Shown: positions 1 to 64,000 of the stretch, piece by piece
How positions within the stretch are numbered: position 1 is the stretch's first letter
Layout of the letters: each line of letters begins with the position of its first letter
Assembly (NCBI GenBank): GCA_964596545.1
Contig: CAZQUP010000005.1
Location: 12,340-76,339, forward strand
Direction of reading: 5' to 3'
Origin: an uncultured Desulfatibacillum sp.
Lineage (GTDB): Bacteria > Desulfobacterota > Desulfobacteria > Desulfobacterales > SpSt-501
Length of the DNA: 64,000 nucleotides
Notes under the pieces: generated by a model
Told to the model about the DNA's origin: nothing
What the model saw: the letters and a program-made list of their open reading frames with translations, nothing else
Databases searched by the model: none
Made by a program: the position numbers and the translations under genes

Positions 1-921
1 CCGGGAATCGAGTTCCGCGCGACGGGAGGCCTCTGCCTCATCGAAAACGACTCCGAGCTCGAGGCCATGCGACGCTGGACCGCCGAACAGCGGGCGGGCG
101 GGCTTTCCGTCGAATTGATCGACGGCACGGACCTCCGCAGCCTCGAGCCCCTGCTCTCGGAGCGGGTGATCGCCGCCTCCTTCTCGCCGCTCGACGCCCA
201 GGTGAATCCTTACGCCCTCACCTTCGCCCTGATCGCCGCGGCCCGCGCGGCAGGCGCCCGGCTCCTCGCCGGGGAGCCGGTCACGGGGATCGAGGTCGGC
301 TCGGGCCGCGTCCAGGCGGTCCGCACCCTGCAGCGGCGGATCGCCACCCCGCTCGTCGTCAACGCGGCCGGCGCCCACGCCCCGGAAATCGGCCGCCCGG
401 CGGGGATTGCGGTTCCCATCCGGCCGCGCCGCGGCCAGCTTCTGGTCACGGCCGCCCGGCCGCCCATGCTGCGCCACGGGATCATCTCGGCGCGCTACAT
501 CGCCGCCAAGTTCAACCCGGAGCTCGCCGTCGGCGGAGAGATGGGTTTTTCGATCGAGCAGGCCGAAAGCGGAAACCTCCTCATCGGCTCGACCCGCGAG
601 TTTGCAGGCTTCGACCGCCGCACGACGTTCGCGGGCATCCGCGCCGTCGCCCGGCGCATCCTGCCCGTCGTTCCCGCCCTCGCCGCCGTCCCCGTGATCC
701 GCACCTTCGCGGGCCTCCGGCCCTACACGCCCGACGGACTTCCCATCCTCGGGCCGGTCGCGAGCGTGGAGGGCTTCGTCATGGCCGCGGGGCACGAGGG
801 CGACGGCATCGCCCTCTCGGCGGTCACGGGCGAGCTTTTGGCCGCACACATCGCCGGCGAACGCCCGGCTTTCCCGCTCGATCCTTTCCGTCTCGAGCGC
901 TTTTCCCGGGAGGCGGCATGA
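1..921 (+). CDS. FAD-dependent oxidoreductase (DAO family; HcnC / opine oxidase subunit B-like), 5' end cut by window edge
   Basis: Frame 1 is open from base 1. C-terminal DAO-family motifs are present (RPYTPDGLPILG, GHEGDGI). The stop overlaps the next start (ATGA at 918-921). Confidence 0.75.
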   Translation, partial: PGIEFRATGGLCLIENDSELEAMRRWTAEQRAGGLSVELIDGTDLRSLEPLLSERVIAASFSPLDAQVNPYALTFALIAAARAAGARLLAGEPVTGIEVGSGRVQAVRTLQRRIATPLVVNAAGAHAPEIGRPAGIAVPIRPRRGQLLVTAARPPMLRHGIISARYIAAKFNPELAVGGEMGFSIEQAESGNLLIGSTREFAGFDRRTTFAGIRAVARRILPVVPALAAVPVIRTFAGLRPYTPDGLPILGPVASVEGFVMAAGHEGDGIALSAVTGELLAAHIAGERPAFPLDPFRLERFSREAA

Positions 922-1202
922 AGGGAAAACGCCTGCCCACCTCCCGTCGGGGAAGGCCGGTCGGGATCCGCGTCAACGGGAGGCTGCTGACCGCTTTCGA
1001 AGGGGAAACGGTGTTCGCCGTACTCTGTCTCGAAGGGATTTTCGCCCTGCGCCGGCCGGCCGCGGGGCATCCGGTGCGGGGCGCCCTGTGCGGAATGGGG
1101 GTCTGCCAGGAGTGCCGCGTCAGGATCGACGGCCTCCCCGACCGACGCGCCTGCATGACGCTCGTGCGCGAGGGCATGGAGATCGAAACCGGTGGCCGCT
1201 GA
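918..1202 (+). CDS. (2Fe-2S)-binding protein (HcnA / opine oxidase small subunit-like)
   Basis: 94 aa with a CGMGVCQEC...C cysteine pattern. Translationally coupled to the flanking flavoprotein genes. Confidence 0.75.
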   Translation: MKGKRLPTSRRGRPVGIRVNGRLLTAFEGETVFAVLCLEGIFALRRPAAGHPVRGALCGMGVCQECRVRIDGLPDRRACMTLVREGMEIETGGR

Positions 1203-2589
1203 ACGCTGGGAGGTGGCGATTGTGGGCGGCGGCCCGGCCGGGGCCGCCTGCGCGGCCACGCTTGCGCAGGCGGGGATCCGTGCGCTTCTGATCGAAGAAC
1301 ACGAGCGTCTGGGCGGCCCCACGCTCCGCGGGGAAGCCGCGGCCGCTTCCCCGTTTTCTTCGGCCTACCGGCGGGCGAGCCGGATCCTCCGCTCGTTGGG
1401 CGCAAGCGCCGTCTCCATTCTCGGCCGCCGGGCGGTCATCGGCGTCGAGCCGGGTTTCCGGCTGCTCACGGCCGCCGAGGAGGGCGGACTGCAGGAAATC
1501 GCCTGCCGCCGGCTGCTTATCGCCACCGGCGCCCGCGAGCGCTTTTTTCCCTTTCCCGGCTGGATCCTGCCGGGGGTGATCGCCACCGGCGCCGTCCAGA
1601 TCCTGATCAAGCAGGGCGTTCTTCCCGCCTCCGAATTCGTGGTCGGGGGGGCGGGGCCCTTTCTCGTCGCCGCGGCCGGCGACATCGTCCGCCGCGGCGG
1701 CCGGGTGCGCGCGCTCGTGGACGAAGGCCGCCTCGCCGATCGCCTTCCCCCGCCGCGGTTGCTTTTCACCCAGGGAGCGAAAATGATCGACGGGTTTGCG
1801 CGCGCGCTGCGGCTTCTCCTTGCGGGAGGACGGATCGCCCTCCGCACGCGCCTGGTCGAAGCGAGGGGCCCGGAGCGCCTGCAGGAGGTGGTCACGGCCC
1901 GTGTGGACGAAAGCGGACGCGTTCTCGGCGGAAGCGAGCGCATCGTTCCCGCCGCCATGCTCGCCATCGGCTTCGGCTTCGCCGCGAACATCGAACCGGC
2001 CCAGCTCGCGGGCTGCCCGCTCCGCTTCGAGGAGGACCTCGGCGGGTGGCTCGTTCAAACCGATGATTTCCTCAAGACCGACGTGGAAGGCATCTACGCC
2101 GCCGGGGAGGTGACCGGAATCGGCGGAGCGGAAAAGTCGCTCCTCGAAGGGCGGCTTGCCGCTCTGGCGATCCTCGAGGAGATGGGACGCCTGCCCGCCG
2201 CGGGGCGGAGCGAAATGCGCCGGCTGCAGCGCAGGCGAAAGCGGCTGCTGGCGTTCGCCCGCTGGTTCAACCGCCAAACGCGCTTTTCCGAGACTTACCG
2301 GGCGAACTGGATCGACGCCCTGCCCGAGGACCTCACGATCTGCCGCTGTGAGGAAGTGCGCCTGGGGGAGATCCGCCGCGCGCTCGCCTCCGGCTGCCGG
2401 ACACCGGCCGGCATCAAGAAGGCCACGCGTTGCGGCATGGGCCTCTGCCAGGGGAGCACCTGCAAGGGGATCCTGCAGGAGATCGTCGCCGCGCTCGGGG
2501 GACTGCCGCCCGGCGGATTCCCGCCGCCCTCGGTGCGCACGCCCCTGCGGCCCGTCGATCTCGGCCTGCTCGGCGGGGAAAGCAGCTAG
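1192..2589 (+). CDS. NAD(P)/FAD-dependent oxidoreductase with BFD-like [2Fe-2S] domain (HcnB / opine oxidase subunit A-like)
   Basis: GTG start. VAIVGGGPAGAA dinucleotide fold, a second GGAGP fold, and a CRCEEV...CGMGLCQGSTC BFD-like motif. Confidence 0.75.
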   Translation: MAAERWEVAIVGGGPAGAACAATLAQAGIRALLIEEHERLGGPTLRGEAAAASPFSSAYRRASRILRSLGASAVSILGRRAVIGVEPGFRLLTAAEEGGLQEIACRRLLIATGARERFFPFPGWILPGVIATGAVQILIKQGVLPASEFVVGGAGPFLVAAAGDIVRRGGRVRALVDEGRLADRLPPPRLLFTQGAKMIDGFARALRLLLAGGRIALRTRLVEARGPERLQEVVTARVDESGRVLGGSERIVPAAMLAIGFGFAANIEPAQLAGCPLRFEEDLGGWLVQTDDFLKTDVEGIYAAGEVTGIGGAEKSLLEGRLAALAILEEMGRLPAAGRSEMRRLQRRRKRLLAFARWFNRQTRFSETYRANWIDALPEDLTICRCEEVRLGEIRRALASGCRTPAGIKKATRCGMGLCQGSTCKGILQEIVAALGGLPPGGFPPPSVRTPLRPVDLGLLGGESS

Positions 2590-2591
2590 CC

Positions 2592-3464
2592 GTGGAGTTT
2601 TCCGCCCCCCACCCCCCCCGCCGCGACCGACCGGTCGCCGGCGGCCTCTGGGTGCTCGCCTCCGCGCTGCTTTTCGCCGGGGTCGGGGCCCTGGTCAAGA
2701 CGGCCTCGGCCGAGCTGCCCTCCGAAGTCGTGGTCTTTTTCCGCAACGCCGTGGCCCTGGCCTTTCTGCTGCCCTGGTTGACGCTGCGCGAGCGGGGCTT
2801 GAGCCTCAAGACCTCCTGCCTGCACCTGCATCTTTTGCGCTCCGCCGCCGGGTTGTCGGCGATGTACTGCTTTTTCTGGACGCTCAAAACCATGCGTCTC
2901 GCCGACGCCACACTTCTCTGCTACACCCAGCCCATCTTCATCCCCCTCATCGAGCGGCTCTGGCTCAAGGAGCCCGTGCCGCGCGACACGCTCGCCGCCG
3001 TGCTCTTGGGTTTCGTCGGCATCGCCTTCGTCTTGAAGCCGGGATCGGGGCTCTTCCAGGCGGCGGGGCTGGTCGGTCTGGCGGGCGGGGCTCTCGTCGC
3101 CCTCGCCATGGTGGGCATCCGCCGCATGACGGCGACCGAACCCGTCCCCCGCGTGGTCTTCTACTTCACGACCTTCGGCACGCTCGTCTCCGCCGTACCG
3201 CTGGCCTGGGCCTGGCGGACGCCCGGGGGGACTGCGCTTGCGGCTCTCGCAGCGATAGGGGGGCTGGCGATCGTCGCCCAGATGTGCCTCACCCGGGGCT
3301 ACAGCCTCGCCCCGGCCGGTCAGGTCGGCCCCTTCAACTACGCGAACGTGGTCTTCGCCGCGATTCTGGGCTGGCTTTTCTGGGGGGAGAAACTCGATCT
3401 GCTGACCGCCGTCGGCGCAGGGATCACCTGCGCCGCCGGGATCATCGCCTTGCGACGCCGATAG
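2592..3464 (+). CDS. EamA/DMT family transporter
   Basis: Polytopic membrane protein with two EamA-like halves. The ORF-track start at 2430 overlaps the previous gene, so I placed the start at an in-frame GTG just after its stop. Start is uncertain. Confidence 0.65.
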   Translation: MEFSAPHPPRRDRPVAGGLWVLASALLFAGVGALVKTASAELPSEVVVFFRNAVALAFLLPWLTLRERGLSLKTSCLHLHLLRSAAGLSAMYCFFWTLKTMRLADATLLCYTQPIFIPLIERLWLKEPVPRDTLAAVLLGFVGIAFVLKPGSGLFQAAGLVGLAGGALVALAMVGIRRMTATEPVPRVVFYFTTFGTLVSAVPLAWAWRTPGGTALAALAAIGGLAIVAQMCLTRGYSLAPAGQVGPFNYANVVFAAILGWLFWGEKLDLLTAVGAGITCAAGIIALRRR

Positions 3465-3709
3465 CCCCGTCAGATCCCCGGCGGCAGCCAATCCGCGCCG
3501 CCTCCGGCAGGGCCTCGCCTGCTTGCCCGCATTCCATCCGGCCATTCCGCGGGGGACAACCGCAAAAGACCCGTTCGCAGATCCGAAGCGGGAGGTGACG
3601 CCAAGCCCGCCGATCTTCCGGGAGTCATCGGCCCGGGAGGGCAGAGCGGCTTTCGCGAGCGGAGGACTCCATCCCCGGACGGCGGGCATAGCGCCGAGCG
3701 CGGCGCGCG

Positions 3710-4321
3710 TCAACGACCGCCTCCGGGCCGGCGGCGTTTGGGTTTGACGGGAGGGGTTGCAGGGGCGTCGAAGGCGTTCCGGTCGGTCCACCGGAAGACC
3801 CGCTCGGAGAAGCCCGTGAGGCGATCGTGGCATTGCTGCAGAAGGCTTTCGGCCTCGGCCAGCTTCGAAGCCCCGAAAAAATCGCGCTGCCGCACCTTGG
3901 AGAACCAGTTTTCGAGTTTCGCCAAATCGACCTCGTTTTCCTCGAGCTCGGCGAAGGAAAAATGCTTCTTCCGCGTCTCCTGTTCGATCTCGACCAGGAA
4001 TTCCCGGCAACGCTGGATGATCTCTTCGTATTCGTCGTCCCGTTCCCCGTTGAAGAGCGCCTCGAGGGCCTCCGCTCGGCCGAGCGTCACCGAGAGAAAG
4101 AGGTGGGCCTGACCGCCGTCCTCCCGCGCGATCTCGTGCTCGAGCTTGCGCAACTCGCGCTCGTGGCGCGGGGTCGCCGGCAGGATGCAAACGGAGTGCT
4201 GCAGAAACAGGCCTCCCAGGTTGCGGATCTTCCTCCAGATCTGCACCCGGTGGGTCGAGGGCTCACTGGGGACGCGGTAGATCAGGAGCAGCCACTCCCG
4301 GGAGGTTGCGGCTTTTTTCAT
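3710..4321 (-). CDS. ChrB N-terminal-domain protein (chromate-resistance regulator-like), paralog 1
   Basis: WLLLIYRVPSEPSTHRVQIWRKIRNLG motif. About 40% identical by eye to the ORF at 8636-9226. ATG at 4321 is preceded by GGGAGG. Confidence 0.7.
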   Translation of the reverse strand: MKKAATSREWLLLIYRVPSEPSTHRVQIWRKIRNLGGLFLQHSVCILPATPRHERELRKLEHEIAREDGGQAHLFLSVTLGRAEALEALFNGERDDEYEEIIQRCREFLVEIEQETRKKHFSFAELEENEVDLAKLENWFSKVRQRDFFGASKLAEAESLLQQCHDRLTGFSERVFRWTDRNAFDAPATPPVKPKRRRPGGGR

Positions 4322-4399
4322 GGTGGCCTCCCCGTTCTTTTCCCACGGGAGACCTCCCGCGGTCAAGCGGGGCGCCTGGGCCCTTGCTTCTCGTTGCCG

Positions 4400-4428
4400 T
4401 TGACAAAGAAATTACGTTACTATAAATA
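4400..4428 (+). promoter_or_regulatory. Sigma-70-type promoter in the chrB-like / PiT-like divergent region
   Basis: TTGACA (4400-4405) and an AT-rich -10 (TATAAAT/TAAATA, 4421-4428). Contains CGTTAC at 4415-4420. AT-rich island in a GC-rich genome. Confidence 0.55.
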
Positions 4429-4479
4429 TGAAACATTTGTTGCATCTTTTTATAAACATCTAACCTTCTGGAGAACGCG

Positions 4480-5451
4480 ATGGACACCTTCTACCTCATC
4501 TGCATGATTGTCTCCGGCCTCTTTTTTGGATGGACCATCGGGAGCCATTACACGGGCGCCGTGATGGGCACGGCCTTCGGGGCCCAGCTGATCACGCCGC
4601 GGCGGGCGACGCTCTTGATCGCGGTCTGCGTCCTGCTGGGCGCAACCCTCGAGAGCCACAACGTCGTCAAGACCGTGGGAACCGGCGTCATCGCCGGCAA
4701 GGACATGAGCGTCTTCGGCGCCATGATCATGATGCTGACCGCCGCCCTGGTCACCGCCGCCAACACCTGGCTGAAACTTCCGGTCTCCACCTCCCAACTC
4801 GCCATTTTCTCGGTCGTGGGCGCGGCCATGGCGATGCAGGCCGAGGTGTTCTGGAGCACCACCCTCCTTGCGCTCGCCGTGACCTGGGTCGGAACCCCGA
4901 TCGTCGGGACCGTCTTCGGCTTCGCGATCACGCGGCTGATGGACCGCTTCATGCGCGGGGCCTCGGAACAACGCCGCGGGTTCGTCCGCTGGATCCTGAT
5001 CCTCGTCTGCTGCTACGCCGCCTACACGCTCGGCTGCAACAATACCGGAAACGCCGTGGGGGTCTTCTACGGGACCGGCGCGATTCCCAGCCGGATGCTC
5101 GCCGGCTTCATCGGCGGCATCGTGATGGCCATCGGCGCCCTGACCTGGGGTCGCCCGCTGCTGGAAAAGGTCGGGCTGCACATCGTGCGTCTCGATCTGA
5201 ACAGCGCCGTCGGGGCCCAACTCGCGCAGGGACTCACGGCCCACATCGCCGCCTCGATGGGGTACCCGACATCGATGAACCAGGCCATGATCGGCGGCAT
5301 CGCCGGTGCCGGCCTGGCCCGGGGGATCCAGGCGATCGACAGGAAGGCGCTCAAGGAGATCGTGATTTCCTGGTTCTTCACTCCCGTCGTCGGCGGAGTG
5401 GTATCTTATGCCTTGTATTTCCTGTTGTCCCGGCTTCTGGGGGTGCATTGA
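4480..5451 (+). CDS. PiT/PHO4-family anion permease with deviant signature motifs
   Basis: 323-aa polytopic protein with internal duplication. GSHYTGAVMG and GCNNTGNAVG sit where PiT proteins carry GANDVAN. GGAG RBS. Confidence 0.5.
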   Translation: MDTFYLICMIVSGLFFGWTIGSHYTGAVMGTAFGAQLITPRRATLLIAVCVLLGATLESHNVVKTVGTGVIAGKDMSVFGAMIMMLTAALVTAANTWLKLPVSTSQLAIFSVVGAAMAMQAEVFWSTTLLALAVTWVGTPIVGTVFGFAITRLMDRFMRGASEQRRGFVRWILILVCCYAAYTLGCNNTGNAVGVFYGTGAIPSRMLAGFIGGIVMAIGALTWGRPLLEKVGLHIVRLDLNSAVGAQLAQGLTAHIAASMGYPTSMNQAMIGGIAGAGLARGIQAIDRKALKEIVISWFFTPVVGGVVSYALYFLLSRLLGVH

Positions 5452-5546
5452 ACCACCGGCTTGCCGGCGCGAGAGTTCTCTGTTAGGGGGGGTTGAGATT
5501 CGGGGGGGCATGAACCCCGCTCCCCGCACCTCCGGAAAGCGGCACC

Positions 5547-6251
5547 ATGGACTTCGTCGGCCGCTCACGGGAGATCGTCGCCCTCCGGCGGCTTCTGCGC
5601 CAAGGAAACAACATCGTCCTTCGCGGGAGATATGGGGTCGGACGATCGCGCCTGACCCGGGAATTCGCCGCGCGGTTCTCCTCCACCTGGCAGTTTCTCT
5701 TCCTCGATTTTTCCCGGCCGGTCTCCCGTTCTTTAAACGAAGCCCTTCGCCGGGCAAGTCTCCCAAGGGGGAGAAGCGGCCGCAGGCGCTGCCGGCGCCT
5801 GATCGACGCCAAGGAAATCCTGTCGCCCGATCCCCACGTCGCCGTCCTCCTGCGGGTGCTCGTCCTGGAAGACATCGGAAAGCTCAGCCCTCGCAAGATC
5901 GCTTTTCTCGAGGATCTCCGCCAGGGCGGTTCCCTGCAGTTCATCGCCGTGGTCGAGAGCTCTCTTCCCGAGACGGATTTCTTCCGGCTGCGCGCCCTGC
6001 TCTATCCCTCGGCCGTCCTGACGCTGGGAAACCTTGGTCATGCCGCAACCGTCGCGTTTTTCCGCCTCGCCTCCCGCCGCTGCCGGCTCGGCTGGGACGA
6101 ACCCACCCTCCAAGGACTCGCCCGGGCGGCAAACGGGTACCCCTGGTGGATGGTCGAGCGGCTTCGGCGGGAAATCGAGAAGGCAAATGCCCCCGCACCC
6201 TGCCGCGCCGAGGAGGCCGAAGACGCGGCCGACCCTGCCGCTTCACCCTGA
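5547..6251 (+). CDS. AAA/ORC-like ATPase-domain protein with degenerate Walker A
   Basis: FVGRSREI..L opening, GRYGVGRS (Lys replaced by Arg), VLVLED Walker B-like motif. Codon usage looks coding. Confidence 0.4.
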   Translation: MDFVGRSREIVALRRLLRQGNNIVLRGRYGVGRSRLTREFAARFSSTWQFLFLDFSRPVSRSLNEALRRASLPRGRSGRRRCRRLIDAKEILSPDPHVAVLLRVLVLEDIGKLSPRKIAFLEDLRQGGSLQFIAVVESSLPETDFFRLRALLYPSAVLTLGNLGHAATVAFFRLASRRCRLGWDEPTLQGLARAANGYPWWMVERLRREIEKANAPAPCRAEEAEDAADPAASP

Positions 6252-6255
6252 AATG

Positions 6256-6636
6256 TCAACGATCCCGCAGGGCGGCCGAAGCCTTGCGCACAGCCAAGGC
6301 GGGATGTCCGTCGAGGAGCACTGCCGCCGCCTCTTTTTCGGGGCTGCGGCGAAGCTTCCGCAACGCGGCGACAATCTCCAGCGCCAGCACGATGTCCGAG
6401 GAGTGCTCGAGGGCGCAGCGCGCAAGCGGGAGCGCGGCCGCAGGGTCCCTGCGGTTTCCCAAGCTGATCACGGCCGCCATCTGCACTTCGCGGATGGGGT
6501 GGGAGAGCCCGTGAATGAGGCGCTCGCGGTAGGAATGACGCCTGGACCAGGCCGCCGGGTCACAGCCGCAGGCGGGGCAGCCGGCCTCCGCGGAAGGAAG
6601 CCTTGCGAAACAGGCCGGGCAGTAGAAGCGGATCAT
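6256..6636 (-). CDS. Zinc-ribbon plus HEAT-like repeat protein
   Basis: Starts MIRFYCPAC...CPACG, followed by HEAT/PBS-lyase-like repeats. Lies 35 nt downstream of the dynamin gene on the same strand. Confidence 0.5.
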   Translation of the reverse strand: MIRFYCPACFARLPSAEAGCPACGCDPAAWSRRHSYRERLIHGLSHPIREVQMAAVISLGNRRDPAAALPLARCALEHSSDIVLALEIVAALRKLRRSPEKEAAAVLLDGHPALAVRKASAALRDR

Positions 6637-6670
6637 CGGGGAAACCGCCGGCGTGGGGGGTGCCCCCCGA

Positions 6671-8428
6671 TCAGAGCGTTTCGGCCAGCTCCCGGTACTC
6701 GGCGAGGCGGTTGCGGATTCGTTCGATCGCCGAGAGCCGTTCGTTGAGATGGGAGAGGGTCGCCGAGACCTGGGTTTCGCTTTGCTCTTTGAGGGCGACC
6801 GCACGTCGGAGCGCCTCGCGGATGGTGGAAAGGGTCAGGTCGGCTTTCTCCTCGAGCGATCGCTGGAACCTGCGGGTGGTCTCCTCGATGCGGCGGAGGA
6901 GATCGTAGCGCACCCGGCCGCAGTGACGCTCGAAGATCTCCCGGGCCATCGCCTTGATCCGCCTGAGAATCAAGCCTCGGGTGACGATCAGGGGCATCGC
7001 CGAGCGGAAGCCCAAGCGGATCAGCCCGATCGCGTCGGGATCTTCCTTGAGGAGGAAGTAGAAATCGCTGCGGCCGGTCAGCTTCTCGACGGAGGTGAAG
7101 GGCTTGAGCTCCACCGCAAAGAGGCCGGCGGCGAGCTCCACGAAGGCCGTGATCCTCCGGTTGGTGCGCTCGGCGAGATCGAGATAGACCGCTTCCAGCG
7201 CCTCGGCCAGCCGGCGTGCCGTCCGGTCACGGAAGCCGGAAAAAATCTCCACGATTTCCCGGTAGAGGCCCTCCTCGAGCTTGGATTCGAGTTCCCGGCC
7301 TTCCCGGGTCGTCTGGACCTGTTCGCGGAAACGCGCTTCGAGGCCTGCCTGGAGGCGGGGGATCTCCGCCGCGGAGAGCTGCGCCAGGTCGGCATCCAGG
7401 CTCTCGTGCAGTTTGCGGATCCGACCGTTCAGGATGAAGCGGTGCTCGTCACGCTCCTCTTCGATCCGACGCACGGAGTCTTCGAACCGTGCGATTTTCG
7501 CGCGCAGCTCTTCGAGGCTCAGCTTGGCCGCCTGCTGCTCGAGCTTCCAGGCCATGCTCTCGTCGGACACGAAGCGCAACAGCGAAGCGGTCATGCTCTG
7601 CAGGAACGTCTTGCCTTTCTCGCGCTGGAGCCAGCCGCGCAGATGTTCCTCGAAGGCGGGCAGGCCGGAGCGCAGCCATTGATTCTCGTCCTTTCCAAGA
7701 CGGCCTTCGAGCGCCAACCTGGCCGATACCGGCCAGACCTTCACCGTCCGGCGCAGATCCTGCTCCAGGACGGAGGCGGTGAAGGCGATCGCCTCCGCCA
7801 GGTCTTTATCGCCGACGGCATCGGCCTTGTTGAGCACGAAAAAGAGCTGGTCCACATAGCCGCGCACTTCGCGGAGGAAGCGGTGCTCCGAGGCGCTGAG
7901 CGGCGGATCTGCGGTGACCACGAAAATTCCGGCATCGACGTGCGGGAGGTAGTTGTAAGCGACCTCGGTGTTGTGGTCGAAGACCGAGCCGACCCCGGGG
8001 GTGTCGATGATGCGCACGCCGTCGCGCAGGAGCGGGCTGGGGAAAAAGACCTCAACCTCCTTGACCTGCAGGCCGTTTTTCGGATTCGCCCGCTCGGTCA
8101 CGAAGCGGTGGATCTCGGCCAGGGGGACCTCCTCGCGGCGGCCGTCCAGGTAAAGGACGGCCGCCGCGGGAGTTTCGCCGTAGCCGATGCGGGTGACGAT
8201 CGAGGTGAGCGGCACGATCGCCGTGGGGAGGATCTCGGCGCCCAGCAGGGCATTGATCAGAGTGGATTTCCCGCGTTTGAACTGCCCCATGACCACGAGA
8301 TGAAAGTGCCGCCCCTCGAGCTTGGCGCGCAATTCCTCGAGTCGGCGGTGGCCGTCGCCGGAGCGGCAGGCCAGCTCCTCGAGGATTTCGCCCAAAGCGC
8401 CCTTGATCGTCCCGTAATCCGCGGCCAT
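6671..8428 (-). CDS. Dynamin-family GTPase (bacterial dynamin-like protein)
   Basis: P-loop GQFKRGKSTLINALLG, DTPG, NKAD, and a long helical stalk. ATG at 8428 has a GGGGGAGAAG RBS; the ORF-track start at 8488 has none. Confidence 0.8.
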   Translation of the reverse strand: MAADYGTIKGALGEILEELACRSGDGHRRLEELRAKLEGRHFHLVVMGQFKRGKSTLINALLGAEILPTAIVPLTSIVTRIGYGETPAAAVLYLDGRREEVPLAEIHRFVTERANPKNGLQVKEVEVFFPSPLLRDGVRIIDTPGVGSVFDHNTEVAYNYLPHVDAGIFVVTADPPLSASEHRFLREVRGYVDQLFFVLNKADAVGDKDLAEAIAFTASVLEQDLRRTVKVWPVSARLALEGRLGKDENQWLRSGLPAFEEHLRGWLQREKGKTFLQSMTASLLRFVSDESMAWKLEQQAAKLSLEELRAKIARFEDSVRRIEEERDEHRFILNGRIRKLHESLDADLAQLSAAEIPRLQAGLEARFREQVQTTREGRELESKLEEGLYREIVEIFSGFRDRTARRLAEALEAVYLDLAERTNRRITAFVELAAGLFAVELKPFTSVEKLTGRSDFYFLLKEDPDAIGLIRLGFRSAMPLIVTRGLILRRIKAMAREIFERHCGRVRYDLLRRIEETTRRFQRSLEEKADLTLSTIREALRRAVALKEQSETQVSATLSHLNERLSAIERIRNRLAEYRELAETL

Positions 8429-8600
8429 CTCTTCTCCCCCAAACAAAATGACCTCTACCGGAGAAGCCTTGCTCCCAGTAGAGGTCATCAGCCCTTGAAG
8501 GGGCGGTTGGGGCTGACCTCATAGCCCTGTTTTGTTCATTTCTACCTTTCGGTCATCTGCCTGTCAAGATCGCCCGCCCGGTTTTTTTCGATCATTTTTC

Positions 8601-8629
8601 TTGATTTGTAACAACCGTTACATTATCCT
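8601..8629 (+). promoter_or_regulatory. Sigma-70-type promoter with embedded dyad, directly upstream of chrB-like paralog 2 (probable leaderless mRNA)
   Basis: TTGATT (8601-8606), a 17-nt spacer containing TGTAAC-aacc-GTTACA (8607-8622), then TATCCT (8624-8629). ATG at 8636 with no SD. Confidence 0.5.
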
Positions 8630-8635
8630 TGTGTC

Positions 8636-9226
8636 ATGTCCGGTCTTTCCTGGCTGATGTTCACCTACAAGGTGCCTGCGGAACCGGCGCGGATGCGGGT
8701 CGGTCTGTGGCGGCGCCTCAAGTCCATGGGGGCGGTTTATTTGCAGAGCGGGGTCTGCCTTCTGCCCGACATCCATGATCATGCGCGAAAATTGAAACTG
8801 CTCGAGCGCCAGGTCGCCGAGATGGGCGGCGAGGCGGTGATCTTGAAAACGGCCGCCCTGGATCGGGCCCAGCAGGAAAAAGTGCTCACGCGCTTTCAAG
8901 CCGAGCGCGAGGAGCAGTACCGCGAATTCATCTCGCGGTGCGAGGACTTCGAGACCGAAATCGACCGGGAAACGAAAGCCCGTCACTTCAGCTACGCCGA
9001 AATCGAGGAGAACGAGGCGGATCTTAAGAAACTCAAGCGCTGGCTCGCCGGCATCCGCAAGCTGGACTTCTACGGAACCCGGCTCTCCGCCGAGGCCGAA
9101 AAACGGCTGCTGCGGTGTGAGGCGCTGCTGGACGCGTATGCCCAGCGGGTTTTCGAAATCGACGCCGGGGAAAGCGAACCCCGGGGCGCATCGTCATCCG
9201 GAAAGGCGGTGAAGGAGGGCTTATGA
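8636..9226 (+). CDS. ChrB N-terminal-domain protein, paralog 2
   Basis: WLMFTYKVPAEPARMRVGLWRRLKSMG motif. Homologous along its length to 3710-4321. No SD; the promoter sits immediately upstream. Confidence 0.7.
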   Translation: MSGLSWLMFTYKVPAEPARMRVGLWRRLKSMGAVYLQSGVCLLPDIHDHARKLKLLERQVAEMGGEAVILKTAALDRAQQEKVLTRFQAEREEQYREFISRCEDFETEIDRETKARHFSYAEIEENEADLKKLKRWLAGIRKLDFYGTRLSAEAEKRLLRCEALLDAYAQRVFEIDAGESEPRGASSSGKAVKEGL

Positions 9227-10182
9227 GCGCGATCGAGGTTCTGGCGCTGGTCGCCGGAGTGGTGATTCTGATTTACGCCGCGAAGTTCCTGATCGAGGGT
9301 TTGATCGGCATTTCCGCCCGTCTCGCCGTTCCTCCGTTCATCCTCGCCATGCTGATCATCAGCATCGATCTCGAGGAGTTCGCGCCGGCGGTGATCGGCT
9401 CCTGGAAGGAGCTGGCGGCGCTGTCCTACGGCAGCATTCTCGGCACGGTGGTCTTTCTGATTCTGCTGGCGCTCGGTTCCGCCGCCGCGCTCTTTCCCAT
9501 CCGCCACCCCGATTTTCCGCTGCGCTACATCGCGCTGCTCGGAGCGGCCCTGGCTCTGGTGTGGTTGCTTTCGCTCGACGGCCTCGTCTCCACGGCGGAC
9601 GGGGTCGTGTGTCTTTGCGCCTACGTCCTTTTTTTGGTCTATCTCATCCGGGACATGCGTCGCACCCGTGCGGCCCGAAAGGAAATCGAGGAAGCCGAGG
9701 GCGAGGTCGGGAAAATCATCCGAGAGCCTTTCTGGAGATCTCCCCTGCTTTTCGTTCTGGGATTGATCGGGCTCGTCGGGGGCGCGCTCCTGGTGATCCA
9801 CGGGACCGAGGCCGTGCTTCGCTGGTCGGGAATCGAGCAGACGGTGCTCGGACTCACCCTGCTTGCCATCGCCGCCAACTCGGTGGAACTCGTGGAGGCG
9901 ATCGTCCCCGCCAAACAGGGCCTGCCCGAGGTCGTCATCGGCAACGTGGCGGGAAGCTCCTTCTTTCAGCTGTTGTTCACGCTCGGGATCTGTGCCCTGA
10001 TCCACCCCCTGCCGGTGGGAACCACGGCGTTGCGCTATTTCCTGCCGGCGGTCGCCGTGAGCTGGGGGTTTTTGTTTCTGATCGTCCGCTTCGGTCGCAC
10101 CCCGCGCTGGGTCGGGATGGTGCTGGTGCTGCTGTATGTCGCCTTCGCGGCGGGAGCGATCGGAATCGGCCTGGCTCCGTGA
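9223..10182 (+). CDS. Sodium/calcium exchanger (CaCA, YrbG-like) family membrane protein
   Basis: Two alpha-repeat halves (IISIDLEEFAP and LLAIAANSVELVEA). ATGA overlap with the upstream chrB-like gene. Confidence 0.7.
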   Translation: MSAIEVLALVAGVVILIYAAKFLIEGLIGISARLAVPPFILAMLIISIDLEEFAPAVIGSWKELAALSYGSILGTVVFLILLALGSAAALFPIRHPDFPLRYIALLGAALALVWLLSLDGLVSTADGVVCLCAYVLFLVYLIRDMRRTRAARKEIEEAEGEVGKIIREPFWRSPLLFVLGLIGLVGGALLVIHGTEAVLRWSGIEQTVLGLTLLAIAANSVELVEAIVPAKQGLPEVVIGNVAGSSFFQLLFTLGICALIHPLPVGTTALRYFLPAVAVSWGFLFLIVRFGRTPRWVGMVLVLLYVAFAAGAIGIGLAP

Positions 10183-10407
10183 AACGCAGCGCTTTACGGG
10201 GCGGAGGATCGCTGATATAAGGTTCGGCCTCGGGGATGGAGTCCCCCTTACAACCGCCCGACCGGGCTGATGACTCCTGCCGCATCCCCTTTTTTTGCGG
10301 CGGAGTCGCCCGGAATGGGGGCATTTCGGAGCGCCGCCGCCAGAGGCGGCTTTTTCTTTGGGCGGTGCGGCCGCTACGCCCGGCAGAAAGGAGTATCGAG
10401 AGTTCCC

Positions 10408-11631
10408 ATGGAAGCCTTCTTCGTCACCGCGGCCGTCTGGCTGGCCCTCGCCGTCATCTCCTCCGTCATCGCCTACCACCTGAAAATCTCGATTGCGCTC
10501 GTCGAAATCTGCGTGGGGGTCCTTGCCGCCGCGGCGGCGAGCCGGTTGGGCCTCTTCGAGGCGCTCGGCACGAACGAAACCTGGCTTAAGTTTCTCGCCT
10601 CCTCGGGGGCCGTCCTGCTCACCTTTCTCGCCGGAGCCGAACTCGAGCCCGAGGTCATCCGCACCAAGTGGAAAGAGGTGAGCGTCGTCGGCCTGATCGG
10701 CTTTTTCGCTCCCTTTCTCGGCTGCGCGGCGCTCGCCTACTGGGTTTTGGGCTGGGACGCCCGTGCGAGCTGGCTCGGCGGAATCGCGCTCTCCACGACC
10801 TCGATGGCGGTCGTCTATGCGGTAATGCTCGAAACCGGCTTCAACCGGACCGAGTTCGGCAAGGGGATCCTCGGAGCCTGCTTCATCAACGATCTGGGAA
10901 CGGTGCTCGCCCTGGGTCTCATGTTCGCCCCGTTCACCTACCGCACGATCGTCTTTGTCGTGATGAGCGTCGCCGTCCTGTCCCTTCTTCCCTCGCTCAC
11001 GGGGCTGCTCACCCGCATCTACGCCCACCGCACGGCGGCCATCCGCACGAAGTGGATCCTGCTCGTCTTGATGGGGCTGGGTGCGCTCGCCCTGTGGTCG
11101 GGAAGCGAGGCGGTTCTACCCGCCTATCTCGCCGGCATGATCCTCGCCGGCAGCGCAGCACGCGACACCTTCTGGGTGCGGCGCATCCGCACGCTCACCG
11201 TCGGCTTCCTCACCCCGTTTTACTTTCTGCGTGCGGGAACCCTCGTTTCGCTTCCGGCGCTCTTCACCGCGCCGCTCGTCCTGCTCGTGCTTCTCGGAGG
11301 CAAGGTCGTATCCAAGATCTTCGGGCTCTACCCCTTCGTCGCCCTCTTCCGCCGCGATCGAAACGAGCGCTGGTACTACACGCTGCTCATGTCCACGGGG
11401 TTGACCTTCGGTACGATCTCCGCCCTCTACGGCTACGCGAACGGGATCGTGAACCAGGAGCAGTACTCGTTTCTCATCACCGCGGTGATCGGAAGCGCCG
11501 TCATCCCCACGCTGATCGCCGGCCTGGCCTTCCTGCCGCGGCACCTGCTCCCCGAAGCCGAAGCGCAGGCCGCCGCGGTCGTGCCGGTATGCACCCCCGA
11601 ATCGCAGAACGGAGACCTGGCCGAAGAGTAA
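10408..11631 (+). CDS. Cation:proton antiporter (CPA2 / Na+-H+ exchanger family)
   Basis: Polytopic, begins MEAFFVTAAVWLALAVISS. ATG at 10408 is preceded by AAAGGAG. The upstream part of the track ORF is low complexity. Confidence 0.7.
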   Translation: MEAFFVTAAVWLALAVISSVIAYHLKISIALVEICVGVLAAAAASRLGLFEALGTNETWLKFLASSGAVLLTFLAGAELEPEVIRTKWKEVSVVGLIGFFAPFLGCAALAYWVLGWDARASWLGGIALSTTSMAVVYAVMLETGFNRTEFGKGILGACFINDLGTVLALGLMFAPFTYRTIVFVVMSVAVLSLLPSLTGLLTRIYAHRTAAIRTKWILLVLMGLGALALWSGSEAVLPAYLAGMILAGSAARDTFWVRRIRTLTVGFLTPFYFLRAGTLVSLPALFTAPLVLLVLLGGKVVSKIFGLYPFVALFRRDRNERWYYTLLMSTGLTFGTISALYGYANGIVNQEQYSFLITAVIGSAVIPTLIAGLAFLPRHLLPEAEAQAAAVVPVCTPESQNGDLAEE

Positions 11632-11655
11632 AAAAGGGAGGAAAGGAATCCCTCA
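11629..11655 (-). terminator. Candidate intrinsic terminator after the Rieske/cyt b operon
   Basis: Minus-strand RNA AGGGA-uuccuuucc-UCCCU followed by UUUUUU. The stem is only 5 bp and overlaps the stop codon. Confidence 0.35.
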
Positions 11656-12654
11656 GCGCCTGAAGACCAAAACCAGGCTGCGCGTGGTCTTGGAGTGGTC
11701 GGCGCCGGAGTCGTCGAAAACGGCGATGGCGAAGCTGTAGCGCCGGCGGGGGTCGAAGACCACGTCGTCGTCGTGCCCGGTGAGGAGTTTGCGGCGCAAG
11801 AGAACTTTCCAGCGCCCGTCGTCATAGCGGCTTTCGGCTTTGACGTCGTAGCGGGAACCCCCCGGCCGGAGGGGCAGGCGGTAGGGGATCTCGTCTCCGG
11901 GGCGGAAGACGGCGTCGGCCGGAATCTCGACGACCTCCTCATACAGCAGCACTCCCGGCACCGCGGGGCTGCGGCCCGGACGGAGCATGTACCGCGGACG
12001 GCCGCCGTCCGTGGTCTCGTTGCGCACATCCCCCCCGGGGCCGCTATCGTTGCGGCGGCCCGTTTCGCGGTAAGAGCCGGTCGGGTTGCCGGCCACGGTG
12101 AGCCAGCCGTCGTCGGCGTAGCCGTAGGGTGCCGACCGCGCCGCTTTCCAATGCCAGAGATCGCCGCGTTCGGCGGGCGTGCGCGTGGCCAGCTTCCACT
12201 GGCTGCGCGGGGTGTCGGGCGGGCTGTGACATACGACGGCGCAGCTTCGCGAGGAAAACTCGTGAATGCGCTCGATCTCGAAGAGAAGCGCAATCCGGTC
12301 CTCGTCCCCCGGCAAATGGGTCCATTTCTCCCCATCATAGCGCCAGGTCTGTTTGACGACACTGCGGGTCGGATCGGGCCAGCTCAAGAGAAAGAAAATC
12401 TCCTCCGCGGTGTACAAAACGCGGGTTGTGACGATTTCGCGCACGTCGGCCAGCTCGAGCCGGCCCGTGACCGGTATCGCCGCGGCCGGAAACCGCGCCC
12501 AGACCGGGTCTTCCAGGCCTTGCGGCGCTTTGGGGACATAGCGTGCGGTCACGGTGAGCTGCCCGGAATCTTTCGCCGGCGGCGCGGCCGCCACCAGCGG
12601 CGCGGCCGCAAGAGCGGCGAGCAGTCCGCAAACGGTCAGCCATTTCCCGTTCAT
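11653..12654 (-). CDS. Periplasmic EB_dh-domain (ethylbenzene dehydrogenase gamma / cytochrome c-552-like) haem protein, paralog B
   Basis: Signal peptide, GDLWHWKAARS motif, and CAVVCH (C-x3-C-H) at 12226-12243. Confidence 0.7.
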   Translation of the reverse strand: MNGKWLTVCGLLAALAAAPLVAAAPPAKDSGQLTVTARYVPKAPQGLEDPVWARFPAAAIPVTGRLELADVREIVTTRVLYTAEEIFFLLSWPDPTRSVVKQTWRYDGEKWTHLPGDEDRIALLFEIERIHEFSSRSCAVVCHSPPDTPRSQWKLATRTPAERGDLWHWKAARSAPYGYADDGWLTVAGNPTGSYRETGRRNDSGPGGDVRNETTDGGRPRYMLRPGRSPAVPGVLLYEEVVEIPADAVFRPGDEIPYRLPLRPGGSRYDVKAESRYDDGRWKVLLRRKLLTGHDDDVVFDPRRRYSFAIAVFDDSGADHSKTTRSLVLVFRR

Positions 12655-12714
12655 GACCCTCTTTCCTTCTCTTTCGGGCCCCCGCGCCTCGGTTTTCCCT
12701 TGTCTTCCTCGGGC

Positions 12715-13818
12715 TCAATGCTCCGGCCGCACGAAGTGCTCGATGTAGCCTATCACGGAAAGAACGGCGATCGCGATCAACACCACTAGGGCCGCCGCCC
12801 AGACCCCGATGCGGCGCGAGGGCCGGCGGTCGGGCGAAGGGTCGAGCCAGGGCAACGCGGCGAGAAGCAGGAAGAGGCCCCCGGGGATCACCGCCGATCC
12901 GACCACGGTGAGGGGGCCTTTGAAAATCGAAACCAGCTGGTTGAGGAAAAGGACCCACCATTCCGGCCGCGGCACAAAGGAGGTGTCGGAGGGATCGGCG
13001 GGATCCCCCAAGGGCGCCGGATCGAGATAGGCCGCCGCCGACAAGGCGATCATCGCCGCAAGCAGCAGGAGCAGAAAACGGTTGAGCCCGGAGGGAAAAA
13101 GCGGGATGGGCGGGCGGGCGGGCGTCGATCCGTCCATTCTTGGCGAGAGGCCGTGGCGCGCGAGGAGATAGAGATGCAGAGCCAGGATGCCGAGCAGGGC
13201 GGCCGGAAGCAGCAAAACGTGCAGGACGTAAAAGCGGGTCAGCGTTACGATCCCCGTAAGCGCTCCCCCCCGCAGCATCTGGACCATGAAATCCCCCAGC
13301 CCGGGGATGGAGGACATGATGCTGAAGCGCACCTGGGTCGACCAGTAGCCTTTTTGATCCCAGGGCAGAAGATCTCCCGTAATGATGAAAAGCGGCATCA
13401 GAAGCAGAAAGAGAAGGCCCGATAGCCACACCGGATGCCGCGGCCGCTTGTAGGCGCCCACGACGAACGCCCGCAGGAGATGAAGCCCCATCACGACCAG
13501 AAGCAAATTCCAGGCGTAGTGGTGAACACCGCGGACGATATCGCCGCAGGGCAGGCTGAAGTGGAAATAATCGACGCTGTCGTAAGCGGTGCCGGGGACC
13601 GGGGTGTAGGAGAAGGCCATCAGAAGGCCGGAGAGAAAAAGCAGGGCGATGAGCGCAAGCTGCAAAACGCCGAAAAATCGGTGCCAGCAGACGGTTTCGG
13701 CGGGAAGCCGAGGGCGCGTGAGCCAGCAGAGCAAACCGTCCCGCGGCGGCGGCGTCCGGCCCTCTTCTTCAAGCATCACGTACGGTTCGCTCATCGCCCT
13801 GCCGTCCTGCGCCGGCAT
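12715..13818 (-). CDS. Cytochrome b (fused b6 plus subunit IV-type) of a Rieske/cyt b complex
   Basis: Haem ligand pairs H-x13-H (HYAWNLLLVVMGLH) and H-x14-H (HVLLLPAALLGILALH), plus PWDQ. The start abuts the upstream stop. Confidence 0.85.
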   Translation of the reverse strand: MPAQDGRAMSEPYVMLEEEGRTPPPRDGLLCWLTRPRLPAETVCWHRFFGVLQLALIALLFLSGLLMAFSYTPVPGTAYDSVDYFHFSLPCGDIVRGVHHYAWNLLLVVMGLHLLRAFVVGAYKRPRHPVWLSGLLFLLLMPLFIITGDLLPWDQKGYWSTQVRFSIMSSIPGLGDFMVQMLRGGALTGIVTLTRFYVLHVLLLPAALLGILALHLYLLARHGLSPRMDGSTPARPPIPLFPSGLNRFLLLLLAAMIALSAAAYLDPAPLGDPADPSDTSFVPRPEWWVLFLNQLVSIFKGPLTVVGSAVIPGGLFLLLAALPWLDPSPDRRPSRRIGVWAAALVVLIAIAVLSVIGYIEHFVRPEH

Positions 13819-14805
13819 CTATTTCTTGAATTCCAGGGTGAGCGTTTCCGAGTCGTAGGAGTCCGCGTCCCCGGAATCGTCGAAAAGCGCCATGGCGAAG
13901 TTGTATTTTTTGCGCGGGTCGAAGGCCACGTCATCCTCGTAGCCGGTGTTGAGCTTGCGCGAAAGCATCAACGTCCAGGCGCCGTCGGCCCAACGACTCA
14001 CCGCTTTGACGTCGCCGTAGGAACCTTCGGCCTTGACCGGCATCCGCGCGGTCACGACATCGCCCGGCTTGAAAACGGAGTCGTCCGTGATCTCGACCGC
14101 GTCCTCGGCGAGCAGGATGCCGTGCTTGCCCAATTTTTTGCCCGGAGCGAGCATGTAGCGGGGCTTGGATTTGTCCTCGGTCATGTTGCGCTTGTCCCCA
14201 CCCTTTCCGGCGTCGGTCCTGCGGCCGGTTTTGTCCGCGCTGAACTTGGTCAACCAGCCGTCGTCCGCATAGCCCGCAGGATCGGAGCGGGCGGCCTTCC
14301 AGTGCCAGAGATCGCCTTTTTCGGCCTCGCTCTGGGTCCCGAACTTGCCGTCTTTGGCGTTCGGGGCGCCCTGGGGAACATGGCAGGTGACGGCGCAGCC
14401 CTTGGTGGCGAAGTTGTTGATGCGGCTGATTTCGGAAAGGAGCGACAGGCGGTCTTCATCGCCGGCCTGCGGAGTCCATTTCTGACCGTCGAATTTCCAG
14501 GCGCCTTTCGTCACGCTGAGCGTGGCATCCTTCCAGGTAAACCAGAAATAGATCTCCTCATCGGTATAGATCGCCTTGGTGATGACGGAGGTTTTTTTGT
14601 TGGCGAATTTCTCCTTGCCTTCGAAGGGAACCTCCAGGGCCTTGATCTTGGCCCACTGGGGGTCATCCAGTCCCGCGGGGGCGGTCTTGGAGTAGACCGC
14701 CGTCAGCGTCTGTTTGGCGGCGCCGGTGACATCGCCGCTGAACAGCAGCGCCGCCGGGACAACCAGCAAAAGACTCAACACGGCCAAGCGTAATCGGCAG
14801 CTCAT
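13819..14805 (-). CDS. Periplasmic EB_dh-domain haem protein, paralog A
   Basis: Signal peptide, GDLWHWKAARS motif, CAVTCH (C-x3-C-H) at 14380-14397. GAAGGAGG RBS. Confidence 0.7.
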   Translation of the reverse strand: MSCRLRLAVLSLLLVVPAALLFSGDVTGAAKQTLTAVYSKTAPAGLDDPQWAKIKALEVPFEGKEKFANKKTSVITKAIYTDEEIYFWFTWKDATLSVTKGAWKFDGQKWTPQAGDEDRLSLLSEISRINNFATKGCAVTCHVPQGAPNAKDGKFGTQSEAEKGDLWHWKAARSDPAGYADDGWLTKFSADKTGRRTDAGKGGDKRNMTEDKSKPRYMLAPGKKLGKHGILLAEDAVEITDDSVFKPGDVVTARMPVKAEGSYGDVKAVSRWADGAWTLMLSRKLNTGYEDDVAFDPRKKYNFAMALFDDSGDADSYDSETLTLEFKK

Positions 14806-14833
14806 CGAGATCCTCCTTCAGGGATGTTGTCGC

Positions 14834-15409
14834 TCAACCCAGCTTGATCTGCACCAGCAGCTTTCCTTCTTCGATTTTGAACGGCAGCCGGGTTAGCGGT
14901 TTTTGCGGCGGCCCGCCGGCGGGTTTTCCCTCGGCGTCGAAAAATCCGCTGTGGCAGGGACAGAGAAACAGCTTCCGTCCGGGGTTCCAGATCACGCTGC
15001 AGGCCAGATGCGTGCAAGTGGACGACAAGACCAGCGGCCCGGAGGCGGGATCGTTCTTGGCCCAGACAAAGCCGCGCTGCGGCAGATCCTGCCAGCCGTC
15101 CTTCACGAGAAATTCAAAAGGAAGCATGGTGAAATCCACCGCGCCGAGCTGGTCGGGTTTGCCGAAATCGACCCACTTCACAACCCCTTTTCTGAGAGCG
15201 GGAATCACGACCGTGGACACGGTGGGAACGGCGAGGAGCGCGAGGCTGCCCCCGGCAACGAGCGCGGTGCCGAGGAAGGCGCGTCGTGACAGGAGACAGG
15301 AGGGATCGGGGTTTTTTTCGGAAGAATCGCGGCAAGATGTCATGGAACGATTGACCAAGGAGAAGAAATGACCGTTGCGGATCTCATCGCTATGTTTGTT
15401 AGTTGTCAT
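14834..15409 (-). CDS. Rieske (2Fe-2S) protein with Tat signal
   Basis: SRRAFLG twin-arginine motif, CTHLAC and CPCHSG cluster boxes. An alternative start at 15343 is possible. Confidence 0.85.
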
Positions 15410-15520
15410 GCCACAAAGTATATGTCAAGAAAAAATTATCGTTCCGGAAATGAATCCTTCTGAAAAAATCTCTCTTTGCGCTTGGCGACGCCGCCTAAAC
15501 GCATCCTAAGGGTCTTGACT

Positions 15521-15565
15521 TTCAGATATTTTTGATTATTCTGAAATTTCTATTATTGCTTCAGA
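15521..15565. promoter_or_regulatory. Three alternating TTCAGA/TCTGAA half-sites in the AT-rich region between the Rieske operon and the abrB-like/arsM genes
   Basis: TTCAGA (15521-26), N13, TCTGAA (15540-45), N14, TTCAGA (15560-65). ATTATT is repeated next to two of them. TTGACT at 15515-20. Confidence 0.4.
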
Positions 15566-15596
15566 ATCCAAAATAAAAAAACAGTCGGGAAGCGGC

Positions 15597-15878
15597 GTGG
15601 AAAATTTCTCGAGATGCGGCGTGGCATGCTGCCAGGTCGAGGCGATCATCAGCGTGGACGATAAGGGCCAGATGGTTCTGCCCAAGGCGGTGCGCGAGCG
15701 CGCGGGCATCCGGCCCGGAGAAAAGCTCGCCTTGATCGGCTGGCAAAAAGAGGGGGGAATCTGCTGCCTCGGCCTGATCAAGGCCGAATCGCTCGCGGAG
15801 ATGGTGCAACAACTGCTCGGACCTTTGATGAAAGACATCACAGGCCCAACCGGGCCGAAGGCGGGAGACGACGGATGA
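15597..15878 (+). CDS. Cysteine-rich AbrB/MazE/SpoVT-domain protein
   Basis: GTG start. The [24 protein letters not shown] swapped-hairpin motif is flanked by C7, C11-C12 and a second vicinal CC pair. ATGA overlap with arsM. Confidence 0.6.
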
Positions 15879-16705
15879 ACGAAAAAATCAAACAACAGGT
15901 GCGCGAAGGCTACGGACGGATCGCCCGGGGGGAGGATTTCTCCTGCTGCGGCGGGGGGTCTTCCTGCTGCGGCGGAGGCCTCTCGAGCCGCGGGATCGCC
16001 GAAAAGATCGGCTATTCCCCGGCGGATCTGGAGCAGGTGCCGGAGGGGGCGAACCTGGGACTGGGCTGCGGCAACCCGGTGGCTCTGGCCGCTCTTGCCG
16101 AAGGTCAGACCGTCCTCGATTTGGGATCCGGCGCAGGATTCGATTGCTTCCTCGCCGCACGCGCGGTCGGGCCGACCGGACGCGTGATCGGCGTCGATAT
16201 GACCCCGGAGATGATCGCCAAAGCCCGCACGAACGCGGAGCGGGCGAAAGCCCGCAACGTCGAGTTTCGGCTGGGCGAGATCGAGGCGCTGCCGGTCGCC
16301 GACGGCACGATCGATGTGATCCTCTCGAACTGCGTCATCAACCTCTCCCCCGATAAAGCCCGGGTTTTCGCCGAGGCCTACCGGGTGCTCAAGCCCGGAG
16401 GGGTGCTCGCCGTCTCGGACATCGTTCTTAAAAAGCCGCTGCCGCCGGCGCTCGCCTCCTCCGTTTCCGCCTACGTCGGTTGCATCGCCGGTGCGAGCCT
16501 CAAGGAAGACTATCTCGCCCTGCTCGAGGCCGCGGGTTTCGCCGCGGTGGAGGTCGTCGAGGAAACTCCGTTTTACGCGATGGAAGAAGCCGCCGATCCT
16601 CTTTTAGAGAAAATCCGCGAAGAGGCGAGGCTCTCCAAACGGGAACTGGAGGCGGCGGCGCAATCCGTGGTGAGTCTCAAGCTGCGGGCGCGGAAAGCTC
16701 CTTGA
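15875..16705 (+). CDS. arsM: Arsenite S-adenosylmethionine methyltransferase
   Basis: N-terminal CCGG..CCGG cysteines, [13 protein letters not shown] motif, and the characteristic [10 protein letters not shown] cysteine. Confidence 0.85.
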
Positions 16706-17144
16706 AGAGGAAAGCCGCGCTTCGGGGACAAAGGGTGGAAAACTCGCTCGTCCGCCGGATCGCCTCCGGGGCCTCCTCCCGCGCGATCCCGCGGTATCCC
16801 CGGGAGCGGAAGAAGGTCTCCGCCGTCGTCGTGAGCAGATAGAGGCGCGCGACTCCCTGCCCGCGGGCGTGTCTTTCCGCCGCGGCGAGCAGCCGGGCGC
16901 CCAGCCCGCATCCCCGGTACCGGGAGTCGACCGCCAACGAACGCAGGAGCGCCGTTTTCCCGCAGATCTCCAGTCCCACCGTCCCCAAGAGGGTCCTCCC
17001 TTCGAAAGCGCCGAGAAACCGGGGGCCCGGATCTGCGGCGAGATCCGCCGCCGGCAGACCGCAGGACTCGAGCAGCCGACGGATCGCATCCCGATCCGAT
17101 GCCGGACGGATCGTCGCGGTTCCGGCCTTGTCCGCCGACTTCAT
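16677..17144 (-). CDS. arsN2: Arsenic-resistance GNAT N-acetyltransferase (ArsN2-like)
   Basis: 155 aa with IRPA...LLRSLAV...RG.GLG...[11 protein letters not shown]...CP.SA pattern. The track ORF is over-extended upstream. ATGA overlap with the upstream gene. Confidence 0.65.
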
Positions 17145-17746
17145 GTCCCGTCCCGCAGCAGGTTCTTCTTGAGCAGCTTCAGCCCTTCCTCGCGTGCCTG
17201 GAGGACCCGTTTCAACTCCACGCCGCCGAGCTCGGGCCGCCGCAGGATCTTTTCCGTGAGCGCCCGACGGTAGCGCAGGTACTCGTCTTTTTCCGAGATC
17301 GCCGCCGGAACTTCCTCCACGTGGAGGAAGTCTTCGATCGAGCGGTTTTTGCCGTTGCGGTTGCCCTCGGTCAGGTCCACCCGGAACCGGCCGTGGACGA
17401 GAAAACAATGCACCATCGGAATGTAGGGCAGGCCGAACTCCTCGAGCAGTCTGCGGGTTCCGCTCACGATTTCCTCGGTCATGGCGTAGATGCCGATGTG
17501 TTTGCGGATGTCGAGTCCCTGCTCCTGAGCGAGGGTCCCGATGACGGCGTGTTTGGTGGTGCAGGTGCCCATGCTTTCTTTGAAGAGGATCATCAGGTCG
17601 TCGCGATCGGAGTTGTAGCCGTAGGGAAGCTCGTGGACCCAGCGGCAAGCGTCGTGGAAACGGCGAAGGCTCCGCCGGAGAAACTCTTCGCTCACGGGCC
17701 CGACCGGTGTGAGCTCACAGTCCGGAAACACGGTGTACGGTTGCAT
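17141..17746 (-). CDS. Conserved hypothetical protein, possible transglutaminase-like Cys-His-Asp fold
   Basis: 201 aa from MQPYTVFPD. GTCTTKH ... MVHCFLVHGRFRVDLT has the spacing of a Cys/His/Asp triad. Co-oriented and coupled with arsN2. Confidence 0.35.
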   Translation of the reverse strand: MQPYTVFPDCELTPVGPVSEEFLRRSLRRFHDACRWVHELPYGYNSDRDDLMILFKESMGTCTTKHAVIGTLAQEQGLDIRKHIGIYAMTEEIVSGTRRLLEEFGLPYIPMVHCFLVHGRFRVDLTEGNRNGKNRSIEDFLHVEEVPAAISEKDEYLRYRRALTEKILRRPELGGVELKRVLQAREEGLKLLKKNLLRDGT

Positions 17747-17846
17747 GGGAATCCCTCTAGGGAGCCGCCCTGCGGCGGGTTGAGGTTCAAGCGGATGATA
17801 AGGCCGCATCGTTAAGAAACGATGAGACCCGCGGTCTTTTTCCTTC

Positions 17847-18953
17847 TTACTGCAGGGCGTTGAAGATCCAGCCGACGGCCAGGATTCCCAGACCGACGAT
17901 GCCGACGAAGGAGCCGAGCAGCCGCGGCTTGAGCACACGGCGCAGAATCAGGATCTCGGGAAGCGACAGCGCGATCACGCTCATCATGAAGGAAAGCACC
18001 GTTCCGAGCGCCGCCCCCTTGCCGAGAAGCGCCTGGACGATCGGGATCATCCCGGCGGCGTTGGAATATATGGGAATCCCGATCCCGACGGCCAGCGGCA
18101 CCGACCACCAGGCTTCCTTCCCCATGATCGCGGCGAGCACGGCCTCCGGCACGTAGCCGTGGATGAACGCCCCCACCGCAATGCCGAAGACGATCCATTT
18201 CCAGACCCGGCCGACGACGCTTCGAACGGCGTCGAACCCCGCCTGGAGTCGCTCCCGAAACGATCCGGGGCCGGTGGCGATCTCCACCTCGTTACGCCGC
18301 ACGGCGGTGACCCACGGCTCGATATGCCGTTCGAGCCGCAGTCGCCCGAGCAGGAAGCCGCCGGCAATGGCGATCGCCATGCCGGTTCCGGCGTAGACCA
18401 GCGCGATTTTCCAACCGAGAAGCCCGTAAAGCAGCAAAAGCGCCACCTCGTTCACCATCGGGGCGGCGATCAGAAACGAAAAGGTGACGCCCAGCGGAAT
18501 GCCTGCGGTGACAAAGCCGATGAACAGCGGGACCGCCGAGCAGGAGCAGAAGGGCGTGGCGACCCCGAGCAGGGCGGCGAGCACGTTTCCCACGGCCTCT
18601 CGCCGGCCGGCGAGGATGCGGCGCGTGCGCTCGGCGGTGAAGTAGGTGTTCAGGATGCCCACGGCGAAGACCACGACCGTCAGCAGCATCAACACCTTCG
18701 GCGTGCCGTAGAGGAAGAACTCGACTGCCGCGGCGAAATGCGAGCCGGCCTCCAGGCCGAACACATCGTAAGCCAGGGCATGCGCCGCCTGGGGGAGCGC
18801 TCGGTAAACCGTCCAACCGGCGCCGAGCACGACGAGGAACAGCACAGCCTCCCAAAGTCGGATCTTCCGCGAAACGACGTCGCTTGTCGGTGCCGCGGGC
18901 GTACCGGCCGTGCCGCAGCAGGAGGAAAACTCGGAAATCGGTTTCAATGACAT
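17847..18953 (-). CDS. UPF0718/ArsP-like permease (putative organoarsenical efflux)
   Basis: Polytopic. TPFCSCSAVPLF vicinal-cysteine motif and a Cys-rich N-terminus (SSCCGTAG). Confidence 0.65.
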   Translation of the reverse strand: MSLKPISEFSSCCGTAGTPAAPTSDVVSRKIRLWEAVLFLVVLGAGWTVYRALPQAAHALAYDVFGLEAGSHFAAAVEFFLYGTPKVLMLLTVVVFAVGILNTYFTAERTRRILAGRREAVGNVLAALLGVATPFCSCSAVPLFIGFVTAGIPLGVTFSFLIAAPMVNEVALLLLYGLLGWKIALVYAGTGMAIAIAGGFLLGRLRLERHIEPWVTAVRRNEVEIATGPGSFRERLQAGFDAVRSVVGRVWKWIVFGIAVGAFIHGYVPEAVLAAIMGKEAWWSVPLAVGIGIPIYSNAAGMIPIVQALLGKGAALGTVLSFMMSVIALSLPEILILRRVLKPRLLGSFVGIVGLGILAVGWIFNALQ

Positions 18954-19018
18954 GGGGACTCCTTAACGAATCGCTCCAAAAAGAGCGCTGGCTTGCGGGT
19001 CCGGGGGGTGGCTATTGC

Positions 19019-20461
19019 TCAACCGGCAGGCTTTTCCTTCCCCTCCCGGGGTTGTCGCGCCATGGCCGACCGGAGGGCCTCGCGGAGGATTTCGATCGGG
19101 TGGCGGACGGGATAGGAGAGAAGCTGCTCGAACTGCAGCCTGCAGCTCAGGCAATCGGTTACGATCGCCTGAGGATGAATCGCTTGGATGCGGCGCATCA
19201 AGCGTTCGCCGAGCGCGATCGAGGCCGCGTGAAAATCCTGTTTGAACCCCATCACGCCGGCCAGGCCGCAGCAGTAGAGGTTTCCCTCGAGAGCGGCCGT
19301 CTCGAGTTCCGGCACCCGCCGCAGCAGCTCAAGGTAAGGCCGGCCGAACTGCTGCTCCCGCTGATGGCAGGGCGGATAGTAGAGCGCCTGCAACGAGACG
19401 GGGGCAAAGTTGACCGCTCCTTCGCCCTCCCTGACACGCCGCAGGAGATATTCGCCGACATCGAAGACTTTCTCGGCGACGGCGATGCGCCGCACAGGGT
19501 CGAGCCCCGAGAAATAACCGTCGTCTTTAAGGATGTTTTTGAAGATGATGCGGTCGAAGACCTCCATCCCGCCCACAGGACGCCCCCCCGCGCGGGCGCG
19601 CGCCGGCACCTGGATGAAACGCGCGTCGGATCCCACGCGCCGCTGATAGGCTTCGGAAAAATAAGCCCCTTCGGCGATAAGCCCGCGCAGCATGAAACTG
19701 CAGGTCGGGCAGGAGCAGAGAATGTCGTATCCCTCCTCCACCGCCGCGGAAAGGACAGTGAGGTTTTGGGATGCAGCCCGCAGGGTGAACTCTCGGTCGC
19801 CCTCGAGGAAGGAAGGCATGCCGCAGCAGGCAAGGGGGGGGCAGAAAACGGACAAGCCCCAATCCTGCAAAACTTCGACCGAGGAGCGAGCGACCTCCGG
19901 GAAAAGGTAGGTCGCCGTGCAGCCCGCGAAATAGAGGACCCCCCTTCCAGGCGGAGCCTGCGGTTTTCGGTCAAGCCGGCGTTTCCGCACCCAGGCCCGG
20001 AAATCCTCCCGGGGGAAAGTCGGCAGCCGGCGCTCGGGATGAATCCCGAGCCACCGCTTCAAACGCCTTCCCGTCCGCGGAGAGGAGAGCAGCCGGTCGG
20101 TCAGGCGAGGGAAAGCGCCGCAGATTCTCCCCAGCCGCGCGACATCTTCGATCAGGCGCACGCGGGGGGGGAGCCCGTCGCGGGAGACGAAAGCGGTCTT
20201 GGCGCGGATAATGTCCGAGCGGATGTTGGGGCAGGGACAAAGGGCGCAGAAATTGCATTTCTCAACGAGCTCGCGCAGTTCTTCGGAGGAGGGCTGGCGG
20301 CCGGTCTCCATTTCCCGGTCATAGAGCCGGTAGAGTTCGGGGAAAAAAAGACAGGCTTCGTCCAGAATCGGGCGGCAGCAATCGCAGTCGGCGCAGTCGC
20401 GGATGATCCGCCGCGCGATCTCTTCCGGCGTATCCGCTGCGGGGAAGTCCTTCGCCTTCAT
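19019..20461 (-). CDS. HdrD/GlpC-like Fe-S oxidoreductase with two CCG domains
   Basis: N-terminal CADCDCC...C and CNFCALCPC ferredoxin-like motifs. CCG motifs ACCGMP and YCCGLAG. ATG at 20461 (MKAKDF). Confidence 0.75.
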   Translation of the reverse strand: MKAKDFPAADTPEEIARRIIRDCADCDCCRPILDEACLFFPELYRLYDREMETGRQPSSEELRELVEKCNFCALCPCPNIRSDIIRAKTAFVSRDGLPPRVRLIEDVARLGRICGAFPRLTDRLLSSPRTGRRLKRWLGIHPERRLPTFPREDFRAWVRKRRLDRKPQAPPGRGVLYFAGCTATYLFPEVARSSVEVLQDWGLSVFCPPLACCGMPSFLEGDREFTLRAASQNLTVLSAAVEEGYDILCSCPTCSFMLRGLIAEGAYFSEAYQRRVGSDARFIQVPARARAGGRPVGGMEVFDRIIFKNILKDDGYFSGLDPVRRIAVAEKVFDVGEYLLRRVREGEGAVNFAPVSLQALYYPPCHQREQQFGRPYLELLRRVPELETAALEGNLYCCGLAGVMGFKQDFHAASIALGERLMRRIQAIHPQAIVTDCLSCRLQFEQLLSYPVRHPIEILREALRSAMARQPREGKEKPAG

Positions 20462-20708
20462 GATGCCTTCAGGTTTTCCGGCCTGCGGCGACGCACGAAA
20501 AGCCGCCAGCAGCCGCAATCTCCCATGGACACGGGAAGTATCCTTCCTTCCGGTGGAATCTCTTCGAGAAGCCGGCGCTCGACGAACGGCTCGACGCCGG
20601 CGGCGTCCCATCGTTGGTAGGATCGGTTGTCGACGGGCTTGCCGATCCGACCGATCGGGCCATCGACCCCGGGTCATCAGCCGATGACGGTCTTCCCGGA
20701 AAAAACGC

Positions 20709-21197
20709 TCAGGATCCCTCCGCGGTCGGCGACGAACGCTTGCTGTTCGCTAGAAAGCTCGATGCTCCAGGATCGTTCCATCGCTTCCCCCCTTCTTCGG
20801 CCTTGCGCTTCGCCGACCCGCTGCGGCCGGCGTCGGAGCGGGCCGGGCGCCGACGAACCGCAGGGGCGTCCGGATGCACGACGTCCGTCGACCCTTCGCG
20901 TTTCCGCAGGCTTGACGGAGCATCCTGCAGGCCGAAGCGGACGAAGGAAAGCGCCCGTCTGACCGCAGGCGCGGCTTGCCGCCCGATCCGCCGGTAGTAC
21001 ATCCAGCGGCCCCGCTTCTCCACCGCGACCAAACCCGCGCGCCGCAGAATGCTCATGTGCTGGGAGACCGTGGAAGGCGCCAAGCGAAGCAGCTGCGCCA
21101 GCTCGCACGCACAAAGTTCTCTCTTCTCAAGAGCGAACAGCACGCGCAGCCGGTTTTCATCGGCGAGCGCCCGAAGAAGATGAACGAAATCCTTCAT
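20709..21197 (-). CDS. arsR: ArsR/SmtB family repressor, As(III)-type ELCACEL site
   Basis: LADENRLRVLFAL..ELCACEL...STVSQHMSILRRAGLV. Long basic C-terminal tail. Confidence 0.8.
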   Translation of the reverse strand: MKDFVHLLRALADENRLRVLFALEKRELCACELAQLLRLAPSTVSQHMSILRRAGLVAVEKRGRWMYYRRIGRQAAPAVRRALSFVRFGLQDAPSSLRKREGSTDVVHPDAPAVRRRPARSDAGRSGSAKRKAEEGGKRWNDPGASSFLANSKRSSPTAEGS

Positions 21198-21260
21198 CCC
21201 GTCGTCCTGCTCGATCCCTCCCCTTGCGGAAACCTGCTTGTCCCCCGGGACCGGCCCCAC

Positions 21261-22355
21261 TCAGGGCTTACAACTCAGGTAGCACACGCCCGCCGGCGTC
21301 TCGACCGCGTAAGGAAAGTATTTTTTGCGGAAAGCGAGCGCCACGTTGACCAGGCTGATCAGCACCGGCACCTCGAGCAAAGGTCCGATGACGGTGGCAA
21401 AGGCCTGCCCCGAATGGATACCGAAGATGGCCACGGCCACCGCGATGGCCAGTTCGAAGTCGTTGCTGCCGGCGGTGAACGCTACCGTGGTGGTCTGGGC
21501 GTAGTTGGACTTGATTTTGTAAGCGATGAAAAAGGTCACAAACCACATCAGGAAAAAATAGACGGCCATCGGCAAAGCGACGATCAACACATCGAGCGGC
21601 GCCTGGATGATCTTGTCGCCCTGGAGCGAGAACATGACGATGATGGTGAAGAGCAGGGCGACCAGGGTGATCGGGGAAATTTTGGGGATAAAGCGGGTTT
21701 CATACCATTGTCTGCCCTTGGCCTTGAGAAGAGAAACCCGGGTCACCACCCCGCCGATGAAGGGAATGCCCAGATAGATGAAAACCGTCTTGGCGGCTTC
21801 CCCCATGGAGATGCTCACATCCAGCCCCTTCGCCAGGCCGAGCCAGTTCAGCCCGAGGGTAATGAAGAGGTAGATCATCGGCGCGTAGAAAAGCACCTGA
21901 AAGACGGCGTTGAAGGCGACGAGCCCCACCGCCAGTTCGCGGTCGCCTTCCGCCAGTTCGTTCCAGACGATCACCATGGCGATGCAGCGGGCGAGGCCGA
22001 CCAGGATGACGCCGATCATGTATTCGGGGTGATGGCGCAAAAACACGACGGCCAGGACGAACATCACCACCGGCCCGATGACCCAATTCTGCAACAAGGA
22101 AATGACCAGCAGCCTTTTGTGCTGCAGCACCTTGCCCATCTCTTCGTATTTCACTTTCGCCAGCGGAGGGTACATCATCAAAATCAGGCCGACGGCGATG
22201 GGAATCGAGGTGGCCCCGACCTGCATGCCGGAAATCAGCTCCGTGGCCGCCGGGAGGTAATATCCCATCAGGATCCCCGTCGCCATGGCGAGGAAAATCC
22301 ACAGCGTGAGAAAGCGGTCCAGAAAGCTCAGGCCCTTGATGTTCGTCGCTTCCAT
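21261..22355 (-). CDS. acr3: ACR3-family arsenite efflux transporter
   Basis: [24 protein letters not shown] and other ACR3 hallmarks; 364 aa. Confidence 0.9.
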
Positions 22356-22405
22356 CGCGGCCTCCTTTCCAATCCGACGCGCCCGCGAGGCTTTTCCACC
22401 GGCGC

Positions 22406-22434
22406 GACGAATATTTCGTCGGGCGACGAAATAT
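22406..22434 (-). promoter_or_regulatory. Candidate ArsR operator upstream of acr3
   Basis: GACGAA-tat-TTCGTC perfect-arm dyad (22406-22420), followed 4 nt later by a third GACGAAATAT half-site. Lies 50-80 nt upstream of the acr3 ATG. Confidence 0.5.
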
Positions 22435-22548
22435 AGAGAAGCCGAAAAATTCTGTCAAGCGGCGGCAGCGCGCGAAAAGACAACGAGGCGGCGTGCAGAA
22501 CTCTGACCGAATGGCCGAAGGATATCGAGGCCGGCCCGCAACGGGGCC

Positions 22549-23481
22549 TCAGCGCCGGGGAATGCGGCGTTTGAGCCGCTCAATCGCCTCCGCCCAACGG
22601 CCCCGCCTCAGGATGCCCTGCAGGGCCGGCAGGCGCCCGCGGGTCGCCCGCTCGCCTGCGGCGATCAACTCCCGGACGGAAGCGAAGTCCGTCCAATGAA
22701 AGCCTCCCAGCTCGGGCTCGATGAGCACATCGCAGGCTCGTCGCCCGGCAGCGCGCAGATGCAGCATCATGACCTCGGTGGCGCGCTGAAGAACATCGAT
22801 CCCGTCGCGCAGGGCCTGACCGGCCTCCAGGCGGGAGCCAACGTCGACTCCGACCACCGTTTCGGCGCCGAGCTCTCGGGCGACTCCTGCAGGCAGCGCC
22901 TCCAGCAGCGCCCCATCCGCCAGCAGCATCCCCTGATGGGCGACGGGCGGCATGAGACCGGGAAGCGCGCTGCTCGCCATCACCGCGCGATGGAGCGACC
23001 CCTCCCGCAGAATCACCCGGCGCCCCGCGACCAGATCGACAGCGGTGGCGGCAAAGGGGATCCGCAAATCGGCGAAGGTGAGATCCGGCACCAGGCCCGA
23101 GAGGCACTCCCGGACCTCGCGTTCGGAAAGAAGCGACCCCCGCAGAAGAGCGACGTTGAGCAGGTATTCCTTGGCCGCGAAATTTCCGAGGCGCTCGAGC
23201 ACGCCCCCGCGGATTCCGGCTGCCGGCCGGCTCGGCTTCAGCCGACGAACCACTCCGGCCGCGACGCCGTCGGGGGCGAAGACCCGCTGCGCGGTCTGTT
23301 TCAAAACGTCCGCGTCGGGGCACAAGGCGTAGGCCGCACCGATCACCGCGCCGATGCTGCTGCCGACGATCAAGTCGGGGATTCGCCCTTCCTGCTCCAG
23401 GACGGCAAGCACGCCGATGTGGGCAAGCCCACGCGCTCCGCCCCCACTCAGGGCCAGCCCGAAGCGCAGCATCGCGGCCAT
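22549..23481 (-). CDS. Patatin-like phospholipase
   Basis: GGGARG oxyanion motif, GSSIG (GxSxG) and a DGA catalytic Asp motif. Confidence 0.85.
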   Translation of the reverse strand: MAAMLRFGLALSGGGARGLAHIGVLAVLEQEGRIPDLIVGSSIGAVIGAAYALCPDADVLKQTAQRVFAPDGVAAGVVRRLKPSRPAAGIRGGVLERLGNFAAKEYLLNVALLRGSLLSEREVRECLSGLVPDLTFADLRIPFAATAVDLVAGRRVILREGSLHRAVMASSALPGLMPPVAHQGMLLADGALLEALPAGVARELGAETVVGVDVGSRLEAGQALRDGIDVLQRATEVMMLHLRAAGRRACDVLIEPELGGFHWTDFASVRELIAAGERATRGRLPALQGILRRGRWAEAIERLKRRIPRR

Positions 23482-23491
23482 GGCTTCCCTC

Positions 23492-24460
23492 TTAGGGCCG
23501 GGGAGGTAAAGGATCCGACGGCACGACCCGATCGGCGAGGGATGTCAAGCGCTGCATCCGTCGATAGAAAACGACCGCGGTCGCCATCTGAAAAACAAAC
23601 GCCGGTGCCACGGCGGACTGCGCCAGCTCCGGCAGACTCAACGCCGCCACGGCTACGGCGATGGGAAGGTTTTTCATACCGGCGGAAAAGGTAAGCGCGA
23701 TGTTTTTCGCCGGACTCAGAAACGTACGCCCGATCGCCCAGGCCGCAACAAAAAGAACCGGAAAGACGGCGGCCAGCGCACCCGCCAGCGGGCCGAGCAC
23801 GGCCAGATTCGCGCGCAGCAGGGGTACGGAGGTGTTCACGGCCATGAACATCAGGATCACCGCCGCCGCTCCCGATAGGGCCGGCATCCAGGGAACCCAC
23901 GGCGTCATGTCGCGCTTGCACTCCAGGATTTCGCGCACCAGCAGCCCGACCAGAAGCGGCACGAGGACGCCTTCCAAGACGCCGGCAAAGAGCATCCCGG
24001 CATTCACCGCGAGATAGGCCCCGGCGAAAAGCTGCATCAACAGGGGGATGAGAAAGGGGGCGGCGATCATCGTCGCGGCGTTGATGACGGTGGCGAGCGG
24101 AACATCCCCTTTGAGCAGCCCCGTCCAGACGATGGCCATGCCCGCGCACGGCACCGCACCGATCAAGATCAAGCCGGCAGCCAAATCCGGTGCGTCCGCC
24201 AACCACAACACGGACAAAACCCAGCAGATCAGGGGGGCGGCCGCAAAATTCAGGGCCAGGCCCAAGACGAAGGCCTTGGTTTCTTTCAGCGCCCGCCCGA
24301 GGCTGCGCAGCCTCAAGGAGAACCCCATGGCCCCGATCATGAGGAAAACCAGGCCGAAGGCGAAACGACGGATGAAGCGGCCCGGGGCGGGGCTCCATCC
24401 ACCGCTCACAAGGCCGAGCAAAAGCGCAGCGACGATCAACTGGGAATACCGCCCGCGCAC
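23492..24460 (-). CDS. Bile acid:sodium symporter (BASS/SBF) family transporter
   Basis: Polytopic. IGAVPCAGMAIVWT and PFLIPLL motifs typical of the SBF/ACR3 superfamily. Confidence 0.7.
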   Translation of the reverse strand: MRGRYSQLIVAALLLGLVSGGWSPAPGRFIRRFAFGLVFLMIGAMGFSLRLRSLGRALKETKAFVLGLALNFAAAPLICWVLSVLWLADAPDLAAGLILIGAVPCAGMAIVWTGLLKGDVPLATVINAATMIAAPFLIPLLMQLFAGAYLAVNAGMLFAGVLEGVLVPLLVGLLVREILECKRDMTPWVPWMPALSGAAAVILMFMAVNTSVPLLRANLAVLGPLAGALAAVFPVLFVAAWAIGRTFLSPAKNIALTFSAGMKNLPIAVAVAALSLPELAQSAVAPAFVFQMATAVVFYRRMQRLTSLADRVVPSDPLPPRP

Positions 24461-24485
24461 GAAATCGCGAATTTCCCGCTCATAT

Positions 24486-25694
24486 TCACCCTTCCTTGCG
24501 TTCCGCCCCGGGAGTTTTCCTTTCTTCGGTGGCTTCCTCTGCTCCTCGCCGCCCGCCCGCCCACCCCCCGTCCGGCAGGAGGCGGCAGGGCGGCTGCGGG
24601 ACTCCCTGCCCCGCCCGGGTGAAGACGATCTGCCAGAGTTGAATCGCCCGCGCCCGGAAGGCCCCGGCGCAGGAAAGGAGGTAGTAGTCCCACATCCGCT
24701 GGAAACGTGCGCCGTATTTCGGCTGCAACTCCGGCCAGGCCAGCTCGAAGCGCCGGTGCCAGGCCATCAGTGTCCGGTCGTAGTGGGGCCCCAGGTTGTG
24801 GACATCCTCGACGACGAAAAGCCCCTCGGCGGCGCGGGAGATCTGCGCGAGCGAGGGCAGCATGCCGTTCGGGAAGATGTAGCGCGTCATCCAGGGATCG
24901 CAGCCCCGGCGTGATTCGTTCGCTCCGATGGTTTGCAGCAGGAAGACCCCGTCCGCTGCGAGGAGGGAGGCGACTTTCTTCATGAAGCGGCGGTAGTTTT
25001 TGAAGCCGACATGCTCGAACAAGCCCACGGAAACGATCTTGTCATAGATCCCGTCGATCTCCCGGTAATCGGCCTCGACCGCCTCGATCGGAAGGCCGCG
25101 CCAAAACTCGCGGGCATGGGCGAGCTGCTCGCGGGAGAGGTTGACGGCCGTCACGCGACAGCCGCTCCATTCGGCCGCATAACGGGCGAATCCGCCCCAA
25201 CCGCAGCCGATGTCCAGCACCCGGTCGGTGGATTTCAGCCCGAGCTTGTGACAGATAAGATCCAACTTCCGTCTCTGGGCCTCCTCCAGGTCGTCGCCGT
25301 CGCCGAAGAAGGCGCAGCTGTACTGGTTGTAGGAATCGAGAAAGGAAAGAAAGAGATCGTTTCCCAGCTCGTAGTGGTGATCGACGACACGTCGGGCCCG
25401 TGCGCGCGACTGGAGATTGACGACGAGCCCCGGCAGGAATCGCAGGAGAAGGCGCAAGCTTCCCCGCACGCGGCCCTCGATCCCGCTTCGCAGGAGGCGA
25501 TCGAAGAACTCGTCCAGCCGCGGGCAGTCCCACCAGCCGTCCATGTAAGATTCGCCGAGACCGAGATTTTTCCCCGCGATCACCCGGCCGTAGAAGCGCG
25601 GCTCGTGGACCTCGAGATCCCAGGGTCGCCCCCCGCCTATCGTCACTCCGGCCGCGGCGAGAAGCTCGGTGACCAGCCGCTCCTCATGGCGCAT
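24486..25694 (-). CDS. cfa: Cyclopropane-fatty-acyl-phospholipid synthase
   Basis: GESYMDGWWDC, VLDIGCGWGG SAM motif, HYDRTLMAW. Start at ATG 25694 (MRHEERL). Confidence 0.85.
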   Translation of the reverse strand: MRHEERLVTELLAAAGVTIGGGRPWDLEVHEPRFYGRVIAGKNLGLGESYMDGWWDCPRLDEFFDRLLRSGIEGRVRGSLRLLLRFLPGLVVNLQSRARARRVVDHHYELGNDLFLSFLDSYNQYSCAFFGDGDDLEEAQRRKLDLICHKLGLKSTDRVLDIGCGWGGFARYAAEWSGCRVTAVNLSREQLAHAREFWRGLPIEAVEADYREIDGIYDKIVSVGLFEHVGFKNYRRFMKKVASLLAADGVFLLQTIGANESRRGCDPWMTRYIFPNGMLPSLAQISRAAEGLFVVEDVHNLGPHYDRTLMAWHRRFELAWPELQPKYGARFQRMWDYYLLSCAGAFRARAIQLWQIVFTRAGQGVPQPPCRLLPDGGWAGGRRGAEEATEERKTPGAERKEG

Positions 25695-25943
25695 CGCCGT
25701 TTGTCTCCCCCCGGGGTTGCCCACCCGCAGGGACTCCGGCGCACCCCGACAAAGGTTCTTCACGGGGACTTCCGAAGCCGCCGATCCCCTTGCGGGCATC
25801 CTCTTCGGCTCAAGCGAAGCGGTTGTCGTTAGGCGAGGCTTCGAAACCTCTGTCATCCGGCGCGCTCTCCGCCGAAGGCCGACCGGAAGGAGCGACTCTC
25901 TCGGAGCGGGAGGCGTCACGCTCGGCACGCCTCGCCGCCTCTT

Positions 25944-26246
25944 TCAGGCCATGGGGAAAAACCCCCGCTTTTCCAGTTTCCGGCCGGGAAGGAGCCGGGC
26001 ATGGGGAAGGATCTTCAACAGAACCTCTTCGTTCATCGGCAGCCGGCGGCATGAGCCCTGGTTGCTGAAAATCACCTCGTCTGCGAGGCGCACCTCGAAG
26101 ATCCCGTTGTGCCCGTCCACGAGTTCGGCCCGGAGGCCGAAGAAGGTTTCGATGGCTGCAGCCAGACTGACCGCACGCTCACGAAAGCCTCATTCCAGGC
26201 AGTAAAGAATACGGATGCGGGGCTCGCCGCCCGTCTTCGATTCCAT
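25944..26246 (-). CDS. Rdx-family (SelW/SelT-like) selenoprotein candidate; in-frame UGA (26190-26192) read as Sec
   Basis: ATG 26246 follows AAGGAG by 8 nt. Read-through gives RIRILYCLE-U-GFRERAVSLAAAIETFFG...GHNGIFEV...RLP, i.e. CxxU at the Rdx redox motif. 100 codons, stop at 25944. Absent from the ORF track. Confidence 0.7.
26145..26192 (-). other. In-frame UGA plus candidate bacterial SECIS stem-loop
   Basis: The 45 nt after the UGA can be drawn by hand as an imperfect hairpin. Outer GG(C)UUUCG pairs with CGAAACC; the inner helix ends in UGCGG/CUGCA around loop UCAGUCUGG. Confidence 0.4.
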
Positions 26247-26281
26247 ACGGCTTTCTCCTTTCCTGAAGAAAATCGTAAAGT

Positions 26282-26608
26282 TCAGGCGAAAATCCGACGC
26301 AAGGCCTCTTCCAGGGGGCCCCACTCGTTTTCGAGAACCTCGATGCCGCGGGCCCTGAGCCATTCCTTGTGAAAGCTCCAGATTCCGTTACATACCACCT
26401 TGCCTACCTCCTGTTCCACGAGAAACCGACAGAGCTCCCAGGGGTCCTCGGCGCGCAGGGCCTGGAATTTCGGTCTCCGATCGCTCTTTGTCCCCTCGAG
26501 GAACAACACCTCGTCACAAAATCCGAAGCAGGGGGCGATCCGCTTGTTCAAGAGGATCACGGCGATCCGATCCACTCTAACCTCGCCTGGCCGGTTGCCT
26601 GGGAGCAC
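26282..26608 (-). CDS. NifB/NifX-family (dinitrogenase FeMo-cofactor-binding domain) protein
   Basis: IAPCFGFCDEVLFLE ... KVVCNGI ... GIEVL pattern. The true start may be GTG at 26575. Confidence 0.55.
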   Translation of the reverse strand: MLPGNRPGEVRVDRIAVILLNKRIAPCFGFCDEVLFLEGTKSDRRPKFQALRAEDPWELCRFLVEQEVGKVVCNGIWSFHKEWLRARGIEVLENEWGPLEEALRRIFA

Positions 26609-26915
26609 CCCATCCCGTCCGCAGGATCAGCTATAACGATGCCTGGATGGTTATCGCCTCCGAAGATCCGCCCGAGGTTTTGAAACCCGGAAAGAAGGTC
26701 GCCCGCCCTGGGCTCCCCCGCGAAAGCCCTTCAAGCAAGATCTTGTCGAAAAACGACGTCATGCTTATGTTTCACGCACTGAAACATTCCGACGGCTTTC
26801 CGCTTTTTCCGGCAAACAACCCGGCACGCAGGCGCCTGGCCGACGTGAAGGTCGGCCGGCGGCAGCTGCGGTGATGCACTCCGGGGGGGTTGGCCCGCCG
26901 GATTGCGATCCCGCC

Positions 26916-26931
26916 TGGCATAAGCGTTGCT
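26916..26931 (+). promoter_or_regulatory. Sigma-54 promoter upstream of the radical SAM gene
   Basis: TGGCAT-aagcg-TTGCT with canonical GG-to-GC spacing, 52 nt before ATG 26983. Confidence 0.7.
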
Positions 26932-26982
26932 TGATCCCTGTCGCGTGACGCCGCGTGCCCCCATCGAAAAGGAGGTTCAGAG

Positions 26983-28137
26983 ATGGCGACGCAAACCTCG
27001 GCAGACGTCCCCCGGACCCCCTTTCTATTTCGCCAATCCCCTGTCCCGACAACCGGAGGCACCCCTTTGAGGCGGACGAGCCAATTCCGTCGCGCCTGCC
27101 GCAGTTGGCTTTTCCCCTACCTGCGCTCGCGTCTGGCGGCCGACGGGTTCCACCCCGTGTTGTCCTTTTTCTATACCGACCTCAATTGCAACCTGAATTG
27201 CAGCTACTGTTACAGCCGGGGGAAAAACATCCCCGGGATGAGCTGGGAGACGGCTTGCGCCGCCGTGGAGTGGCTCGAGCGGCAGGGCTGCCGGGTGCTC
27301 GCCTATATGGGGGGCGAGCCCCTGGTGCGCAAGTCCTTCATCGTCGAGCTCACACGCCTGGCGGCGGACAAGGGCTTCTTCGTCTATCTGCCGACCAATG
27401 GCATCCTCATGGACCGCAATTTCATCGACGCGATCGGTGAAGCCGGAATCGCCGCCGTGAACCTCGCCGTCGACGCCATGGACGGATATGCGGGGATCCC
27501 CAAGAATCTGAAACGGATCCTCCCGCAGTTCGAGTACCTCGTCGAGCAGGAAAAACGTTACGGCTACCACACTTTTCTCAACATCAACATCACCGGCAAG
27601 AACGTCGAGGACGTGATGGCGCTGACGGAAACGGCTCATCGCTATGGGATCGCGACCGATTACCACATCAGCGAGCCGCCGCCGATCGCATACGAGGGCT
27701 TCGATCCCTCCCACACGGATGTCTGGATTCACGAATCGCAGGTCGCCGCCGTCGACGAGCTGATCGACTGGTTGATCGCCAAAAACCGCGCCGGCTACAC
27801 CATGGTCAACTCGATCGCCCACCTCAAGGCGATGAAGCGCTTCATCCGCCGCGAACTTCCTCCCTGGCCTTGCCAGGCCGGGCGGATTTCCATGGTCATC
27901 CGGCTGGACGGGAGCTTCGCTCCCTGTTTCGAGTATTACGCGAGCGAGGAGGACTGGGGTGACTTCCGTCGGGGTCCGCGATTCGACGAGGAGCGGCTCG
28001 CGCGCCTCAAGGCGCGCTGCAGCCCGGGGTGCCTTTCGACCTGCAACTTCCAGGTGAGCCACTATTCGCAGTCCTGGTTGCGCTCGCTCCAGTGGGTGGC
28101 CAAACACGCCTACTCGCAGTGGTTCGGGGTCTCCTGA
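26983..28137 (+). CDS. Radical SAM protein with C-terminal auxiliary-cluster (twitch/SPASM-like) region
   Basis: CNLNCSYC motif, GGEPL, and C-terminal CQAG...DGSFAPC...CSPGC..C cysteines. AAAGGAGG RBS. Confidence 0.8.
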   Translation: MATQTSADVPRTPFLFRQSPVPTTGGTPLRRTSQFRRACRSWLFPYLRSRLAADGFHPVLSFFYTDLNCNLNCSYCYSRGKNIPGMSWETACAAVEWLERQGCRVLAYMGGEPLVRKSFIVELTRLAADKGFFVYLPTNGILMDRNFIDAIGEAGIAAVNLAVDAMDGYAGIPKNLKRILPQFEYLVEQEKRYGYHTFLNINITGKNVEDVMALTETAHRYGIATDYHISEPPPIAYEGFDPSHTDVWIHESQVAAVDELIDWLIAKNRAGYTMVNSIAHLKAMKRFIRRELPPWPCQAGRISMVIRLDGSFAPCFEYYASEEDWGDFRRGPRFDEERLARLKARCSPGCLSTCNFQVSHYSQSWLRSLQWVAKHAYSQWFGVS

Positions 28138-28159
28138 GCGATCGTCCATCCGAGGCGTT

Positions 28160-29080
28160 TTACGCGCCGCCCGCGAGGGGCGCCGCACAGCTCCCGCCGC
28201 GGACGAGGAGCACCGGTATGTCGCTGTACTCGGCAACGTTGCGCGAAACCGACCCCCAGAGTATCCCCTTCACCCGTCCCTTGCCGTGGGTGCCCATGAA
28301 GACAAGGGTGGCGTTTTCCTCGCGGGCAAGTTGAAGCAGGTCCGCACGCGGGTTGCCTACGGCGAGCCGCGTGCGCACGGCAAACCCTTCGGATCGCAAG
28401 CGCTGCTCCGTTTCTTCCAGCCGGCGGCGGTCGAGGCGTTCAAATTCCCGGAATTTCTCCTTGAGCTGCAAGGACATGGCCTTTTCCTCCATCACATGGA
28501 CCACCACGATCTCCCCGATCCCGGAGCCCTTCAAACGGCGGAGCGCCTCCAGGGCCGCGCGCGAGCACTCCGACCAATCGACGGGAAACAGCACACGGCG
28601 GAACGGATCCCGGCAGGCGGCGCCCTCCGGGGATCCGCGGCCGCCGTAAACTTCGGGACACTTGGGAATGTAGACCGGAAACCCGCCGTAACGGACGAGA
28701 CGGTCGGTGGTCGAGCCGAAGAGAATTTCATCGAATCCGCTGCGGCGCTCGCGCCCGCTGACGATCAGGGAGACGTTCTCTTCATCGGCCACCTGGAGAA
28801 TCCGACGCCAGGGAACTCCGATCTCGATCCGGACCTTCGCCCGCAGTCCCTGTGCCTCGGCGATCCGGACCGCTTCATCCATCCGCGAGGAGAGCTCCGC
28901 CGCCAGGGAATCGAGCATCTGCCGCGCGTGCCGCCCCTTCACGGGGAAATGCTCATCGGCCCGGATCACATGCACCAAAACGATTTCTTCGGTTCCGACA
29001 CAGCGGAGGTTGGTGACGCAGCCGAAGACCTCCCGGTAATAGGTTTCCAGGGCCGTGGCATAGAGAATCCTGGGAAACAT
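28160..29080 (-). CDS. Tandem universal stress protein (UspA) domain protein
   Basis: Two Usp domains, each ending in G..G...G(S/T) motifs. ATG 29080 is preceded by AAGGAGG. Confidence 0.8.
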   Translation of the reverse strand: MFPRILYATALETYYREVFGCVTNLRCVGTEEIVLVHVIRADEHFPVKGRHARQMLDSLAAELSSRMDEAVRIAEAQGLRAKVRIEIGVPWRRILQVADEENVSLIVSGRERRSGFDEILFGSTTDRLVRYGGFPVYIPKCPEVYGGRGSPEGAACRDPFRRVLFPVDWSECSRAALEALRRLKGSGIGEIVVVHVMEEKAMSLQLKEKFREFERLDRRRLEETEQRLRSEGFAVRTRLAVGNPRADLLQLAREENATLVFMGTHGKGRVKGILWGSVSRNVAEYSDIPVLLVRGGSCAAPLAGGA

Positions 29081-29122
29081 GTGTCCTCCTTGTTGGCGCA
29101 AGGTCCCCGGTACCCCGCTCAG

Positions 29123-29138
29123 AGCAACTCCGGTGCCA
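29123..29138 (-). promoter_or_regulatory. Sigma-54 promoter upstream of the tandem Usp gene
   Basis: The minus strand reads TGGCAC-cggag-TTGCT, 43 nt before ATG 29080. Confidence 0.7.
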
Positions 29139-29224
29139 GTTGCGCAGGTCCTCCCCGGCCCATGCTCCCAAATGCCTCCGGACGCCGTCGCCGAAGGCCT
29201 CTACGCTCGAAAAGCTCGCGGAGC

Positions 29225-29264
29225 GTTTCGGCTGCGGATGTTTCAAGCGCTGAAACTGTTTCGG
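29225..29264. promoter_or_regulatory. Candidate enhancer (UAS) between the back-to-back sigma-54 promoters
   Basis: GTTTCGG-N8-GTTTCA-agcgc-TGAAAC-t-GTTTCGG. The central 6-bp-arm dyad is flanked by identical 7-mers. Confidence 0.4.
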
Positions 29265-29404
29265 CCGTCAGCACCCCCTGATGCAACAGGGTCACGCCTC
29301 CCCCACCTCTTCCAGGGGAGAGCCCAAACCCATCGCCTCATCGGAGTCCGCTACGCGGGCATCGCGACTCGAACCCCAGTCCAGGCACCTTTCGGTATCA
29401 CATC

Positions 29405-29420
29405 TGGCACAGGCGTTGCT
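29405..29420 (+). promoter_or_regulatory. Sigma-54 promoter upstream of the TauE/SafE gene
   Basis: TGGCAC-aggcg-TTGCT, 48 nt before ATG 29468. Confidence 0.7.
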
Positions 29421-29467
29421 CCTCCCCCGAAGTGATCGTGTTGCTCCCAGCAAAAGGAGGAAGACCC

Positions 29468-30379
29468 ATGAACAGCAGCCAAGTATCGACGTGGCGCAAC
29501 TACCTCCCCTCGGGCGTATTGCTGGCGATCCTGATCGTCCTCACCGCCTGGTCCTTCGCCACCGGCATCGCCGGGCGCGGAGGTCCGCCGGTCGATGGCG
29601 GACGAGGGCTCGCTCTGGTCGTCATCGGTCTGGCGGCGGGTTTTTTGGGCGGCATCATCGGCACCGGGGGCTGCAGCGTGATGCTTCCGGCCATTCATTT
29701 CTGGATGGGCTATTCCACGCCGGTCGCCGTCGGCACGACCCTCTTTGCGGTCATTTTCACCGCGATCTCCGGCGGCTACGGGCACCTCGTCCGACGCAAT
29801 CTGGACGTGAGCGCCACCCTTTGGCTGGGGGGGGCGGGGATCGTGGGCGTGTTGATCGGCTCCTGGCTTTTCACCCTCCTCAGCCGCCAGATCGCTCTTT
29901 TGGGATTGATCCTCGGATTGGCTTTTCTCTGGCCGGCCGTCCGCATGATCTGGGAAGGACTTCGCAAGGGGACGCACCCCGGTGCGGAGGGAAATTGCAT
30001 CCCGCGCCATACCGGCGGCTGGGTCGCGTTCGGATTTTTGATCGGAATTTTCACCGGCATCGTCGGGCTGGGAGGCGGGTACGCCCTGGTACCGGGACTG
30101 ATCTATCTTTTCGGCGCTCCGGTCTATGTCACCATGGGGACTTCGCTCGCCACGATGATCCCGCTGGCCGTGGTGGGCGGCGGCATCAAGCTGATCCAGG
30201 GCTACGTCGCCATCGGTGCCGGGCTGCTTCTCGCCGCGGGGACGGTCGTCGGCGCGCAGATCGGCGCAGCGGTGATCAAGAAGTTCAAACCGGCGACCCT
30301 GAAGCTGATCTTCGGCGTTTACTTTCTCTACGTCGCGGTGAAGTTCGTGCTGGCCTATTTCGGCATTCAGATCTTCTGA
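29468..30379 (+). CDS. TauE/SafE family sulfite/anion exporter
   Basis: Polytopic, with repeated GFLGGIIGTGG and GIVGLGGG motifs. AAAGGAGGA RBS. Confidence 0.8.
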   Translation: MNSSQVSTWRNYLPSGVLLAILIVLTAWSFATGIAGRGGPPVDGGRGLALVVIGLAAGFLGGIIGTGGCSVMLPAIHFWMGYSTPVAVGTTLFAVIFTAISGGYGHLVRRNLDVSATLWLGGAGIVGVLIGSWLFTLLSRQIALLGLILGLAFLWPAVRMIWEGLRKGTHPGAEGNCIPRHTGGWVAFGFLIGIFTGIVGLGGGYALVPGLIYLFGAPVYVTMGTSLATMIPLAVVGGGIKLIQGYVAIGAGLLLAAGTVVGAQIGAAVIKKFKPATLKLIFGVYFLYVAVKFVLAYFGIQIF

Positions 30380-30505
30380 GGACTCCTGGTCCGCAGGCGG
30401 GTTTCCGGATGTAAACGGCCGGTCGGCAGGGGACGACGAGGATTCCCGCCCGCGGCCCCCGGAAAAGCGCAGGAAAGGAATCGGGGGCAGGAAGGCGGAT
30501 TTAAG

Positions 30506-30751
30506 CTAATTTTTCGAAAAGAACAGGCGCCGGATCAACAGCAGACACAGACCGATGACCGCCCCCCAGAAAAGGAGGTTCAGCAGCGGGTGGGGGAAAT
30601 AGGGGAAGCCGAAAAAAATCGGCGGGCAAGACCAGGAGTTCCAGGGCGGGAACCCCCGACCCCACGGCCCCGCCAGTGCCGTCGAGGCGCGCGAGAGACC
30701 GAAAAACAAGGTGCTCCAAAAACAGGATCGGCTGAACAGGCAAGGCTTCAT
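30506..30751 (-). CDS. Small hypothetical membrane/exported protein (aromatic/Pro-rich)
   Basis: Signal-like N-terminus, GPWGRGFPPWNSW segment, C-terminal TM helix. No family recognised. Confidence 0.3.
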   Translation of the reverse strand: MKPCLFSRSCFWSTLFFGLSRASTALAGPWGRGFPPWNSWSCPPIFFGFPYFPHPLLNLLFWGAVIGLCLLLIRRLFFSKN

Positions 30752-30816
30752 TTTCGCAGGCCCTTTCACCGGGAGGGAAAGCCGCTTGGCTGCCGCGGCT
30801 TCTCATCGTGTGGAAA

Positions 30817-31452
30817 TCATTCCGGCTCCGCCGCGTCGCTCCCTTCACTCCGCCGCAGGGAGGCAAAGCCAGCGGGGGTGTCTTCCCCGAGGCGTGCGCC
30901 GTCGGGCGCGGTCGGGTTGAAGCGGCGGGTCTTTCTCCAGGCACGGATGGCCGCGTCAAGGTCCTGAAATGCATCCAGCAGGATCAGGCCTTTGTAAAGG
31001 TGGGCGTCTTCCTGTTGCGGATTGAGGGCGATGGCCCGGTCCAAAGCCTCCAGCGCCTTCTCAGGCTTGCCGTCCTTCAGGTAATGGATCCCCAGTTCCG
31101 CCCAGATTTCGGAGCGCCGGGGATCGAGCGCCAGAAAATTCTCGTAGGCCGCCCCCGCCTCCGCGCTCAGGCCGGATTCGCTGTAAACGCGGGCAAGCGA
31201 AAGCCAGGCGCCGGAATGGCCCGGATTTCTCGCCACGGCACGTTCGAGAAGCAAAATCTGCGGCACCGGGAAAGATCGAACCATCGCCAACAGCCGGCTG
31301 TCGCCGAAAATCCATTGATCGATCACCCACGCCGCACCCAGGCTTCCGAAAAAAGCCCCGGCGCCCAAGAGGGCCAGGATCTTGCCCGAGACCGTTTTTC
31401 CCCGGCGGTCAATCGCGACGGAAGCCCCATACCGTGCCGAGATCATCGCCAT
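30817..31452 (-). CDS. Tetratricopeptide repeat protein (membrane-anchored)
   Basis: An N-terminal TM helix followed by TPR units (AWLSLARVY..G....A..Y..AL.LDP). GGAGAAAGGAG RBS. Confidence 0.65.
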   Translation of the reverse strand: MAMISARYGASVAIDRRGKTVSGKILALLGAGAFFGSLGAAWVIDQWIFGDSRLLAMVRSFPVPQILLLERAVARNPGHSGAWLSLARVYSESGLSAEAGAAYENFLALDPRRSEIWAELGIHYLKDGKPEKALEALDRAIALNPQQEDAHLYKGLILLDAFQDLDAAIRAWRKTRRFNPTAPDGARLGEDTPAGFASLRRSEGSDAAEPE

Positions 31453-31540
31453 CGTTCTCCTTTCTCCAGGGGGCCGGAGACAGGTTACCGCCAGAAGTCG
31501 CGGAGCTCTTGAGTCCGGTTTCAACCGGAGGTTGATCGGT

Positions 31541-31573
31541 GGGGGGGGGAAAGCCGAGGGCTCGATCCCCCCC
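31541..31573. other. GC-clamped stem-loop between Spy-like paralog 1 and the TPR gene
   Basis: G9 run (31541-49), aaagCCGAGggCTCGat, then C7 run (31567-73). No adjacent U-tract on the coding (minus) strand. Confidence 0.3.
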
Positions 31574-31583
31574 GCTTCGGTGA

Positions 31584-31955
31584 CTACTTTTTCTCCGGAT
31601 TCGTGAGGACGTTGAGCATTTCCGCCCTCAGGTTGTTCGACTCCTGCTGGAGCTCATCAATCAGATCAAAGATCTCCTTTTGCAGCGCCGCCACTTTGGC
31701 CTGATCCGGGTTCGGGGCGAGCATCAAGGTTCTCAGCTCCATCTTTTTGCTGAAGAGCTGCTGCTGAAGGGGAACGGTTTTTTCATGGTGGGCCTGCTGG
31801 AGCGCCAGGATCCGGCTGGACTGCTCCGGGGTGAGGTTATGAACCATCGGCCCCATGCCGTAGAACTTGCCGCCCCAGGGCCCGGCGAAAGCTGCGGAGG
31901 TCACCAACGCCAGCGCCAGGGTAAAGCTCAGTGCAATCCAGGCTTTCGTTTTCAT
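31584..31955 (-). CDS. Spy/CpxP/ZraP-family periplasmic chaperone, paralog 1
   Basis: Signal peptide, LTPEQ (LTxxQ) motif, helical hairpin repeats. Confidence 0.75.
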   Translation of the reverse strand: MKTKAWIALSFTLALALVTSAAFAGPWGGKFYGMGPMVHNLTPEQSSRILALQQAHHEKTVPLQQQLFSKKMELRTLMLAPNPDQAKVAALQKEIFDLIDELQQESNNLRAEMLNVLTNPEKK

Positions 31956-32015
31956 TTTCTTCTCCTTTTGAATGGATCGAGGGATTCCCCCTCCTTCGCA
32001 ATCAGTTTTTACCTT

Positions 32016-32474
32016 CTACCATCGGCCGTACATGCGGCCGCCCTTGCCGAATCCGCCGCCGTAGCCCAAGCCGGGCATCAGGGCGAGCTGCTCCGGAGTC
32101 AGCAGTTTCCGGACCGCCAGCTGATGCTGCGTGGCCTTCTCGCGCAACTTCGCCTCGAGCTCCAAGATCTCACGCTGCTTGGCATTGACCTTGTCCGCAT
32201 CCGGGTTGGGCTGGGACCACAGCAGCCGCATTTCCGTCCGCTTGCTGAACAGTTGGCTCTGCAGGGGAGCGATTTCCTCAAAATAGGATCGCCTCAGGTC
32301 CTGGATCTTCTGCGCCTGCTCCGGGGTGAGGTTGGGAGCCCCGGCATACGGCACGCCATAACCCGGGCCCATGCCCCCGCGTCCCCATCCGCCCATTCCT
32401 CCCGGGCCGGCTACAGCCCACGAGGCGACGAGAACCAGCGCCGCAGCGATGAGAAGCGTGTGTGTTCTTTTCAT
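32016..32474 (-). CDS. Spy/CpxP/ZraP-family periplasmic protein, paralog 2 (Gly-rich N-terminus)
   Basis: Signal peptide, two LTPEQ motifs, ends GRMYGRW. ATG 32474 lies 9 nt after AAGGAGG. Confidence 0.75.
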   Translation of the reverse strand: MKRTHTLLIAAALVLVASWAVAGPGGMGGWGRGGMGPGYGVPYAGAPNLTPEQAQKIQDLRRSYFEEIAPLQSQLFSKRTEMRLLWSQPNPDADKVNAKQREILELEAKLREKATQHQLAVRKLLTPEQLALMPGLGYGGGFGKGGRMYGRW

Positions 32475-32515
32475 TGCGATCATCCTCCTTTCGGTTGGGT
32501 TTTGCCGCTCTTCTT

Positions 32516-32531
32516 TGCAGATCACATGCCA
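32516..32531 (-). promoter_or_regulatory. Sigma-54 promoter upstream of Spy/ZraP-like paralog 2
   Basis: The minus strand reads TGGCAT-gtgat-CTGCA with canonical spacing, 42 nt before ATG 32474. Confidence 0.7.
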
Positions 32532-32817
32532 GAAGCCCTTCAAGGAGAAATTCGTCATATAAAATATCGAATTATAATGAAAAATTATCTTTTGCAGAAG
32601 TTGACGGTGGGGCCGGGAATGCGGAAAAAAATGTCGAGGATCTTGCCGCGGCTCAACCCACGGTTGCTGGAATAGTACATTTTTTCAATATATTATGTAG
32701 CTCTGAGAGCTCGACAAAAAAAGAAGCGCTCGGGAGTTAGGGACGTCGAATGACCAAAGAGAAGAGGAAAAGCGCAGCCGTTATCACGAACCCAAACTTT
32801 TGGATTGCTGGAGGAAA

Positions 32818-33309
32818 CTACCACCTGCCGCCGTGCATACGGCCCTTGCGGCCGGCCCCCGGGCCGTGTTCCGATCCCGTGCCCATGCCATAGCCCCGCG
32901 ATTGCAGGCGCTCGCGCTGCTCGGGGGTGAGCAGGGATTGCATTTCGAACCGCTGTCGGGTCGTCATTTCCCGCAGACGAAGGTCCAGCTCGGCCAGTTC
33001 GCGCTGCGTGGCGAGGATTTTTTCCTGATCCGGATTGGGATTCGCCCAGAGAGCGCGCAATTCGGACCTCTTGGCGAGTCGCCGGTTTTGCAGCGGAGCC
33101 GCTTCAGCCCGATGCTTTCGGCGAAGCTCATCGATCTTTTGCCTCTGCTCGGGGCTCAGGTCGAGTATCTCGGCATAACGCCCGCCGGAGCCGGAGCCCA
33201 AGCCCTGTCCAGGTCCCATGCCGCCCCCCACCCCTTCGGGCCCAGCAATGGCGATAGACGTGCTGATCGCCAGAGCCCCCAATACAATCGCTGCTTTTTT
33301 GTGCCGCAT
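32818..33309 (-). CDS. Spy/CpxP/ZraP-family periplasmic protein, paralog 3
   Basis: Signal peptide, LSPEQ and LTPEQ motifs, ends GRMHGGRW. GGAGG RBS. Confidence 0.75.
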   Translation of the reverse strand: MRHKKAAIVLGALAISTSIAIAGPEGVGGGMGPGQGLGSGSGGRYAEILDLSPEQRQKIDELRRKHRAEAAPLQNRRLAKRSELRALWANPNPDQEKILATQRELAELDLRLREMTTRQRFEMQSLLTPEQRERLQSRGYGMGTGSEHGPGAGRKGRMHGGRW

Positions 33310-33558
33310 GGCAAGAATCCTCCGTTTTCGACACCATGGGTCTCCGCATGGTGGAAAGCCTGCGTGCCGGAATTTACCAAGACCTGCGAAGTTGGGAAAA
33401 TTCAAAACAAATTAGATCAAATCAACAAATTTGAAAATAACAAGTGCAGAAAATTGCCGGATTTCCCGTCAGCGGCGATTTTGCCGATCCGGGGAAACCC
33501 GGCGTGCCTTCTTGCCCGCAATCGGGAAAGAGAGTAGGCTGCATTCAGGGAGTCGTCC

Positions 33559-35301
33559 ATGATGGCGCCAAAAACGCCTCCGCCGAGTCCGGATCCTTCA
33601 AGGGAGAAACGGCTGTTTCTTCAGCCGCTTGCGGTCGTCGCGATTTCCGTCGTCATCAGCCTTCTTTTCTGGGCGACAGCGATGTTGACCAGCCGCCGGC
33701 TCGAGGAGGCGCTCCTCGAGGGTGTCCATGCGCGCGCGCGCTCCATCCTTCAGGGGATCGAACTTCTGGCCGAACGCAAGTTCGAGCGCTGGGAGAAGCT
33801 GTTTCAGGCGGGAGGAGCCGACCCGTTCGCTCTGGATCCTTCGTTTGAAGAAGTCTTTGCCCTGCGGGAGGTGCTGGTTTCCGATCTGCTCTCCCGGGCG
33901 ATGGAACTGGATGGTGCCCTTTACGCCAGCTCGAGTCCGAAAGAGGTCCTCGCCGAAGCGCTCGCTTCGCGGGAGATTTCCGCCCTGGCGGTTTTCGATG
34001 CGACGGGCCGAGCCCTTCACATCAGCGGCCGTCTGCCCACGGCGTTTCCCCTCGAGCTTTTCGAGCTTCTGCCGCCGGGGGAAGAAATCGCCGTGAGGCT
34101 CGAGGCGGAGGAACCCTTCGCCCATGGCTATGTCGGGCTGCGAAGGCGCACCGCCGGCGGGGCGGTATTTCTTTTTTTCGAGCGCGAGGGGATCCGGCGC
34201 TGGACGCTCCGGCGGGCGCTCCGTGAGGCGGCCGAAGAGGTCGGCTGGCGAGAGGAGGTCGCCCATCTGGTTCTCTTCGACGACGGCGGCCGCACGATCG
34301 TCGCGTTGGGCGACACCCCGGAAAATCGGCCATCGGTCCCCCCGCCCGCGGAAGGGGAAATGCGCCGCCTGCCCCAAAAAGAAGGCGATCTCCTCGAGGC
34401 GGCGCGTCGCATCCGTTTCGAGGGCGAAAGTCCGTTTCTCGCGCGGATCGGGCTGCGCGCCCGAACCCTCGATGAACTGCTCCGCGACCATCGCCGCAGC
34501 GTCTATCTTTCCGCGGCGCTGATGGTCGGCCTGGGGCTGCTTTTCATCCTGCTGCTCACATGGAATCAGAACCGTCACCTGCGTCGGATCGAGGCGCTGC
34601 AACGACGCCTGCACCAGACCGAACGCCTCTCCTCCCTCGGAAAACTCGCCGCCGCCGTCGCCCACGAAATCCGAAACCCCCTGAACGCCGTCAGTCTCGC
34701 CATTCAGCGCCTGCAACGCGAAGCCGAGACAGGAAGAGGAAACCCGGCGGAAACGGCAAAGCTCCTGCAAACCGTCCGCAGTGAAATCCGGCGGCTCGAC
34801 CGCATCGTCGAGGATTTCCTCATGCTGTCGCGCGCCGGCCGGATCGAGCTTCGCCCCGTCTCCCTGCGCGCGCTAATCGAATCGCTGCTCACCCTTCTCG
34901 GTGAGGAGGCCGGCGCGCGCGGGGTGACCCTGGAATCCGTCTTTCCGGAGACGGATCTCGTCCTGACCGGTGATGAAAACCGTTTGCGGCAGGCGTTGCT
35001 CAATTTAATGAAAAACGCGCTTGAGGCCTTGCCTCAAGGCGGCACGGTTTGCGTCGCCCTTCGGAGTCGCCCGCCCGGGGAGGCCGAGATCGAAATCCGC
35101 GACTCGGGAGTCGGCATCCCGCAGGCGAGCCTGGCCGCGATCTTCGACCCGGATTACACGACCAAGCCCGGCGGCTTGGGTTTGGGGCTTCCCATCGCCC
35201 TGCAGATCATCCGCGCCCATGGGGGCGAGCTCGCGGTGCACAGCACCCCCGGAGATGGTACGGTTTTCACGCTCCGGCTGCCTCTTGCGGGAGGAAACTA
35301 G
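33559..35301 (+). CDS. Sensor histidine kinase (ZraS/NtrB-like)
   Basis: Two TM segments flanking a periplasmic domain, HEIRNPLN H-box, N, G1 (DSGVGI) and G2 (GGLGLGL) boxes. Confidence 0.85.
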   Translation: MMAPKTPPPSPDPSREKRLFLQPLAVVAISVVISLLFWATAMLTSRRLEEALLEGVHARARSILQGIELLAERKFERWEKLFQAGGADPFALDPSFEEVFALREVLVSDLLSRAMELDGALYASSSPKEVLAEALASREISALAVFDATGRALHISGRLPTAFPLELFELLPPGEEIAVRLEAEEPFAHGYVGLRRRTAGGAVFLFFEREGIRRWTLRRALREAAEEVGWREEVAHLVLFDDGGRTIVALGDTPENRPSVPPPAEGEMRRLPQKEGDLLEAARRIRFEGESPFLARIGLRARTLDELLRDHRRSVYLSAALMVGLGLLFILLLTWNQNRHLRRIEALQRRLHQTERLSSLGKLAAAVAHEIRNPLNAVSLAIQRLQREAETGRGNPAETAKLLQTVRSEIRRLDRIVEDFLMLSRAGRIELRPVSLRALIESLLTLLGEEAGARGVTLESVFPETDLVLTGDENRLRQALLNLMKNALEALPQGGTVCVALRSRPPGEAEIEIRDSGVGIPQASLAAIFDPDYTTKPGGLGLGLPIALQIIRAHGGELAVHSTPGDGTVFTLRLPLAGGN

Positions 35302-35315
35302 GGAGAATCTCATCC

Positions 35316-36677
<1,362 letters not shown>

Positions 36678-36693
36678 GCGGCGGGCTTTCGGG

Positions 36694-38049
36694 TTACTCC
36701 CTGTCGCAAGAGTTGGGGGAGAGGCCGTATTTGCGCATGCGGCGCCAGAGCGTCGTGCGGCTGATTCCGAGGGCACGCGCCGCGGCGAGGCGATTTCCCC
36801 CAAAGCCGGCAAGCACGGTGCGGATCTTCTCGGCCTGAGCCGCGCTCTCCGGAGACGGGCAACAACGGCTTTCCGCGACCTCTTCGCGGATTTCCTGCGG
36901 CAGGTGTTCCGGCCGGATCAGCTTTTCGCGGCAGGTGACAAACGCGTACTCGATGATGTTTTCGAGCTCGCGGATATTTCCGGGGAAAGGGTAGTCGAGA
37001 AGGATGTTCATCACTTCCGGGGCCACTCCCTGGATCTCCCGGCCCTTGATCATATTGAACCGGCGCACAACGTGGTCAACCAAGAGGGGAATGTCCTCCC
37101 GGCGCTCGCGCAGCGGCGGAAGGCTCACCTTGACGACGTTCAGGCGGTAATAGAGATCTTCCCGGAACCGCCCCTCGCGCACCTGGGCCTTGAGGTCCAG
37201 GTTGGAGGCCGTCACCAGCCGAAAGTCGGAGCGCAACGGTCGATTCGACCCCAGGGGAGTGAACACTCCGTCTTCGAGCACACGCAGCAGGTCGGCCTGG
37301 AACGCCGCCGAGGTGCTGCCGATTTCGTCCAGAAACAGGGTTCCGCGGTCAGCGGCCAGGATCCTGCCGGACTTGTCGCGCACGGCCCCCGTAAAGGCGC
37401 CCTTGGCGTGGCCGAAGAGCTCGGATTCGAGGAGCGTATCCGGCAAAGCGGCGCAGTTCACGGCGACGAAGGGGCCCTCGCTCCGCCGGCTGAGGCCGTG
37501 GATGGCCCGGGCGATCAGCTCCTTTCCCGAACCGGTCGGTCCTTCGATCAAAACCGCACTGTCGCTCATCGCGATGTCCGGCAACAGAGCGAGCAGGGCG
37601 CGTATCCGCGGGTGGCGGCCGACAATGTCCTCCGGAGCAAAGCGTCGATCGATCTGGCGGCGAAGCTGCTCGATCTCGGTGAGGTCGCGGAGCGTCTCGA
37701 CGGCCCCTAGGATCCGGCCGTTTTCGTCTTTCAGAGGGGCCATATTGAGGCGCACCATGACCCGTCCCCCGCCCTTGGCGATCAGGACGACGCGCTGGTC
37801 GGCGGGGGGGCCTTCGCCCTGCAGGCAGTCATCGAGGGGGCAGCGGCGGGCGCACAGATCGGCCCGCAAAACGTCGAAGCATTTGCGTCCCACGGCCTCG
37901 GCGACCGAAAAACCGGTGATCCGCTCGGCGGCGGGATTGAGGTAGGTGACCCGCTTTTGCGCATCGATCGTGACCACGCCCTCGCTCACGCTTTCGACGA
38001 TCGTGCAGCAGTGGGTGGGCGATAGGGTCAGGAGCCGGAAACGCGCCAA
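36694..38049 (-). CDS. PAS-domain sigma-54-dependent transcriptional activator
   Basis: TTG start 5 nt after AAAGGAG. PAS domain with a CARRCPLDDC cysteine motif, GPTGSGKE, GAFTGA, Fis HTH. Confidence 0.8.
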   Translation of the reverse strand: MARFRLLTLSPTHCCTIVESVSEGVVTIDAQKRVTYLNPAAERITGFSVAEAVGRKCFDVLRADLCARRCPLDDCLQGEGPPADQRVVLIAKGGGRVMVRLNMAPLKDENGRILGAVETLRDLTEIEQLRRQIDRRFAPEDIVGRHPRIRALLALLPDIAMSDSAVLIEGPTGSGKELIARAIHGLSRRSEGPFVAVNCAALPDTLLESELFGHAKGAFTGAVRDKSGRILAADRGTLFLDEIGSTSAAFQADLLRVLEDGVFTPLGSNRPLRSDFRLVTASNLDLKAQVREGRFREDLYYRLNVVKVSLPPLRERREDIPLLVDHVVRRFNMIKGREIQGVAPEVMNILLDYPFPGNIRELENIIEYAFVTCREKLIRPEHLPQEIREEVAESRCCPSPESAAQAEKIRTVLAGFGGNRLAAARALGISRTTLWRRMRKYGLSPNSCDRE

Positions 38050-38132
38050 GGCGACTCCTTTCGCGCACGGAGCGCGGCTTCGCCGCCAACCGGCGGCGAA
38101 GGCCGGGCTCAACGCCTTGCCTGCGCTTGCCC

Positions 38133-39398
38133 TCAAGGGCAGACGATGATGTTCCGCGCCCAGAGGCAATCGCCGCAGGTGGGATGGCGGTTGCCGAAGC
38201 AGTCCTCCTCGTTCGACTCGGAAAAGTCGCAGCCGCCGCAGTGGACGCAGGGGGAAAAGTCGAAATCGAGCACGCGGCGGCGGAAGCTTCGGTATTCCTC
38301 CCGGTTCCAGATCGCGGCGATCTCCTCGGTGGCGATGTTGCCCACCACCCAGCGCCGGATCCGTTTTTCGCGCCCCAGGACGAAGCAGCGGTAGGAATGC
38401 ATGAGGGGAATGCAGGGGCTGACGCCGCCGTCCCAGGCGACGGCGGCGGCCCCCTGCTCGACGAAGCGGCAATGCCCATCGGCCTGAGGGTTGCGCGGCC
38501 GCGGCGACAACGGCTCGGCCGCGCAGCCGGACCAGAAGAGCTCGTTCAGGGCCTGGAGATTCTCCGGCCGGGCATCCACCCGCGGGGCGGTTACCCGCGG
38601 GTGGAAGGGAGAGCCGCTGGTCGTCCAAGGCTTTTCGGCCGACATCCAATAGAGGATTTCCTCTTTCAACTCCTCCGTATAGGGCATCAGGTTCGTGAGG
38701 ATGATGAAAGCGGCCCCCATCTCGAACGAGAGCCGTCGAAGCCCCTTCAGCTCACTCAAATTTTCGCGCGTGAGCACGAATTCGATGCCGATCTCGGGCT
38801 TCGCCCGACGCCGTTCGTGGCGCAACAGGCGCAGCTCACGCAAATTCTCCTGGACCGCCTTCAGATCCGCCCCCCCGTGTCCAGCGGCGTGGCCCGCGGG
38901 GGAAACCCCGTCCACGGAGACCACCAGGCGGTCCAGACCGGCCGTGAGCAAATCGAGGGACATCGGACGCGAAAGCAGCAGGCCGTTGGTGACGAGCTCC
39001 GTCTCCGCGCCCAGGGCGGAGGCGGCGGCGACCATCTCCGCGATCCGGGGGTGCAACAGGGGCTCACCCATGCCCCAAAAAGACATGGCGCGAAACGAGG
39101 GGACCCGCTGAAGCGATTCGATCAGGCGCTCGAAAAGGTCCATCGCGAGGGTTCCGCTCGGCTCATCCCAACTTCTGCGGATACAGCTCCGGCAGTCGAG
39201 GTTGCAGCGTGTAGTCGGCTCGAGATAGATTTTCGCAAGCGGGGGATCCTGGGGAAAAACCAGCAACCCATGCGGGCCGGGGCGGACTTCCACCGCCGCT
39301 CCGGGCTTGAGACCCCAGCGTCTCCTGAGGGCCTCGGGAAGCACCAAGCGCCCTTCGGCGTCAAGTTCCAGGACAAGGGAAGGATCGGTCTCAGACAT
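38133..39398 (-). CDS. Radical SAM/SPASM enzyme with N-terminal AbrB/SpoVT-like domain
   Basis: LDAEGRLVLPEALRRRWGLKPG swapped-hairpin motif, CNLDCRSC, and a C-terminal Cys-rich SPASM region (CVHCGGC...CGDC). Confidence 0.8.
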   Translation of the reverse strand: MSETDPSLVLELDAEGRLVLPEALRRRWGLKPGAAVEVRPGPHGLLVFPQDPPLAKIYLEPTTRCNLDCRSCIRRSWDEPSGTLAMDLFERLIESLQRVPSFRAMSFWGMGEPLLHPRIAEMVAAASALGAETELVTNGLLLSRPMSLDLLTAGLDRLVVSVDGVSPAGHAAGHGGADLKAVQENLRELRLLRHERRRAKPEIGIEFVLTRENLSELKGLRRLSFEMGAAFIILTNLMPYTEELKEEILYWMSAEKPWTTSGSPFHPRVTAPRVDARPENLQALNELFWSGCAAEPLSPRPRNPQADGHCRFVEQGAAAVAWDGGVSPCIPLMHSYRCFVLGREKRIRRWVVGNIATEEIAAIWNREEYRSFRRRVLDFDFSPCVHCGGCDFSESNEEDCFGNRHPTCGDCLWARNIIVCP

Positions 39399-39422
39399 GG
39401 GATCGGCTCAATCGTGGGGACC

Positions 39423-40202
39423 TCACTTCGTCTTGCCGGTTTTTGCGCCGGCAGGTGCCGCGGGAAGGCCGAGCCTGCGCCGCAGCTCGGCCTCCTCGAG
39501 AAGTCCGGAATGATAGCGCGCATCCGGGAAAATGTAGGTCGGCGTTCCGCTCACCCCTTTCCGGGAGAGAAGCTCGCGGGTTTCCTCGACCACGCGCTCG
39601 CCCTCGGCACACTGGTTTTCGGAGAGGTAGCCGTTGTGGAAATCATCCAAGGATTTCTTGTCGCAGATCACGGCGATCGACTGCGGCCGCGAATCCTTGT
39701 AGGAGTCCAGCGGGAAAAAGAGGATCCGCGCCGTGATCTCCCCCTGGGCGGCAAGCTTCTTGAGCGTCTCCTCCCCTTTTTTGCAATAGGGGCAGTGGGG
39801 ATCGGTGGCGTAATAGAGGGTCTTTGGGCCGTCCCCCAGGCGGATCGCGGTGAGCGCCTCGAGCCGCTTCATCTCTTCGGTCGTGAAAAAATTCACCTGC
39901 TCGATCTTCTCGCGGGTCAGATTGCGGCCGCTTTTCGCCTCATAGAGCTGCCCCATAAGGAGATAATCGCCCGAGGGGCCGGTGTAGAAAATGTGGACCC
40001 GCTGATTCAGCCGCACCTGGATCTCGCAGAGGTTCTCGAACTCCGTCGGCTGAAGCGCAACCAGGCTCCGGTCCGGGGCCTCGAAGCGCGAGATCACCTG
40101 CTGGATCTTCTCGCGCGGCGGGCACTGCGCGTCGGCCTTTCCCGCAAAAAGCGCGATCGAAGCGATCATCCCGGCCACCGCAAGGGCTTGGCTTCGTTTC
40201 AC
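39423..40202 (-). CDS. DsbC/DsbG-like periplasmic thiol:disulfide isomerase
   Basis: Signal peptide, N-terminal dimerisation domain, CPYC active site. Confidence 0.8.
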   Translation of the reverse strand: MKRSQALAVAGMIASIALFAGKADAQCPPREKIQQVISRFEAPDRSLVALQPTEFENLCEIQVRLNQRVHIFYTGPSGDYLLMGQLYEAKSGRNLTREKIEQVNFFTTEEMKRLEALTAIRLGDGPKTLYYATDPHCPYCKKGEETLKKLAAQGEITARILFFPLDSYKDSRPQSIAVICDKKSLDDFHNGYLSENQCAEGERVVEETRELLSRKGVSGTPTYIFPDARYHSGLLEEAELRRRLGLPAAPAGAKTGKTK

Positions 40203-40259
40203 GGCCGTTCTCCTTTCTTCGACCCCATCGTCGGCTGCCCCGTCTCTTCCGCGCCCGAC

Positions 40260-40799
40260 TCAGCGGCCGGGGAAGCCCGTCTCCACGGGCAGGTTCGCCT
40301 CCCGCCACACCGTCCAGCCGTTCACGAGCACGCGGGCATGGCGGAAACCCGCATCGCGGAAAAACAGGGCGAGCTCGTGGCTCAAGGAACAGGTCTCCCC
40401 GTCGCAGTAGGTGATCACCGGCGTCTCCAGATCCAGGTCGGCCGTTTCCTCAATAAACCGCAGATCGACTTGCTGAAGCGGAAGGCTGCGGGCTCCGCGG
40501 ATGTGGCCGCGGGCGTATTCTTCGGGAGGCCGCGCGTCGAAGAAGACGGCGGCCCGCGTAAAAAAGAGTTTTTCCGCTTCCTCGAGCGCGATGTCCATTC
40601 GCTCGCCGGTCGGAGTCGTGAACCGTGCGGCAGGCGAAAAATCCCCCACCAGGGGGATCCCGTCCGGCCGCAGGGCGTTCACCGAAAGCGCGACGGCTGC
40701 ACTCCAGACCAAAAGGGCCGCCGTCTGCCAGACGGCCTGGCTCCACGCCGACGACGAGGTTCCGGGGCTGCGGGCCCGCTGGCGCTCGAAAGCGGCCAT
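40260..40799 (-). CDS. Membrane-anchored rhodanese-domain sulfurtransferase
   Basis: TM helix, then a rhodanese fold with a CDGETC active-site loop. ATG 40799 preferred over the TTG at 40844. Confidence 0.75.
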   Translation of the reverse strand: MAAFERQRARSPGTSSSAWSQAVWQTAALLVWSAAVALSVNALRPDGIPLVGDFSPAARFTTPTGERMDIALEEAEKLFFTRAAVFFDARPPEEYARGHIRGARSLPLQQVDLRFIEETADLDLETPVITYCDGETCSLSHELALFFRDAGFRHARVLVNGWTVWREANLPVETGFPGR

Positions 40800-40827
40800 G
40801 AAATCGTTTTCTGCTCCTTGCTCGAAT

Positions 40828-41352
40828 TCAAGAATCGAAAGCAAACCGGCTCAGATAGGCCTCCAACTTCCCGCGGGGCTCCTCGGCAAGCTCGGGGCAA
40901 TCGGCGGCCGACTTCACCCCCTCGGCGGCCCTGGCGGCGAAGACCATGCAGGTCGGCTCCCCGCAACGGCGACAATTGGTCCGCGGCAGCAGCTTCAGGA
41001 TCTCGAGCACCTGGGGCTTGGGCGCCCCTTCGAAGCTCGGAGTGATCGCGGCGCGGTTCTCCCAAGCCTGGTTGATCTCGCGCTTCAGCCATTCGAGAAC
41101 CTTGTCGGCCTCGGCCTCGTCGTTCAGAGCGTTGACGGCGATCTCGCGGCCATGGATGGTGATCAGGCGGCCGCGCGAACGCAGCACGAGCGCCGGCGGA
41201 TCCTTCAAATACTCGAACCCGCCCAGGACCGCGTTCAGATAGGGCAGCACCGCGGAGACATCCTGATGCAGAGTCGCAATGCAATGCAGCGACTCAAAGC
41301 GCGGATTGCACTCCGCGCGGAAAATCCTCTTGGTGTATCCTTCAAGCAGCAT
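40828..41352 (-). CDS. Protein with C-terminal putative Fe-S cluster domain (RnfB/CdhD N-terminal type)
   Basis: LPRTNCRRCGEPTCMVFA motif. ATG 41352 follows GGAGGAGG by 5 nt. Confidence 0.6.
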   Translation of the reverse strand: MLLEGYTKRIFRAECNPRFESLHCIATLHQDVSAVLPYLNAVLGGFEYLKDPPALVLRSRGRLITIHGREIAVNALNDEAEADKVLEWLKREINQAWENRAAITPSFEGAPKPQVLEILKLLPRTNCRRCGEPTCMVFAARAAEGVKSAADCPELAEEPRGKLEAYLSRFAFDS

Positions 41353-41439
41353 ACGACCTCCTCCCGGCAAACACGCCGTTTCGCCGGCCGGGCTTTTTCA
41401 GGAATGCGCGGGGCCGTAGCCGACCTCGAAGACAGGCAT

Positions 41440-41634
41440 TCAATGGCGCGCGAGCGCTTTTTCCACCCGCTTGAGCAGCTCCTCGCGCAGGAAGGACAGC
41501 GCCTCCTCGGCCTGCCCATCGAAGGCGATCGCTAGCAGCCGCTGCACCTCCTCGGGCCCGAGCGCAATCAGAACCGGTTTCAACGGAAAGCTCACTTGCT
41601 CCCCCTTACGCTGGGTTTCCCGCTCGCCGGTCAT
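41440..41634 (-). CDS. Small hypothetical protein (64 aa)
   Basis: ATG lies 4 nt after the upstream stop. Helical, no family recognised. Confidence 0.3.
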   Translation of the reverse strand: MTGERETQRKGEQVSFPLKPVLIALGPEEVQRLLAIAFDGQAEEALSFLREELLKRVEKALARH

Positions 41635-41638
41635 TTTG

Positions 41639-42784
41639 CTATTCGACCACACCGGTCACCATCACCTGGAGCGCCGGACGGGCGGGGTGATCGGTTTCGA
41701 TCACCACCATGTCGGCGATCCGGCCGGGCTCCTTTCGGGTGCTGAAAATCGTGAGCTCGTAGACCGTCCCCGAAGGACCGCTTTTCTGGGCCATCTGAAA
41801 GCGAATGTCGCGTCCTTTCACCGCCCGGAGGTTCCGGATGGCAAAGGGCCGCTCGGAGCGCGGCAGGATGCGGGCGACGGCGCTCGCCGTCTCTCCGGCT
41901 TTCGCCCGCAACAGGACGCTTTTGGGCTGGATGTCGGCGAAGGCCTCCACCCGCCCGCTGAGCATCAGCTCCAGAACGGCGGCGTTGGGGTCGTTGGTGT
42001 GCACCACCACCGCTTCGCGGATATCCCGGCCGGCGTAGCCCGCGGTCTTGAATTCCACCCGGATTGTGCCCTGGCCGCCGGGAGGGATGAGCCTCGTCGA
42101 CGTGGCCGCCGTGCAGCCGCAACCCGTTTTCACCTTTTCGATCCGCAGCTCGGCCGCCCCGCGGTTTTCGACCACGAATTCATGCCGCACGAGGTCGCCC
42201 TCGATGGCCGTGCCGAAGTCGTGGTGGGGCTTGAGCACGACAACGGCGGGGGAGCCGGCCTGTGCCACGCCGCTCCAGGCGGACAGCCAGAAGATCGCCA
42301 GCAGCAACGGCACCGTTTTGCCGGCCGCCCGACGGGCAAAAAAAACGCCGTAAAAAAGCCTCAGCGCCACGGCGAGAAACAGGCCGTCCCGCAGCAAAAC
42401 CCAGGGGGTCTCCAGCGCCGGGCCTTCGCTTCCGGTGCTGAAGCAGCCGCAGTGGACGTCCAGGCCGCGGGCGGCGTTGAAAGCAAGCGCACCGACAAAA
42501 ACCAGCAGCAGACCGTTGGCCGACAACACGGCGCCGGGCAGACAGAAACCGGTGATCAAGCAGAGGCCGAGGAAAAGCTCCATCCACGGAAGCACCAGCG
42601 CGACCGGATGCACGAGGGCATCGGGGAGGATTTGATAATTGTAGACGTCCTTGGCGAAGGCCGCCGGGTGGGCGATCTTGTCCAGGCTCGCGTAAACGAA
42701 GATCCCCCCCAGGATCAACCGGGCCCCGAGCTGCATCCAATCGGCGGCCCCCCCGCGGAGTCGACGCCCGGACTCAGTGTGCAT
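41639..42784 (-). CDS. MauE/DoxX-family membrane protein fused to a DUF1573-like periplasmic domain
   Basis: Four TM helices with DVHCGCF, followed by a GCGCT-containing beta-rich domain. Confidence 0.65.
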   Translation of the reverse strand: MHTESGRRLRGGAADWMQLGARLILGGIFVYASLDKIAHPAAFAKDVYNYQILPDALVHPVALVLPWMELFLGLCLITGFCLPGAVLSANGLLLVFVGALAFNAARGLDVHCGCFSTGSEGPALETPWVLLRDGLFLAVALRLFYGVFFARRAAGKTVPLLLAIFWLSAWSGVAQAGSPAVVVLKPHHDFGTAIEGDLVRHEFVVENRGAAELRIEKVKTGCGCTAATSTRLIPPGGQGTIRVEFKTAGYAGRDIREAVVVHTNDPNAAVLELMLSGRVEAFADIQPKSVLLRAKAGETASAVARILPRSERPFAIRNLRAVKGRDIRFQMAQKSGPSGTVYELTIFSTRKEPGRIADMVVIETDHPARPALQVMVTGVVE

Positions 42785-43772
42785 GCCCAGCCTCCTTTCC
42801 GTTGAGGCAAGAAAGGCCGCAAAGGAGTTCGCCGTTTCCGCAGTCCGCGGTTTCAAACTGGAAGACCGGATGATCGATCCCGAAGCGCTCGCGGAGACGG
42901 CACCGCAGCGTCCGTGCCAGAGCTTCCGTGCCGCTGACCGCCTGATCGGGCACGACCACGTGACAGGAAAAGGCCACGCCGCTCGAGGAGAGATTCCAGG
43001 CATGGAGGTAGTGCACGCTCTGGACGCCGGGGACCTCCTCAAGATAGCGCTTCACGGCTGCGAGATCCAGCCCCCGAGGCGTCGAATTCATGAGGATCAG
43101 TCCCGATTCGCGGGCGATGCTCCAGGAATTCTTGAGGATGAAGATCACGATGGCGAACGACAGCAGCGGGTCGAGCCAGTACCAGGGCCGCACGGTGAGA
43201 ATCGCCCCTCCGATCAGCACGGCGATCGAGGTCAGCATGTCGCCCACCATGTGCCAGAACGCGCCGCGTACGTTGAGGCTGTGCCGGGCGTCCCGATGGA
43301 GAAGCCAGGCCGACAGGCCGTTTCCCGCAACCCCCACCGCGGCAAGCCCCATCACAATCCCCCCCGCCACCACCGTGGGATGCCGCAAGCGATCGACGGC
43401 TTCGACGAGGATGACCGCCGAGGCTCCCGCGAGCAAGGCGACCTGCACGAGCGCGGCCAGCACCTCGGCACGCCGATATCCGAAGGTGTGCCGCACGGAG
43501 GCGCCGCGCCGGCCGATACGGAAGGCGAAATAGGCGATCATCACGGCCGCGAAATCGCCGAAATTGTGCGTGGCATCCGAGATGAGCGCCATGCTGCCGG
43601 AGGCGAGTCCCCCCGCCACCTGAGCAAGAGGGATCAAGAGATTCAACCCCAGGGTGGCGAGAAGGCGCGTCCCGGTGTGCCCGTCCCCCTCTTCGGCGGG
43701 ATCCGACCCGCAACCCCCGCCCGAGGTTGCCGCGGGCGGAGTTTGGGGCGAAAAGCCGTGCAGCATGCTCAT
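42774..43772 (-). CDS. Cation diffusion facilitator (CzcD-like) metal efflux transporter
   Basis: ALISDATHNFGD and HMVGDMLTS motifs, plus a Cys/His-rich C-terminal tail. Start is approximate. Confidence 0.8.
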   Translation of the reverse strand: MSMLHGFSPQTPPAATSGGGCGSDPAEEGDGHTGTRLLATLGLNLLIPLAQVAGGLASGSMALISDATHNFGDFAAVMIAYFAFRIGRRGASVRHTFGYRRAEVLAALVQVALLAGASAVILVEAVDRLRHPTVVAGGIVMGLAAVGVAGNGLSAWLLHRDARHSLNVRGAFWHMVGDMLTSIAVLIGGAILTVRPWYWLDPLLSFAIVIFILKNSWSIARESGLILMNSTPRGLDLAAVKRYLEEVPGVQSVHYLHAWNLSSSGVAFSCHVVVPDQAVSGTEALARTLRCRLRERFGIDHPVFQFETADCGNGELLCGLSCLNGKEAGHAH

Positions 43773-43813
43773 AAGGAGAGTTTTCCCCGCCGCCGGTGCA
43801 CCGGCGGCGAAAA

Positions 43814-44530
43814 TCATGCCGACCAGAGAAGCCAAAACGGGTTGAGCAGAAAGTAAATCCCCAACAGGCCGATCACGGCCCCGGCCGCCTTGCGGAACCA
43901 GGCGCCGGCCCCCTGCCAGGCGCTGTTTTCGACGAGCCGCCGGACGGCCGCGGTCGAACTGCCGGCGACGGCGATCGGCAGGCAATGACCGATCCCGAAA
44001 AGAAGGATCAAGGCGATCCCTTGGAGCGGCTCCCGCTGAACGGTGATCATGGCGAGAATGGGGGCGATGAATCCGAAGGTGCAGGAACCGGATAGGATGC
44101 CGTAGCCCAGCCCTAAGGCGAACGCGCCGCTGCGGCCCCGAAAATTCAATCGGTAGAGCAGGCTGCCCGAGGCCGAGCAGGACTCGACCCCCATCATGCC
44201 GAGCGCGACCCAGATCAGGACCGCACCGACGAGGATCTGCCACCAGGAACCGATGTCCCCCAACATCAGGCCGAGAAGCGCGCATGCCGCTCCGATGAGG
44301 CCGATCGTGAGAAAAAGCCCGGCGCTGAAGAGCCCGGCGTAGACCGCGGCCTGCCGGGGAACAAGCGCCTTTTCCTGGCCGCCGACGTAGGCGACGATCA
44401 GCGGGATCGAAGCGAGATGGCAGGGGCTGAAGAGCACACTGACCATCCCCCAGAGGAAGGCCCCGGCGGCGGCAAGCCCGCTTCCACCGACCATCCACTC
44501 GTTGGCGGCAAGAAAGAGCGCTTCCAGCAC
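43814..44530 (-). CDS. ccdA: CcdA/DsbD-family thiol-reductant transmembrane transporter
   Basis: SPCHLASIP and SGSCTFGFIAP conserved cysteine motifs. GTG start. Confidence 0.8.
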   Translation of the reverse strand: MLEALFLAANEWMVGGSGLAAAGAFLWGMVSVLFSPCHLASIPLIVAYVGGQEKALVPRQAAVYAGLFSAGLFLTIGLIGAACALLGLMLGDIGSWWQILVGAVLIWVALGMMGVESCSASGSLLYRLNFRGRSGAFALGLGYGILSGSCTFGFIAPILAMITVQREPLQGIALILLFGIGHCLPIAVAGSSTAAVRRLVENSAWQGAGAWFRKAAGAVIGLLGIYFLLNPFWLLWSA

Positions 44531-44540
44531 GACACGCTCC

Positions 44541-45443
44541 TCAGCGGATCCCCATCTGCGCGAGCACCCGGTTCACCTCGACCTCGGGGAAAAACCCCTC
44601 GTGGCGGAAGACCTCCTTGCCCTGGCGGTCAAAAAAGACCTGGACCGGAATCGCCCGGATCCCGTATCGGGCGGCAAGAAGTTTCTCCTCGCCCACATGA
44701 ACGAAAACGACGTTCAAGTGCGTCCCGTGGGTTTGCCGCAGCTTTTCGAGGATGGGCTGCATCATGTCGCAGGGCACACAGCCGGAAGCCCCGAACTCCA
44801 CGAGTGTGGGCTTCCCGGAAAAACGCGCCCGGTCGACGGGATTGTCCTGCGCGAGCTCGGCCTTGCTTTGGAGCCAGGAGGCATTGACCTCCAGGGGAAC
44901 CCTTTTTTCGAGGGCGGCGAGAAAATCGACGACAGCCTGCTCCTGCTTTTGCTGCAGGAGCATCTGGCGGATCGCCCCCGAGACCTGCTCGTAGGGCGCC
45001 CCCCCGATCATCTCCCGGTTCTGTTCGTAGAAGGCTCGGACTTCGGTCTGGGAGACGCTCGCTTCGGCGCTCAGGCGACGGAAGAGAGCTTCGACCGCCT
45101 GTTCGTCCGATACCCCGGGACCTGCGAGTCCCTGGCGCTTTGCTTCGCGAACGAGGATCCGACGGCCGGCCTCGCGCTCCAGGAGAAAGAACCGGTTTCT
45201 TTCGAGCTGAGTCCTCCAGTCCGAAGGCGCCTCCTGCAACAGCCGCTCCAGCTCCTCGGCACGGATTTCCAGCTCTTCGCTGCGGAAAAGCACCGCGGCG
45301 GGAAGTGCGGACAGGCGCGCCGCGCGCAGCACCCCTCCCGCCAGCCCGGGATAACGTTCTTCGAGGGTCGCCGCGGCGACGGGGGAGGCGGCGAAACCGA
45401 ACAGGGAGATCAGGAGCAAGGCGAACGCCGCCGCCGCTTTCAT
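44541..45443 (-). CDS. Periplasmic SurA-N/chaperone-like domain fused to a thioredoxin domain
   Basis: Signal peptide, helical N-domain, C-terminal Trx fold with GCVPC. Confidence 0.7.
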   Translation of the reverse strand: MKAAAAFALLLISLFGFAASPVAAATLEERYPGLAGGVLRAARLSALPAAVLFRSEELEIRAEELERLLQEAPSDWRTQLERNRFFLLEREAGRRILVREAKRQGLAGPGVSDEQAVEALFRRLSAEASVSQTEVRAFYEQNREMIGGAPYEQVSGAIRQMLLQQKQEQAVVDFLAALEKRVPLEVNASWLQSKAELAQDNPVDRARFSGKPTLVEFGASGCVPCDMMQPILEKLRQTHGTHLNVVFVHVGEEKLLAARYGIRAIPVQVFFDRQGKEVFRHEGFFPEVEVNRVLAQMGIR

Positions 45444-45820
45444 TTGACCCCCATCTTCGCCAGTTGCTCGACGATCGCCTTTTCGCTCATGAACCCCATG
45501 TGGCGAAAGACTTCCTTTCCGTTCTTGTCGAAGAAGATCTGGGTGGGAATGACCCGGATGCCGAAGCGCCGGGCCTGCTCGGGATATCGATGGATATCGA
45601 TCACGATCACCGCCGCGCGGTCGCGGTAATCCTGCTCGACCTTTTTGAGGATCGGGGCCATCAGCTTGCAAGGCACGCACTGATCGGACCCCAAGTCGAG
45701 CAGGGTCACCATGCCCTGGACCGGAACGTGGCGGAAGTCCTCCGCCGAGGCCTGCGCCGGACCGAAGAAGACGAGCATGAGGAAAGCCAGGAGCGATCCT
45801 GCCCGGCGCGCGGTGTTCAT
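45440..45820 (-). CDS. Periplasmic thioredoxin-family protein
   Basis: Signal peptide, CVPC active site. Closely resembles the Trx domain of the downstream gene. TCAT overlaps at both ends. Confidence 0.8.
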   Translation of the reverse strand: MNTARRAGSLLAFLMLVFFGPAQASAEDFRHVPVQGMVTLLDLGSDQCVPCKLMAPILKKVEQDYRDRAAVIVIDIHRYPEQARRFGIRVIPTQIFFDKNGKEVFRHMGFMSEKAIVEQLAKMGVK

Positions 45821-46236
45821 CCGCAGCAGCCTCCAAAAGCCGTTCGGGGCGCCGCGCCTTCCCGCTCCGCGCAGGCGGCGCGGACGGCTTCTTTCACGCG
45901 ACGCACATCCTGCGGATCGAGCTCGAAGTTTTTGTTCTTTTCGATTCCCAGCTCCGTCAGCACGACGTGGCGGAAAAATTCGATTCCGGCCCGCCGGAGG
46001 GTCGCCCGAGCACAGCCGACGGGACAGCCGTCGATCGCCGCGATCAGCGGCACATCTTTCGCGGACTGGATGAAGCCCTGAAGCCCGCCGCCGATTCCGG
46101 CGAGGCAATACATCGTCCCGAATCTTTCCTGCGTGAGCTCCACCGCGGCCCGGTTGGCGATCTGCCCCACATTCGAGCCGCCCGAGCAGGCGAGAATCAT
46201 GACCGCATTTCCGTTAGCACAGCAATTTTCAGCCAT
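45817..46236 (-). CDS. DGC-domain (putative zinc-binding) protein
   Basis: ILACSGGSNVGQ ... AIDGCPVGC motif and a Cys-rich C-terminus (GGCCG). GGAGGAG RBS. Confidence 0.65.
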   Translation of the reverse strand: MAENCCANGNAVMILACSGGSNVGQIANRAAVELTQERFGTMYCLAGIGGGLQGFIQSAKDVPLIAAIDGCPVGCARATLRRAGIEFFRHVVLTELGIEKNKNFELDPQDVRRVKEAVRAACAEREGAAPRTAFGGCCG

Positions 46237-46380
46237 CGATGTCTCCTCCGGAAAGAATGACATTCATCGTCGCGAAACCGCACCGTCATTCCGGACGGGG
46301 TCCACGATCCTGAGGGAGTAGGAATTTCTGCCTGCCGTCCGACATCGAAACGACCCTGCGCGGACACGAGGAGATCCCTG

Positions 46381-46408
46381 AAAACAAAACCCCGACGCCA
46401 CCCCGGGA
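46381..46408 (-). terminator. Candidate intrinsic terminator after the small thioredoxin gene
   Basis: Minus-strand RNA CCCGG-ggugGCG-UCGGG (5 bp including one G-U pair) followed by GUUUUGUUUU. Lies in a 215-nt gap inside the redox gene run. Confidence 0.4.
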
Positions 46409-46451
46409 TGGACATCCTCCGGGAGGCGCCGGAGCGGTTTTCGCTTTCGGC

Positions 46452-46685
46452 TCAACGCTTGAGCCACTGCTTCACTTCTTCTTTGGTGGGGATCTTACCG
46501 ACGCATTTCACCTCTCCATCCACCACCACGGAAGGAGTGCCGAAGACGCCGTAGTCGGCGATTTTCAGCATGTCGGTCACCTTCTCGACCACGGCATCGA
46601 CGCCGACCTCCGCCACGGCTTCTTTGACGACGCGTTCGGTCTGCTGGCACTTGGGGCATCCGGGCCCCAGCACTTTGATGTTCAT
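46452..46685 (-). CDS. Thioredoxin-family small protein (redox-active disulfide protein 2 type)
   Basis: 77 aa. KVLGPGCPKC ... GVFGTPSVVVDG. Confidence 0.85.
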   Translation of the reverse strand: MNIKVLGPGCPKCQQTERVVKEAVAEVGVDAVVEKVTDMLKIADYGVFGTPSVVVDGEVKCVGKIPTKEEVKQWLKR

Positions 46686-46764
46686 GTTGCCGCATCTCCT
46701 TTCACCGTTCTTTCTGAAGAGTTACACAACTTCCCACCGACCGCAAGGCGTCCTGCTCTTGCCG

Positions 46765-47265
46765 TCATCCGCCGGCGGCCGCCCGGAGCCACTCTCGAAG
46801 CTGGTTGCGCGCGGGAACCCGGCCGACGGCGACCACCTTGCCGTTGATGACGAGAGCAGGGCTCCCCATCACCCCGTAACAGGCGATTTCCTGGATGTCA
46901 CGCACGTGCTCGAGGTCGGCGGGAAGCTTGAGTTCGGCGAGAACCGCCATAAGATCTTTCTCAAGGCGGTCGCATTGCGGGCAGCCGGGTCCCAGAACCT
47001 TGACCCTCAGCCCCCCCTCTTCTTTCTCGGGAAGCGGCTGTCCGATGAACTTGCGGTACTCCCGGTAAAGGGCCGCGCGGTAGGTTTCCCGGGCCGAGGG
47101 AACGACATAGTTCTTTTCGCTTACCCGGGCGAGCAGGGCTTCTTCGATGACGGCACGATCCCGGTCGGCGCAATCCCGCGCGACCTCTTCAAGAACGGAT
47201 TTCAGACCGATGATGCCGACGAGATGGTTGCCGATGCGAATCTGGGTGACGTCCGCGTTGCTCAT
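46765..47265 (-). CDS. Thioredoxin-like protein with N-terminal extension
   Basis: The C-terminal half repeats the GPGCPQC ... GSPALVINGK fold of the neighbouring gene. The N-terminal 80 aa are unassigned. Confidence 0.7.
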   Translation of the reverse strand: MSNADVTQIRIGNHLVGIIGLKSVLEEVARDCADRDRAVIEEALLARVSEKNYVVPSARETYRAALYREYRKFIGQPLPEKEEGGLRVKVLGPGCPQCDRLEKDLMAVLAELKLPADLEHVRDIQEIACYGVMGSPALVINGKVVAVGRVPARNQLREWLRAAAGG

Positions 47266-47289
47266 GGTTCCGCTTTCGTCCTTTCGGGA

Positions 47290-48684
47290 TCAGAAGCAGG
47301 TCCCGAACAACATGCCGCAGAAGGTGGAAAGAACGATGACCAGGCTGCAGTAGAGCACGGTTTTCTGGGTGCCGATGACACTGCGGATGACGAGCATGTT
47401 GGGCAGGCTGAGCGCCGGGCCGGCGAGCAGGAGGGCGAGCGCCGGACCCTTGCCCATACCGGCGGAGATCAAGCCCTGCAGGATCGGAACCTCGGTCAAC
47501 GTGGCGAAATACATGAAAGCCCCGACCACGGCGGCAAAGAGATTGGCCGCCAGCGAGTTGCCGCCGACCCAGCGCTTGACCCATTCCGAGGGGATGATGC
47601 CCTCCGTGCCGGGCTGCCCCAGAAGCAGACCGGCCACGAGCACCCCGCCGAGAAGAAGGGGGGTGATCTGCTTGGCAAAATCCCAGGAAGAGAGAAACCA
47701 GGACTCCGTCTCTCCGCGGGTCGAGGACAGAAGCCAGGCGAAGGCCAAAATCCCGGCGGAAAAGGCGGCGAGCGGCTGGCCGGGGAAGAAAAGCGCCAAG
47801 GCGATCACCACCGCAGCGCCGATGGCGACCTTGGCCGCTTTCACCCGGAACCAGGCCACGAGGATGCCGCCGAGCGCCGCCGAGGCGGTCCCCGCAAGCC
47901 ACCATTTCACGGAAAAAACCGCATTCCAGAGCCGGTCGGATGCATCCTCGGAGCGGCTCCAGGTGGCAAAGATCAGGATCATGACGAGCAGCGCGAATTG
48001 CAGCGCGTTCTGCCACAGGGGACGGGTTACGGGAGCCTCCGGCAGGTGAAGCGCGGCTTGGGCTTTCTGGACCTCCTCCTTGCGGTAGATCAGGTACATG
48101 ATGAAACCGATCACGATGCTGAAAAGGATCGCCCCCACGGCGCGGGCGATCCCGATCTTCAGGCCAAGGACACGCGCGGTCATGACGATGGCGAGCACAT
48201 TGATCGCCGGCCCCGAGTAAAGAAAGGCGATCGCCGGCCCCAAACCCGCCCCCCGTTTCCAGATGCCGGCGAAGAGGGGAAGCACGGTGCAGGAACATAC
48301 GGCAAGGATGCTTCCGGAAACGGAGGAGACCCCGTAGGCGAGCACCTTGGAGGCGCCGGCGCCGAGGTATTTCATGACCGCCGCCTGGGAGACGAAGGTG
48401 GCGATCGCCCCGGCGATGAAAAATGCGGGCACCAGGCAAAGCAGAACGTGCTCGCGGGCATACCACTTTGTCAGCGCAAGCGAGGAGATCACCGCCTCTT
48501 GCAGGCGCGCGCTCTCGACGGGAAGGAAATAGAATAGGAAAAAAGCCGCCACGATCGCCAGAAGCGGTTTGGCGATGTTGCGCCAATCGATCAGGCTCGG
48601 CTGATCGCCGTTCGCCTCGGTAACGGTGTCGATGCCGGTTTCTGCAGACTCTTCGGCGGCCGGATAGGCGGAGGTGGTTTTCAT
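47290..48684 (-). CDS. UPF0718/ArsP-like permease, second copy
   Basis: Polytopic. AVCSCTVLPLF vicinal-cysteine motif. ATG 48684 lies 7 nt after GAGGAAAT. Confidence 0.7.
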   Translation of the reverse strand: MKTTSAYPAAEESAETGIDTVTEANGDQPSLIDWRNIAKPLLAIVAAFFLFYFLPVESARLQEAVISSLALTKWYAREHVLLCLVPAFFIAGAIATFVSQAAVMKYLGAGASKVLAYGVSSVSGSILAVCSCTVLPLFAGIWKRGAGLGPAIAFLYSGPAINVLAIVMTARVLGLKIGIARAVGAILFSIVIGFIMYLIYRKEEVQKAQAALHLPEAPVTRPLWQNALQFALLVMILIFATWSRSEDASDRLWNAVFSVKWWLAGTASAALGGILVAWFRVKAAKVAIGAAVVIALALFFPGQPLAAFSAGILAFAWLLSSTRGETESWFLSSWDFAKQITPLLLGGVLVAGLLLGQPGTEGIIPSEWVKRWVGGNSLAANLFAAVVGAFMYFATLTEVPILQGLISAGMGKGPALALLLAGPALSLPNMLVIRSVIGTQKTVLYCSLVIVLSTFCGMLFGTCF

Positions 48685-48788
48685 CGGGGATTTCCTCTTC
48701 TTCATGCTTCATGCGGAGGGGCGAAAAAAAATCCCTCCCGACGTCCCGCTCCTCTCTTGAAGGCGGGTTGGGCTATCGTAGGTCTTGG

Positions 48789-49172
48789 TTATGAGAAAGG
48801 AACGGATTGCCTTCCGGTGATGAGCTCTCTGCGGACAAGACGCGCGCGGGATACTTCCTCCCGGATCGCCGGATCTTCCTCCAACCAGGTGGAAAGCTCG
48901 CGCAACAGCTTGGCGGCGAAGGGGTTGGCGGAATCGCGGGAAAGCTCGTAGTTCACCCACAGCCCATCTTTCGAAGACACCACAAAACCCAATTCTTCCA
49001 ATAACTTAAGGTGTTTTGATACGGTCGGCTGCGAAATATGCAACAACGCCGTCAACTCGCAAACACATAGGCTCCGGCGATGTTGCAAGTATTTAAGGAT
49101 GCGCACCCTGCTGGGATCGGCCAGCGCTTTCATCGTTCTTGTGAGCAAATTCAAAGACGAAACGATATTCAT
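48789..49172 (-). CDS. arsR: ArsR/SmtB family repressor with SLCVCEL site, second copy
   Basis: LADPSRVRILKYL..SLCVCEL...QPTVSKHLKLLEELGFV. An alternative start at 49133 is possible. Confidence 0.8.
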   Translation of the reverse strand: MNIVSSLNLLTRTMKALADPSRVRILKYLQHRRSLCVCELTALLHISQPTVSKHLKLLEELGFVVSSKDGLWVNYELSRDSANPFAAKLLRELSTWLEEDPAIREEVSRARLVRRELITGRQSVPFS

Positions 49173-49304
49173 GTTCGGCAATATAGTAAGGTCCCCGTTG
49201 CCTGTCAAGGATGCTTTCTTGACCGCAAACAAAGCGAATGATAAAAGGAGCACCCATAGTGAACAGAGACTCTAAATCCTAAAAGGCATTCATCGATTTA
49301 GTTC

Positions 49305-50279
49305 ATGTTTTCTTTTTCCCCGCAGCGTTCGGTCCTGGGATTTTTCCTCAAGGCAGGATTTGCCGCCGTTGCGCTCGCCGCGTTTCTTAGCCTTCCGCTT
49401 GCCTGCGGGCCGGATGGGGAACACCGAGCGGTGGACTTTACCTCTCGGCCGGTTTCCTTACCGGTCTCCGCCAAGAACATCCCGCAGGAGGGGCGGCTTC
49501 GGGTCGCGGTGGCGGCGATGATCTCCCCGAAGGAAACCCTGATTCACTATAGGGAACTTCTCGAGTACCTGGGGCGGGAATCCGGCCAGACGATCAGCCT
49601 CCTGCAGCGTCGCACCTACGGCGAGGTGAACGATCTGTTCCCCCGCGGCGAAGTCGATCTCGCCTTCCTCTGCTCCGGCCCCTACGCCGTCGCCCGCGGA
49701 CGGATCGGTTTTCTCGCCATCGCCGTGCCGGTGGTAAGAGGGGAGCCGTTTTATCGAGCCTATCTGATTGTCCCCCGCCAAAGCCCGGCGACCGGAATTG
49801 AGGACCTGCAAGGCAAAGTCTTCGCCTTCACCGATCCCGAATCGAACACCGGGCACCTGGTGCCACGGTACTGGCTTGCCGCACGGGGAGAGCGGCCGGA
49901 GACGTTTTTTCGAAAGACCATCTTCACTTACAGTCACGACAACTCCATTCTCTCCGTCGTCCGCGGTCTCGTCGACGGCGCCGCCGTGGACGGTCACCAG
50001 TGGGAGTTTTTCGCCCGCAACCGGCCCGAGCTCACTTCCCCAGGGCGTATTCTTTTGCGCTCCGAGCCCTTCGGCAGCCCGCCGATCGTCGTCTCGCCGG
50101 CGTTGTCCGTCGCCCTCCGGACGAGGCTGCGGGAGATCCTCCTCTCCATGCACACCGATCCCGAAGGCCAGCGCATCCTCCAGGCGCTGGGGATCGACCG
50201 TTTCGTGGCTCCGGAGGAGTCTTGGTACGAGCCGATCCGGCGCATGTACGCGGTGTTGAACCTCGGCGGAGGATCCTGA
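49305..50279 (+). CDS. PhnD-like periplasmic substrate-binding protein (lipoprotein-type signal)
   Basis: LACG lipobox-like signal. PhnD/SBP_bac_3-like motifs ([16 protein letters not shown]). Confidence 0.7.
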
Positions 50280-50283
50280 CCCG

Positions 50284-52507
50284 ATGCGGCCTCTACCTCT
50301 CAAGACTACGCTCTGGGTGGCAACCGCCCTTCTCGTGCTGGTCTCCGGGGGGCTTATCTCGCTTCTCGCCGCACAACGCTACAGCCAAAGCCTGATGGAG
50401 GCGGCGACGGCCCAAGCGGAACAGGCCGCGCACAAGCTCTCCCTCGACGCCGCGGAACGGATCCTGATCCACGATCTCGTCGGCCTGCAGCGCCTGCTCG
50501 AGGACCAGATCGCCAGTCATCCCTCCGTTTCCTACATTTTCATCTTTCATGAGGGCGAGATCATCAGCCACACCTTTGCCGACGGGGTGCCCGCCGAGCT
50601 GATCGCGGCCAATGAAGCCGCCTCCTCCGAAGGCGCCAACCTGGTCCGTATCGCTTCCGAGCGCGGGGAGCGTTTTCTCGACGTCGCTTGGCCGATCTTC
50701 AGCGGCCGCGCGGGGACCCTGCGTATGGGGTTCTCCGAAGAGCCTCTGCGCCAAAAGGTGGCCGCCCTGAGGATGGAAATTTTCCTGATCACGGCGTTCA
50801 TCCTGGCTGGGGCCCTGGGCGCCGCCCAGCTGTTCGTCTATCGCCTGACCCGGCCTCTGCGGCGGCTTGCCGCCAGCGTGAGCCGGGCCATCGAGGACTC
50901 AGGCGCCGCCTCCGCCGCGGCGCGCCCACAGGAAGAGGTTTCCCGGCTGGAGGCCGCCTTCAGTGATCTGCTCCTGCGTCTCAAGGAGCATGCACAAAAG
51001 CTGGAGTCCTCCAACCGCGAGCTCGCCGAGCGACACCACCAACTGGATCGCGCTCATCGCCGGCTCGAGCTCGCGCTCTCCATCTCGCAAGAGCTCTCCT
51101 CGCGCGTGGAACTTTTCGAGGTCTGCCGGCATGTCCTCCGGGCCCTCAAGGAGGTCTCGATCTGCCCTCAGATCTCCCTTGCGCTCGTGGAGCCGGAAAC
51201 GGCGGAGGTCTTCCTGGTCACGAACACCGAAATCACGCGGCTCGAAGAAGAGGCCGCGGGCCCGATCCGTGCCGCCGTCCGTGAGGGCCGCGGCGTGCGC
51301 CACCTCGAGCAGGAGAAGATCGCGATCGGAAGGCTGCCTGCCGGCTGGGGGATGACCAAGCGACTGGCCCTGCTTCCCTTTCACCATCGCGAAGAGCCCC
51401 TGGGAGCGATGGCCGTTGGCTGCCCTGCCGATTGCTCCTGCGTCACCCGCGAGCTCGAACTGGTCGAGCTCATCCTGAACCAGGCCGCCGGTTCACTGCG
51501 TCGCGCCCTGGGCCACGAGCGGGCCTCACGCAACTTGCGGGCCCGCATCGAACCTTCCTCGGGTTTTTGCGGATTGATCGGCAATGATCCCCAAATGCTG
51601 TTGATCTACCGGCTGATTGAGGATGTGGCTCCGACGGATGCAACGATTCTGATCCAGGGGGAGAGCGGAACGGGAAAGGAACTCGTCGCGCGTGCGATCC
51701 ACGAGTCCAGCCTGCGCCGGGATAAGCCCTTTGTCGTCATCAACTGCTCGGCCTACCCGAGCACCCTGCTCGAAAGTGAACTCTTCGGTCACGAAAAAGG
51801 GGCTTTCACCGGAGCCACACGCCGCCGGACGGGGCTTCGAGCAGGCCCACGGCGGAACGGTCTTTCTCGACGAAATCGGTGAAATCCCGGCCTCGGCCCA
51901 GATCAAGCTGCTTCGCGTCCTGCAGAGCCAGAAGTTCGAACGCCTGGGCGGAGAGGAGACGCTCTCCGTGGATGTGCGCATCCTCGCCGCAACCAACCGC
52001 AACCTCGTGGAGGAGGTAAAAGCGGGTCGTTTTCGGGAAGACCTCTTCTACCGACTGAACGTGATCCCGATCCAGCTGCCGCCGCTGCGCGAACGAAGAA
52101 ACGACATCCCGCTGCTCGCCCTGCATTTTCTGCAACGCTTCGCCGGACGGCAACATAAGGAGATTTCCGGGTTTTCCCGGGAAGCGATGCGTCTGCTCCT
52201 CCACTACCGCTGGGTCGGCAACGTACGCGAGGTGGAAAACACGATCGAGCACGCCGCCGTGCTCGCCAAGGGCCGGCGAGTGGAGGTGACCGACCTTCCG
52301 CCTTCGCTCCTCACGGATCCCAAAAAGTCGACCGCCGATCCGGCCACCGGGAAAACGATCATGGGCAATGAAGCCCGCCTCCTGCGGGAGGTCCTTCAAG
52401 AATGCAATTGGAACAAGACCGAAGCGGCCCAGCGGCTGGGAATCAGCCGCAGCACGCTCTACGAGAAGATAAAAAGATACGGCATCCTTCCCCACACCCT
52501 GCACTGA
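50284..52507 (+). pseudogene. Membrane-anchored GAF-type sigma-54 activator, frameshifted in the AAA+ domain near 51831-51835
   Basis: Frame 1 carries TM[44 protein letters not shown] and then runs into nonsense with a stop at 51882. Frame 2 resumes exactly with [15 protein letters not shown] and continues to the Fis HTH. Confidence 0.75.
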
Positions 52508-52627
52508 TCGGCCACCTGACCATTCACGATGCAGGTTGACGACAAGCGTTTCCCGCCCGGAACCATCCGGTTTCGAGACATCTAAAAAAATATTGAAATC
52601 CGAACCATTAACTACCATTTGCTCCTC

Positions 52628-52650
52628 AGGTGTCCGGGAATCGTACACCT
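52628..52650. promoter_or_regulatory. Candidate enhancer dyad upstream of the molybdoenzyme operon
   Basis: AGGTGT-N11-ACACCT perfect arms, about 148 nt upstream of the sigma-54 promoter. TGTCCGGG is repeated at 52631 and 52684. Confidence 0.4.
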
Positions 52651-52785
52651 GACCGAAGAAAAGCGACGCTCCTGATTCTTGTCTGTCCGGGCTAATCAAA
52701 AAAGCCCCAGAAAATAATTTAGCCAATCGAAATCAATTGGTTGTCCTTATACAGGCCCCCTGCCTACGGTGCCCTTGCCACCATT

Positions 52786-52800
52786 TGGCACCGCTCTTGC
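52786..52800 (+). promoter_or_regulatory. Sigma-54 promoter upstream of the receiver-like gene and the TtrBCA-like operon
   Basis: TGGCAC-cgctc-TTGC with canonical spacing, about 42 nt before ATG 52841. Confidence 0.75.
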
Positions 52801-52840
52801 GGAAACAGCTCTGGATTGATCCCCCTAAAGGCTTTCCGCG

Positions 52841-53245
52841 GTGATGCTGGACAACGTCATTTTTATGATCAACGACAGCCACGAAGAACGCTCCCTGATC
52901 GCGGCGATCTTCGATGAGATGAACATCCGGCTGCGCCCTGCGGATTCGGTAGCCGCTCTCGCCGCAGCGGCCCGGGAAGAAATGCCCACCGCCCTGATCG
53001 TGGACATCGACGAGCTCTCCATGACCAATCGGGTGATCCGCGAAATCGCCACCGGTTTTCCCCGCCTACCGGTCTTGGGCATCTCCTCGCAGCGGTTCCA
53101 CCCGGATCTCGCCGAATCGATCCGCGATTGCATCTATGCCTGTCTCCACCGGCCGCTGGACCCGGATGAACTGCGCTATTGGCTTAAAAGCATCCTCAAG
53201 GACGGACCTCCCCCGGAGGACGCCCCCCCCCTGACGGCGGCTTGA
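52841..53245 (+). CDS. Stand-alone receiver-like domain protein (atypical)
   Basis: CheY-like fold with ALIVDIDEL Asp. The conserved KP Lys position reads RP. First gene after a sigma-54 promoter. Confidence 0.5.
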   Translation: MMLDNVIFMINDSHEERSLIAAIFDEMNIRLRPADSVAALAAAAREEMPTALIVDIDELSMTNRVIREIATGFPRLPVLGISSQRFHPDLAESIRDCIYACLHRPLDPDELRYWLKSILKDGPPPEDAPPLTAA

Positions 53246-53320
53246 AGCAACGGGCGCGGGGAAGCGAAGAATCCTGCGCGCCGAAAAATAACGGAGGATC
53301 TCCCGCAACGAGGAGGGAAC

Positions 53321-54073
53321 ATGAGCAGATTTCTGGCAGTGGAAGACCAGCTCGTTCGCATGCAGCGCGATCTGAAACGCGCGCTCGCCGCGGATCCCAA
53401 ATCCGTGCGCTGGGGGATGGTGATCGATCTGGCTAAGTGCATCGGTTGTCATGCCTGCACGGTCGCCTGCGTGGCCGAAAACAAGCTGCCCCCCGGCGTC
53501 GTCTACCGACCGGTGCTCGAGGAGGAGGCGGGCACTTACCCCGCGGTGCGCCGGCGCTTTGTCCCCCGTCCGTGCTTGCAATGTCAGAACCCGCCCTGCA
53601 CCAAGGTCTGCCCCGTCACGGCAACATACAAAAACGAAGCCGGCGTCGTGGTCGTCAATTACAACCGCTGCATCGGCTGCCGCTACTGCCTCGTCGCCTG
53701 CCCCTACAGCGCCCGCACCTCCGATTTCGGCGACTGGTATACCCGCGAAACCCCCGAGGGGCAGGGCATACTGCAGGGAAGGTACACGGCGGCCGCGGGC
53801 TACGAGACGGAGGCGGCCGCGGAATACGGTAAAAAATGGCCGCCGCGGGGCAAGGGCTCCCCCATCGGCAACGCCCGCAAATGCCATTTTTGCCTGCATC
53901 GTGTAGCCGTCGGCATGCTGCCCGCCTGCGTGACCACCTGCATCGGGCGGGCGACCATCTTCGGCAACCGCAACGACCCCGAAAGCCTCGTCTTTGAGCA
54001 GATCGGCTCGGCCCGCGCCTTCCAGCTCAAGGCCGAACTGGGAACCCAGCCCGCGGTGTACTATCTCGCATAA
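53321..54073 (+). CDS. 4Fe-4S ferredoxin-type subunit of a Psr/Ttr/Nrf-type molybdoenzyme (TtrB/PsrB-like)
   Basis: Four Cys clusters ([27 protein letters not shown]). Confidence 0.85.
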
Positions 54074-54087
54074 GGGAAGGAGGAGGC

Positions 54088-55338
54088 ATGCATTATCGAT
54101 TTTTTCCCCTGCTGAGCATCGTTGCCGTCGCCGGCCTGGCGGTCGGCAGCTACGGGATGGTCGACCGGCTATGGAACGGCCTCAACCCCGTGGCCTTCGG
54201 AAGCTACGTGCCGTGGGGCCTGTGGGTGGCCTTCTACCTCTTCTTCCTCGGCCTCTCCGCCGGCGCCTTTCTGGTGACGATCCTGACCTATTTGCTCGAA
54301 ATCAAGCCGTTTGAAGGAATCGGCCCGCTCTCGGCTTTCATGGTGCTGGTCTGCCTTTTCTGCGAAATGCTCTTCATCCTGCTCGACCTCGGCACCATGC
54401 ACCGCGCCTTCTACCAATTCTTTCTCACGCCGAGCTTCAGCTCGCTGCTGACGTGGATGTTCGTCCTCTTCAACCTGATGGGGTTGATCTACACCCTGAA
54501 GACCTACTTTCTCGTACGCGGCGACATCATCCGCAAAGCGCAAGGCACGAAGGGCCCGCTGGGGGCGCTCTATCGGCTGCTTTCGTTCGGTCGCAGGGAG
54601 TACGATGCCGCAATGCATGCCGCGGATGACCGAAGGGTGCATCGGCTCGCCTGGATCAGCCTGCCGGTGGGAATGCTCTTTTACGCCACCAACGGCGCCT
54701 TCTTTGCCATCCTGATCAACCGCCCGATCTGGAACAGCGCCCTCACGCCGCTTCTCTTCGTCGTCGCCGCGCTGCTGAGCGGCGGCGCTTTGGTCGCCTT
54801 TCTCACCTACATGTACATCGACAACGCCGCCGGGCTGCGTGACACGCTGATGCGCTACCTCGGCCGCTCGATCCTCTTTCTGCTCTGCCTGTTTCTCGTG
54901 CTCGAGGCGATGCAGTTCTTCGTCGGCTATCAGACCGGACGCACCGACATCGTCACCAGCCTGAACCACATCACCCTGGGCCGGGGCTGGTGGATCTTCT
55001 GGGTCGTGCATCTCGGCCTGGGAAGCCTGATCCCGCTCGTGCTGCTCGTCTTCGGGGGGGGAAACCCGCGCTCGACCGCCTGGGCCTGCTTTCTCATTTT
55101 CGCCACTTTCATCGCCGTGCGCTACAACTTCGTCATCCCGGATCTCGCCGTCTACAAGCTGGAGGGGCTGGAGTACGTCTTCCGCCACCCCCGGCTGTCG
55201 ACCGAGTACGTGCCCAACCTGAACGAGTGGCTTGTCAGCCTGTGGATCATCTCCGCCGGGCTCCTCGCCTTCTTGCTGGGGACCCGCTATTTGCCGATCG
55301 TCCATCCACACCCGAGAGGAGTCGACCATGCCGCGTAA
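54088..55338 (+). CDS. NrfD/PsrC/TtrC-family integral membrane quinol-interacting subunit
   Basis: About 10 TM helices. GSYVPWGLWVAFYLFFLGLSAG opening typical of the NrfD family. Confidence 0.85.
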   Translation: MHYRFFPLLSIVAVAGLAVGSYGMVDRLWNGLNPVAFGSYVPWGLWVAFYLFFLGLSAGAFLVTILTYLLEIKPFEGIGPLSAFMVLVCLFCEMLFILLDLGTMHRAFYQFFLTPSFSSLLTWMFVLFNLMGLIYTLKTYFLVRGDIIRKAQGTKGPLGALYRLLSFGRREYDAAMHAADDRRVHRLAWISLPVGMLFYATNGAFFAILINRPIWNSALTPLLFVVAALLSGGALVAFLTYMYIDNAAGLRDTLMRYLGRSILFLLCLFLVLEAMQFFVGYQTGRTDIVTSLNHITLGRGWWIFWVVHLGLGSLIPLVLLVFGGGNPRSTAWACFLIFATFIAVRYNFVIPDLAVYKLEGLEYVFRHPRLSTEYVPNLNEWLVSLWIISAGLLAFLLGTRYLPIVHPHPRGVDHAA

Positions 55339-58300
55339 AGTCCAATCCCCCGTGAACCCGGATCTGGAAAAGGCTGCGGGTTTGAACCGCCGGGATTTCT
55401 TGAAGACGAGCGCCCTGCTCGGTGGGACCATGCTGCTCGCCGGCTCCACGCCACCTGCCTGGTCCCGGGGGGACGCCGCCGCCGAAGCCTCCGGCGCCTA
55501 TGTCCACCATCGGCCCGAAAACCAGATTCTCTCCGCCTGCCAGCAGTGCAACACCAACTGCGGGATGAAGGTCAAGCTGGTGGACGGCAAGGTGGCGAAG
55601 ATCGACGGCAACCCCTACAACCCTTGGTGCATGACGCCCCAGATCGCCGAAGAGACGCCCCTCGCCCAGGCGGCGACCATCGAGGGCTCGCTCTGCCCCA
55701 AGGGGCAGGCCGGCATCCAGACGCTCTATGACCCCTACCGCATCGTCCAAGTGCTCAAGCGCGCCGGAAAACGGGGGGAAAACAAATGGAAAACGATCCC
55801 CTTCGACCAGGCCGTGCAGGAAATCGTCAACGGCGGCGATCTCTTCGGCGAAGGTCCGGTGGAGGGGCTCAAGGACATCGTCGTGCTGCGCGATCCCAAG
55901 ATCGCCAAAGCCCTGGCCGATGACGCCGCCTTGGTCGCGGCGAAGAAGATGTCCATCGAGGAGTTCAAGGAGAAGCACGCCGAGAATCTTCACGTGCTGA
56001 TCGACCCCAACCACCCGGATCTGGGACCGAAAAACAACCAGTTCTGCCTGAATTGGGGTCGTCTGAAAAACGGCCGGGCCGATCTTCTCCGGGATTTCTT
56101 CGCCCGCTCCTGCGGCTCGGTCAATTACCACGGGCACACGACGGTCTGTCAGGGATCGCTCTACTTCGCCGGCAAGGCGATGAGCGACCAGTTCGTCGAA
56201 GGAAAATTCACCGGCGGAAGCAAATTCTACTGGCAGGCGGACACGGGGAACGCCGAGTTCTGCATCTTCGTCGGCGCCAATCCCTTCGAGGCGAACTACG
56301 GGCCGCCGCTTCGCGCCCAGAAGGTCACCGAAGGCACCGTCGACGGCCGCATGAAAATCGCGGTCATCGATCCGCGCTGTTCGAAAACCGCCGCCCGGGC
56401 CTGGAAATGGCTGCCGGTCGAACCGGTGAACGGAGTCCCGGCGATCGCCATGGCCATGATCCGCTGGATCATCGAGAACCGGCGCTTCGACGCCGCTTAT
56501 CTCGCCAACGCGAACAAGGCGGCGGCCCGGGCCGACGGCGAGCCGACCTGGTCGCAGGCCGCCTGGCTGGTGAAAATCGGAGATGACGGCAAACCCGGAA
56601 AATTCCTACGGGCCTCCGATCTCGGGCGCTCGACCGAGAAACGCACCCGCAAAGACGGATCCACCTGGGAATTCGATGCCTTTCTCGTCAAGTCCGGCGA
56701 CGAGATGATCGCTTTCGACCCCAACGACGAGAAACACGCCGTCGAGGGCGAGCTTCTCGTGGACACGGAGGCAAACGGCATCCGGGCGAAAAGCGTGCTG
56801 CAGATCATTTTCGAGGCGGCGCAAGCCAAAAGCTTCGAGGCCTGGTGTGAAACGGCCGGGGTGCGCGCAGTTGACGTCATCGACATCGTCAAGGAATTCG
56901 TCAGCCACGGCAAGAAGGCCGTGGCCGACCTGCACCGCGGCGTCTCCCAGCACACGAGCGGCTTTTACAACGTCGCCGCCTGGTATACGGTCAACGCCTT
57001 GATCGGCAACACGGGCTGGCAGGGCGGGCTGTGCAAGGCCACGACCTGGAATCACGTCGGCAACCGCCCGGGCAAACCTTTCGATACGACCAAGCGCTTC
57101 GCCGGCAACATCCGCGCCTGGGGCGTGAACATCATCCGCCACAGCGCGGTCTACGACAAGAGCACCCTCTTTCAAGGGTTTCCGGCCAAGCGGCCCTGGT
57201 ATCCCTTCTCTTCCGACATCTACCAGGAGGTCATCCCCAGCATCGGCGATCAGTATCCTTATCCGATCAAGGCTCTTTTGCTCTACATGGGCTCGCCGGT
57301 CTACGCCCTCCCCGCGGGACACACGCTGATCGAAATCTTAAAAGATACCCGAAAACTCCCCCTATTCATCGCCTCCGATATCGTGATCGGCGAAACCACG
57401 ATGTACGCCGACTATATTTTCCCGGACACGACCTACCTCGAGCGTTGGGAATTCCCCGGGGCCCACCCCTCGGTCGCTCCCAAGGTCTTTCCCATTCGGC
57501 AGCCGGCCGTAGCGCCACTCGTCGAAACCGTGAAGGTTTTCGGCGAAGAGATGCCGATGAATCTGGAGGCGCTGATTCTGGCCCTGGCGGAGAAGCTGAA
57601 ACTCCCGGGCTACGGCGAAAACGCCTTGGGGGCGGGGCTGCACCTCAAGCGGGAGGAGGATCTCTACCTGCGCATGGTCGCCAACGTGGCCTGGGGCGAC
57701 AAGGAGGACGGCTCGGAGCGCGTGCCGGCGGCGGACGCCGAGGAGATGCGCATCTTCCTGGAAGCCCGTCGCCACCTGCCGCAGACCGTCTTCGACCCCG
57801 AACGCTGGAAAAAGGTGGTGGGCGAAGATCTCTGGCCCCATGTCGTCTGGGTCCTCAACCGCGGCGGCCGGTTCCAGAGCTACGTCAAGGCTTACAAAGA
57901 CGGGCGCCTCGTGAACGCCTACGACAAGATGATCGGGCTCTACTTCGAAAACCTCGCCACGACGAAGCACGCCATGACCGGAAAGCCCTATCATCCCTAT
58001 CCGGACTTCGTCCCCGGGCCTTCGGACTGCACGGGAAACCTCCTCCGCGACCGCGAGGCGGGATACGACATGACCCTCATCACTTACAAATACATCACCC
58101 AGACCAAAACCCGCACCGTGGGGAACTACTGGCTGAACGCGGTCTATCCCGAAAACTACGTCGAGATCTCGGCGGCCGACGCCCGCCGCCTGAGTCTCAA
58201 GTACGGCGACCGGGTGCGGATCGTCTCCGCCACCAATGAAGACGGCGTCTGGGATCTCGGAAACGGCACCCGTCTTCCCATCGCCGGCAAAGTCAAGGTC

Positions 58301-58540
58301 CTCCAGGGACTCCGGCCGGGGGTGGCCGCCTTCTCGCTCGGCCACGGTCACTGGGCGCAAGGGGCTATCGCCTTCGAAATCGACGGCAAGACCTTCCGTC
58401 GGGACGAACGCCGATTCCGCGGCTTGCATGCCAACGCCGCCATGCGGGTCGACCCGGTGCTCGGCAACACGACCCTCGGGGACATGGTGGGGGGAAGCGC
58501 GGTGTTCTATCAGAGTCAGGTGAAGATCGTCCGCGCCTGA
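55328..58540 (+). CDS. Tat-exported bis-MGD molybdo/tungstopterin oxidoreductase catalytic subunit (Ttr/Psr/Arr clade), about 1070 aa
   Basis: RRDFLK Tat motif, FS0 motif C-x2-C-x3-C...C, and a candidate Mo-ligand Cys in HGHTTVCQGS. Start at ATG 55328. Confidence 0.85.
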   Translation: MPRKVQSPVNPDLEKAAGLNRRDFLKTSALLGGTMLLAGSTPPAWSRGDAAAEASGAYVHHRPENQILSACQQCNTNCGMKVKLVDGKVAKIDGNPYNPWCMTPQIAEETPLAQAATIEGSLCPKGQAGIQTLYDPYRIVQVLKRAGKRGENKWKTIPFDQAVQEIVNGGDLFGEGPVEGLKDIVVLRDPKIAKALADDAALVAAKKMSIEEFKEKHAENLHVLIDPNHPDLGPKNNQFCLNWGRLKNGRADLLRDFFARSCGSVNYHGHTTVCQGSLYFAGKAMSDQFVEGKFTGGSKFYWQADTGNAEFCIFVGANPFEANYGPPLRAQKVTEGTVDGRMKIAVIDPRCSKTAARAWKWLPVEPVNGVPAIAMAMIRWIIENRRFDAAYLANANKAAARADGEPTWSQAAWLVKIGDDGKPGKFLRASDLGRSTEKRTRKDGSTWEFDAFLVKSGDEMIAFDPNDEKHAVEGELLVDTEANGIRAKSVLQIIFEAAQAKSFEAWCETAGVRAVDVIDIVKEFVSHGKKAVADLHRGVSQHTSGFYNVAAWYTVNALIGNTGWQGGLCKATTWNHVGNRPGKPFDTTKRFAGNIRAWGVNIIRHSAVYDKSTLFQGFPAKRPWYPFSSDIYQEVIPSIGDQYPYPIKALLLYMGSPVYALPAGHTLIEILKDTRKLPLFIASDIVIGETTMYADYIFPDTTYLERWEFPGAHPSVAPKVFPIRQPAVAPLVETVKVFGEEMPMNLEALILALAEKLKLPGYGENALGAGLHLKREEDLYLRMVANVAWGDKEDGSERVPAADAEEMRIFLEARRHLPQTVFDPERWKKVVGEDLWPHVVWVLNRGGRFQSYVKAYKDGRLVNAYDKMIGLYFENLATTKHAMTGKPYHPYPDFVPGPSDCTGNLLRDREAGYDMTLITYKYITQTKTRTVGNYWLNAVYPENYVEISAADARRLSLKYGDRVRIVSATNEDGVWDLGNGTRLPIAGKVKVLQGLRPGVAAFSLGHGHWAQGAIAFEIDGKTFRRDERRFRGLHANAAMRVDPVLGNTTLGDMVGGSAVFYQSQVKIVRA

Positions 58541-58566
58541 ACCCGAAAAGCCACGGAGAACGAGCC

Positions 58567-59277
58567 ATGAAGCCTTTTGCGGAACTGCTTCGGCAATCCG
58601 CCGCCGCCCATGGGCACCTGTGCCCGGGGCAGGTGGTGGGCGTGCGCATGGCGATGCTCGGCTGCCGGCTGATCGGACTTGACGAGCCGACGCGCCGCGA
58701 GCAGATCAAGAAACTGATCGTCTTCGTGGAAATGGACCGTTGCACGGCCGACGCCGTCGCCCACGTGACCGGGGCGAAGCTCGGTCGCCGCAGCCTGAAG
58801 TTCGTCAACTACGGCATCATGGCCGCTTCCTTTCTCAACCTGGAGACCGGCAAGGCCGTGCGTGTGCTCTCCACCGAAGAGGCGCGCGATCTCGCCGCGG
58901 TTTACGCCCCGGAGATCTGCGGCCGGTCGCGGCAACAGCTCGTCGGGTACTGCCGCATGCCGGACAGTGTCCTCTTCCGGGTCCAGGAGGTGCGCATTCC
59001 CTTGAGGCCGGTCGATCTGCCCGGCCCGAGCCGCAGCAAGGTCGACTGCGACCGCTGCGGGCAGATCGTGCGCGACGGCCGCGAAGTCCGCCGCAAGGGG
59101 ATGACCCTCTGCCGCCCCTGCGCCGAGGGGGCTTACTTCACTCACGCACGCGAGATCTGTTGGCCGCAGATGAACTGGACTCCCGAAGAGCCGCCCGGCC
59201 TGGATGCGCCGCACGACCCGACGGAGGCCCGCTCGAGCGCGGAACAGCCGCCCGCCGAAGTGATTGTGCTGCGCTGA
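58567..59277 (+). CDS. FmdE-family protein with C-terminal zinc ribbon
   Basis: HGHLCPGQVVGVRM and VEMDRCTADAV motifs, plus CDRCG...CRPC. Confidence 0.75.
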   Translation: MKPFAELLRQSAAAHGHLCPGQVVGVRMAMLGCRLIGLDEPTRREQIKKLIVFVEMDRCTADAVAHVTGAKLGRRSLKFVNYGIMAASFLNLETGKAVRVLSTEEARDLAAVYAPEICGRSRQQLVGYCRMPDSVLFRVQEVRIPLRPVDLPGPSRSKVDCDRCGQIVRDGREVRRKGMTLCRPCAEGAYFTHAREICWPQMNWTPEEPPGLDAPHDPTEARSSAEQPPAEVIVLR

Positions 59278-59343
59278 AGGGCGGAGCTTGCCGCAAGAGG
59301 ACGTTCACCTTACCTTCTGCCTTGGATACATGGACGGGATGCG

Positions 59344-60375
59344 ATGATGAAGAAAATCCGCCTGCAGGACGCCGTGGGGACCCGGCTCGCCCACGACATC
59401 ACCGAAATCCGCCCCGGAGAGTTCAAGGGACCCGCCTTCCGCAAGGGCCATACCGTCTGCGCGGAGGATCTCTGCCGCCTCCAGAAACTGGGCAAGAACC
59501 ACCTTTACGTGCTCGAGGTGGGCGAAGACGAGATCCACGAAAACGAGGCCGCGGCCATGCTCGCCGCGGCCCTTGCCGGCCCGGGAACCGCGTGGGAAAA
59601 CGATCCGCGGGAGGGCAAGATCGCAATCCGCGCCGCCGGCGACGGGCTGCTCTACGTCAATGCGGCGGCGCTCGCCGCCTTCAACCTCGTCGAGGAGGTG
59701 ATGTGCGCGACCCTCCACACCCACAGCCTCGTAGCCGCCGGCAAAATCGTGGCCGCCACACGGGCGATCCCCCTCGTCATGAAGCGTGCGGCGATCGAAC
59801 GCGCCGCGGCGATCGCGCGCCAGGAGGGCGGGGTGGTCCAGGTCCGGCCGCTTCGGCGGGCGAAGGCGGGCGTGGTGATCACGGGAAGCGAAGTCTATCA
59901 CGGCCTGATTCAAGACCGCTTCGCCCCCATCCTCACGGAGAAGATCCAGGCCTTGGGGGGCGAGGCGGCCTCCGTGCGCTTTGCGCCCGACGACACCGGC
60001 CTCATCCGCCGGGCGATCACCGATCTGCTCGCCGAGGGCTGTGACCTGCTTTTGCTCTCCGGCGGCATGAGCGTCGACCCCGACGATGTGACGCGTCTGG
60101 CCATCCGCGAGGCCGGCGCCCAGGAAATCCACTACGGCGCCGCCGCCCTGCCGGGGGCCATGTTTCTCGTGGCCTGGATCGGCGACATCCCGCTCCTGGG
60201 GGTGCCCGCCTGCGGCCTGTATCACCGCATCACGGTCCTGGATCTCATCCTGCCGCGCATTCTCGCCGGCGAACGCATCGGGAAAAAGGAACTCGCCTTC
60301 CTCGGTCACGGGGGGCTGTGCCAGGACTGCAAGCCCTGCGTCTTCCCTCACTGCGCGTTCGGCAAGGGGGCCTGA
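59344..60375 (+). CDS. Molybdopterin-binding (MoCF-biosynthesis domain) protein
   Basis: VVITGSEV ... LLLLSGGMSVDPDD MoaB/MogA-like core with a Cys-rich C-terminus. Confidence 0.7.
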   Translation: MMKKIRLQDAVGTRLAHDITEIRPGEFKGPAFRKGHTVCAEDLCRLQKLGKNHLYVLEVGEDEIHENEAAAMLAAALAGPGTAWENDPREGKIAIRAAGDGLLYVNAAALAAFNLVEEVMCATLHTHSLVAAGKIVAATRAIPLVMKRAAIERAAAIARQEGGVVQVRPLRRAKAGVVITGSEVYHGLIQDRFAPILTEKIQALGGEAASVRFAPDDTGLIRRAITDLLAEGCDLLLLSGGMSVDPDDVTRLAIREAGAQEIHYGAAALPGAMFLVAWIGDIPLLGVPACGLYHRITVLDLILPRILAGERIGKKELAFLGHGGLCQDCKPCVFPHCAFGKGA

Positions 60376-60408
60376 TTCCTCGACCGTCCAGGAAGGAGCA
60401 AAATCCCG

Positions 60409-60963
60409 ATGACGCTTCCGCAAGGCCCCCCGATCCGCTTGGGGGCGTTGGATCCCCGATTCTCACGCGAGATCAAGAAACTGGCGGGCACCGATTTCCA
60501 CGCCTGCCTGCAGTGCCGCAGCTGCAGCGGGGGCTGCCCCTTCAGCGATCACATGGACTACATGCCGAACGGCGTCATGCGCCTCGTGCAGCTCGGCCTC
60601 AAGCAGGAGGCGCTCTCCTGCAACACGATCTGGATCTGTGTGGGCTGCCACACCTGCTCGATCCAGTGCCCCATGGCGATCGACATCCCCGGCGTCATGG
60701 ACGCCTTGCGGGAAAAGGCGCTTGCCGAAAACATCGAGGCGATCGAGCCCGACATTCTCGCTTTCCACCGTGAGGTGCTGAACTCGATCGCCCGGCACGG
60801 ACGCACCCACAAGCTGGAAATCATGTTGCGCTACAAGCTGAAAAAACGCGATCTCTTCAGCGACCTCGACGTGGGCCTGCGCATGCTCGCCAAGCGCAAA
60901 CTCGATCTCGCCCCCTCGCGCATCTCGGACCTCGAGGCGATCGAAAAGGTGTTTCGCTCATGA
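60409..60963 (+). CDS. Heterodisulfide reductase subunit C-like 4Fe-4S protein
   Basis: CLQCRSCSGGCP and CVGCHTCSIQCP motifs. Confidence 0.8.
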   Translation: MTLPQGPPIRLGALDPRFSREIKKLAGTDFHACLQCRSCSGGCPFSDHMDYMPNGVMRLVQLGLKQEALSCNTIWICVGCHTCSIQCPMAIDIPGVMDALREKALAENIEAIEPDILAFHREVLNSIARHGRTHKLEIMLRYKLKKRDLFSDLDVGLRMLAKRKLDLAPSRISDLEAIEKVFRS

Positions 60964-61823
60964 CCGCCGCTCACCGCTCCGCGCCGATCGAGGTCTCCTA
61001 TTTCCCGGGGTGTTCGCTCGCCACCACGGCGAAGGAGAACAACCAGTCGCTGATCGAATCCTGCGCCCGTCTGGGAATCCGGTTGATCGAAATTCCGGAC
61101 TGGAATTGCTGCGGCAGCTCTTCGGCCCACAGCGTAAGCCACCGTCTGGCCTTCGATCTCGCCTGCCGCAACCTCGCGCTCGCGTCCCCGGGGCGGCCGC
61201 TGATCACAGCCTGCCCGAGCTGCACCTTGCGGCTGAAGCATGCCCAGCACCTCCTGCGACACGACCCCGAAGCCCGCAGGCGCTACGAATCGCTCTGGGG
61301 GCGCCCCTACGACCCGGATCTGCACATCCGGCATTTCTTCGGTCTTCTGGTGGAGATCGACTGGCGCACCCGCATCGGAAACGGCGAAGTCGCCGCCCTC
61401 GACCTCACCTTCGCCCCCTATTACGGGTGCATGCTCAACCGGCCGGCGCCCCTGAGACCGAGTACGGACCACCATGGGATCATGGAGCGGGTACTCGGCG
61501 ACCTCGGGATGCGTTCCGTGCTGTGGGCTTCTTCGACCCAGTGCTGCGGGACGTTTCTCACCGTCGCCCGGCCGGATATCGTCACCCCCAAGGTAAACGC
61601 GATCCTGCAGAACGCGGCCGACAGCGGAGCCGAGTGCCTGGTCACCGCCTGCGCCATGTGCCACATGAATCTCGAGGTACGCTGCACGCTGAAAGCACCC
61701 ATCCCGATCTTTCACTTCTCGGAGCTGATCGCGCTGGCCTTCGGCTCCGCCCGGCGCGACTGGTTTTCGCGCCACCTCATCGACCCGCGGCCGCTGTTGC
61801 GGCGCAAGGGGCTCGCCGATTAA
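60960..61823 (+). CDS. Heterodisulfide reductase subunit B-like protein (two CCG domains)
   Basis: FPGCS...NCCGSS and YYGCM...CCGTF...CAMCHMN. ATGA overlap with the hdrC-like gene. Confidence 0.8.
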   Translation: MTAAHRSAPIEVSYFPGCSLATTAKENNQSLIESCARLGIRLIEIPDWNCCGSSSAHSVSHRLAFDLACRNLALASPGRPLITACPSCTLRLKHAQHLLRHDPEARRRYESLWGRPYDPDLHIRHFFGLLVEIDWRTRIGNGEVAALDLTFAPYYGCMLNRPAPLRPSTDHHGIMERVLGDLGMRSVLWASSTQCCGTFLTVARPDIVTPKVNAILQNAADSGAECLVTACAMCHMNLEVRCTLKAPIPIFHFSELIALAFGSARRDWFSRHLIDPRPLLRRKGLAD

Positions 61824-61891
61824 GAGCGCTTCGTCCCCCCGCCCTCTTGTCTGCGGCATTCGTCCAGCACCCGGCGGACGTCGGGCAGACA

Positions 61892-62071
61892 TCAACCCCC
61901 GCGGGGGTTTGCCGTCTCACAGCGGCAGGCCCCCAGGCGTTTGGCGGCGACAATCTCCTCAAGAATCCGCGAACGACCGTGTTTTCGAAAATCCGCCGCG
62001 ATCCCGCTCCGCGTGTACCCGAAGCAGAAGCAGATCGTCTCCTCTTCCGACGGCTTGTCTTCATCGATCAT
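61892..62071 (-). CDS. Small BFD-like (2Fe-2S)-binding-domain protein (59 aa)
   Basis: ICFCFGYT ... GACRCETANP cysteine pattern. Overlaps the moeA stop by 11 nt. Confidence 0.45.
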   Translation of the reverse strand: MIDEDKPSEEETICFCFGYTRSGIAADFRKHGRSRILEEIVAAKRLGACRCETANPRGG

Positions 62072-63293
62072 GAGAATCCGGCACCTCCAAGAGTACCGCC
62101 CACACGATTTCCCCTGCGGCGGCCCCCGCCCGTTCTTCCGGCAGCACGAGAAGCCCCTGTTTGTCGGCCAGCGAACGCAACACGCTCGCCCCACCATGGA
62201 GGGGAAAGGCCAAGGGCGTTTCCTCCCCGGCAGCGAGACGCACGGGAACAAAGCGCGTCCAGCCGCGCTCTCCGCCCACGGCCTCGACGAGCCGCACCCG
62301 GATGCGGGGAAACGCAGGCAGGCGATCGCCCCGCATCCGGAGCAGCGCCGGAAGGGCGAGCGCGAGGAAAGCCGTCTCGTTGGCCGAAGGACCGCCCGGC
62401 AGGAGAAAAAGCGGCTTGCCCCCGATCAGGCCGAAGCCGACCGGTTTTCCCGGGCTCATCCGCACGCGGTGATACACCCCTTCCATCCCCAGCTCGAGTG
62501 CGGCCCTCCAGGTCAGATCCCTTTCGCTCCCCCAGGCGCCGCCGCAGGTGATCAACGCGTCGCAGTGGGAAAGCGCCCGCTCCAGTGCGTCGGCGATCGC
62601 CGCGCGGCGGTCGGGGACGACTTCGCCCCGGGAGGGAAAGCCGAAGCGGGAAAGCCAGCCCGAGATCTGCACGAGGTTGCTGGCGTACAGTTTGCCTTCC
62701 GCAAGCGGCTCCCCGGGAAGCGCGAGCTCGTTTCCGGCGGCGAGGACGGCCACGCGGGGATTGCCCACGACCGGCACCCACGCGTGGCCGGAAGCGGCGA
62801 TCAGGCCGAGAAGCGCCGGTGACAGCCGCACGCCCGTGCCGGCGATCCGCTCTCCGGCACGGACATCGGCGCCGCGGGGCAGGACGTTCCGACCCGGCTC
62901 GGCGGTGTTGCGACACAGGACCGATCCGCCCTCGAGCACGGCATACTCCTCGGAGAGAACCGCATCGGCCCCTTCCGGTAGCGGGGCCCCCGTGGTGACC
63001 CGGTGCGCCTGGCCCCGTTGGATACGCCCGCCGTGTGGGTCCCCCGCCTCCGAACGGCCGGTCAGAGGCAATCGGACCGGTTTTTCCGGAGAGGCGTGTT
63101 GCAGATCCTCGGAGAAAACCGCATAGCCGTCCCGGCGCGAGGTCGCCTGGAGCGGGCAGTCCACGCGGGCACGAATTTCTCCGGCCAGGCTGCGGCCGAT
63201 CGCCGCGGCCAGGGGCCGTTCCTCCGCCGGCAGCGGGGACACCCGGGCGAGCGTCAGGGCGAGTGCTTCGCGAAACCCGATGGCCGTGTCCAT
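62061..63293 (-). CDS. moeA: Molybdopterin molybdotransferase
   Basis: SRRDGYAV, TGAPLPEGADAV, and CGGAWGSERDLT in the MoCF domain. ATG at 63293 (MDTAIGF). Confidence 0.85.
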   Translation of the reverse strand: MDTAIGFREALALTLARVSPLPAEERPLAAAIGRSLAGEIRARVDCPLQATSRRDGYAVFSEDLQHASPEKPVRLPLTGRSEAGDPHGGRIQRGQAHRVTTGAPLPEGADAVLSEEYAVLEGGSVLCRNTAEPGRNVLPRGADVRAGERIAGTGVRLSPALLGLIAASGHAWVPVVGNPRVAVLAAGNELALPGEPLAEGKLYASNLVQISGWLSRFGFPSRGEVVPDRRAAIADALERALSHCDALITCGGAWGSERDLTWRAALELGMEGVYHRVRMSPGKPVGFGLIGGKPLFLLPGGPSANETAFLALALPALLRMRGDRLPAFPRIRVRLVEAVGGERGWTRFVPVRLAAGEETPLAFPLHGGASVLRSLADKQGLLVLPEERAGAAAGEIVWAVLLEVPDSHDR

Positions 63294-63406
63294 GAAGACC
63301 CCTCTCGAGCAGGTTCGGGAGGCAGCCCGGTTGCAGATCCCGGTGAGGTTACGATAGGATCTTTCTATCACGGATTCCAATCTGCGCCCAAGGAGGAAAC
63401 CGAATC

Positions 63407-63823
63407 ATGTTCACCAGAATGCCCTGGCTTCGGCCGCTCGCCTTGCTCCTTGCCGCCTGGATGTTTCTTACGGCCCTTCCCGGGGGACCGGCCTTCGCCG
63501 CCCTCGTTCCCACCGCCGATCTTGCGCCGCCGGATCGATCGCCCGAGGCGGCGCGGGAAAAGATCATGGGGCTTCTCGCCCGCGAAGAAGTCGAGGCCCG
63601 TCTCCGGACGCAGGGGATCGACCCGGAAGAAGCCCGGGCCCGCGTCGCCGCCCTTTCCGATGCCGAGGCGCTGGAGATCGCCCGCCGGATCGATTCGCTG
63701 CCCGCCGGCGCGGGGGCCGTGGGGGTCCTGGTCACGGCGATCCTGATCATTTTCCTCGTTCTCCTGCTGACCGACCTTCTCGGCCTGACGGATGTCTTTC
63801 CTTTCGTACGCAAACACCGATAG
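63407..63823 (+). CDS. PA2779-family-like small exported/membrane protein
   Basis: Signal peptide, EVEARLRTQGIDPEEARARVAALSDAEA repeat, C-terminal TM helix plus TDLLGLTDVFPFVR tail. Family recalled from memory. Confidence 0.5.
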   Translation: MFTRMPWLRPLALLLAAWMFLTALPGGPAFAALVPTADLAPPDRSPEAAREKIMGLLAREEVEARLRTQGIDPEEARARVAALSDAEALEIARRIDSLPAGAGAVGVLVTAILIIFLVLLLTDLLGLTDVFPFVRKHR

Positions 63824-63847
63824 GTCGTTTGCCGCCCCCGGGGGCCG

Positions 63848-64000
63848 ATGAGCGCCGCCCCGCCGATCGAAAACGATTCCGCCTGGAAACGAACACTCGC
63901 CGTGATGGTGTTCTGCCAGGTAATCTCCTCGATCGGTTTTTCGAGCGTCTTTCCCTTTCTTCCCCTTTACGTCAGGTCTCTCGGGTCGGTCACCGGGACC
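63848..64000 (+). CDS. MFS transporter, 3' end cut by window edge
   Basis: N-terminus MSAAPPIENDSAWKRTLAVMVFCQVISSIGFSSVFPFLPLYV is typical of MFS TM1 and the loop. Confidence 0.55.
   Translation, partial: MSAAPPIENDSAWKRTLAVMVFCQVISSIGFSSVFPFLPLYVRSLGSVTGT

Follow-up and report, generated by a model that had tools for sequence, protein, structure and literature searches.

A Rieske/cytochrome b operon with two EB_dh proteins

The window examined, a 64,000-nucleotide stretch of DNA from an uncultured Desulfobacterales bacterium of the sulfate-reducer type, carries on its minus strand a four-gene operon for which ORF calls give the order Rieske protein, EB_dh protein A, cytochrome b and EB_dh protein B (Table 1). 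These genes are co-linear on one strand with gaps of ~0-60 nt and, since the genes flanking them lie on the opposite strand, the operon consists of these four genes only. Gene order, strand and coordinates match exactly those listed in an earlier note on this DNA; in public gene calls the cytochrome b start is placed at 13794 (359 aa). ORF and Pfam analysis identified no gene for cytochrome c1, cytochrome f, a class I mono- or dihaem cytochrome c or a multihaem cytochrome in the operon, bearing out the absence of c1, f and multihaem c genes previously claimed. The candidate terminator proposed at the same time was recovered as a hairpin, but one with only three G-C pairs, and terminator-like sites in the region do not rise above chance (7 versus a shuffled expectation of 4.9 +/- 2.5).

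Table 1. Features of the four-gene operon, in coordinates of the window.
Feature	Position	Strand	Basis or remark
Sigma-70-like promoter match, 5' of the Rieske gene	15435..15464	-	TTCAGA-18-GATAAT, 9/12 matches; weak, consensus only
Rieske [2Fe-2S] subunit, 191 aa	14834..15409	-	Pfam, NCBIfam, cluster boxes
EB_dh protein A, 328 aa, Sec-type signal peptide	13819..14805	-	Pfam PF09459
CAVTCH (C137, C141, H142) of protein A, predicted covalent haem site and proximal His	14380..14397	-	
Tyr317 of protein A, ligand-loop residue	13855..13857	-	
Cytochrome b, fused, ~7 TM helices	12715..13818	-	Pfam
EB_dh protein B, 333 aa, Sec-type signal peptide	11653..12654	-	Pfam PF09459
CAVVCH (C138, C142, H143) of protein B	12226..12243	-	
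His320-Ser-Lys322 of protein B, candidate distal haem ligands	11689..11697	-	
Weak terminator-like hairpin and T-run, directly 3' of the protein B stop codon	11638..11654	-	

Rieske and cytochrome b subunits

The Rieske protein, a Pfam PF00355 match, combines both CxH...CxxH cluster boxes with Tat export. Its Tat signal (residues 40-66) scores above the NCBIfam TAT_signal_seq cut-off, with the arginine pair of the signal/anchor at positions 42-43, and the boxes read C132-T-H134-L-A-C137 and C150-P-C152-H153-S-G-F-F, providing the cluster ligands C132/H134 and C150/H153 and the disulfide cysteines C137/C152. Low-potential Rieske proteins are marked by Gly and Phe at two tuning positions (PMC3509893), and the protein encoded here carries this pair.

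For cytochrome b, Pfam matches were obtained to Cytochrom_B_N_2, Cytochrome_B (8.5e-37) and, weakly, Cytochrom_B_C, corresponding to a b6-like four-helix part fused to a subunit-IV-like part. Both His pairs for binding of haems bL and bH, on helices B and D, are present (H99/H113, with 13 intervening residues, and H200/H215, with 14) and conserved in 64 orthologues, so that the H-x14-H spacing earlier reported for helix D was confirmed. Assignment to the b6 type held only in part. Helix D spacing and a seven-helix architecture of b6 plus subunit IV are shared with cytochrome b6f, and the best matches among solved sequences are b6 proteins (1e-35 to 1e-33); however, the two parts are fused here, the operon lacks cytochrome f, and FFGV aligns with the CLGG of b6, such that the CxGG cysteine of haem c(n) is missing (Cys44, near FFGV, is not conserved). 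Also divergent is the Qo motif, a conserved PEWW rather than PEWY, in which Pro, Glu and Trp are kept and the fourth residue is a Trp absent from the variants of a published Qo-motif survey. The NCBIfam b6 model, whose cut-off is 325 bits, scored only 164, and the PetC score was likewise far below its cut-off.

EB_dh proteins and the C-x3-C-H motif

Proteins A and B match PF09459 strongly (2e-50 and 3e-45, respectively) and are 50% identical over 305 residues, with CAVTCH aligned to CAVVCH and the segment GDLWHWKAARS common to both. Membership of the EB_dh family, the existence of two signal-peptide-bearing paralogues of about 330 aa, and the shared segment and motif positions had all been read correctly from the sequence. 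Folds were predicted with mean pLDDT values of 91.7 (A) and 89.0 (B), and Foldseek placed the model of A nearest to the solved structures of NxrC and EbdC (E 1e-11 to 1e-10). Like the EbdC, NxrC and SerC-type gamma subunits, periplasmic monohaem electron-transfer modules, A and B are thus PF09459 proteins with a beta-sandwich fold. Unlike EbdC and NxrC, which hold a non-covalent haem b through Met/Lys and are seated on alpha and beta subunits, they would partner a Rieske protein and cytochrome b, and they depart from the gamma subunits of type II DMSO reductases in the addition of a C-x3-C-H helix, the absence of the Met, and TIGR03477 scores of 32.6 and 40.3 bits, far below the NCBIfam cut-off of 169.85. 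Both signal peptides are of the Sec type, without twin-arginine or lipobox, which fits the requirement of c-type cytochrome maturation; that of A is followed by a conserved VTG|AAKQ site. If these peptides are cleaved, A and B would have no membrane anchor, unlike c1 and f. No charge complementarity between A and B was detected.

The C-x3-C-H motif is kept in 120/120 close homologues and in 165/168 domain instances among representatives at <=50% identity, a conservation far beyond chance. Its retention among such distant instances makes it a marker of a very large EB_dh subfamily and not of this operon. The earlier note had considered the motif unusual: it is indeed conserved in all orthologues but is not peculiar to the operon, being found across a subfamily of 1,172 clusters at 50% identity whose members also include sensor-kinase input modules and parts of extracellular multidomain proteins. 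Literature and structure searches returned no structure or description of this subfamily. Published work counts C-x3-C-H among the haem c motifs. Protein A and its close homologues contain no CxxCH. A and B are Sec-exported and each present a C-x(2-4)-C-H motif, as expected of c-type cytochromes. Judging from these sequences, covalent attachment of haem through C-x3-C-H is probable for each protein, and the motif His would be the proximal ligand.

Homologues differ freely at the positions aligned with the Met and His/Lys ligands, leaving the motif His as the only universal candidate ligand. In EbdC and NxrC nothing aligns with the helix bearing C-x3-C-H. The ligand loop aligns within one residue of the haem Lys of EbdC (K201) and NxrC (K305) and differs systematically between the paralogues, with Tyr in A (Tyr317, conserved in 97% of A orthologues) and His-x-Lys in B (His320 and Lys322, each conserved in 99% of B orthologues). 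The Met/Lys axial pair of type II DMSO-reductase gamma subunits is therefore not found, Lys occurring only in B and Tyr in A, while the aligned Met position is occupied by Phe in A and Leu in B. As the Met found in many relatives has been lost from both proteins, and A is also without the His, one or both haems may be five-coordinate rather than simple relays.

Conservation and genomic context

Across 77 species-level Desulfobacterota MAG loci, all four genes were found together in 54, most of the remainder being interrupted by contig ends. Such a neighbourhood survey for co-occurrence of Rieske, EB_dh and cytochrome b genes had been suggested in the earlier note. Two gene orders were identified: Rieske>A>cyt b>B, as in the window, in 35 loci, and Rieske>A>B>cyt b in 19, with the gene for A always immediately 3' of the Rieske gene. 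B is missing and A retained in three loci (L037, L050 and L067). Flanking genes vary across the 77 loci, the only recurrent neighbour being an OmpR-type two-component system (23/77). In none of these loci did we find an acceptor or partner enzyme gene near the four-gene set, nor a molybdoenzyme alpha or FeS beta gene in or beside the operon. Every homologue found derives from a MAG or metagenome.

Related C-x3-C-H EB_dh genes were also identified following Rieske-b6-subunit IV genes (L086, L074 and L075), a Rieske-cyt b-cyt c set (L088), and Mo-FeS-NrfD-cyt c gene sets. Their placement after both Rieske/cyt b and Mo/FeS/NrfD sets suggests that membrane complexes reacting with quinones have this domain repeatedly as their periplasmic partner. 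The single EB_dh protein of L086 and the P0123-type proteins, which include the EB_dh protein of L088, share the Tyr loop of A. Together with the retention of A where B is missing, these Tyr-loop relatives beside Rieske sets support A as the core partner.

Proposed function and alternative readings

Rieske/cytochrome b complexes are central proton-motive engines of respiration and photosynthesis. On balance, we hold it slightly better than evenly probable that the operon encodes a Q-cycle complex which oxidises menaquinol and in which two Sec-exported EB_dh/DOMON-fold monohaem paralogues replace cytochrome c1, f or dihaem c, their c-type haems handing electrons on to a periplasmic acceptor. 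Quinol would be oxidised at a Qo site formed by the PEWW loop and the Rieske protein; one electron would reach the Qi site by crossing the membrane through bL and bH, and the other would pass from the Rieske protein to the haem of A, the haem of B and a periplasmic acceptor. Protein A would act as the core partner of the Rieske protein, equivalent to c1 or f, and B would contribute the second haem of the periplasmic chain, distal to that of A. In this scheme we infer that the haems are covalently bound, that the subunits assemble physically, that A precedes B and that electrons flow in the direction given; menaquinone is taken as the substrate on the strength of the Gly/Phe signature of the Rieske protein and of what is generally known about the quinones of delta-proteobacteria. 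Evolution has arrived at the third, haem-bearing subunit of such complexes several times over (c1, f, dihaem c), and the C-x3-C-H EB_dh proteins would, if the scheme is correct, represent a further independent solution. It would also provide a function and an experimental handle for a very large, unstudied haem-domain family, and add to the electron-transport chains of the environmentally abundant Desulfobacterota a quinol-oxidising branch not charted before.

Electrons might alternatively run in the opposite direction, with the EB_dh haems collecting them from a periplasmic or extracellular donor and a pmf-driven reverse Q cycle reducing menaquinone. As precedent, a bc-type complex of Geobacter metallireducens clustered with p-cresol methylhydroxylase has been suggested to operate by a reverse Q cycle, and the usual role of EbdC/NxrC-type subunits is to draw electrons from an oxidising enzyme in the periplasm. 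The lack of a downstream acceptor gene near the operon would suit this direction too, but a donor enzyme gene is equally lacking near the operon in all 77 loci, the Qo glutamate of PEWW and the two b haems are preserved, as they are in complexes that run forward, and the low-potential Rieske signature fits menaquinol oxidation; we therefore regard reverse operation as unlikely. That the four genes are mere neighbours, and not components of one complex, is very improbable: three loci do lack B, but the genes are tightly spaced on one strand and bounded by opposite-strand genes, and the set persists in 54/77 loci despite varying flanks and survives permutation of gene order.

Two further readings, each of which we consider quite improbable, concern the haems themselves. 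A and B could contain non-covalent haem b, the two cysteines forming a structural disulfide or another metal site. NxrC and EbdC, the nearest solved structures, hold haem b by Met/Lys, B keeps a Lys that aligns to within one residue of that Lys ligand, and Nitrospina EB_dh proteins are annotated as haem b domains. Against this, Phe and Leu replace the aligned Met in A and B, respectively, the Cys, Cys and His are invariant at fixed spacing while the b-type ligand positions drift, the motif helix has no aligned counterpart in EbdC/NxrC, and the TIGR03477 scores are 33-40 bits versus a cut-off of 170. The other reading takes A and B as founding, experimentally tractable representatives of a c-type cytochrome class not yet characterised structurally (DOMON/EB_dh beta-sandwich, C-x3-C-H) but makes the pair catalytic or ligand-binding, a weakly ligated haem, which in A could be open or coordinated by Tyr or an N-terminal amine, binding or reducing a small periplasmic oxidant such as O2, H2O2, NO or nitrite. 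Relatives of sulfate reducers would in that case gain an energy-conserving, Q-cycle-coupled quinol:X reductase. The absence of both usual distal ligands from A and the Phe/Leu at the Met position would accord with such a role, as would the lack of a separate terminal enzyme near the operon; furthermore, histidine kinases and a PAS protein use the same domain as their periplasmic input module, implying ligand or redox sensing, and a two-component system next to the operon in 23/77 loci points to induced expression. Conversely, Tyr317 or the mature N-terminus could complete haem coordination, and a serial pair of paralogous haem domains is reminiscent of the dihaem relays in other bc complexes.

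Relationship to known complexes

We found no description of this gene set in the literature, in agreement with the earlier statement that no characterised complex of this composition was known to its author. The points on which the earlier note had staked its reading, namely the EB_dh match, C-x3-C-H conservation and an undescribed arrangement, all stand, although its claim to novelty is qualified by a partial precedent, the haloarchaeal Rieske/cyt b-Nar cluster. This cluster encodes a Gly/Phe Rieske protein and no cytochrome c, and a b-type cytochrome in the periplasm is proposed to take up and shuttle the electrons of the Rieske protein (PMC3509893). Haloarchaeal NarB/NarC with pNarGH thus parallel the present operon in joining Rieske and cytochrome b to a non-c1 haem protein without a cytochrome c gene. 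The haloarchaeal haem protein, which we take to belong to the EbdC/SerC gamma-subunit family, feeds a co-encoded NarGH, whereas the present operon belongs to a bacterium (Desulfobacterota), encodes two C-x3-C-H paralogues and a fused, seven-helix cytochrome b of b6-like type, and contains no molybdoenzyme gene in any of the 77 loci.

Replacement of the third, haem-bearing subunit has several parallels. Cytochrome f, the partner of the Rieske protein in b6f, is a c-type cytochrome rich in beta structure and has no relationship to c1. Actinobacterial bcc, epsilonproteobacterial and heliobacterial complexes arrange two haem domains serially on the periplasmic side of a Rieske/cyt b core that oxidises menaquinol. 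The proposed complex would resemble these dihaem complexes in function, but theirs are class I c domains fused in one membrane-anchored polypeptide and here the haems would reside in two separate EB_dh proteins. In the Sulfolobales, the Rieske/cyt b analogue SoxLN-CbsAB employs the extracytoplasmic monohaem b-type CbsA instead of c1; it differs from the present operon in being archaeal, in its haem b and in its PPWF Qo motif, and sequence searches detected no link to A or B. FoxC of the archaeal fox iron-oxidation genes, presumably a CbsA-like protein, models as an EBDH gamma-like fold.

Operon composition

The earlier note had described a four-gene Rieske/cytochrome b operon on the minus strand, and this was confirmed by agreement of ORFs and Pfam domains. 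The four co-directional genes span 11653-15409 with intergenic gaps of ~0-60 nt, and because the genes on either side run on the opposite strand, the operon comprises exactly these four. Public gene calls start the cytochrome b at 13794, giving a product of 359 aa. The paralogous EB_dh proteins A and B share 50% identity, with the CAVTCH motif of A, aligned with CAVVCH of B, and both motifs had been placed correctly. Against the NCBIfam model for type II DMSO-reductase gamma subunits, A and B scored 33-40 bits, relative to a cut-off of 170, and the best NCBIfam matches of the cytochrome b (b6, ExtP/ExtQ, subunit IV) were all sub-threshold. The candidate terminator proposed to follow the operon is a weak hairpin of a kind no more frequent than expected by chance for the region.

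Genes of the Rieske/cytochrome b operon and of the neighbouring arsenic-resistance-type cluster (window positions)
Gene product	Position	Strand	Length (aa)	Assignment
Rieske protein	14834-15409	-	191	PF00355 (Pfam); Tat signal (NCBIfam)
EB_dh protein A	13819-14805	-	328	PF09459, 2e-50 (Pfam)
Cytochrome b	12715-13818	-	367	Cytochrom_B_N_2, Cytochrome_B, weak Cytochrom_B_C (Pfam)
EB_dh protein B	11653-12654	-	333	PF09459, 3e-45 (Pfam)
AbrB/MazE-like	15597-15878			arsenic-resistance-type cluster
ArsM-like methyltransferase	15875-16705			arsenic-resistance-type cluster
ArsP permease	17847-18953			arsenic-resistance-type cluster
CCG-domain protein	~19019-20677			arsenic-resistance-type cluster
ArsR-type HTH	~20709-21260			arsenic-resistance-type cluster
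Two SBF/Acr3-type carriers	21261-22355, 23492-24460			arsenic-resistance-type cluster

Rieske and cytochrome b core

The cytochrome b possesses approximately seven hydrophobic helices and two His pairs, H99/H113 (x13) and H200/H215 (x14); unsplit seven-helix cytochromes b have already been noted in phylogenies for delta-proteobacteria (PMC3509893). Its Qo motif (residues ~284-287) reads PEWW, not PEWY or PDWY, and is kept in 64 orthologues; the text of the published Qo-motif survey contains no occurrence of PEWW. A haem c(n) was considered and rejected. Where solved b6 chains have CLGG, with its haem c(n) cysteine, the aligned residues here are FFGV; Cys44, close by, is not retained among orthologues, and a third haem in this subunit is therefore unlikely. 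The Rieske protein carries the boxes CTHLAC and CPCHSGFF, in which the two tuning positions are occupied by Gly and Phe. From this signature Baymann et al. predicted a low-potential cluster (<+200 mV) in haloarchaeal Nar-linked Rieske proteins (PMC3509893), and at the level of sequence it would fit a menaquinol oxidase.

Predicted haem-binding features of the EB_dh proteins

Assignment of A and B to the EB_dh family was borne out by their Pfam matches and by confident AlphaFold models (pLDDT 91.7 for A and 89.0 for B). Among solved folds, the A model most resembles two haem b subunits, NxrC (7b04_C) and EbdC (2ivf_C), with CBM9 modules next. When the PDB was searched with protein A by sequence and by profile, NxrC and EbdC alone were returned, in alignments that exclude the motif-bearing helix; neither these searches nor the fold search with the A model yielded any solved C-x3-C-H structure. 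As anticipated, the motif itself is conserved, occurring in 120/120 close homologues and, when the set is widened to representatives at <=50% identity, in 165/168 domain instances, where it always precedes the WHWK strand by 20-30 residues. The literature commonly treats C-x3-C-H as a haem c motif. The haem ligands of EbdC are M108/K201 and those of NxrC M155/K305; the positions aligned with this Met and Lys vary freely across the EB_dh family, all four combinations of presence and absence being seen, which leaves the motif His as the sole universal candidate ligand. A c-type cytochrome whose sixth ligand varies would be expected to show such a pattern.

Both proteins possess Sec-type signal peptides, as haem c maturation requires, and lack a lipobox. 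Lipoprotein anchoring was rejected, as a lipobox was found in only 2 of ~70 orthologous sequences per paralogue. The predicted signal-peptidase site of A (VTG/AAKQT; window 14716-14730, residues 26-30) is unusually conserved among A orthologues of 60-80% overall identity. It is pure speculation, by analogy with cytochrome f, that the mature N-terminal amine of A could serve as a haem ligand.

Comparison of 70 A and 67 B orthologues revealed distinct predicted ligand environments. At the position aligned with the Met ligand, A has Phe and B has Leu. A C-terminal loop, offset in the alignment by no more than one residue from the lysine of EbdC and NxrC, reads D/N-S-Tyr in A (Tyr 97%) and His-S-Lys in B (His and Lys each 99%). 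The A-like Tyr loop is common to the single EB_dh protein of a Rieske/b6 cluster in another genome (L086) and to a group of relatives typified by P0123, which includes the EB_dh protein of locus L088. Across the 77 loci surveyed below, the A gene always adjoins the Rieske gene and is kept where B is missing. From these loop differences, the shared Tyr loop, the Rieske adjacency and the retention of A, we infer that A is the equivalent of cytochrome c1/f and that B contributes a second haem, whose different ligation would give it a different potential. No charge complementarity between A and B was found.

Distribution and genomic context

Protein A is 100% identical in contig CALIUY010000016.1 of an uncultured Desulfobacterales MAG, with a further match in ENA assembly ERZ6863929. 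Scanning one genome per GTDB species yielded 77 loci, all from MAGs or uncultured-organism assemblies and nearly always labelled Desulfobacterota, including Desulfobacterales, Syntrophobacterales, Desulfarculaceae, Desulfatibacillum, Desulfonema, Desulfobacula and an Olavius symbiont; no cultured host was present among these loci or among 10 protein clusters. Mapping of the four window proteins onto the loci identified the order Rieske>A>cyt b>B in 35 and Rieske>A>B>cyt b in 19, the remainder being mostly versions cut by contig ends. In three loci (L037, L050 and L067), B is absent despite the contig running on.

All-against-all clustering of flanking ORFs identified a single recurrent neighbour, a HAMP-HisKA kinase with an OmpR-type regulator (23 loci), and ArsM adjoining the operon in 5 close relatives and in no other locus. 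No recurrent reductase, oxidase, molybdoenzyme, extra cytochrome or haem-lyase gene was found in these flanks, and a partner enzyme or dedicated haem lyase beside the operon was therefore rejected. Given that the flanks are not conserved, functional links to the arsenic-resistance genes and to a molybdoenzyme 40 kb away in the window are likewise unsupported.

Proposed function and relation to known systems

Of known systems, the haloarchaeal Rieske/cyt b-Nar cluster comes nearest: it likewise lacks a cytochrome c gene and encodes a Gly/Phe Rieske protein, and for it a periplasmic b-type cytochrome has been proposed as shuttle to NarGH (PMC3509893). Unlike that cluster, the present operon contains two C-x3-C-H paralogues, no molybdoenzyme and a fused b6-like cytochrome b, and belongs to a bacterial host. 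It also differs from b6f complexes in its unsplit cytochrome b and its lack of CxGG and cytochrome f, while A and B differ from type II DMSO-reductase gamma subunits in lacking the Met ligand, in scoring far below the curated cut-off, and in having no accompanying alpha/beta genes. Reviews describe the third subunit of Rieske/cyt b complexes as the least conserved, and extra subunits as common. Full-text searching of the openly accessible literature returned no description of this gene set as a complex type, nor of a C-x3-C-H EB_dh cytochrome.

The interpretation of the operon as an atypical Rieske/cytochrome b complex is thus supported, with the corrections described here. We consider it somewhat better than an even chance that it encodes a menaquinol-oxidising Q-cycle complex, in which menaquinol would be oxidised by the Rieske protein and cytochrome b, and electrons would then pass through the c-type haems of A and B to some periplasmic acceptor. 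Electron entry in the reverse direction, through the EB_dh haems, appears unlikely, the predicted low-potential Rieske signature being in keeping with menaquinol oxidation. Slightly less probable is that A and B bind non-covalent haem b, as do their nearest structural relatives; the near-universal C-x3-C-H motif points to covalent attachment. To a catalytic or ligand-binding role of the EB_dh haem, which the lack of the Met ligand in A and B would favour, we assign the same low probability. That the four genes are merely adjacent is very improbable in view of their recurrence across loci.

The wider EB_dh family

The EB_dh family comprises 725 clusters at 90% identity (E <=1e-5), or 1,172 clusters at 50% identity (E <=1e-3). 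Genes encoding C-x3-C-H EB_dh proteins were identified following Rieske-b6-subunit IV (L086), following Rieske-cyt b-class I cyt c in a Dehalococcoidia MAG (L088), and singly beside a two-component system (L089). Another (P0141) lies within or after a Mo-oxidoreductase-FeS-NrfD-cyt c set on a contig of JGI sample 3300072015, a second type of quinone-reactive complex using the domain. In histidine kinases with PAS or GAF domains and in a PAS protein (P0169, P0253, P0155), the C-x3-C-H domain makes up the N-terminal module, presumably on the periplasmic side, which suggests a class of haem-based redox or gas sensors. Three extracellular-type proteins (P0134, P0136, P0145) carry 3-4 tandem EB_dh domains with C-x3-C-H in each, together with PKD, T9SS sorting-tail or planctomycete cytochrome c domains. 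Taken together, these varied settings identify the EB_dh domain as a general module for redox (or redox-sensing) functions in the periplasm or outside the cell, one that has been joined to quinone-reactive complexes on repeated occasions. The main interest of the operon for bioenergetics is that it provides context and a testable role for this haem-domain family, which is very large and uncharacterised.

A second, more distant cluster was also observed directly upstream of the main operon in two Desulfobacteraceae MAGs (L074:1374-3910 and L075:40-2106). In L074 it consists of Rieske-b6-subunit IV-EB_dh, the last ~41% identical to A; the L075 sequence begins inside the cytochrome b gene, placing the Rieske gene out of view.

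Other features of the window

The arsenic-resistance-type gene cluster (15597-24460) lies divergently upstream of the operon. At 55232-63380, ~40 kb from the operon and with no evident link to it, the gene for a large molybdopterin oxidoreductase (1102-aa ORF) precedes FmdE, MoCF-domain, 4Fe-4S and CCG (HdrB-like) genes, with MoeA convergent to this set. A DsbC-like thiol-disulfide isomerase is encoded near a MauE/DUF1573 fusion protein (39423-43042), and this region is flanked by two sigma-54 activators (35049-38649).

What the first reader, a model, noticed from the sequence alone, without database searches (positions are those of the whole stretch)
25944..26246. Unannotated Rdx/SelW-like selenoprotein gene with an in-frame UGA at the CxxU position
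The six-frame track shows nothing in the 330-nt gap between the NifX-like gene and cfa. On the minus strand, ATG 26246 lies 8 nt after AAGGAG. It opens a frame reading MESKTGGEPRIRILYCLE, then UGA (26192-26190). The frame continues GFRERAVSLAAAIETFFGLRAELVDGHNGIFEVRLADEVIFSNQGSCRRLPMNEEVLLKILPH... to a stop at 25944, 100 codons in all. The layout is that of the Rdx (SelW/SelT/SelH) thioredoxin-like fold: beta strand, YCxx(U/C), helix, then G-x-G-x-FEV and a (R/K)-x-P segment. The UGA falls exactly where the second redox residue (Cys or Sec) sits. The 3' part has no good start of its own, and the 5' part alone would be an 18-aa peptide. Bacterial SelW-like selenoproteins are known from anaerobic Deltaproteobacteria-type genomes. 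The arsenic, sulfur and thiol-redox context makes a redox selenoprotein plausible.
Basis: partly seen in the sequence, partly recalled or inferred. Interest (0 to 1): 0.85.

Follow-up and report, generated by a model that had tools for sequence, protein, structure and literature searches.

The report
Missed SelW-like selenoprotein gene
This is a real but unannotated 100-codon gene for a small thioredoxin-like redox protein whose in-frame UGA almost certainly encodes selenocysteine; it belongs to the well-known bacterial SelW-like (Rdx) selenoprotein family, so it corrects an annotation rather than adding new biology.

Summary
On the minus strand there is AAGGAG, 8 nt, ATG 26246, an in-frame TGA at 26192-26190, and a stop at 25946-25944.

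- With U read as C, the product passes Pfam Rdx (40.6 bits, cut-off 22.6) and TIGR02174. The part after the UGA fails on its own.
- The UGA aligns with the second Cys of CxxC in solved Rdx structures.
- Of 83 related loci fetched, 82 keep TGA at this codon and one has Cys. Further Cys forms exist in protein databases.
- Both sides of the UGA evolve as coding sequence.
- A hairpin 22 nt after the UGA, with an A-GUC-U loop, meets all four published bacterial SECIS criteria. It is conserved across the family with compensatory changes, and it is absent from the one Cys form examined.
- An AlphaFold model of a relative matches only SelW-related structures at the top.

Not shown: selA, selB, selD and tRNA-Sec are not in these 64 kb. 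Sec decoding is inferred from conservation and from Desulfobacterales affinity.

The family has been catalogued since 2004-2005. Mild extras are a long-form clade with a third conserved Cys, a C-terminal LLPG…FPMA tail, and recurrent ArsR/Acr3/thiol-redox neighbours.

The parts
25944..26246 (-). Complete CDS of the SelW-like (Rdx) selenoprotein: 100 sense codons including UGA = Sec19, plus the stop codon at 25946-25944
   Evidence: Translation. Pfam Rdx 40.6 bits, profile positions 1-68 of 74, protein residues 10-75. TIGR02174 37.8 bits. Orthologues keep the same frame and the same TGA. Against L003 there are 15 synonymous and 7 non-synonymous codon differences, while the flanks are only about 55% identical.
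26255..26260 (-). Shine-Dalgarno sequence AAGGAG, 8 nt upstream of ATG 26246
   Evidence: Read directly from the sequence. GGAGG or AAGGAG-type sites precede the ATG in L001, L002 and L003 as well.
26190..26201 (-). Redox motif Cys16-Leu-Glu-Sec19. TGC is at 26201-26199 and TGA at 26192-26190.
   Evidence: The motif aligns with the CxxC of PDB Rdx proteins 2ljk, 3dex and 2fa8. TGA is conserved in 82 of 83 related loci, and Cys forms exist.
26148..26185 (-). Putative bacterial SECIS hairpin, nt 8-45 counting the U of UGA as 1. The upper stem is nt 18-24 paired with nt 30-36 (26175-26169 with 26163-26157). The apical loop is G26-U27-C28 (26167-26165), closed by A25-U29.
   Evidence: Minimum-free-energy folds have z about -2.4. 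All four bSECIS model criteria from PMC13188914 are met: 3-nt loop (5 nt if the A-U pair is opened), 8 contiguous bp, 22-nt spacing, -12.1 kcal/mol. Across the family, 85% of cells pair against 17-65% for the slid controls, with compensatory changes at pairs 21-33 and 22-32. RNAalifold finds the same helix independently. The loop codon is AGT or GGT in 39 of 40 distinct sequences, and Ser is never coded UCN. The Cys form L049 lacks the hairpin.
26091..26105 (-). G48-I-F-E-V52, the GxFE(I/V) signature of the Rdx family
   Evidence: Invariant in the close orthologues and nearly invariant in the wider alignment. The motif is described for the Rdx family in PMC10650576.
26037..26051 (-). Cys66-Arg-Arg-Leu-Pro70: a third conserved Cys just before the conserved Pro, in the beta4-alpha2 loop. 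It is specific to the long-form clade.
   Evidence: Present in all long-form loci in the forms NQGxC..(L/I)P, NQ(S/K)xC.. or NKSEC... It is absent from the soil short form, which reads NETTYRFP. The loop position comes from the AF2 model of P0003.
25947..25994 (-). C-terminal extension LLPGRKLEKRGFFPMA beyond the Rdx domain, containing the LLPG and FPMA motifs
   Evidence: Conserved in the long-form clade. It lies outside the Pfam match, which ends at residue 75. In the model of the relative it has low confidence and is probably disordered.
26282..26608 (-). Upstream 108-aa gene, probably co-transcribed, weakly similar to NifX/NifB-type Nitro_FeMo-Co domains
   Evidence: PF02579 scores 23 bits, below the cut-off of 26.3. 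The alignment covers the full domain and the hit recurs in the L001 orthologue. The gene is conserved directly upstream in L001, L002 and L003. No terminator-like site separates it from the Rdx gene.

Best explanation
The locus is an intact, expressed-type gene for a 100-residue SelW-like (Rdx family) selenoprotein. Translation starts at ATG 26246. At UGA 26192-26190 the ribosome is recoded by SelB-GTP-Sec-tRNA(Sec), which binds the hairpin directly downstream in the mRNA (G26/U27 in the apical loop). Selenocysteine is inserted, and translation continues to the stop at 25944. The product has a thioredoxin-like beta1-alpha1-beta2-beta3-beta4-alpha2 fold. The Cys16-x-x-Sec19 pair sits between beta1 and alpha1 and cycles between the selenol/thiol state and the selenenylsulfide state, so the protein acts as a thiol/selenol oxidoreductase. 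Shown here: the gene structure, family membership, Sec/Cys column, fold of the clade, and a conserved SECIS-type hairpin. Inferred: actual Sec insertion, because the machinery was not seen. Also inferred: the redox mechanism, by homology, and a role in the thiol and metal(loid) stress response, from recurring ArsR/Acr3/ArsP/TauE/CcdA/thioredoxin/rhodanese neighbours of the long-form clade.
For: The sequence facts are. The HMM scores are above the curated cut-offs only when the UGA is read through. CxxC of the solved Rdx proteins aligns on C16 and U19. TGA is conserved at this codon in L001, L002, L003 and 79 of 80 metagenome loci spanning about 40-92% identity. Cys-containing homologues exist: L049, P0086, P0108, P0068. 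In the exhaustive search, most database relatives begin 1-4 residues into the match, which is what truncation at the UGA produces. JGI labels such fragments 'predicted Rdx family selenoprotein'. Codon-position variability runs pos3 > pos1 > pos2 both before and after the UGA. Synonymous differences outnumber non-synonymous ones against L003, while the flanks have diverged. The hairpin meets the bSECIS criteria quoted from PMC13188914, shows covariation, shows loop codon bias, and is absent from a Cys form. TGA is an ordinary stop for many genes in the window, so the organism does not use an alternative genetic code. The AF2 model of the long-form relative P0003 has the Rdx topology. Its top 23 PDB matches are all SelW-related/Rdx structures, with target-normalised TM of 0.74-0.84 for the bacterial entries. 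The closest genome is a Desulfobacterales MAG. Deltaproteobacteria are the most selenoprotein-rich bacteria, and SelW-like selenoproteins are recorded in them (PMC1794560; PMC12013277).
Against: No selA, selB, selD or tRNA-Sec lies in the 64 kb or in the related loci. No second selenoprotein gene was detected in the window that would prove Sec decoding in this organism. For a single sequence the hairpin is only modestly more stable than shuffles, with z about -2.4. Part of its conservation could come from the conserved A-(A/S)-(G/S)-L-A-A peptide it encodes. Many family members have one internal mismatch in the stem and fail a strict contiguous-stem count; only 9 of 41 pass that count. There is no expression or selenium-incorporation data.
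Confidence: 0.9

Rival explanations
1. The gene is a pseudogene or decaying gene. A TGC/TGT to TGA nonsense mutation killed a Cys-type Rdx gene, or the organism lost the Sec machinery and the gene is no longer functional.
For: No Sec machinery genes are visible in the window. TGA differs from the Cys codons TGC and TGT by a single base.
Against: The same TGA is present in 82 of 83 homologous loci from very different lineages and habitats. Coding-type substitution patterns persist on both sides of the TGA. The start codon, the Shine-Dalgarno sequence and the SECIS-type hairpin are intact. The closest relative, L003, keeps everything at 92% amino-acid identity while the flanking DNA has diverged.
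Confidence: 0.03
2. Only the downstream ORF is a real gene: 58 aa from GTG 26120, as gene callers annotate in orthologues. The upstream 18 codons and the TGA would then be non-coding leader sequence.
For: Databases hold the 58-aa products P0001 and P0002. A GTG exists at 26120.
Against: The 58-aa piece scores only 14.3 bits against Rdx and the 81-aa piece 21.3 bits, both below the cut-off. The full read-through scores 40.6 bits from profile position 1. The stretch between ATG and GTG is conserved as protein with synonymous changes. A 58-aa fragment would lack beta1, the redox motif and alpha1 of the fold. No Shine-Dalgarno sequence precedes the GTG.
Confidence: 0.02
3. The UGA is read through, but not as Sec. 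It could be read by near-cognate tRNA (Trp or Cys) or by Cys loaded on tRNA-Sec, giving a CxxC/CxxW protein. Or the organism uses a TGA-sense genetic code.
For: Some database entries of relatives show W at this column, for example P0015 YCVEWGF and P0112. This shows that some pipelines translated these genes with TGA = Trp.
Against: Many genes in the window terminate at TGA, so TGA is a normal stop here. Trp in a CxxC-type redox motif makes no functional sense. The conserved hairpin with a G-U loop at a fixed distance is the hallmark of SelB-dependent recoding. The W forms are best explained as code-4 calls on short metagenome contigs.
Confidence: 0.04

Closest known systems
Bacterial SelW-like (SELENOW-like) selenoproteins: PF10262 Rdx, TIGR02174 CXXU_selWTH. 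Catalogued in the Sargasso Sea and GOS selenoproteomes and in Deltaproteobacteria (PMC1088965, PMC2398784, PMC1794560, PMC13188914 Table 1).
   Same: A small protein of about 80-100 aa. The CxxU motif follows beta1. The GxFEV motif is present. The SECIS hairpin lies directly downstream of the UGA within the coding region. Sec forms far outnumber Cys forms. The gene occurs in an anaerobic deltaproteobacterial-type genome.
   Different: It belongs to a long-form sub-clade with a third conserved Cys (C66, four residues before the conserved Pro) and a roughly 25-residue C-terminal extension ending in LLPG…FPMA. It scores below the equivalog cut-off of NF041051 (53 against 88), so it is not the Campylobacter-type protein. 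Its neighbours recur from an ArsR/Acr3/ArsP/TauE/CcdA/thioredoxin/rhodanese pool. I did not find that association described in the papers read.
Cys-containing bacterial Rdx proteins with solved structures: 2fa8 Atu0228, 3dex SAV_2001, 2ojl, 2obk, 2oka, 2p0g.
   Same: The same fold, with target-normalised TM of 0.74-0.84 for the model of a clade member. The redox motif is at the same position.
   Different: Those proteins carry CxxC (YCTQCRW) rather than CxxU. They have no SECIS, no third Cys and no LLPG…FPMA tail. Sequence identity is only about 20%.
Mammalian SELENOW and MIEN1 (2npb, 2ljk).
   Same: The Rdx fold, a CxxU/CxxC motif, and a presumed thiol-oxidoreductase role with no defined substrate.
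   Different: The eukaryotic SECIS lies in the 3' UTR. The eukaryotic partners (14-3-3, glutathione adduct) have no known bacterial counterpart. The MIEN1 hit is the best PDB sequence match, but only at E = 5e-5.
The E. coli fdhF-type bacterial SECIS and the bSECISearch consensus model.
   Same: A hairpin starting just after the UGA, a G followed by U in a small apical loop, and a loop 16-37 nt from the UGA.
   Different: From my own knowledge of fdhF, the G-U pair sits at nt 23-24 there. Here it sits at nt 26-27, one codon further. No bulged U was identified here. SelB binding was not tested.

Membership tests
Rdx / SelT-SelW-SelH family (PF10262, TIGR02174) | Profile-HMM score above the curated family cut-off | tested here: met
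   PF10262 scores 40.6 bits against 22.6, and TIGR02174 scores 37.8 against 34.2, with U read as C. NF041051, the Campylobacter equivalog, scores 53 against 88, so that narrower membership is not met.
Rdx / SelT-SelW-SelH family (PF10262, TIGR02174) | CxxU or CxxC redox motif immediately after the first beta strand | tested here: met
   The frame reads I-L-Y-C16-L-E-U19-G-F. It aligns on YCxxC of 2ljk, 3dex and 2fa8. In the model of P0003 the motif lies between E13-18 and H23-38.
Rdx / SelT-SelW-SelH family (PF10262, TIGR02174) | GxFE(I/V) signature (PMC10650576) | tested here: met
   G48-I-F-E-V52 is invariant among orthologues.
Rdx / SelT-SelW-SelH family (PF10262, TIGR02174) | Thioredoxin-like beta1-alpha1-beta2-beta3-beta4-alpha2 fold | tested here: inconclusive
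   This is met for the long-form relative P0003, which is 43% identical to the window protein in alignment A3. Its model has core pLDDT of about 89 and its top 23 PDB matches are all Rdx structures. The window protein itself could not be submitted because of its internal stop.
Bacterial selenoprotein gene (standard bioinformatic criteria: Sec/Cys pair, conserved flanks, bSECIS) | In-frame TGA aligned with Cys in homologues, and conserved in other TGA-containing homologues | tested here: met
   TGA is present in 82 of 83 loci. Cys is present in L049, P0086, P0108 and P0068.
Bacterial selenoprotein gene (standard bioinformatic criteria: Sec/Cys pair, conserved flanks, bSECIS) | Protein-level conservation on both sides of the TGA | tested here: met
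   The codon-position pattern and synonymous/non-synonymous counts are.
Bacterial selenoprotein gene (standard bioinformatic criteria: Sec/Cys pair, conserved flanks, bSECIS) | bSECIS model: 3-9 nt apical loop, 4-16 bp upper stem, G in the first two loop positions, 16-37 nt from the UGA, MFE of -7.5 kcal/mol or lower (PMC13188914 Fig. 2) | tested here: met
   In the window the loop is GUC (A-U-closed AGUCU), the stem has 8 contiguous bp, the spacing is 22 nt, and the energy is -12.1 kcal/mol. Other members mostly have one internal mismatch in the stem.
Bacterial selenoprotein gene (standard bioinformatic criteria: Sec/Cys pair, conserved flanks, bSECIS) | Genome encodes SelA, SelB, SelD and tRNA-Sec | not testable with these tools
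   None of these lies in the 64-kb window. The window's proteins are not on record in the contig index.
Bacterial selenoprotein gene (standard bioinformatic criteria: Sec/Cys pair, conserved flanks, bSECIS) | Selenium actually incorporated (75Se labelling or mass spectrometry) | not testable with these tools
   This needs an experiment.

The most novel reading that the evidence does not exclude
The long-form clade (CxxU plus a third conserved Cys next to the conserved Pro, plus an LLPG…FPMA tail) may be a functionally distinct SelW-like subfamily recruited to ArsR-controlled metal(loid) and thiol stress islands. It could, for example, bind or reduce As(III)- or Se-thiol adducts through a Cys16/Sec19/Cys66 three-ligand site, as a chaperone or reductase feeding Acr3, ArsP or TauE exporters. 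That would give the first defined role for a bacterial SelW-like protein. Relatives with a UxxU motif (L084) would be diselenide variants of the same chemistry.
Probability: 0.1. Interest if true: 0.6.

Novelty: new member of a known kind. Interest (0 to 1): 0.3.

Why it matters
On the practical side, the finding adds a missing gene to the annotation. It also shows again that standard gene callers either drop SelW-like selenoproteins or truncate them to 58-80-aa fragments. Some pipelines instead translate them with the wrong code, giving W at the Sec position. These errors distort protein databases. On the biological side, the finding implies that this Desulfobacterales-type organism decodes selenocysteine. 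It also places a selenol-based oxidoreductase inside an arsenic, metal and thiol stress island. The function of bacterial SelW-like proteins is still unknown. The recurring neighbourhood of the long-form clade and its third conserved Cys give a concrete hypothesis that can be tested. None of this changes the current understanding of selenoproteins.

Tried and rejected
- **Structure prediction of the window protein.** The U-to-C version is not an admissible sequence. I modelled the admissible relative P0003 instead.
- **Tracing the window's source genome.** I looked up exact neighbouring proteins (radical SAM, Acr3). Neither is on record.
- **Searching for a second selenoprotein in the window.** This would have been independent proof of Sec decoding. 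The TGA-bridged coding-signal screens returned only adjacent genes with their own starts.
- **Rfam.** There is no match at the locus at the gathering threshold or at E up to 10, only noise hits. Rfam reported no match to any family at the gathering score here.
- **tRNA-Sec.** None was found in the window or in 13 related loci.
- **Strict bSECIS scoring.** When a contiguous stem of at least 4 bp next to the loop is required, only 9 of 41 distinct family sequences pass, although the window does. The rest have the same helix with one internal mismatch, so I treat that count as too strict, not as evidence against.
- **A fixed operon partner.** The NifX-like p108 gene is upstream only in the closest orthologues. 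More distant members have different neighbours, so I rejected a dedicated two-gene system.
- **Soil short-form neighbours.** They are housekeeping genes, so the stress-island context does not generalise to the whole family.

Full report
**1. Observation**

AAGGAG lies at 26260-26255, followed by an 8-nt spacer and ATG at 26246. Then come 18 codons (MESKTGGEPRIRILYCLE), TGA at 26192-26190, 81 more codons, and the stop at 25946-25944.

The mechanical ORF list shows only a 57-aa piece ending at the TGA and a 58-aa piece starting at GTG 26120. That needs softening, because gene callers do use the equivalent GTG in orthologues (P0001, P0002). No Shine-Dalgarno site precedes that GTG.

**2. Family assignment**

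I read U as C for the searches.
- The 100-aa product scores 40.6 bits against Pfam Rdx PF10262 (cut-off 22.6; profile positions 1-68 of 74).
- The 81-aa post-UGA part scores 21.3 bits and the 58-aa ORF 14.3 bits. Both are below the cut-off.
- TIGR02174 (CXXU_selWTH) scores 37.8 bits, above its cut-off of 34.2.
- The Campylobacter equivalog NF041051 scores 53 bits, below its cut-off of 88.

A sequence search of the PDB finds only Rdx-fold proteins with E below 0.02: MIEN1 2ljk, SAV_2001 3dex, Atu0228 2fa8 and 2ojl. In the three alignments printed (2ljk, 3dex, 2fa8) the YCxxC aligns on Y15-C16-L-E-[UGA]. The GxFE(I/V) signature of the family (PMC10650576) is present as G48-IFEV52.

**3. Comparative evidence for the UGA**

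The word-indexed protein search found just two close relatives, both 58-aa fragments. Their DNA shows an ATG with a Shine-Dalgarno site, a conserved N-terminal peptide, and an in-frame TGA at the same codon:
- L001: …VRIRYCLE-TGA-GFANRA…
- L002: …RIRIRYCVE-TGA-GFYARA…

The species-representative genome collection gave one hit, a Desulfobacterales MAG (L003). It is 92% identical at the amino-acid level, has the TGA, and is fully syntenic.

A profile-guided scan of metagenome contigs gave 80 loci. Of these, 79 have TGA at this codon and one (L049) has Cys. They fall into two groups:
- A long-form group of about 100 aa from sediment-type samples, to which the window gene belongs.
- A short-form group of about 76 aa from soil (MNIQIRYCGE-U-NYLPQ…).

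An exhaustive HMMER search with the exact post-UGA translation found 107 representatives. Most begin 1-4 residues into the alignment, which is the signature of truncation at the UGA. The full-length representatives include true Cys forms (YCSECGF, YCTECGL, YCVQCDY), Ser forms, and forms with W at the Sec column. I read the W forms as TGA translated under code 4. JGI names some of the fragments 'predicted Rdx family selenoprotein', and NCBI names Cys forms 'SelT/SelW/SelH family protein'.

**4. Both halves are translated in this frame**

Among 15 long-form sequences, differences per site at codon positions 1, 2 and 3 are:
- 0.34, 0.20 and 0.49 for the nine codons before the UGA.
- 0.37, 0.27 and 0.51 for the 23 codons between the UGA and the GTG.
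- 0.29, 0.22 and 0.54 further downstream.

Against L003 there are 15 synonymous and 7 non-synonymous codon differences spread over all three segments. The 36 nt upstream and 60 nt downstream of the CDS are only about 55% identical.

TGA is the normal stop codon of many genes in the window, so an alternative genetic code is excluded.

**5. The SECIS element**

RNAfold places a hairpin directly after the UGA. For 56-80-nt windows the energies are -22.6 to -35.8 kcal/mol, with z about -2.4 against dinucleotide shuffles.

The published bacterial SECIS model is given in PMC13188914, Fig. 2. It requires a 3-9 nt apical loop, a 4-16 bp upper stem, a G in the first two loop positions (typically N1-G-[G/U]-N-N2 with N1 and N2 paired), 16-37 nt between the UGA and the loop, and an MFE of -7.5 kcal/mol or lower.

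The window has A25-G26-U27-C28-U29, which matches that pattern exactly with A and U paired. It has 8 contiguous base pairs, 22 nt of spacing, and -12.1 kcal/mol for the 30-nt core.

In an alignment of 24 distinct family sequences, the six-pair core helix (columns 19-24 with 30-35) behaves as follows:
- It is paired in 85.4% of cells, against 17-65% when the 3' partner is slid by 1-3 columns.
- The covariation score is 0.22 against 0.06 in shuffles (0 of 500 shuffles reach it).
- Pair 21-33 occurs as C-G, G-U and G-C, and both columns are third codon positions.
- Pair 22-32 occurs as G-C and U-A.

RNAalifold recovers the same helix on its own. G26 is invariant and U27 is conserved in at least 90% of sequences. 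The codon carrying them is AGT (29), GGT (10) or GGG (1) in 40 distinct sequences, and Ser is never coded UCN. This argues for constraint at the RNA level on top of the protein level. The only Cys form for which I hold DNA has no hairpin at this position, at -1.5 kcal/mol.

Caveats:
- The single-sequence z-score is modest.
- The encoded peptide A-(A/S)-(G/S)-L-A-A is itself conserved.
- Most other members carry one internal mismatch, so only 9 of 41 pass a strict contiguous-stem count.

**6. Fold**

The window protein could not be submitted for structure prediction because of its stop codon. I modelled P0003 instead, a long-form relative that is 43% identical to the window protein in alignment A3, using an alignment of admissible relatives. 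The model has mean pLDDT 77, about 89 in the core, and the order E13-18, H23-38, E43-47, E53-56, E59-63, H74-82.

Foldseek against the PDB puts 23 SelW-related/Rdx chains first: 2fa8, 2obk, 2ojl, 2oka, 3dex, 2p0g, MIEN1 and mouse SelW. For the bacterial entries the target-normalised TM is 0.74-0.84 and the rmsd is about 2 Å. Generic thioredoxins follow only after those.

The C-terminal tail has low confidence. The third conserved Cys (C66 in the window) lies in the beta4-alpha2 loop. By topology this loop is at the same end of the sheet as the CxxU loop. That is an inference, because no coordinates were available.

**7. Sec machinery and organism**

There is no tRNA at all in the window. No SelA, SelB or SelD domains appear among about 50 annotated genes. 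No second read-through candidate was found. The window's proteins are not in the contig index.

Taxonomy therefore rests on L003, a Desulfobacterales MAG with 86-96% amino-acid identity over the syntenic block. Three papers bear on whether such an organism decodes Sec:
- PMC1794560 reports that selenoprotein-rich bacteria are mostly Deltaproteobacteria or Clostridia, and it lists SelW-like selenoproteins in Desulfotalea and Geobacter lineages.

Sec decoding in this organism is therefore likely, but it is inferred.

**8. Context and function**

The window is a metal(loid) and thiol stress island. On the minus strand, the 5'-to-3' gene order running from the Rdx locus is:
- p108 (weak Nitro_FeMo-Co, 23 bits, below the 26.3 cut-off)
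- the Rdx-Sec gene
- CFA synthase
- an SBF carrier
- patatin
- an SBF/Acr3-type carrier
- ArsR
- a CCG-domain protein
- ArsP

A radical SAM gene is divergent from this cluster, followed by Usp and TauE. Further away lie Metal_resist proteins, a DsbC-like protein, MauE/DUF1573, DsbD_TM, DGC, Thioredoxin_3, a second ArsP and ArsM.

No terminator-like site separates p108, the Rdx gene and cfa.

Among more distant long-form members the neighbours vary but are drawn from the same pool:
- L013: ArsR and TauE
- L014: ArsR and CcdA
- L015/L016: ArsR and Acr3
- L012: thioredoxin and CcdA
- L005 and L009: rhodanese and MauE
- L005: an AhpD-like CMD protein
- L085: ArsP

The soil short form instead sits among housekeeping genes.

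I conclude that the protein is a selenol/thiol oxidoreductase, and that the long-form clade is probably engaged in thiol or metal(loid) stress. The substrate is unknown, as it is for the whole Rdx family (PMC10650576).

**9. Comparison with the known, and verdict**

SelW-like CxxU selenoproteins have been known in bacteria since the first prokaryotic selenoproteome surveys. [quoted passage not shown] The 2026 review lists them as 'predicted with high confidence' (PF10262, CxxU, one Sec; PMC13188914).

The window gene is therefore a new, unannotated member of a known kind. The interest is modest, at about 0.3.

Two things go slightly beyond the catalogue. The first is the long-form clade's third Cys, C-terminal tail and ars/thiol neighbourhood. 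The second is a relative, L084, whose DNA reads TAC-TGA-GTT-GAG-TGA, a UxxU motif. Its close relative L085 reads TGC…TGA. In the papers I read, UxxU is recorded for other families but not for SelW-like.

Noticed in passing
L084:169-483 (NCBI GCA_044343465.1, JAZHCK010835192.1); compare L085:1915-2237: A long-form relative of the window protein (P0003) has two in-frame TGA codons: TAC-TGA-GTT-GAG-TGA-GGC-TTC, a UxxU motif. The same AGU-UUG hairpin follows, and the first UGA is 31 nt from the loop, still inside the 16-37 nt range. Its close relative L085 (about 79% identical) reads TGC…TGA. Three other database representatives (P0055, P0060, P0092) show 'YWxxW' and may be further cases. The papers read here list SelW-like only as CxxU with one Sec. 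This is a single 668-bp contig, so sequencing error is not excluded.
   Followed up: partly
window 8472-8535 (-) and 10223-10286 (+): There are two fluoride riboswitches above the Rfam gathering score, at 46.7 and 54.5 bits. The plus-strand one precedes a Na+/H+ exchanger gene (10270-11631). The minus-strand one lies directly upstream of, and overlaps the longest-ORF start of, a 605-aa dynamin-family GTPase gene (6671-8488). As far as I know, that is not a usual fluoride-regulated gene.
   Followed up: no
L005, L009, L012, L013, L014, L015/L016, L085 (flanks of the Rdx-Sec gene): Long-form SelW-like selenoprotein genes repeatedly sit beside ArsR-family regulators, Acr3, ArsP, TauE, CcdA/DsbD, thioredoxin, rhodanese plus MauE, or an AhpD-like CMD protein. 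The soil short form (L019) sits among PfkB kinase, nucleoside hydrolase, acetyl-CoA hydrolase, SDR and RidA genes.
   Followed up: partly
P0012 (331 aa) and P0018 (328 aa), from the exhaustive protein search: Some relatives are fusions of about 330 aa. They have an Rdx domain at the N-terminus (truncated at the presumed UGA in the database entry), a Cys-rich linker, a predicted membrane segment, and a C-terminal part with CxxC-like motifs. This suggests membrane-anchored SelW-like selenoproteins.
   Followed up: no
P0015, P0041, P0079, P0112, P0116 (database proteins): Public protein collections contain SelW-like entries with Trp at the Sec position (YCVEWGF, YCSEWNY). Evidently TGA was translated as Trp on short metagenome contigs. 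This is a systematic artefact that disguises selenoproteins as 'CxxW' proteins.
   Followed up: partly
L017-L083 (soil metagenome contigs): More than 60 loci from many soil metagenomes carry a nearly identical 76-aa short-form gene, MNIQIRYCGE-U-NYLPQASSLQAAIK…. This points to one very widespread soil lineage with this selenoprotein. Some contigs are up to 430 kb.
   Followed up: no
The alignment covers the full domain, and the hit recurs in the L001 orthologue. The gene is conserved directly upstream of the Rdx gene only in the closest orthologues (L001, L002, L003).
   Followed up: partly
window 38133-39398 (-) and 15597-15878 (+): A radical SAM/SPASM protein carries an N-terminal AbrB/MazE-like (SpoVT-type) domain. 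A separate 93-aa AbrB/MazE-like protein lies directly upstream of the ArsM-like methyltransferase (15875-16705). These may be small DNA-binding regulators within the stress island.
   Followed up: no

Follow-up and report, generated by a model that had tools for sequence, protein, structure and literature searches.

Eight co-directional open reading frames on the forward strand were confirmed at positions 52841–61823 of the window (the whole 64,000-nucleotide stretch analysed, from an uncultured Desulfatibacillum sp.), where an earlier sequence-only reading had placed them, and ORF and domain searches bore out the gene content and domains it described for all eight. Intergenic gaps across the operon run from −14 to 75 bp, and terminator-like sites within it show no excess over shuffled sequence (10 found versus 8.7 expected). 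The first gene (52841–53245) encodes a receiver-like protein, rightly termed atypical since its Pfam Response_reg score is 24.2 bits against a cut-off of 30.2 and it has HRP in place of the usual K-P; the gene is kept at first position in 21–22 related loci. The ferredoxin, NrfD and catalytic genes follow in the B-C-A order previously described. Subunit B (53321–54073), a four-cluster ferredoxin recognised by Fer4_11 and related models, scores 161–178 bits against the DsrO, ArrB and TtrB models, every one below cut-off, and subunit C (54088–55338) is an NrfD-type quinol-interacting membrane anchor (NrfD 114 bits) for which a hydrophobicity scan gives about 10 hydrophobic segments; their genes occur in 69/80 and 62/80 related loci, respectively. 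Subunit A (55325–58540), identified from its Pfam domains as the bis-MGD catalytic subunit, has a mechanical ORF beginning at 55232, the likelier start being the ATG at 55325, which gives 1071 aa and agrees with the earlier estimate of about 1070. The Tat motif NRRDFLK (RR at 55388–55393), the FS0 cysteines C72/C75/C79/C124 and the HGHTTVC275QGS segment (Cys275 at 56147–56149) are invariant in 18 family members, in support of the Tat export and cysteine ligation of the metal predicted for this subunit.

Downstream of A lies a set of genes for cytoplasmic proteins, beginning with an FmdE-family protein (58567–59277, + strand; FmdE 99 bits) with a C-terminal C4 zinc ribbon (zf-dskA_traR), for which PDB 2gvi is the sole solved relative; no function has been established for FmdE (PMC11237513); its gene comes after A in 24 of 80 related loci. 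A shortened MoeA-like protein (59344–60375, +) combines a MoCF domain (MoCF_biosynth 73.5 bits) with a Cys-rich tail, CQDCKPCVFPHC; its best PDB match is MoeA 1uz5 (residues 169–335), and it is weakly similar to the window's own MoeA across domain III and the N-terminus. In 12 loci a MoaA-like radical-SAM gene stands after the MoCF gene. Here the next gene is hdrC (60409–60963, +), beginning 33 bp past the MoCF gene with its own Shine-Dalgarno sequence, AGGAAGGAG, and overlapping hdrB (60960–61823, +) by 4 bp. The HdrC-like protein (Fer4_17 and Fer4_8; TIGR03290 67.5 bits, cut-off 160) has two [4Fe-4S] motifs of the form CX2CX2CX3CP, at residues 33 and 77; the HdrB-like protein has two complete CCG motifs (77 bits; residues 18–88 and 157–234) and aligns along its entire length with methanogen HdrB (5odc_B; E 1.6e-23), and no membrane segment is present in either protein. 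On the opposite strand, a 59-aa CxC...CxC protein (61892–62071, −; minus-strand translation), scoring 39.5 bits against CopZ_Nterm_CC (cut-off 100), has a start overlapping the stop of moeA, the gene for a molybdopterin molybdotransferase convergent with the operon (62061–63380, −; MoeA_N, MoCF_biosynth, MoeA_C). Among related loci, denoted by L numbers, CxC homologues of 53–55 aa lie between hdrB and moeA in L081, L083, L094 and L096, and moeA is likewise convergent after hdrB in these four and in L001.

Upstream of the operon, a putative ArrX-like periplasmic arsenic-oxyanion binding protein (49305–50279, +) of the PhnD fold, with an N-terminal signal or anchor (Pfam Phosphonate-bd 222 bits), finds its best PDB match in ArrX (6x6b, E 1.7e-57, 198 bits), followed by AioX at 170 bits, versus 50–64 bits for the phosphite/phosphonate binders HtxB, PtxB and PhnD. 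Six of the seven AioX/ArrX pocket residues are identical (Tyr, Cys, Tyr, Ser, His, Asp), including the equivalent of AioX Cys106, a cysteine that PhnD lacks, and the loop MISPKETL matches the short polar MISPxET of ArrX (MISPLETM) rather than the AioX loop (PMC5908839). ArrX is the arsenate sensor of Chrysiogenes and bound arsenate and phosphate in vitro, with no binding of tetrathionate, thiosulfate, selenate or antimonite, antimonate not being among the listed ligands; arsenite and arsenate cannot be told apart by the residues lining the AioX, ArxX and ArrX pockets (PMC5908839). Of the 50 related loci whose upstream sequence reaches at least 6.5 kb, 27 have an ArrX-like gene and 23 do not. 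The adjoining gene (50284–52507, +) encodes a membrane sigma-54 activator (Pfam sCache_3_2, GAF, AAA+, HTH) and carries a 2-bp deletion near 51833: in the ORF at 50284–51882 the Sigma54_activat match ends at position 88 of 168, the remainder lies in another frame (ORF 51692–52507), and alignment with intact activators shows the corresponding 2-bp gap. The activator gene is present in about 25 related loci and is intact in L001 (742-aa ORF) and in L002, L017 and L040 (738–751 aa); the frameshift may mean that the operon is silent here, or may be an assembly error. An exact sigma-54 −24/−12 promoter element, TGGCACCGCTCTTGC, one of three exact matches in 64 kb, occupies 52786–52800 (+), 41 nt before the first gene, and sites with at most one mismatch occur 450–770 bp 5′ of gene B in 9/60 related loci (background 0.046 per kb). 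This promoter, the ArrX-like sensor, the activator, the small CxC gene and moeA are five items absent from the sequence-only reading.

Arsenic genes surround the enzyme on a wider scale. A divergent ars-type cluster (43814–49253, −; Pfam) encodes ArsR (48789–49253), an ArsP permease (47290–48705), two Thioredoxin_3 proteins, a DGC protein and a DsbD_TM protein, with an unassigned plus-strand ORF at 44502–45629 inside its span; its genes recur close to the enzyme in 4–10 related loci each, and also in L082. A second arsenic island (15875–22355, both strands; Pfam and NCBIfam) comprises ArsM (15875–16705, +; NF008823 346 bits, cut-off 263) and, on the minus strand, ArsP (17847–18953), a GlpC/HdrD-like CCG protein (19019–20677), ArsR (20709–21260) and Acr3 (21261–22355; TIGR00832 452 bits, cut-off 283). 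Across related loci, ArrX-like, Acr3, ArsM or ArsP genes flank 39/80, with Acr3 and ArsM no more than 10 kb away from it in eight and six loci, respectively. In Deferrisoma camini, of the sister clade, the genes run in the order ArsC, Acr3, ArsD, ArsA, a methyltransferase, an ArrX-like protein, a histidine kinase, a sigma-54 regulator, B and A. In Citrobacter arsenatis, a plasmid carries arsRDABC next to the gene for a Ttr-like enzyme that is more distantly related.

The likeness of the B-C-A enzyme to tetrathionate reductase noted earlier holds, and TtrA is the best NCBIfam match of A, albeit below cut-off. That A is a true TtrA is ruled out by its score of 482 bits against the TtrA equivalog model (cut-off 1750; plasmid-borne enterobacterial TtrA, used as control, scores 2075), its 30% identity to that control protein, and its position in a different clade, which unites its own family (>570 species-level genome matches) with sequences P0241 and P0242 at 99/100 bootstrap. 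Scores against the ArrA and PhsA models are 104 bits (cut-off 1600) and 182 bits (cut-off 694). Phylogeny of the catalytic subunit, a check that the sequence-only reading had called for, groups A with no enzyme of proven substrate among those placed in the tree, which was built without the PSR-1, OR-1, Pyrobaculum, Melioribacter and SrdA sequences. A Gly-Arg motif of A (G245-R246, 56057–56062) aligns to G164-R165 of Shewanella ArrA, is invariant in A's family and is absent from the true TtrA clade; Gly-Arg has been proposed as a mark separating arsenic enzymes from Ttr (PMC12949373), but its presence in 71 of 102 aligned sequences (83 cluster representatives, family members and reference enzymes) means that it excludes true Ttr only.

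The locus is best explained as encoding a periplasmic molybdoenzyme of three subunits that depends on quinol and belongs to the Ttr/Srd superclade, predicted not to be a tetrathionate reductase. Its substrate had been held to be unreadable from sequence; the ArrX-like sensor, the sigma-54 activator and promoter, the flanking arsenic genes and the Gly-Arg motif would instead indicate arsenate, to which the regulatory context in particular points, and which is most likely the physiological substrate. On these features, together with the exclusion of true TtrA, we lean, with modest confidence, towards a periplasmic Ttr-like respiratory arsenate reductase; a 3′ cofactor-maturation module is part of the same reading. 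Earlier work has already put forward reductases of this type: Ttr homologues are implicated in the respiration of As(V) by Anaeromyxobacter PSR-1 and Geobacter OR-1 (both cited in PMC11462812), by Pyrobaculum (cited in PMC12949373), by Melioribacter (PMC5492636) and by Limisphaera (PMC13608581). In the proposed scheme, periplasmic arsenate would be bound by the ArrX-like protein, which would signal to the membrane Cache-GAF sigma-54 activator to open the promoter at 52786–52800; menaquinol would be oxidised by the NrfD subunit C in partnership with the four-cluster ferredoxin B and Tat-exported A, where a Cys-ligated Mo-bisMGD centre would reduce As(V) to As(III), and the product would be handled by the neighbouring Acr3, ArsM and ArsP gene products. 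The 3′-end cytoplasmic module would be induced together with the enzyme and would not supply electron-transfer subunits.

Other substrates have been weighed against arsenate. Automatic annotations favour a sulfur-compound reductase acting on tetrathionate, thiosulfate or polysulfide, TtrA being the best NCBIfam match and many relatives being labelled ‘tetrathionate reductase subunit A’ in JGI, in a host clade of sulfate-reducer-like Desulfobacterales and with rhodanese and thiol-disulfide genes within the window; this assignment is nevertheless very unlikely, given the TtrA and PhsA scores far under their cut-offs, the placement outside the true TtrA clade, the GR motif missing in true Ttr, and an ArrX-like sensor adjoining the operon in place of a TtrS/TtrR-type histidine kinase and response-regulator pair, ArrX itself having bound neither tetrathionate nor thiosulfate. 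Reduction of a chemically related oxyanion, for example selenate (the substrate of SrdBCA) or antimonate, draws on the plastic substrate range known in the lineage of TtrA, SrdA and the alternative arsenate reductases, in which SrdA shares the B-C-A order (PMC7331816, PMC10100899), but is improbable beside arsenic-specific neighbours, with Acr3 and ArsM above curated cut-offs, and a sensor closest to ArrX, which showed no selenate or antimonite binding. An anaerobic, Arx-like arsenite oxidase running in reverse and feeding electrons into the quinone pool would suit the sensor's likeness to the arsenite sensor AioX and the non-discriminating pocket; it is judged equally improbable, as the sensor scores higher with ArrX and has the ArrX-type loop, no terminal oxidase, nitrate reductase or photosystem genes are annotated in the examined parts of the window, and the relatives, which come from sulfate- and iron-reducing lineages, are anaerobes.

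The role of the HdrCB pair is a separate matter. It had been proposed to lie in one operon with the enzyme genes, and co-transcription here is indeed probable, given the 33-bp gap and the lack of a terminator before hdrC. The further proposal, that the pair forms cytoplasmic subunits coupling periplasmic reduction to thiol/disulfide chemistry in the manner of DsrMKJOP/Qmo, would accord with this arrangement, with the completeness of the pair (two CCG and two [4Fe-4S] motifs), with recurrence of the linkage in L001, L002, L081, L082 and L083, and with the best NCBIfam match of HdrB to SdhE, a quinone-interacting peripheral membrane anchor (109 bits, cut-off 500). In the synteny check, however, only two of the 50 related loci whose downstream sequence reaches at least 3.5 kb carry hdrCB behind the enzyme genes; the pair is therefore not a core subunit of the enzyme. 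Moreover, DsrMKJOP and Qmo have a haem-b subunit, whereas a domain search finds no DsrM-, QmoC- or HdrE-type subunit in the operon; NrfD subunits carry no redox cofactor (PMC8076601), so electrons could cross the membrane only via the quinone pool. In L083 three unrelated genes intervene between the enzyme genes and the pair, in L096 a different enzyme precedes it, and homologues of 56–60% identity occur as orphan pairs whose surroundings have no connection with the enzyme, leaving the coupling proposal highly improbable. Those orphans, beside genes for cysteine desulfurase, cysteine synthase, thioredoxin and GcvH, would suit an independent cytoplasmic disulfide reductase for thiol or arsenic-stress housekeeping, here through gene order inherited in one Desulfobacterales lineage, as would the flavoprotein disulfide-reductase-like genes flanking the pair in L033 and L095 and the thioredoxin-type genes abundant in the window; this is doubtful, although less so, for the pair still adjoins MoeA in L083 despite the genes inserted upstream, and an FmdE, MoeA-like, HdrC, HdrB and MoeA block recurs in L096 at 71–81% identity behind a different Ttr-like enzyme (36% identical to A).

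FmdE, the MoeA-like protein, HdrCB, the CxC protein and MoeA would, from gene neighbourhood, most plausibly form an accessory module for cofactor maturation, and not DsrMKJOP-like coupling, because the closest homologues of hdrCB nearly always stand in the FmdE-to-MoeA block, once by a different enzyme. The MoaA-like gene after the MoCF gene in 12 loci and the likeness of the MoCF protein to MoeA domain III speak for the same reading. Within that module, one may guess that HdrCB performs thiol, disulfide or persulfide redox chemistry for cofactor sulfur or metal handling; Hdr-type proteins are not known to take part in molybdenum cofactor synthesis. Recurrence in a shallow clade argues against a chance neighbour. 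Close homologues of HdrB (at least 65% identity; L001 is near-identical to the window) occur in eight more loci, usually in the order FmdE, MoeA-like, HdrC, HdrB, small CxC, MoeA, and seven of the eight have FmdE and the MoeA-like gene upstream, CxC and MoeA downstream, or both, the eighth, L095, having only a weak MoeA_C fragment alongside. In L033 and L037 the HdrCB pair lies upstream of the locus, in L033 beside a sulfide:quinone reductase gene.

The eight co-directional ORFs of the Ttr-like operon lie where the sequence-only reading had placed them, and Pfam and NCBIfam matches uphold their assignments: a receiver-like protein (Pfam match of 24.2 bits, under the cut-off); a ferredoxin with four clusters (subunit B); an NrfD protein with ∼10 hydrophobic segments (subunit C); the catalytic subunit A, with Molybdop_Fe4S4, Molybdopterin and Molydop_binding domains and a Tat signal; an FmdE protein, in which the FmdE domain is followed by a C4 zinc ribbon; a protein with a MoCF domain; an HdrC-like protein with two CX2CX2CX3CP motifs; and an HdrB-like protein with two complete CCG motifs and a full-length match to methanogen HdrB. 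For the catalytic gene, the mechanical ORF opens with a TTG; the ATG at 55325 is the most likely true start and gives a 1071-aa subunit with the N-terminus MPRKV...NRRDFLK. Intergenic gaps range from -14 to 75 bp; terminator-like hairpins within the operon show no excess over shuffled sequence, and a scan for intrinsic terminators and sigma-70 promoters gave a result not above shuffle expectation. A Shine-Dalgarno sequence precedes hdrC itself, which begins 33 bp past the MoCF gene. A perfect palindrome, AACCCCCGCGGGGGTT, lies 3' of hdrB at 61894–61909, and a moeA gene (62061–63380) is convergent with, and downstream of, the operon; its stop codon is overlapped by a minus-strand gene (61892–62071) for a 59-aa CxC...CxC protein, which bears a weak likeness to the Fe-S-binding N-terminus of CopZ-type metallochaperones. 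The G+C content of the window is ∼64%, and its nearest relatives are uncultured Desulfobacterales, with a catalytic subunit 97% identical in locus L001.

Subunit A and its partners show the features of the Ttr/Srd superclade, namely B-C-A order, Tat motif, FS0 cysteines, Cys ligand, four-cluster B and NrfD-type C; the Ttr-like architecture, Tat export and Cys ligand proposed earlier are thus borne out by motifs and gene order. The B-C-A order is general in this superclade, being found also in plasmid loci of Halobellus, Azospirillum, Pseudomonas and Citrobacter. The best model for A is that of TtrA (NF011567), on which it scores 482 bits against a cut-off of 1750 (family members, 459–513), the control, a plasmid-borne enterobacterial TtrA, reaching 2075 bits; identity to enterobacterial TtrA is 30%. 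The canonical ArrA model (NF041714) gives 104 bits, under its cut-off of 1600, and among solved structures Thermus PsrA (107 bits) comes closest, followed by Shewanella ArrA (PDB 6cz7; 76 bits, split over four fragments). Among 8000 candidates scored, at least 3277 clusters (90% identity) match A at E ≤1e-10, the best 120 of these at ≥65% identity, and 573 matches were confirmed in species-representative genomes. The family is spread over Desulfobacterota, Chloroflexota, NC10/Rokubacteria, Acidobacteriota, Bipolaricaulia, Kryptonia, Armatimonadota, Bacillota and hot-spring phyla. One cultured relative with a member of the family is Desulfomicrobium apsheronum, in which the subunit has 76% identity.

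Neighbour joining was applied to 102 sequences, made up of 83 representatives from 50% clustering, members of the family and five reference enzymes from plasmids. The tree joins the A family with the cluster representatives P0241 and P0242 in one clade (bootstrap 99/100) and places the true TtrA enzymes, those of Salmonella type and the plasmid-borne ones of Pseudomonas and Azospirillum, in a separate major clade. The family may represent either of the two Ttr-like arsenate-reductase clades so far described, or a third. In alignment with Shewanella ArrA, G245-R246 of A corresponds to G164-R165, and H271 and C275 correspond to H189 and the Mo ligand C193. The Gly-Arg pair is invariant in the A family, whereas sequences of the TtrA clade are gapped or differ at these columns, in keeping with the report that no Arr, Arx or Ttr-like arsenate reductase departs from Gly-Arg and that true Ttr lacks it (PMC12949373). 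Since 71 of the 102 aligned sequences carry it, the motif has low specificity: it excludes true Ttr and does not prove arsenate. The active-site signature of the A family is HGHTTVCQGSLYF, in contrast to EHT(S/T)ICE(Q/L)SHH in most other Gly-Arg-bearing Ttr-like clades. Assignment of A as TtrA sensu stricto was rejected on its score, its clade, its Gly-Arg motif and the lack of TtrS/TtrR beside the operon. The nearest 50%-cluster representative, P0241, is a 1470-aa protein (Gaiellaceae, metagenomes) of which residues 403–1459 match A; one member of its cluster is named as a dehydrogenase with a HybB-like membrane subunit, and another is an NrfD/PsrC anchor according to NCBI. P0241 would then join C and A in one polypeptide, an apparent fusion from Actinobacteria.

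The substrate had been held to be unreadable from sequence alone, a view that gene context largely overtakes by way of an ArrX-like sensor and ars genes, which point to arsenate as the probable substrate of the enzyme. A periplasmic PhnD-fold protein is encoded upstream on the same strand (49305–50279), and its best solved relative is ArrX, the arsenate sensor of Chrysiogenes arsenatis (E 1.7e-57, 198 bits), with AioX at 170 bits and phosphite and phosphonate binders at just 50–64 bits. Compared over the AioX/ArxX/ArrX pocket (Tyr88, Cys106, Tyr131, Ser161, Ser163, His192 and Asp210; PMC5908839), six of its seven residues are identical, with Ser163 replaced by Thr; the Cys that is missing in PhnD is kept, and a MISPxET loop is common to the sensor and ArrX. 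Both score and pocket residues place the protein within the AioX/ArxX/ArrX group.

The sensor gene is followed on the same strand by a gene for a membrane sigma-54 activator with sCache, GAF, AAA+ and HTH domains (50284–52507), and an exact sigma-54 -24/-12 element, TGGCACCGCTCTTGC, lies at 52786–52800, 41 nt 5' of the first operon gene, one of three exact matches in the 64-kb window. No histidine kinase and no TtrS/TtrR pair was found beside the operon, the upstream position being taken by the ArrX-like protein and the Cache-GAF activator. The activator gene is cut by a 2-bp deletion (relative to L001) near 51833 into ORFs 50284–51882 and 51692–52507, and is one intact ORF of 738–751 aa in four relatives; either the gene is truly a pseudogene, in which case the operon would be silent, or the assembly is wrong at this point. 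The other two exact elements, at 29124–29138 (minus strand) and 29405–29419 (plus strand), diverge from one intergenic region, facing respectively an unannotated minus-strand ORF (28160–29101) and a hydrophobic membrane-protein-like ORF (29432–30379), with a sigma-54 activator of response-regulator type 5 kb away (35049–36677, plus strand).

Arsenic genes occur in two places in the window: a divergent ars-type cluster by the operon encodes ArsR, an ArsP-type permease, two Thioredoxin_3 proteins and a DGC protein, and a second island at 15.9–22.4 kb encodes ArsM and Acr3, both scoring over curated cut-offs, together with ArsP, ArsR and a GlpC/HdrD-like CCG protein. Similar contexts recur in relatives. 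An ArrX-like gene is present in 27 of the 50 related loci with at least 6.5 kb of upstream sequence, a sigma-54 activator in ∼25 related loci and the receiver-like gene in 21–22, and 39 of the 80 loci anchored on A contain at least one of the ArrX-like, Acr3, ArsM and ArsP genes. The sister-clade locus of Deferrisoma camini reads ArsC, Acr3, ArsD, ArsA, methyltransferase, ArrX-like protein, histidine kinase, sigma-54 regulator, B and A. Homologues of P0244, a high-GC sister-clade representative, were found in Calditrichaeota, Deferrisoma, Bacteroidota, Chloroflexi and Brocadiales, with Anaeromyxobacter and Geobacter absent among its matches. On a Citrobacter arsenatis LY-1 plasmid (L087; NZ_CP037863.1, 28794–38085), arsRDABC is divergent from, and abuts, a B-C-A Ttr-like enzyme (1008 aa, Gly-Arg motif, 663 bits on the TtrA model) that is a more distant relative of A; the plasmid is conjugative (IncFII), and the locus is a candidate for plasmid-borne arsenate respiration.

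Arsenate respiration by Ttr homologues has precedents, having been linked to such enzymes in Anaeromyxobacter PSR-1 and Geobacter OR-1 (as cited in PMC11462812) and in Pyrobaculum (as cited in PMC12949373), and Ttr homologues have been implicated in Limisphaera (PMC13608581) and in Melioribacter, where ArrT/ArrX-type and ars genes lie 5' of the ttr genes (PMC5492636). Compared in features and gene context with these enzymes (the TtrA homologues WP_059435911.1 of PSR-1 and WP_041969781.1 of OR-1, PAE1265 of Pyrobaculum aerophilum, the MROS_1076 locus of Melioribacter roseus, and Limisphaera), A resembles them in its large TtrA-like subunit, Cys ligand, Tat signal, Gly-Arg motif and adjoining ars genes, and the locus resembles that of Melioribacter in its upstream gene for a phosphonate-binding-type 'ArrT/ArrX' sensor (PMC5492636, PMC12949373, PMC11462812). 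The core of the locus is a further predicted example of the already proposed Ttr-like arsenate reductase with an ArrX-type sensor. It is a variant, however, in three respects: the sensor feeds a one-component membrane sigma-54 activator and a receiver-like protein, with no histidine kinase/response regulator pair of ArrS/ArrR type; the active-site signature is HGHTTVCQGSLYF; and FmdE, MoeA-like (MoCF) and HdrCB genes are appended.

Canonical ArrAB(C) differs from the window enzyme in that A is ∼220 residues longer (1071 aa against an 848-position model), the genes stand in B-C-A order and Tyr166 of ArrA is replaced by Leu, although the Gly-Arg pair, His and Cys ligand of Shewanella ArrA have counterparts in A; the ArrX-type sensor and sigma-54-type regulation recall Chrysiogenes arrXSR (PMC5908839). 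The TtrBCA systems of Salmonella and Shewanella share the B-C-A order, three subunits, an NrfD anchor and a catalytic subunit of ∼1020–1070 aa, whereas sequence identity (30%), model score (482 versus 2075 bits), clade, the Gly-Arg motif found here only, and an ArrX-like sensor with a sigma-54 activator in place of TtrS/TtrR set the two apart. The sensing domain of TtrS has a PhnD fold, as does the sensor in the window.

The genes 3' of the catalytic gene are less widely kept than the core. FmdE and MoCF genes follow it in 24 of the 80 A-anchored loci, nearly all from Desulfobacterota, and in 12 loci a gene for a MoaA-like radical-SAM protein comes after them. The MoCF protein has a likeness to MoeA domain III, a MoeA-like N-terminus and a Cys-rich C-terminal tail; FmdE has no known function and is missing from the solved formylmethanofuran dehydrogenase complex (PMC11237513). 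The neighbourhood suggests that FmdE, the MoCF protein and the adjoining MoeA are cofactor-maturation accessories. The hdrCB genes are far rarer: L001 and L002 are the sole A-anchored loci with the pair 3' of the enzyme genes, L033 and L037 have it 5' of the locus, and a further 48 loci with at least 3.5 kb downstream lack it after the enzyme genes; conservation of hdrCB beside BCA, proposed earlier as a check, is therefore not general among relatives. A HdrCB-like match in L010 (24–25% identity), 3.4 kb 3' of A, consists of a 601-aa protein with weak NarI-like/Fer4 matches followed by a CCG protein, and was judged to be a different pair.

A search from the HdrB side shows that the linkage to the enzyme is real and restricted to a shallow clade. 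Among seven loci anchored on HdrB (65–72% identity) and chosen for the length of their contigs without regard to context, hdrCB lies 3' of FmdE and the MoeA-like gene in four (L081, L082, L083 and L096), and a convergent CxC gene and MoeA follow hdrCB as in the window in four (L081, L083, L094 and L096), in each of which the CxC gene is kept between hdrB and moeA; L095 has a weak MoeA_C fragment only. In L083 the MoeA-like gene and hdrC are separated by an insertion of three genes, for a double-HdrC-like ferredoxin, a FabK/NMO-like protein and O-acetylhomoserine sulfhydrylase. The block in L096 (1–10412) comprises FmdE (73% identity), the MoeA-like protein (81%), a ferredoxin, HdrC (77%), HdrB (71%), the CxC protein and MoeA (52%), and comes after a different Ttr-like enzyme, which has 935 aa, shares 36% identity with A and is accompanied by a NarJ/TorD-type chaperone. 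HdrB homologues at 56–60% identity form orphan HdrC-HdrB pairs in contexts unrelated to the enzyme, three of them at 57–59% identity: in L084 (4348–12175), cysteine desulfurase-like, MOSC and cysteine synthase-type genes lie 1.3–3.5 kb upstream of the pair and thioredoxin and GcvH genes downstream, and a gene for CinA, with its MoCF-type domain, abuts the pair on the contig of homologue P0229 and lies one gene away in L086 (8417–11619), hinting at a wider tie of this Hdr subfamily to sulfur or to MoCF-domain proteins.

We read hdrCB as part of a portable cytoplasmic module around MoeA-type proteins, not as a respiratory electron path. A role of the 3' genes in cofactor maturation is evenly poised, and a more specific version is tentative: the FmdE/MoeA-like/HdrC/HdrB/CxC/MoeA block might form a portable, undescribed redox-dependent maturation module for the Mo/W cofactor of periplasmic Ttr-like enzymes, with HdrCB giving thiol, disulfide or persulfide redox chemistry for the handling of cofactor sulfur and metal. 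That HdrCB is instead an unrelated housekeeping disulfide reductase seems unlikely; the orphan pairs are consistent with it, and the recurrence of the block beside different Ttr-like enzymes argues against it. The sequence-only reading had made HdrCB the cytoplasmic partner in a coupling of DsrMKJOP/Qmo type, and a CCG-domain protein, an NrfD-type subunit and a periplasmic ferredoxin do occur in the locus as in DsrMKJOP, QmoABC and HdrDE; however, an essential part is missing, as NrfD is the sole membrane subunit in the operon, there is no haem-b subunit (DsrM, QmoC, HdrE) and no HdrA/QmoAB flavoprotein, and HdrC and HdrB are separate soluble proteins missing from most family loci. None of HdrA, HdrE, QmoAB and DsrM is encoded among the eight operon genes or their immediate neighbours. 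Since NrfD proteins have no redox cofactor (PMC8076601) and a haem-b subunit is lacking, the quinone pool would be the only electron route to a cytoplasmic Hdr, and with HdrCB also rare beside the enzyme this coupling is the least probable of the readings weighed here. The core motifs of HdrBC, two CCG (non-cubane cluster) motifs in HdrB and two [4Fe-4S] motifs in HdrC, and the full-length HdrB match are shared with methanogen HdrABC (5odc), although scores fall under the cut-offs (89 versus 345; 67.5 versus 160) and there is no HdrA or MvhD partner.

Other substrates or directions have also to be weighed against arsenate reduction. Another oxyanion, such as selenate or antimonate, is improbable: the SrdBCA selenate reductase of Bacillus selenatarsenatis is of the same lineage and has the same B-C-A order (PMC7331816), and the context in the window, which differs from SrdBCA in this respect, is arsenic-specific. 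An enzyme that oxidises arsenite is equally improbable, the sensor pocket being common to AioX, ArxX and ArrX, and ArrX being the best solved relative of the sensor. A sulfur compound is slightly less probable still. Under the preferred reading, reduction of arsenate, binding of arsenate to the ArrX-like sensor would activate the sigma-54 activator; electrons from menaquinol would pass through NrfD and the ferredoxin to Mo-bisMGD, where periplasmic As(V) would be reduced; Acr3, ArsM and ArsP would deal with As(III); and FmdE, the MoeA-like protein, HdrCB, the CxC protein and MoeA would mature the cofactor. The three-subunit architecture, Tat export, cofactor-binding motifs, sigma-54 promoter, ArrX-like sensor and gene linkages are present in the sequence; the whole proposal, from arsenate-sensing regulation through As(V) reduction and As(III) handling to 3' maturation genes, is slightly favoured on these sequence grounds.

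Ttr-like arsenate reductases, still poorly defined, are coming to be seen as a major cause of arsenic release in anoxic soils and aquifers, and in Japanese paddy soils ttrA transcripts exceed arrA transcripts (PMC11462812). The known mechanism of the enzyme class is unaltered by these results, and the family signature of ArrX-like sensor, sigma-54 control and ars genes could help metagenome studies to tell 'ttrA' genes for arsenate reduction from those for true tetrathionate reductases. The maturation-type block pattern is real and unexplained, and the literature searched yielded no description of a Ttr-type enzyme with an Hdr or FmdE module next to it. Common to different Ttr-like enzymes, the FmdE/MoeA-like/HdrCB/MoeA block is a testable lead on FmdE function and may indicate a redox step in cofactor maturation; the maturation module, if true, would be the first cofactor-assembly role for FmdE and for an Hdr-type protein.

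The second arsenic island has features of its own. Its GlpC/HdrD-like CCG protein (552 aa; 19019–20677, minus strand), encoded between ArsP and ArsR-Acr3, is the second CCG protein seen in an arsenic context and is independent of the first; it has homologues no more than 10 kb from the enzyme in L019, L031 and L080. ArsM is overlapped at its start by a small MazE/AbrB-like gene (15597–16705 for the two, plus strand), and this pair adjoins the enzyme in L009, L014 and L017. On the opposite strand, ∼0.5 kb from ArsM, a cluster at 11653–15409 (minus strand) encodes a Rieske protein, cytochrome b and two EB_dh (ethylbenzene-dehydrogenase gamma-like, haem-binding) proteins, apparently an unusual Rieske/cytochrome b complex.
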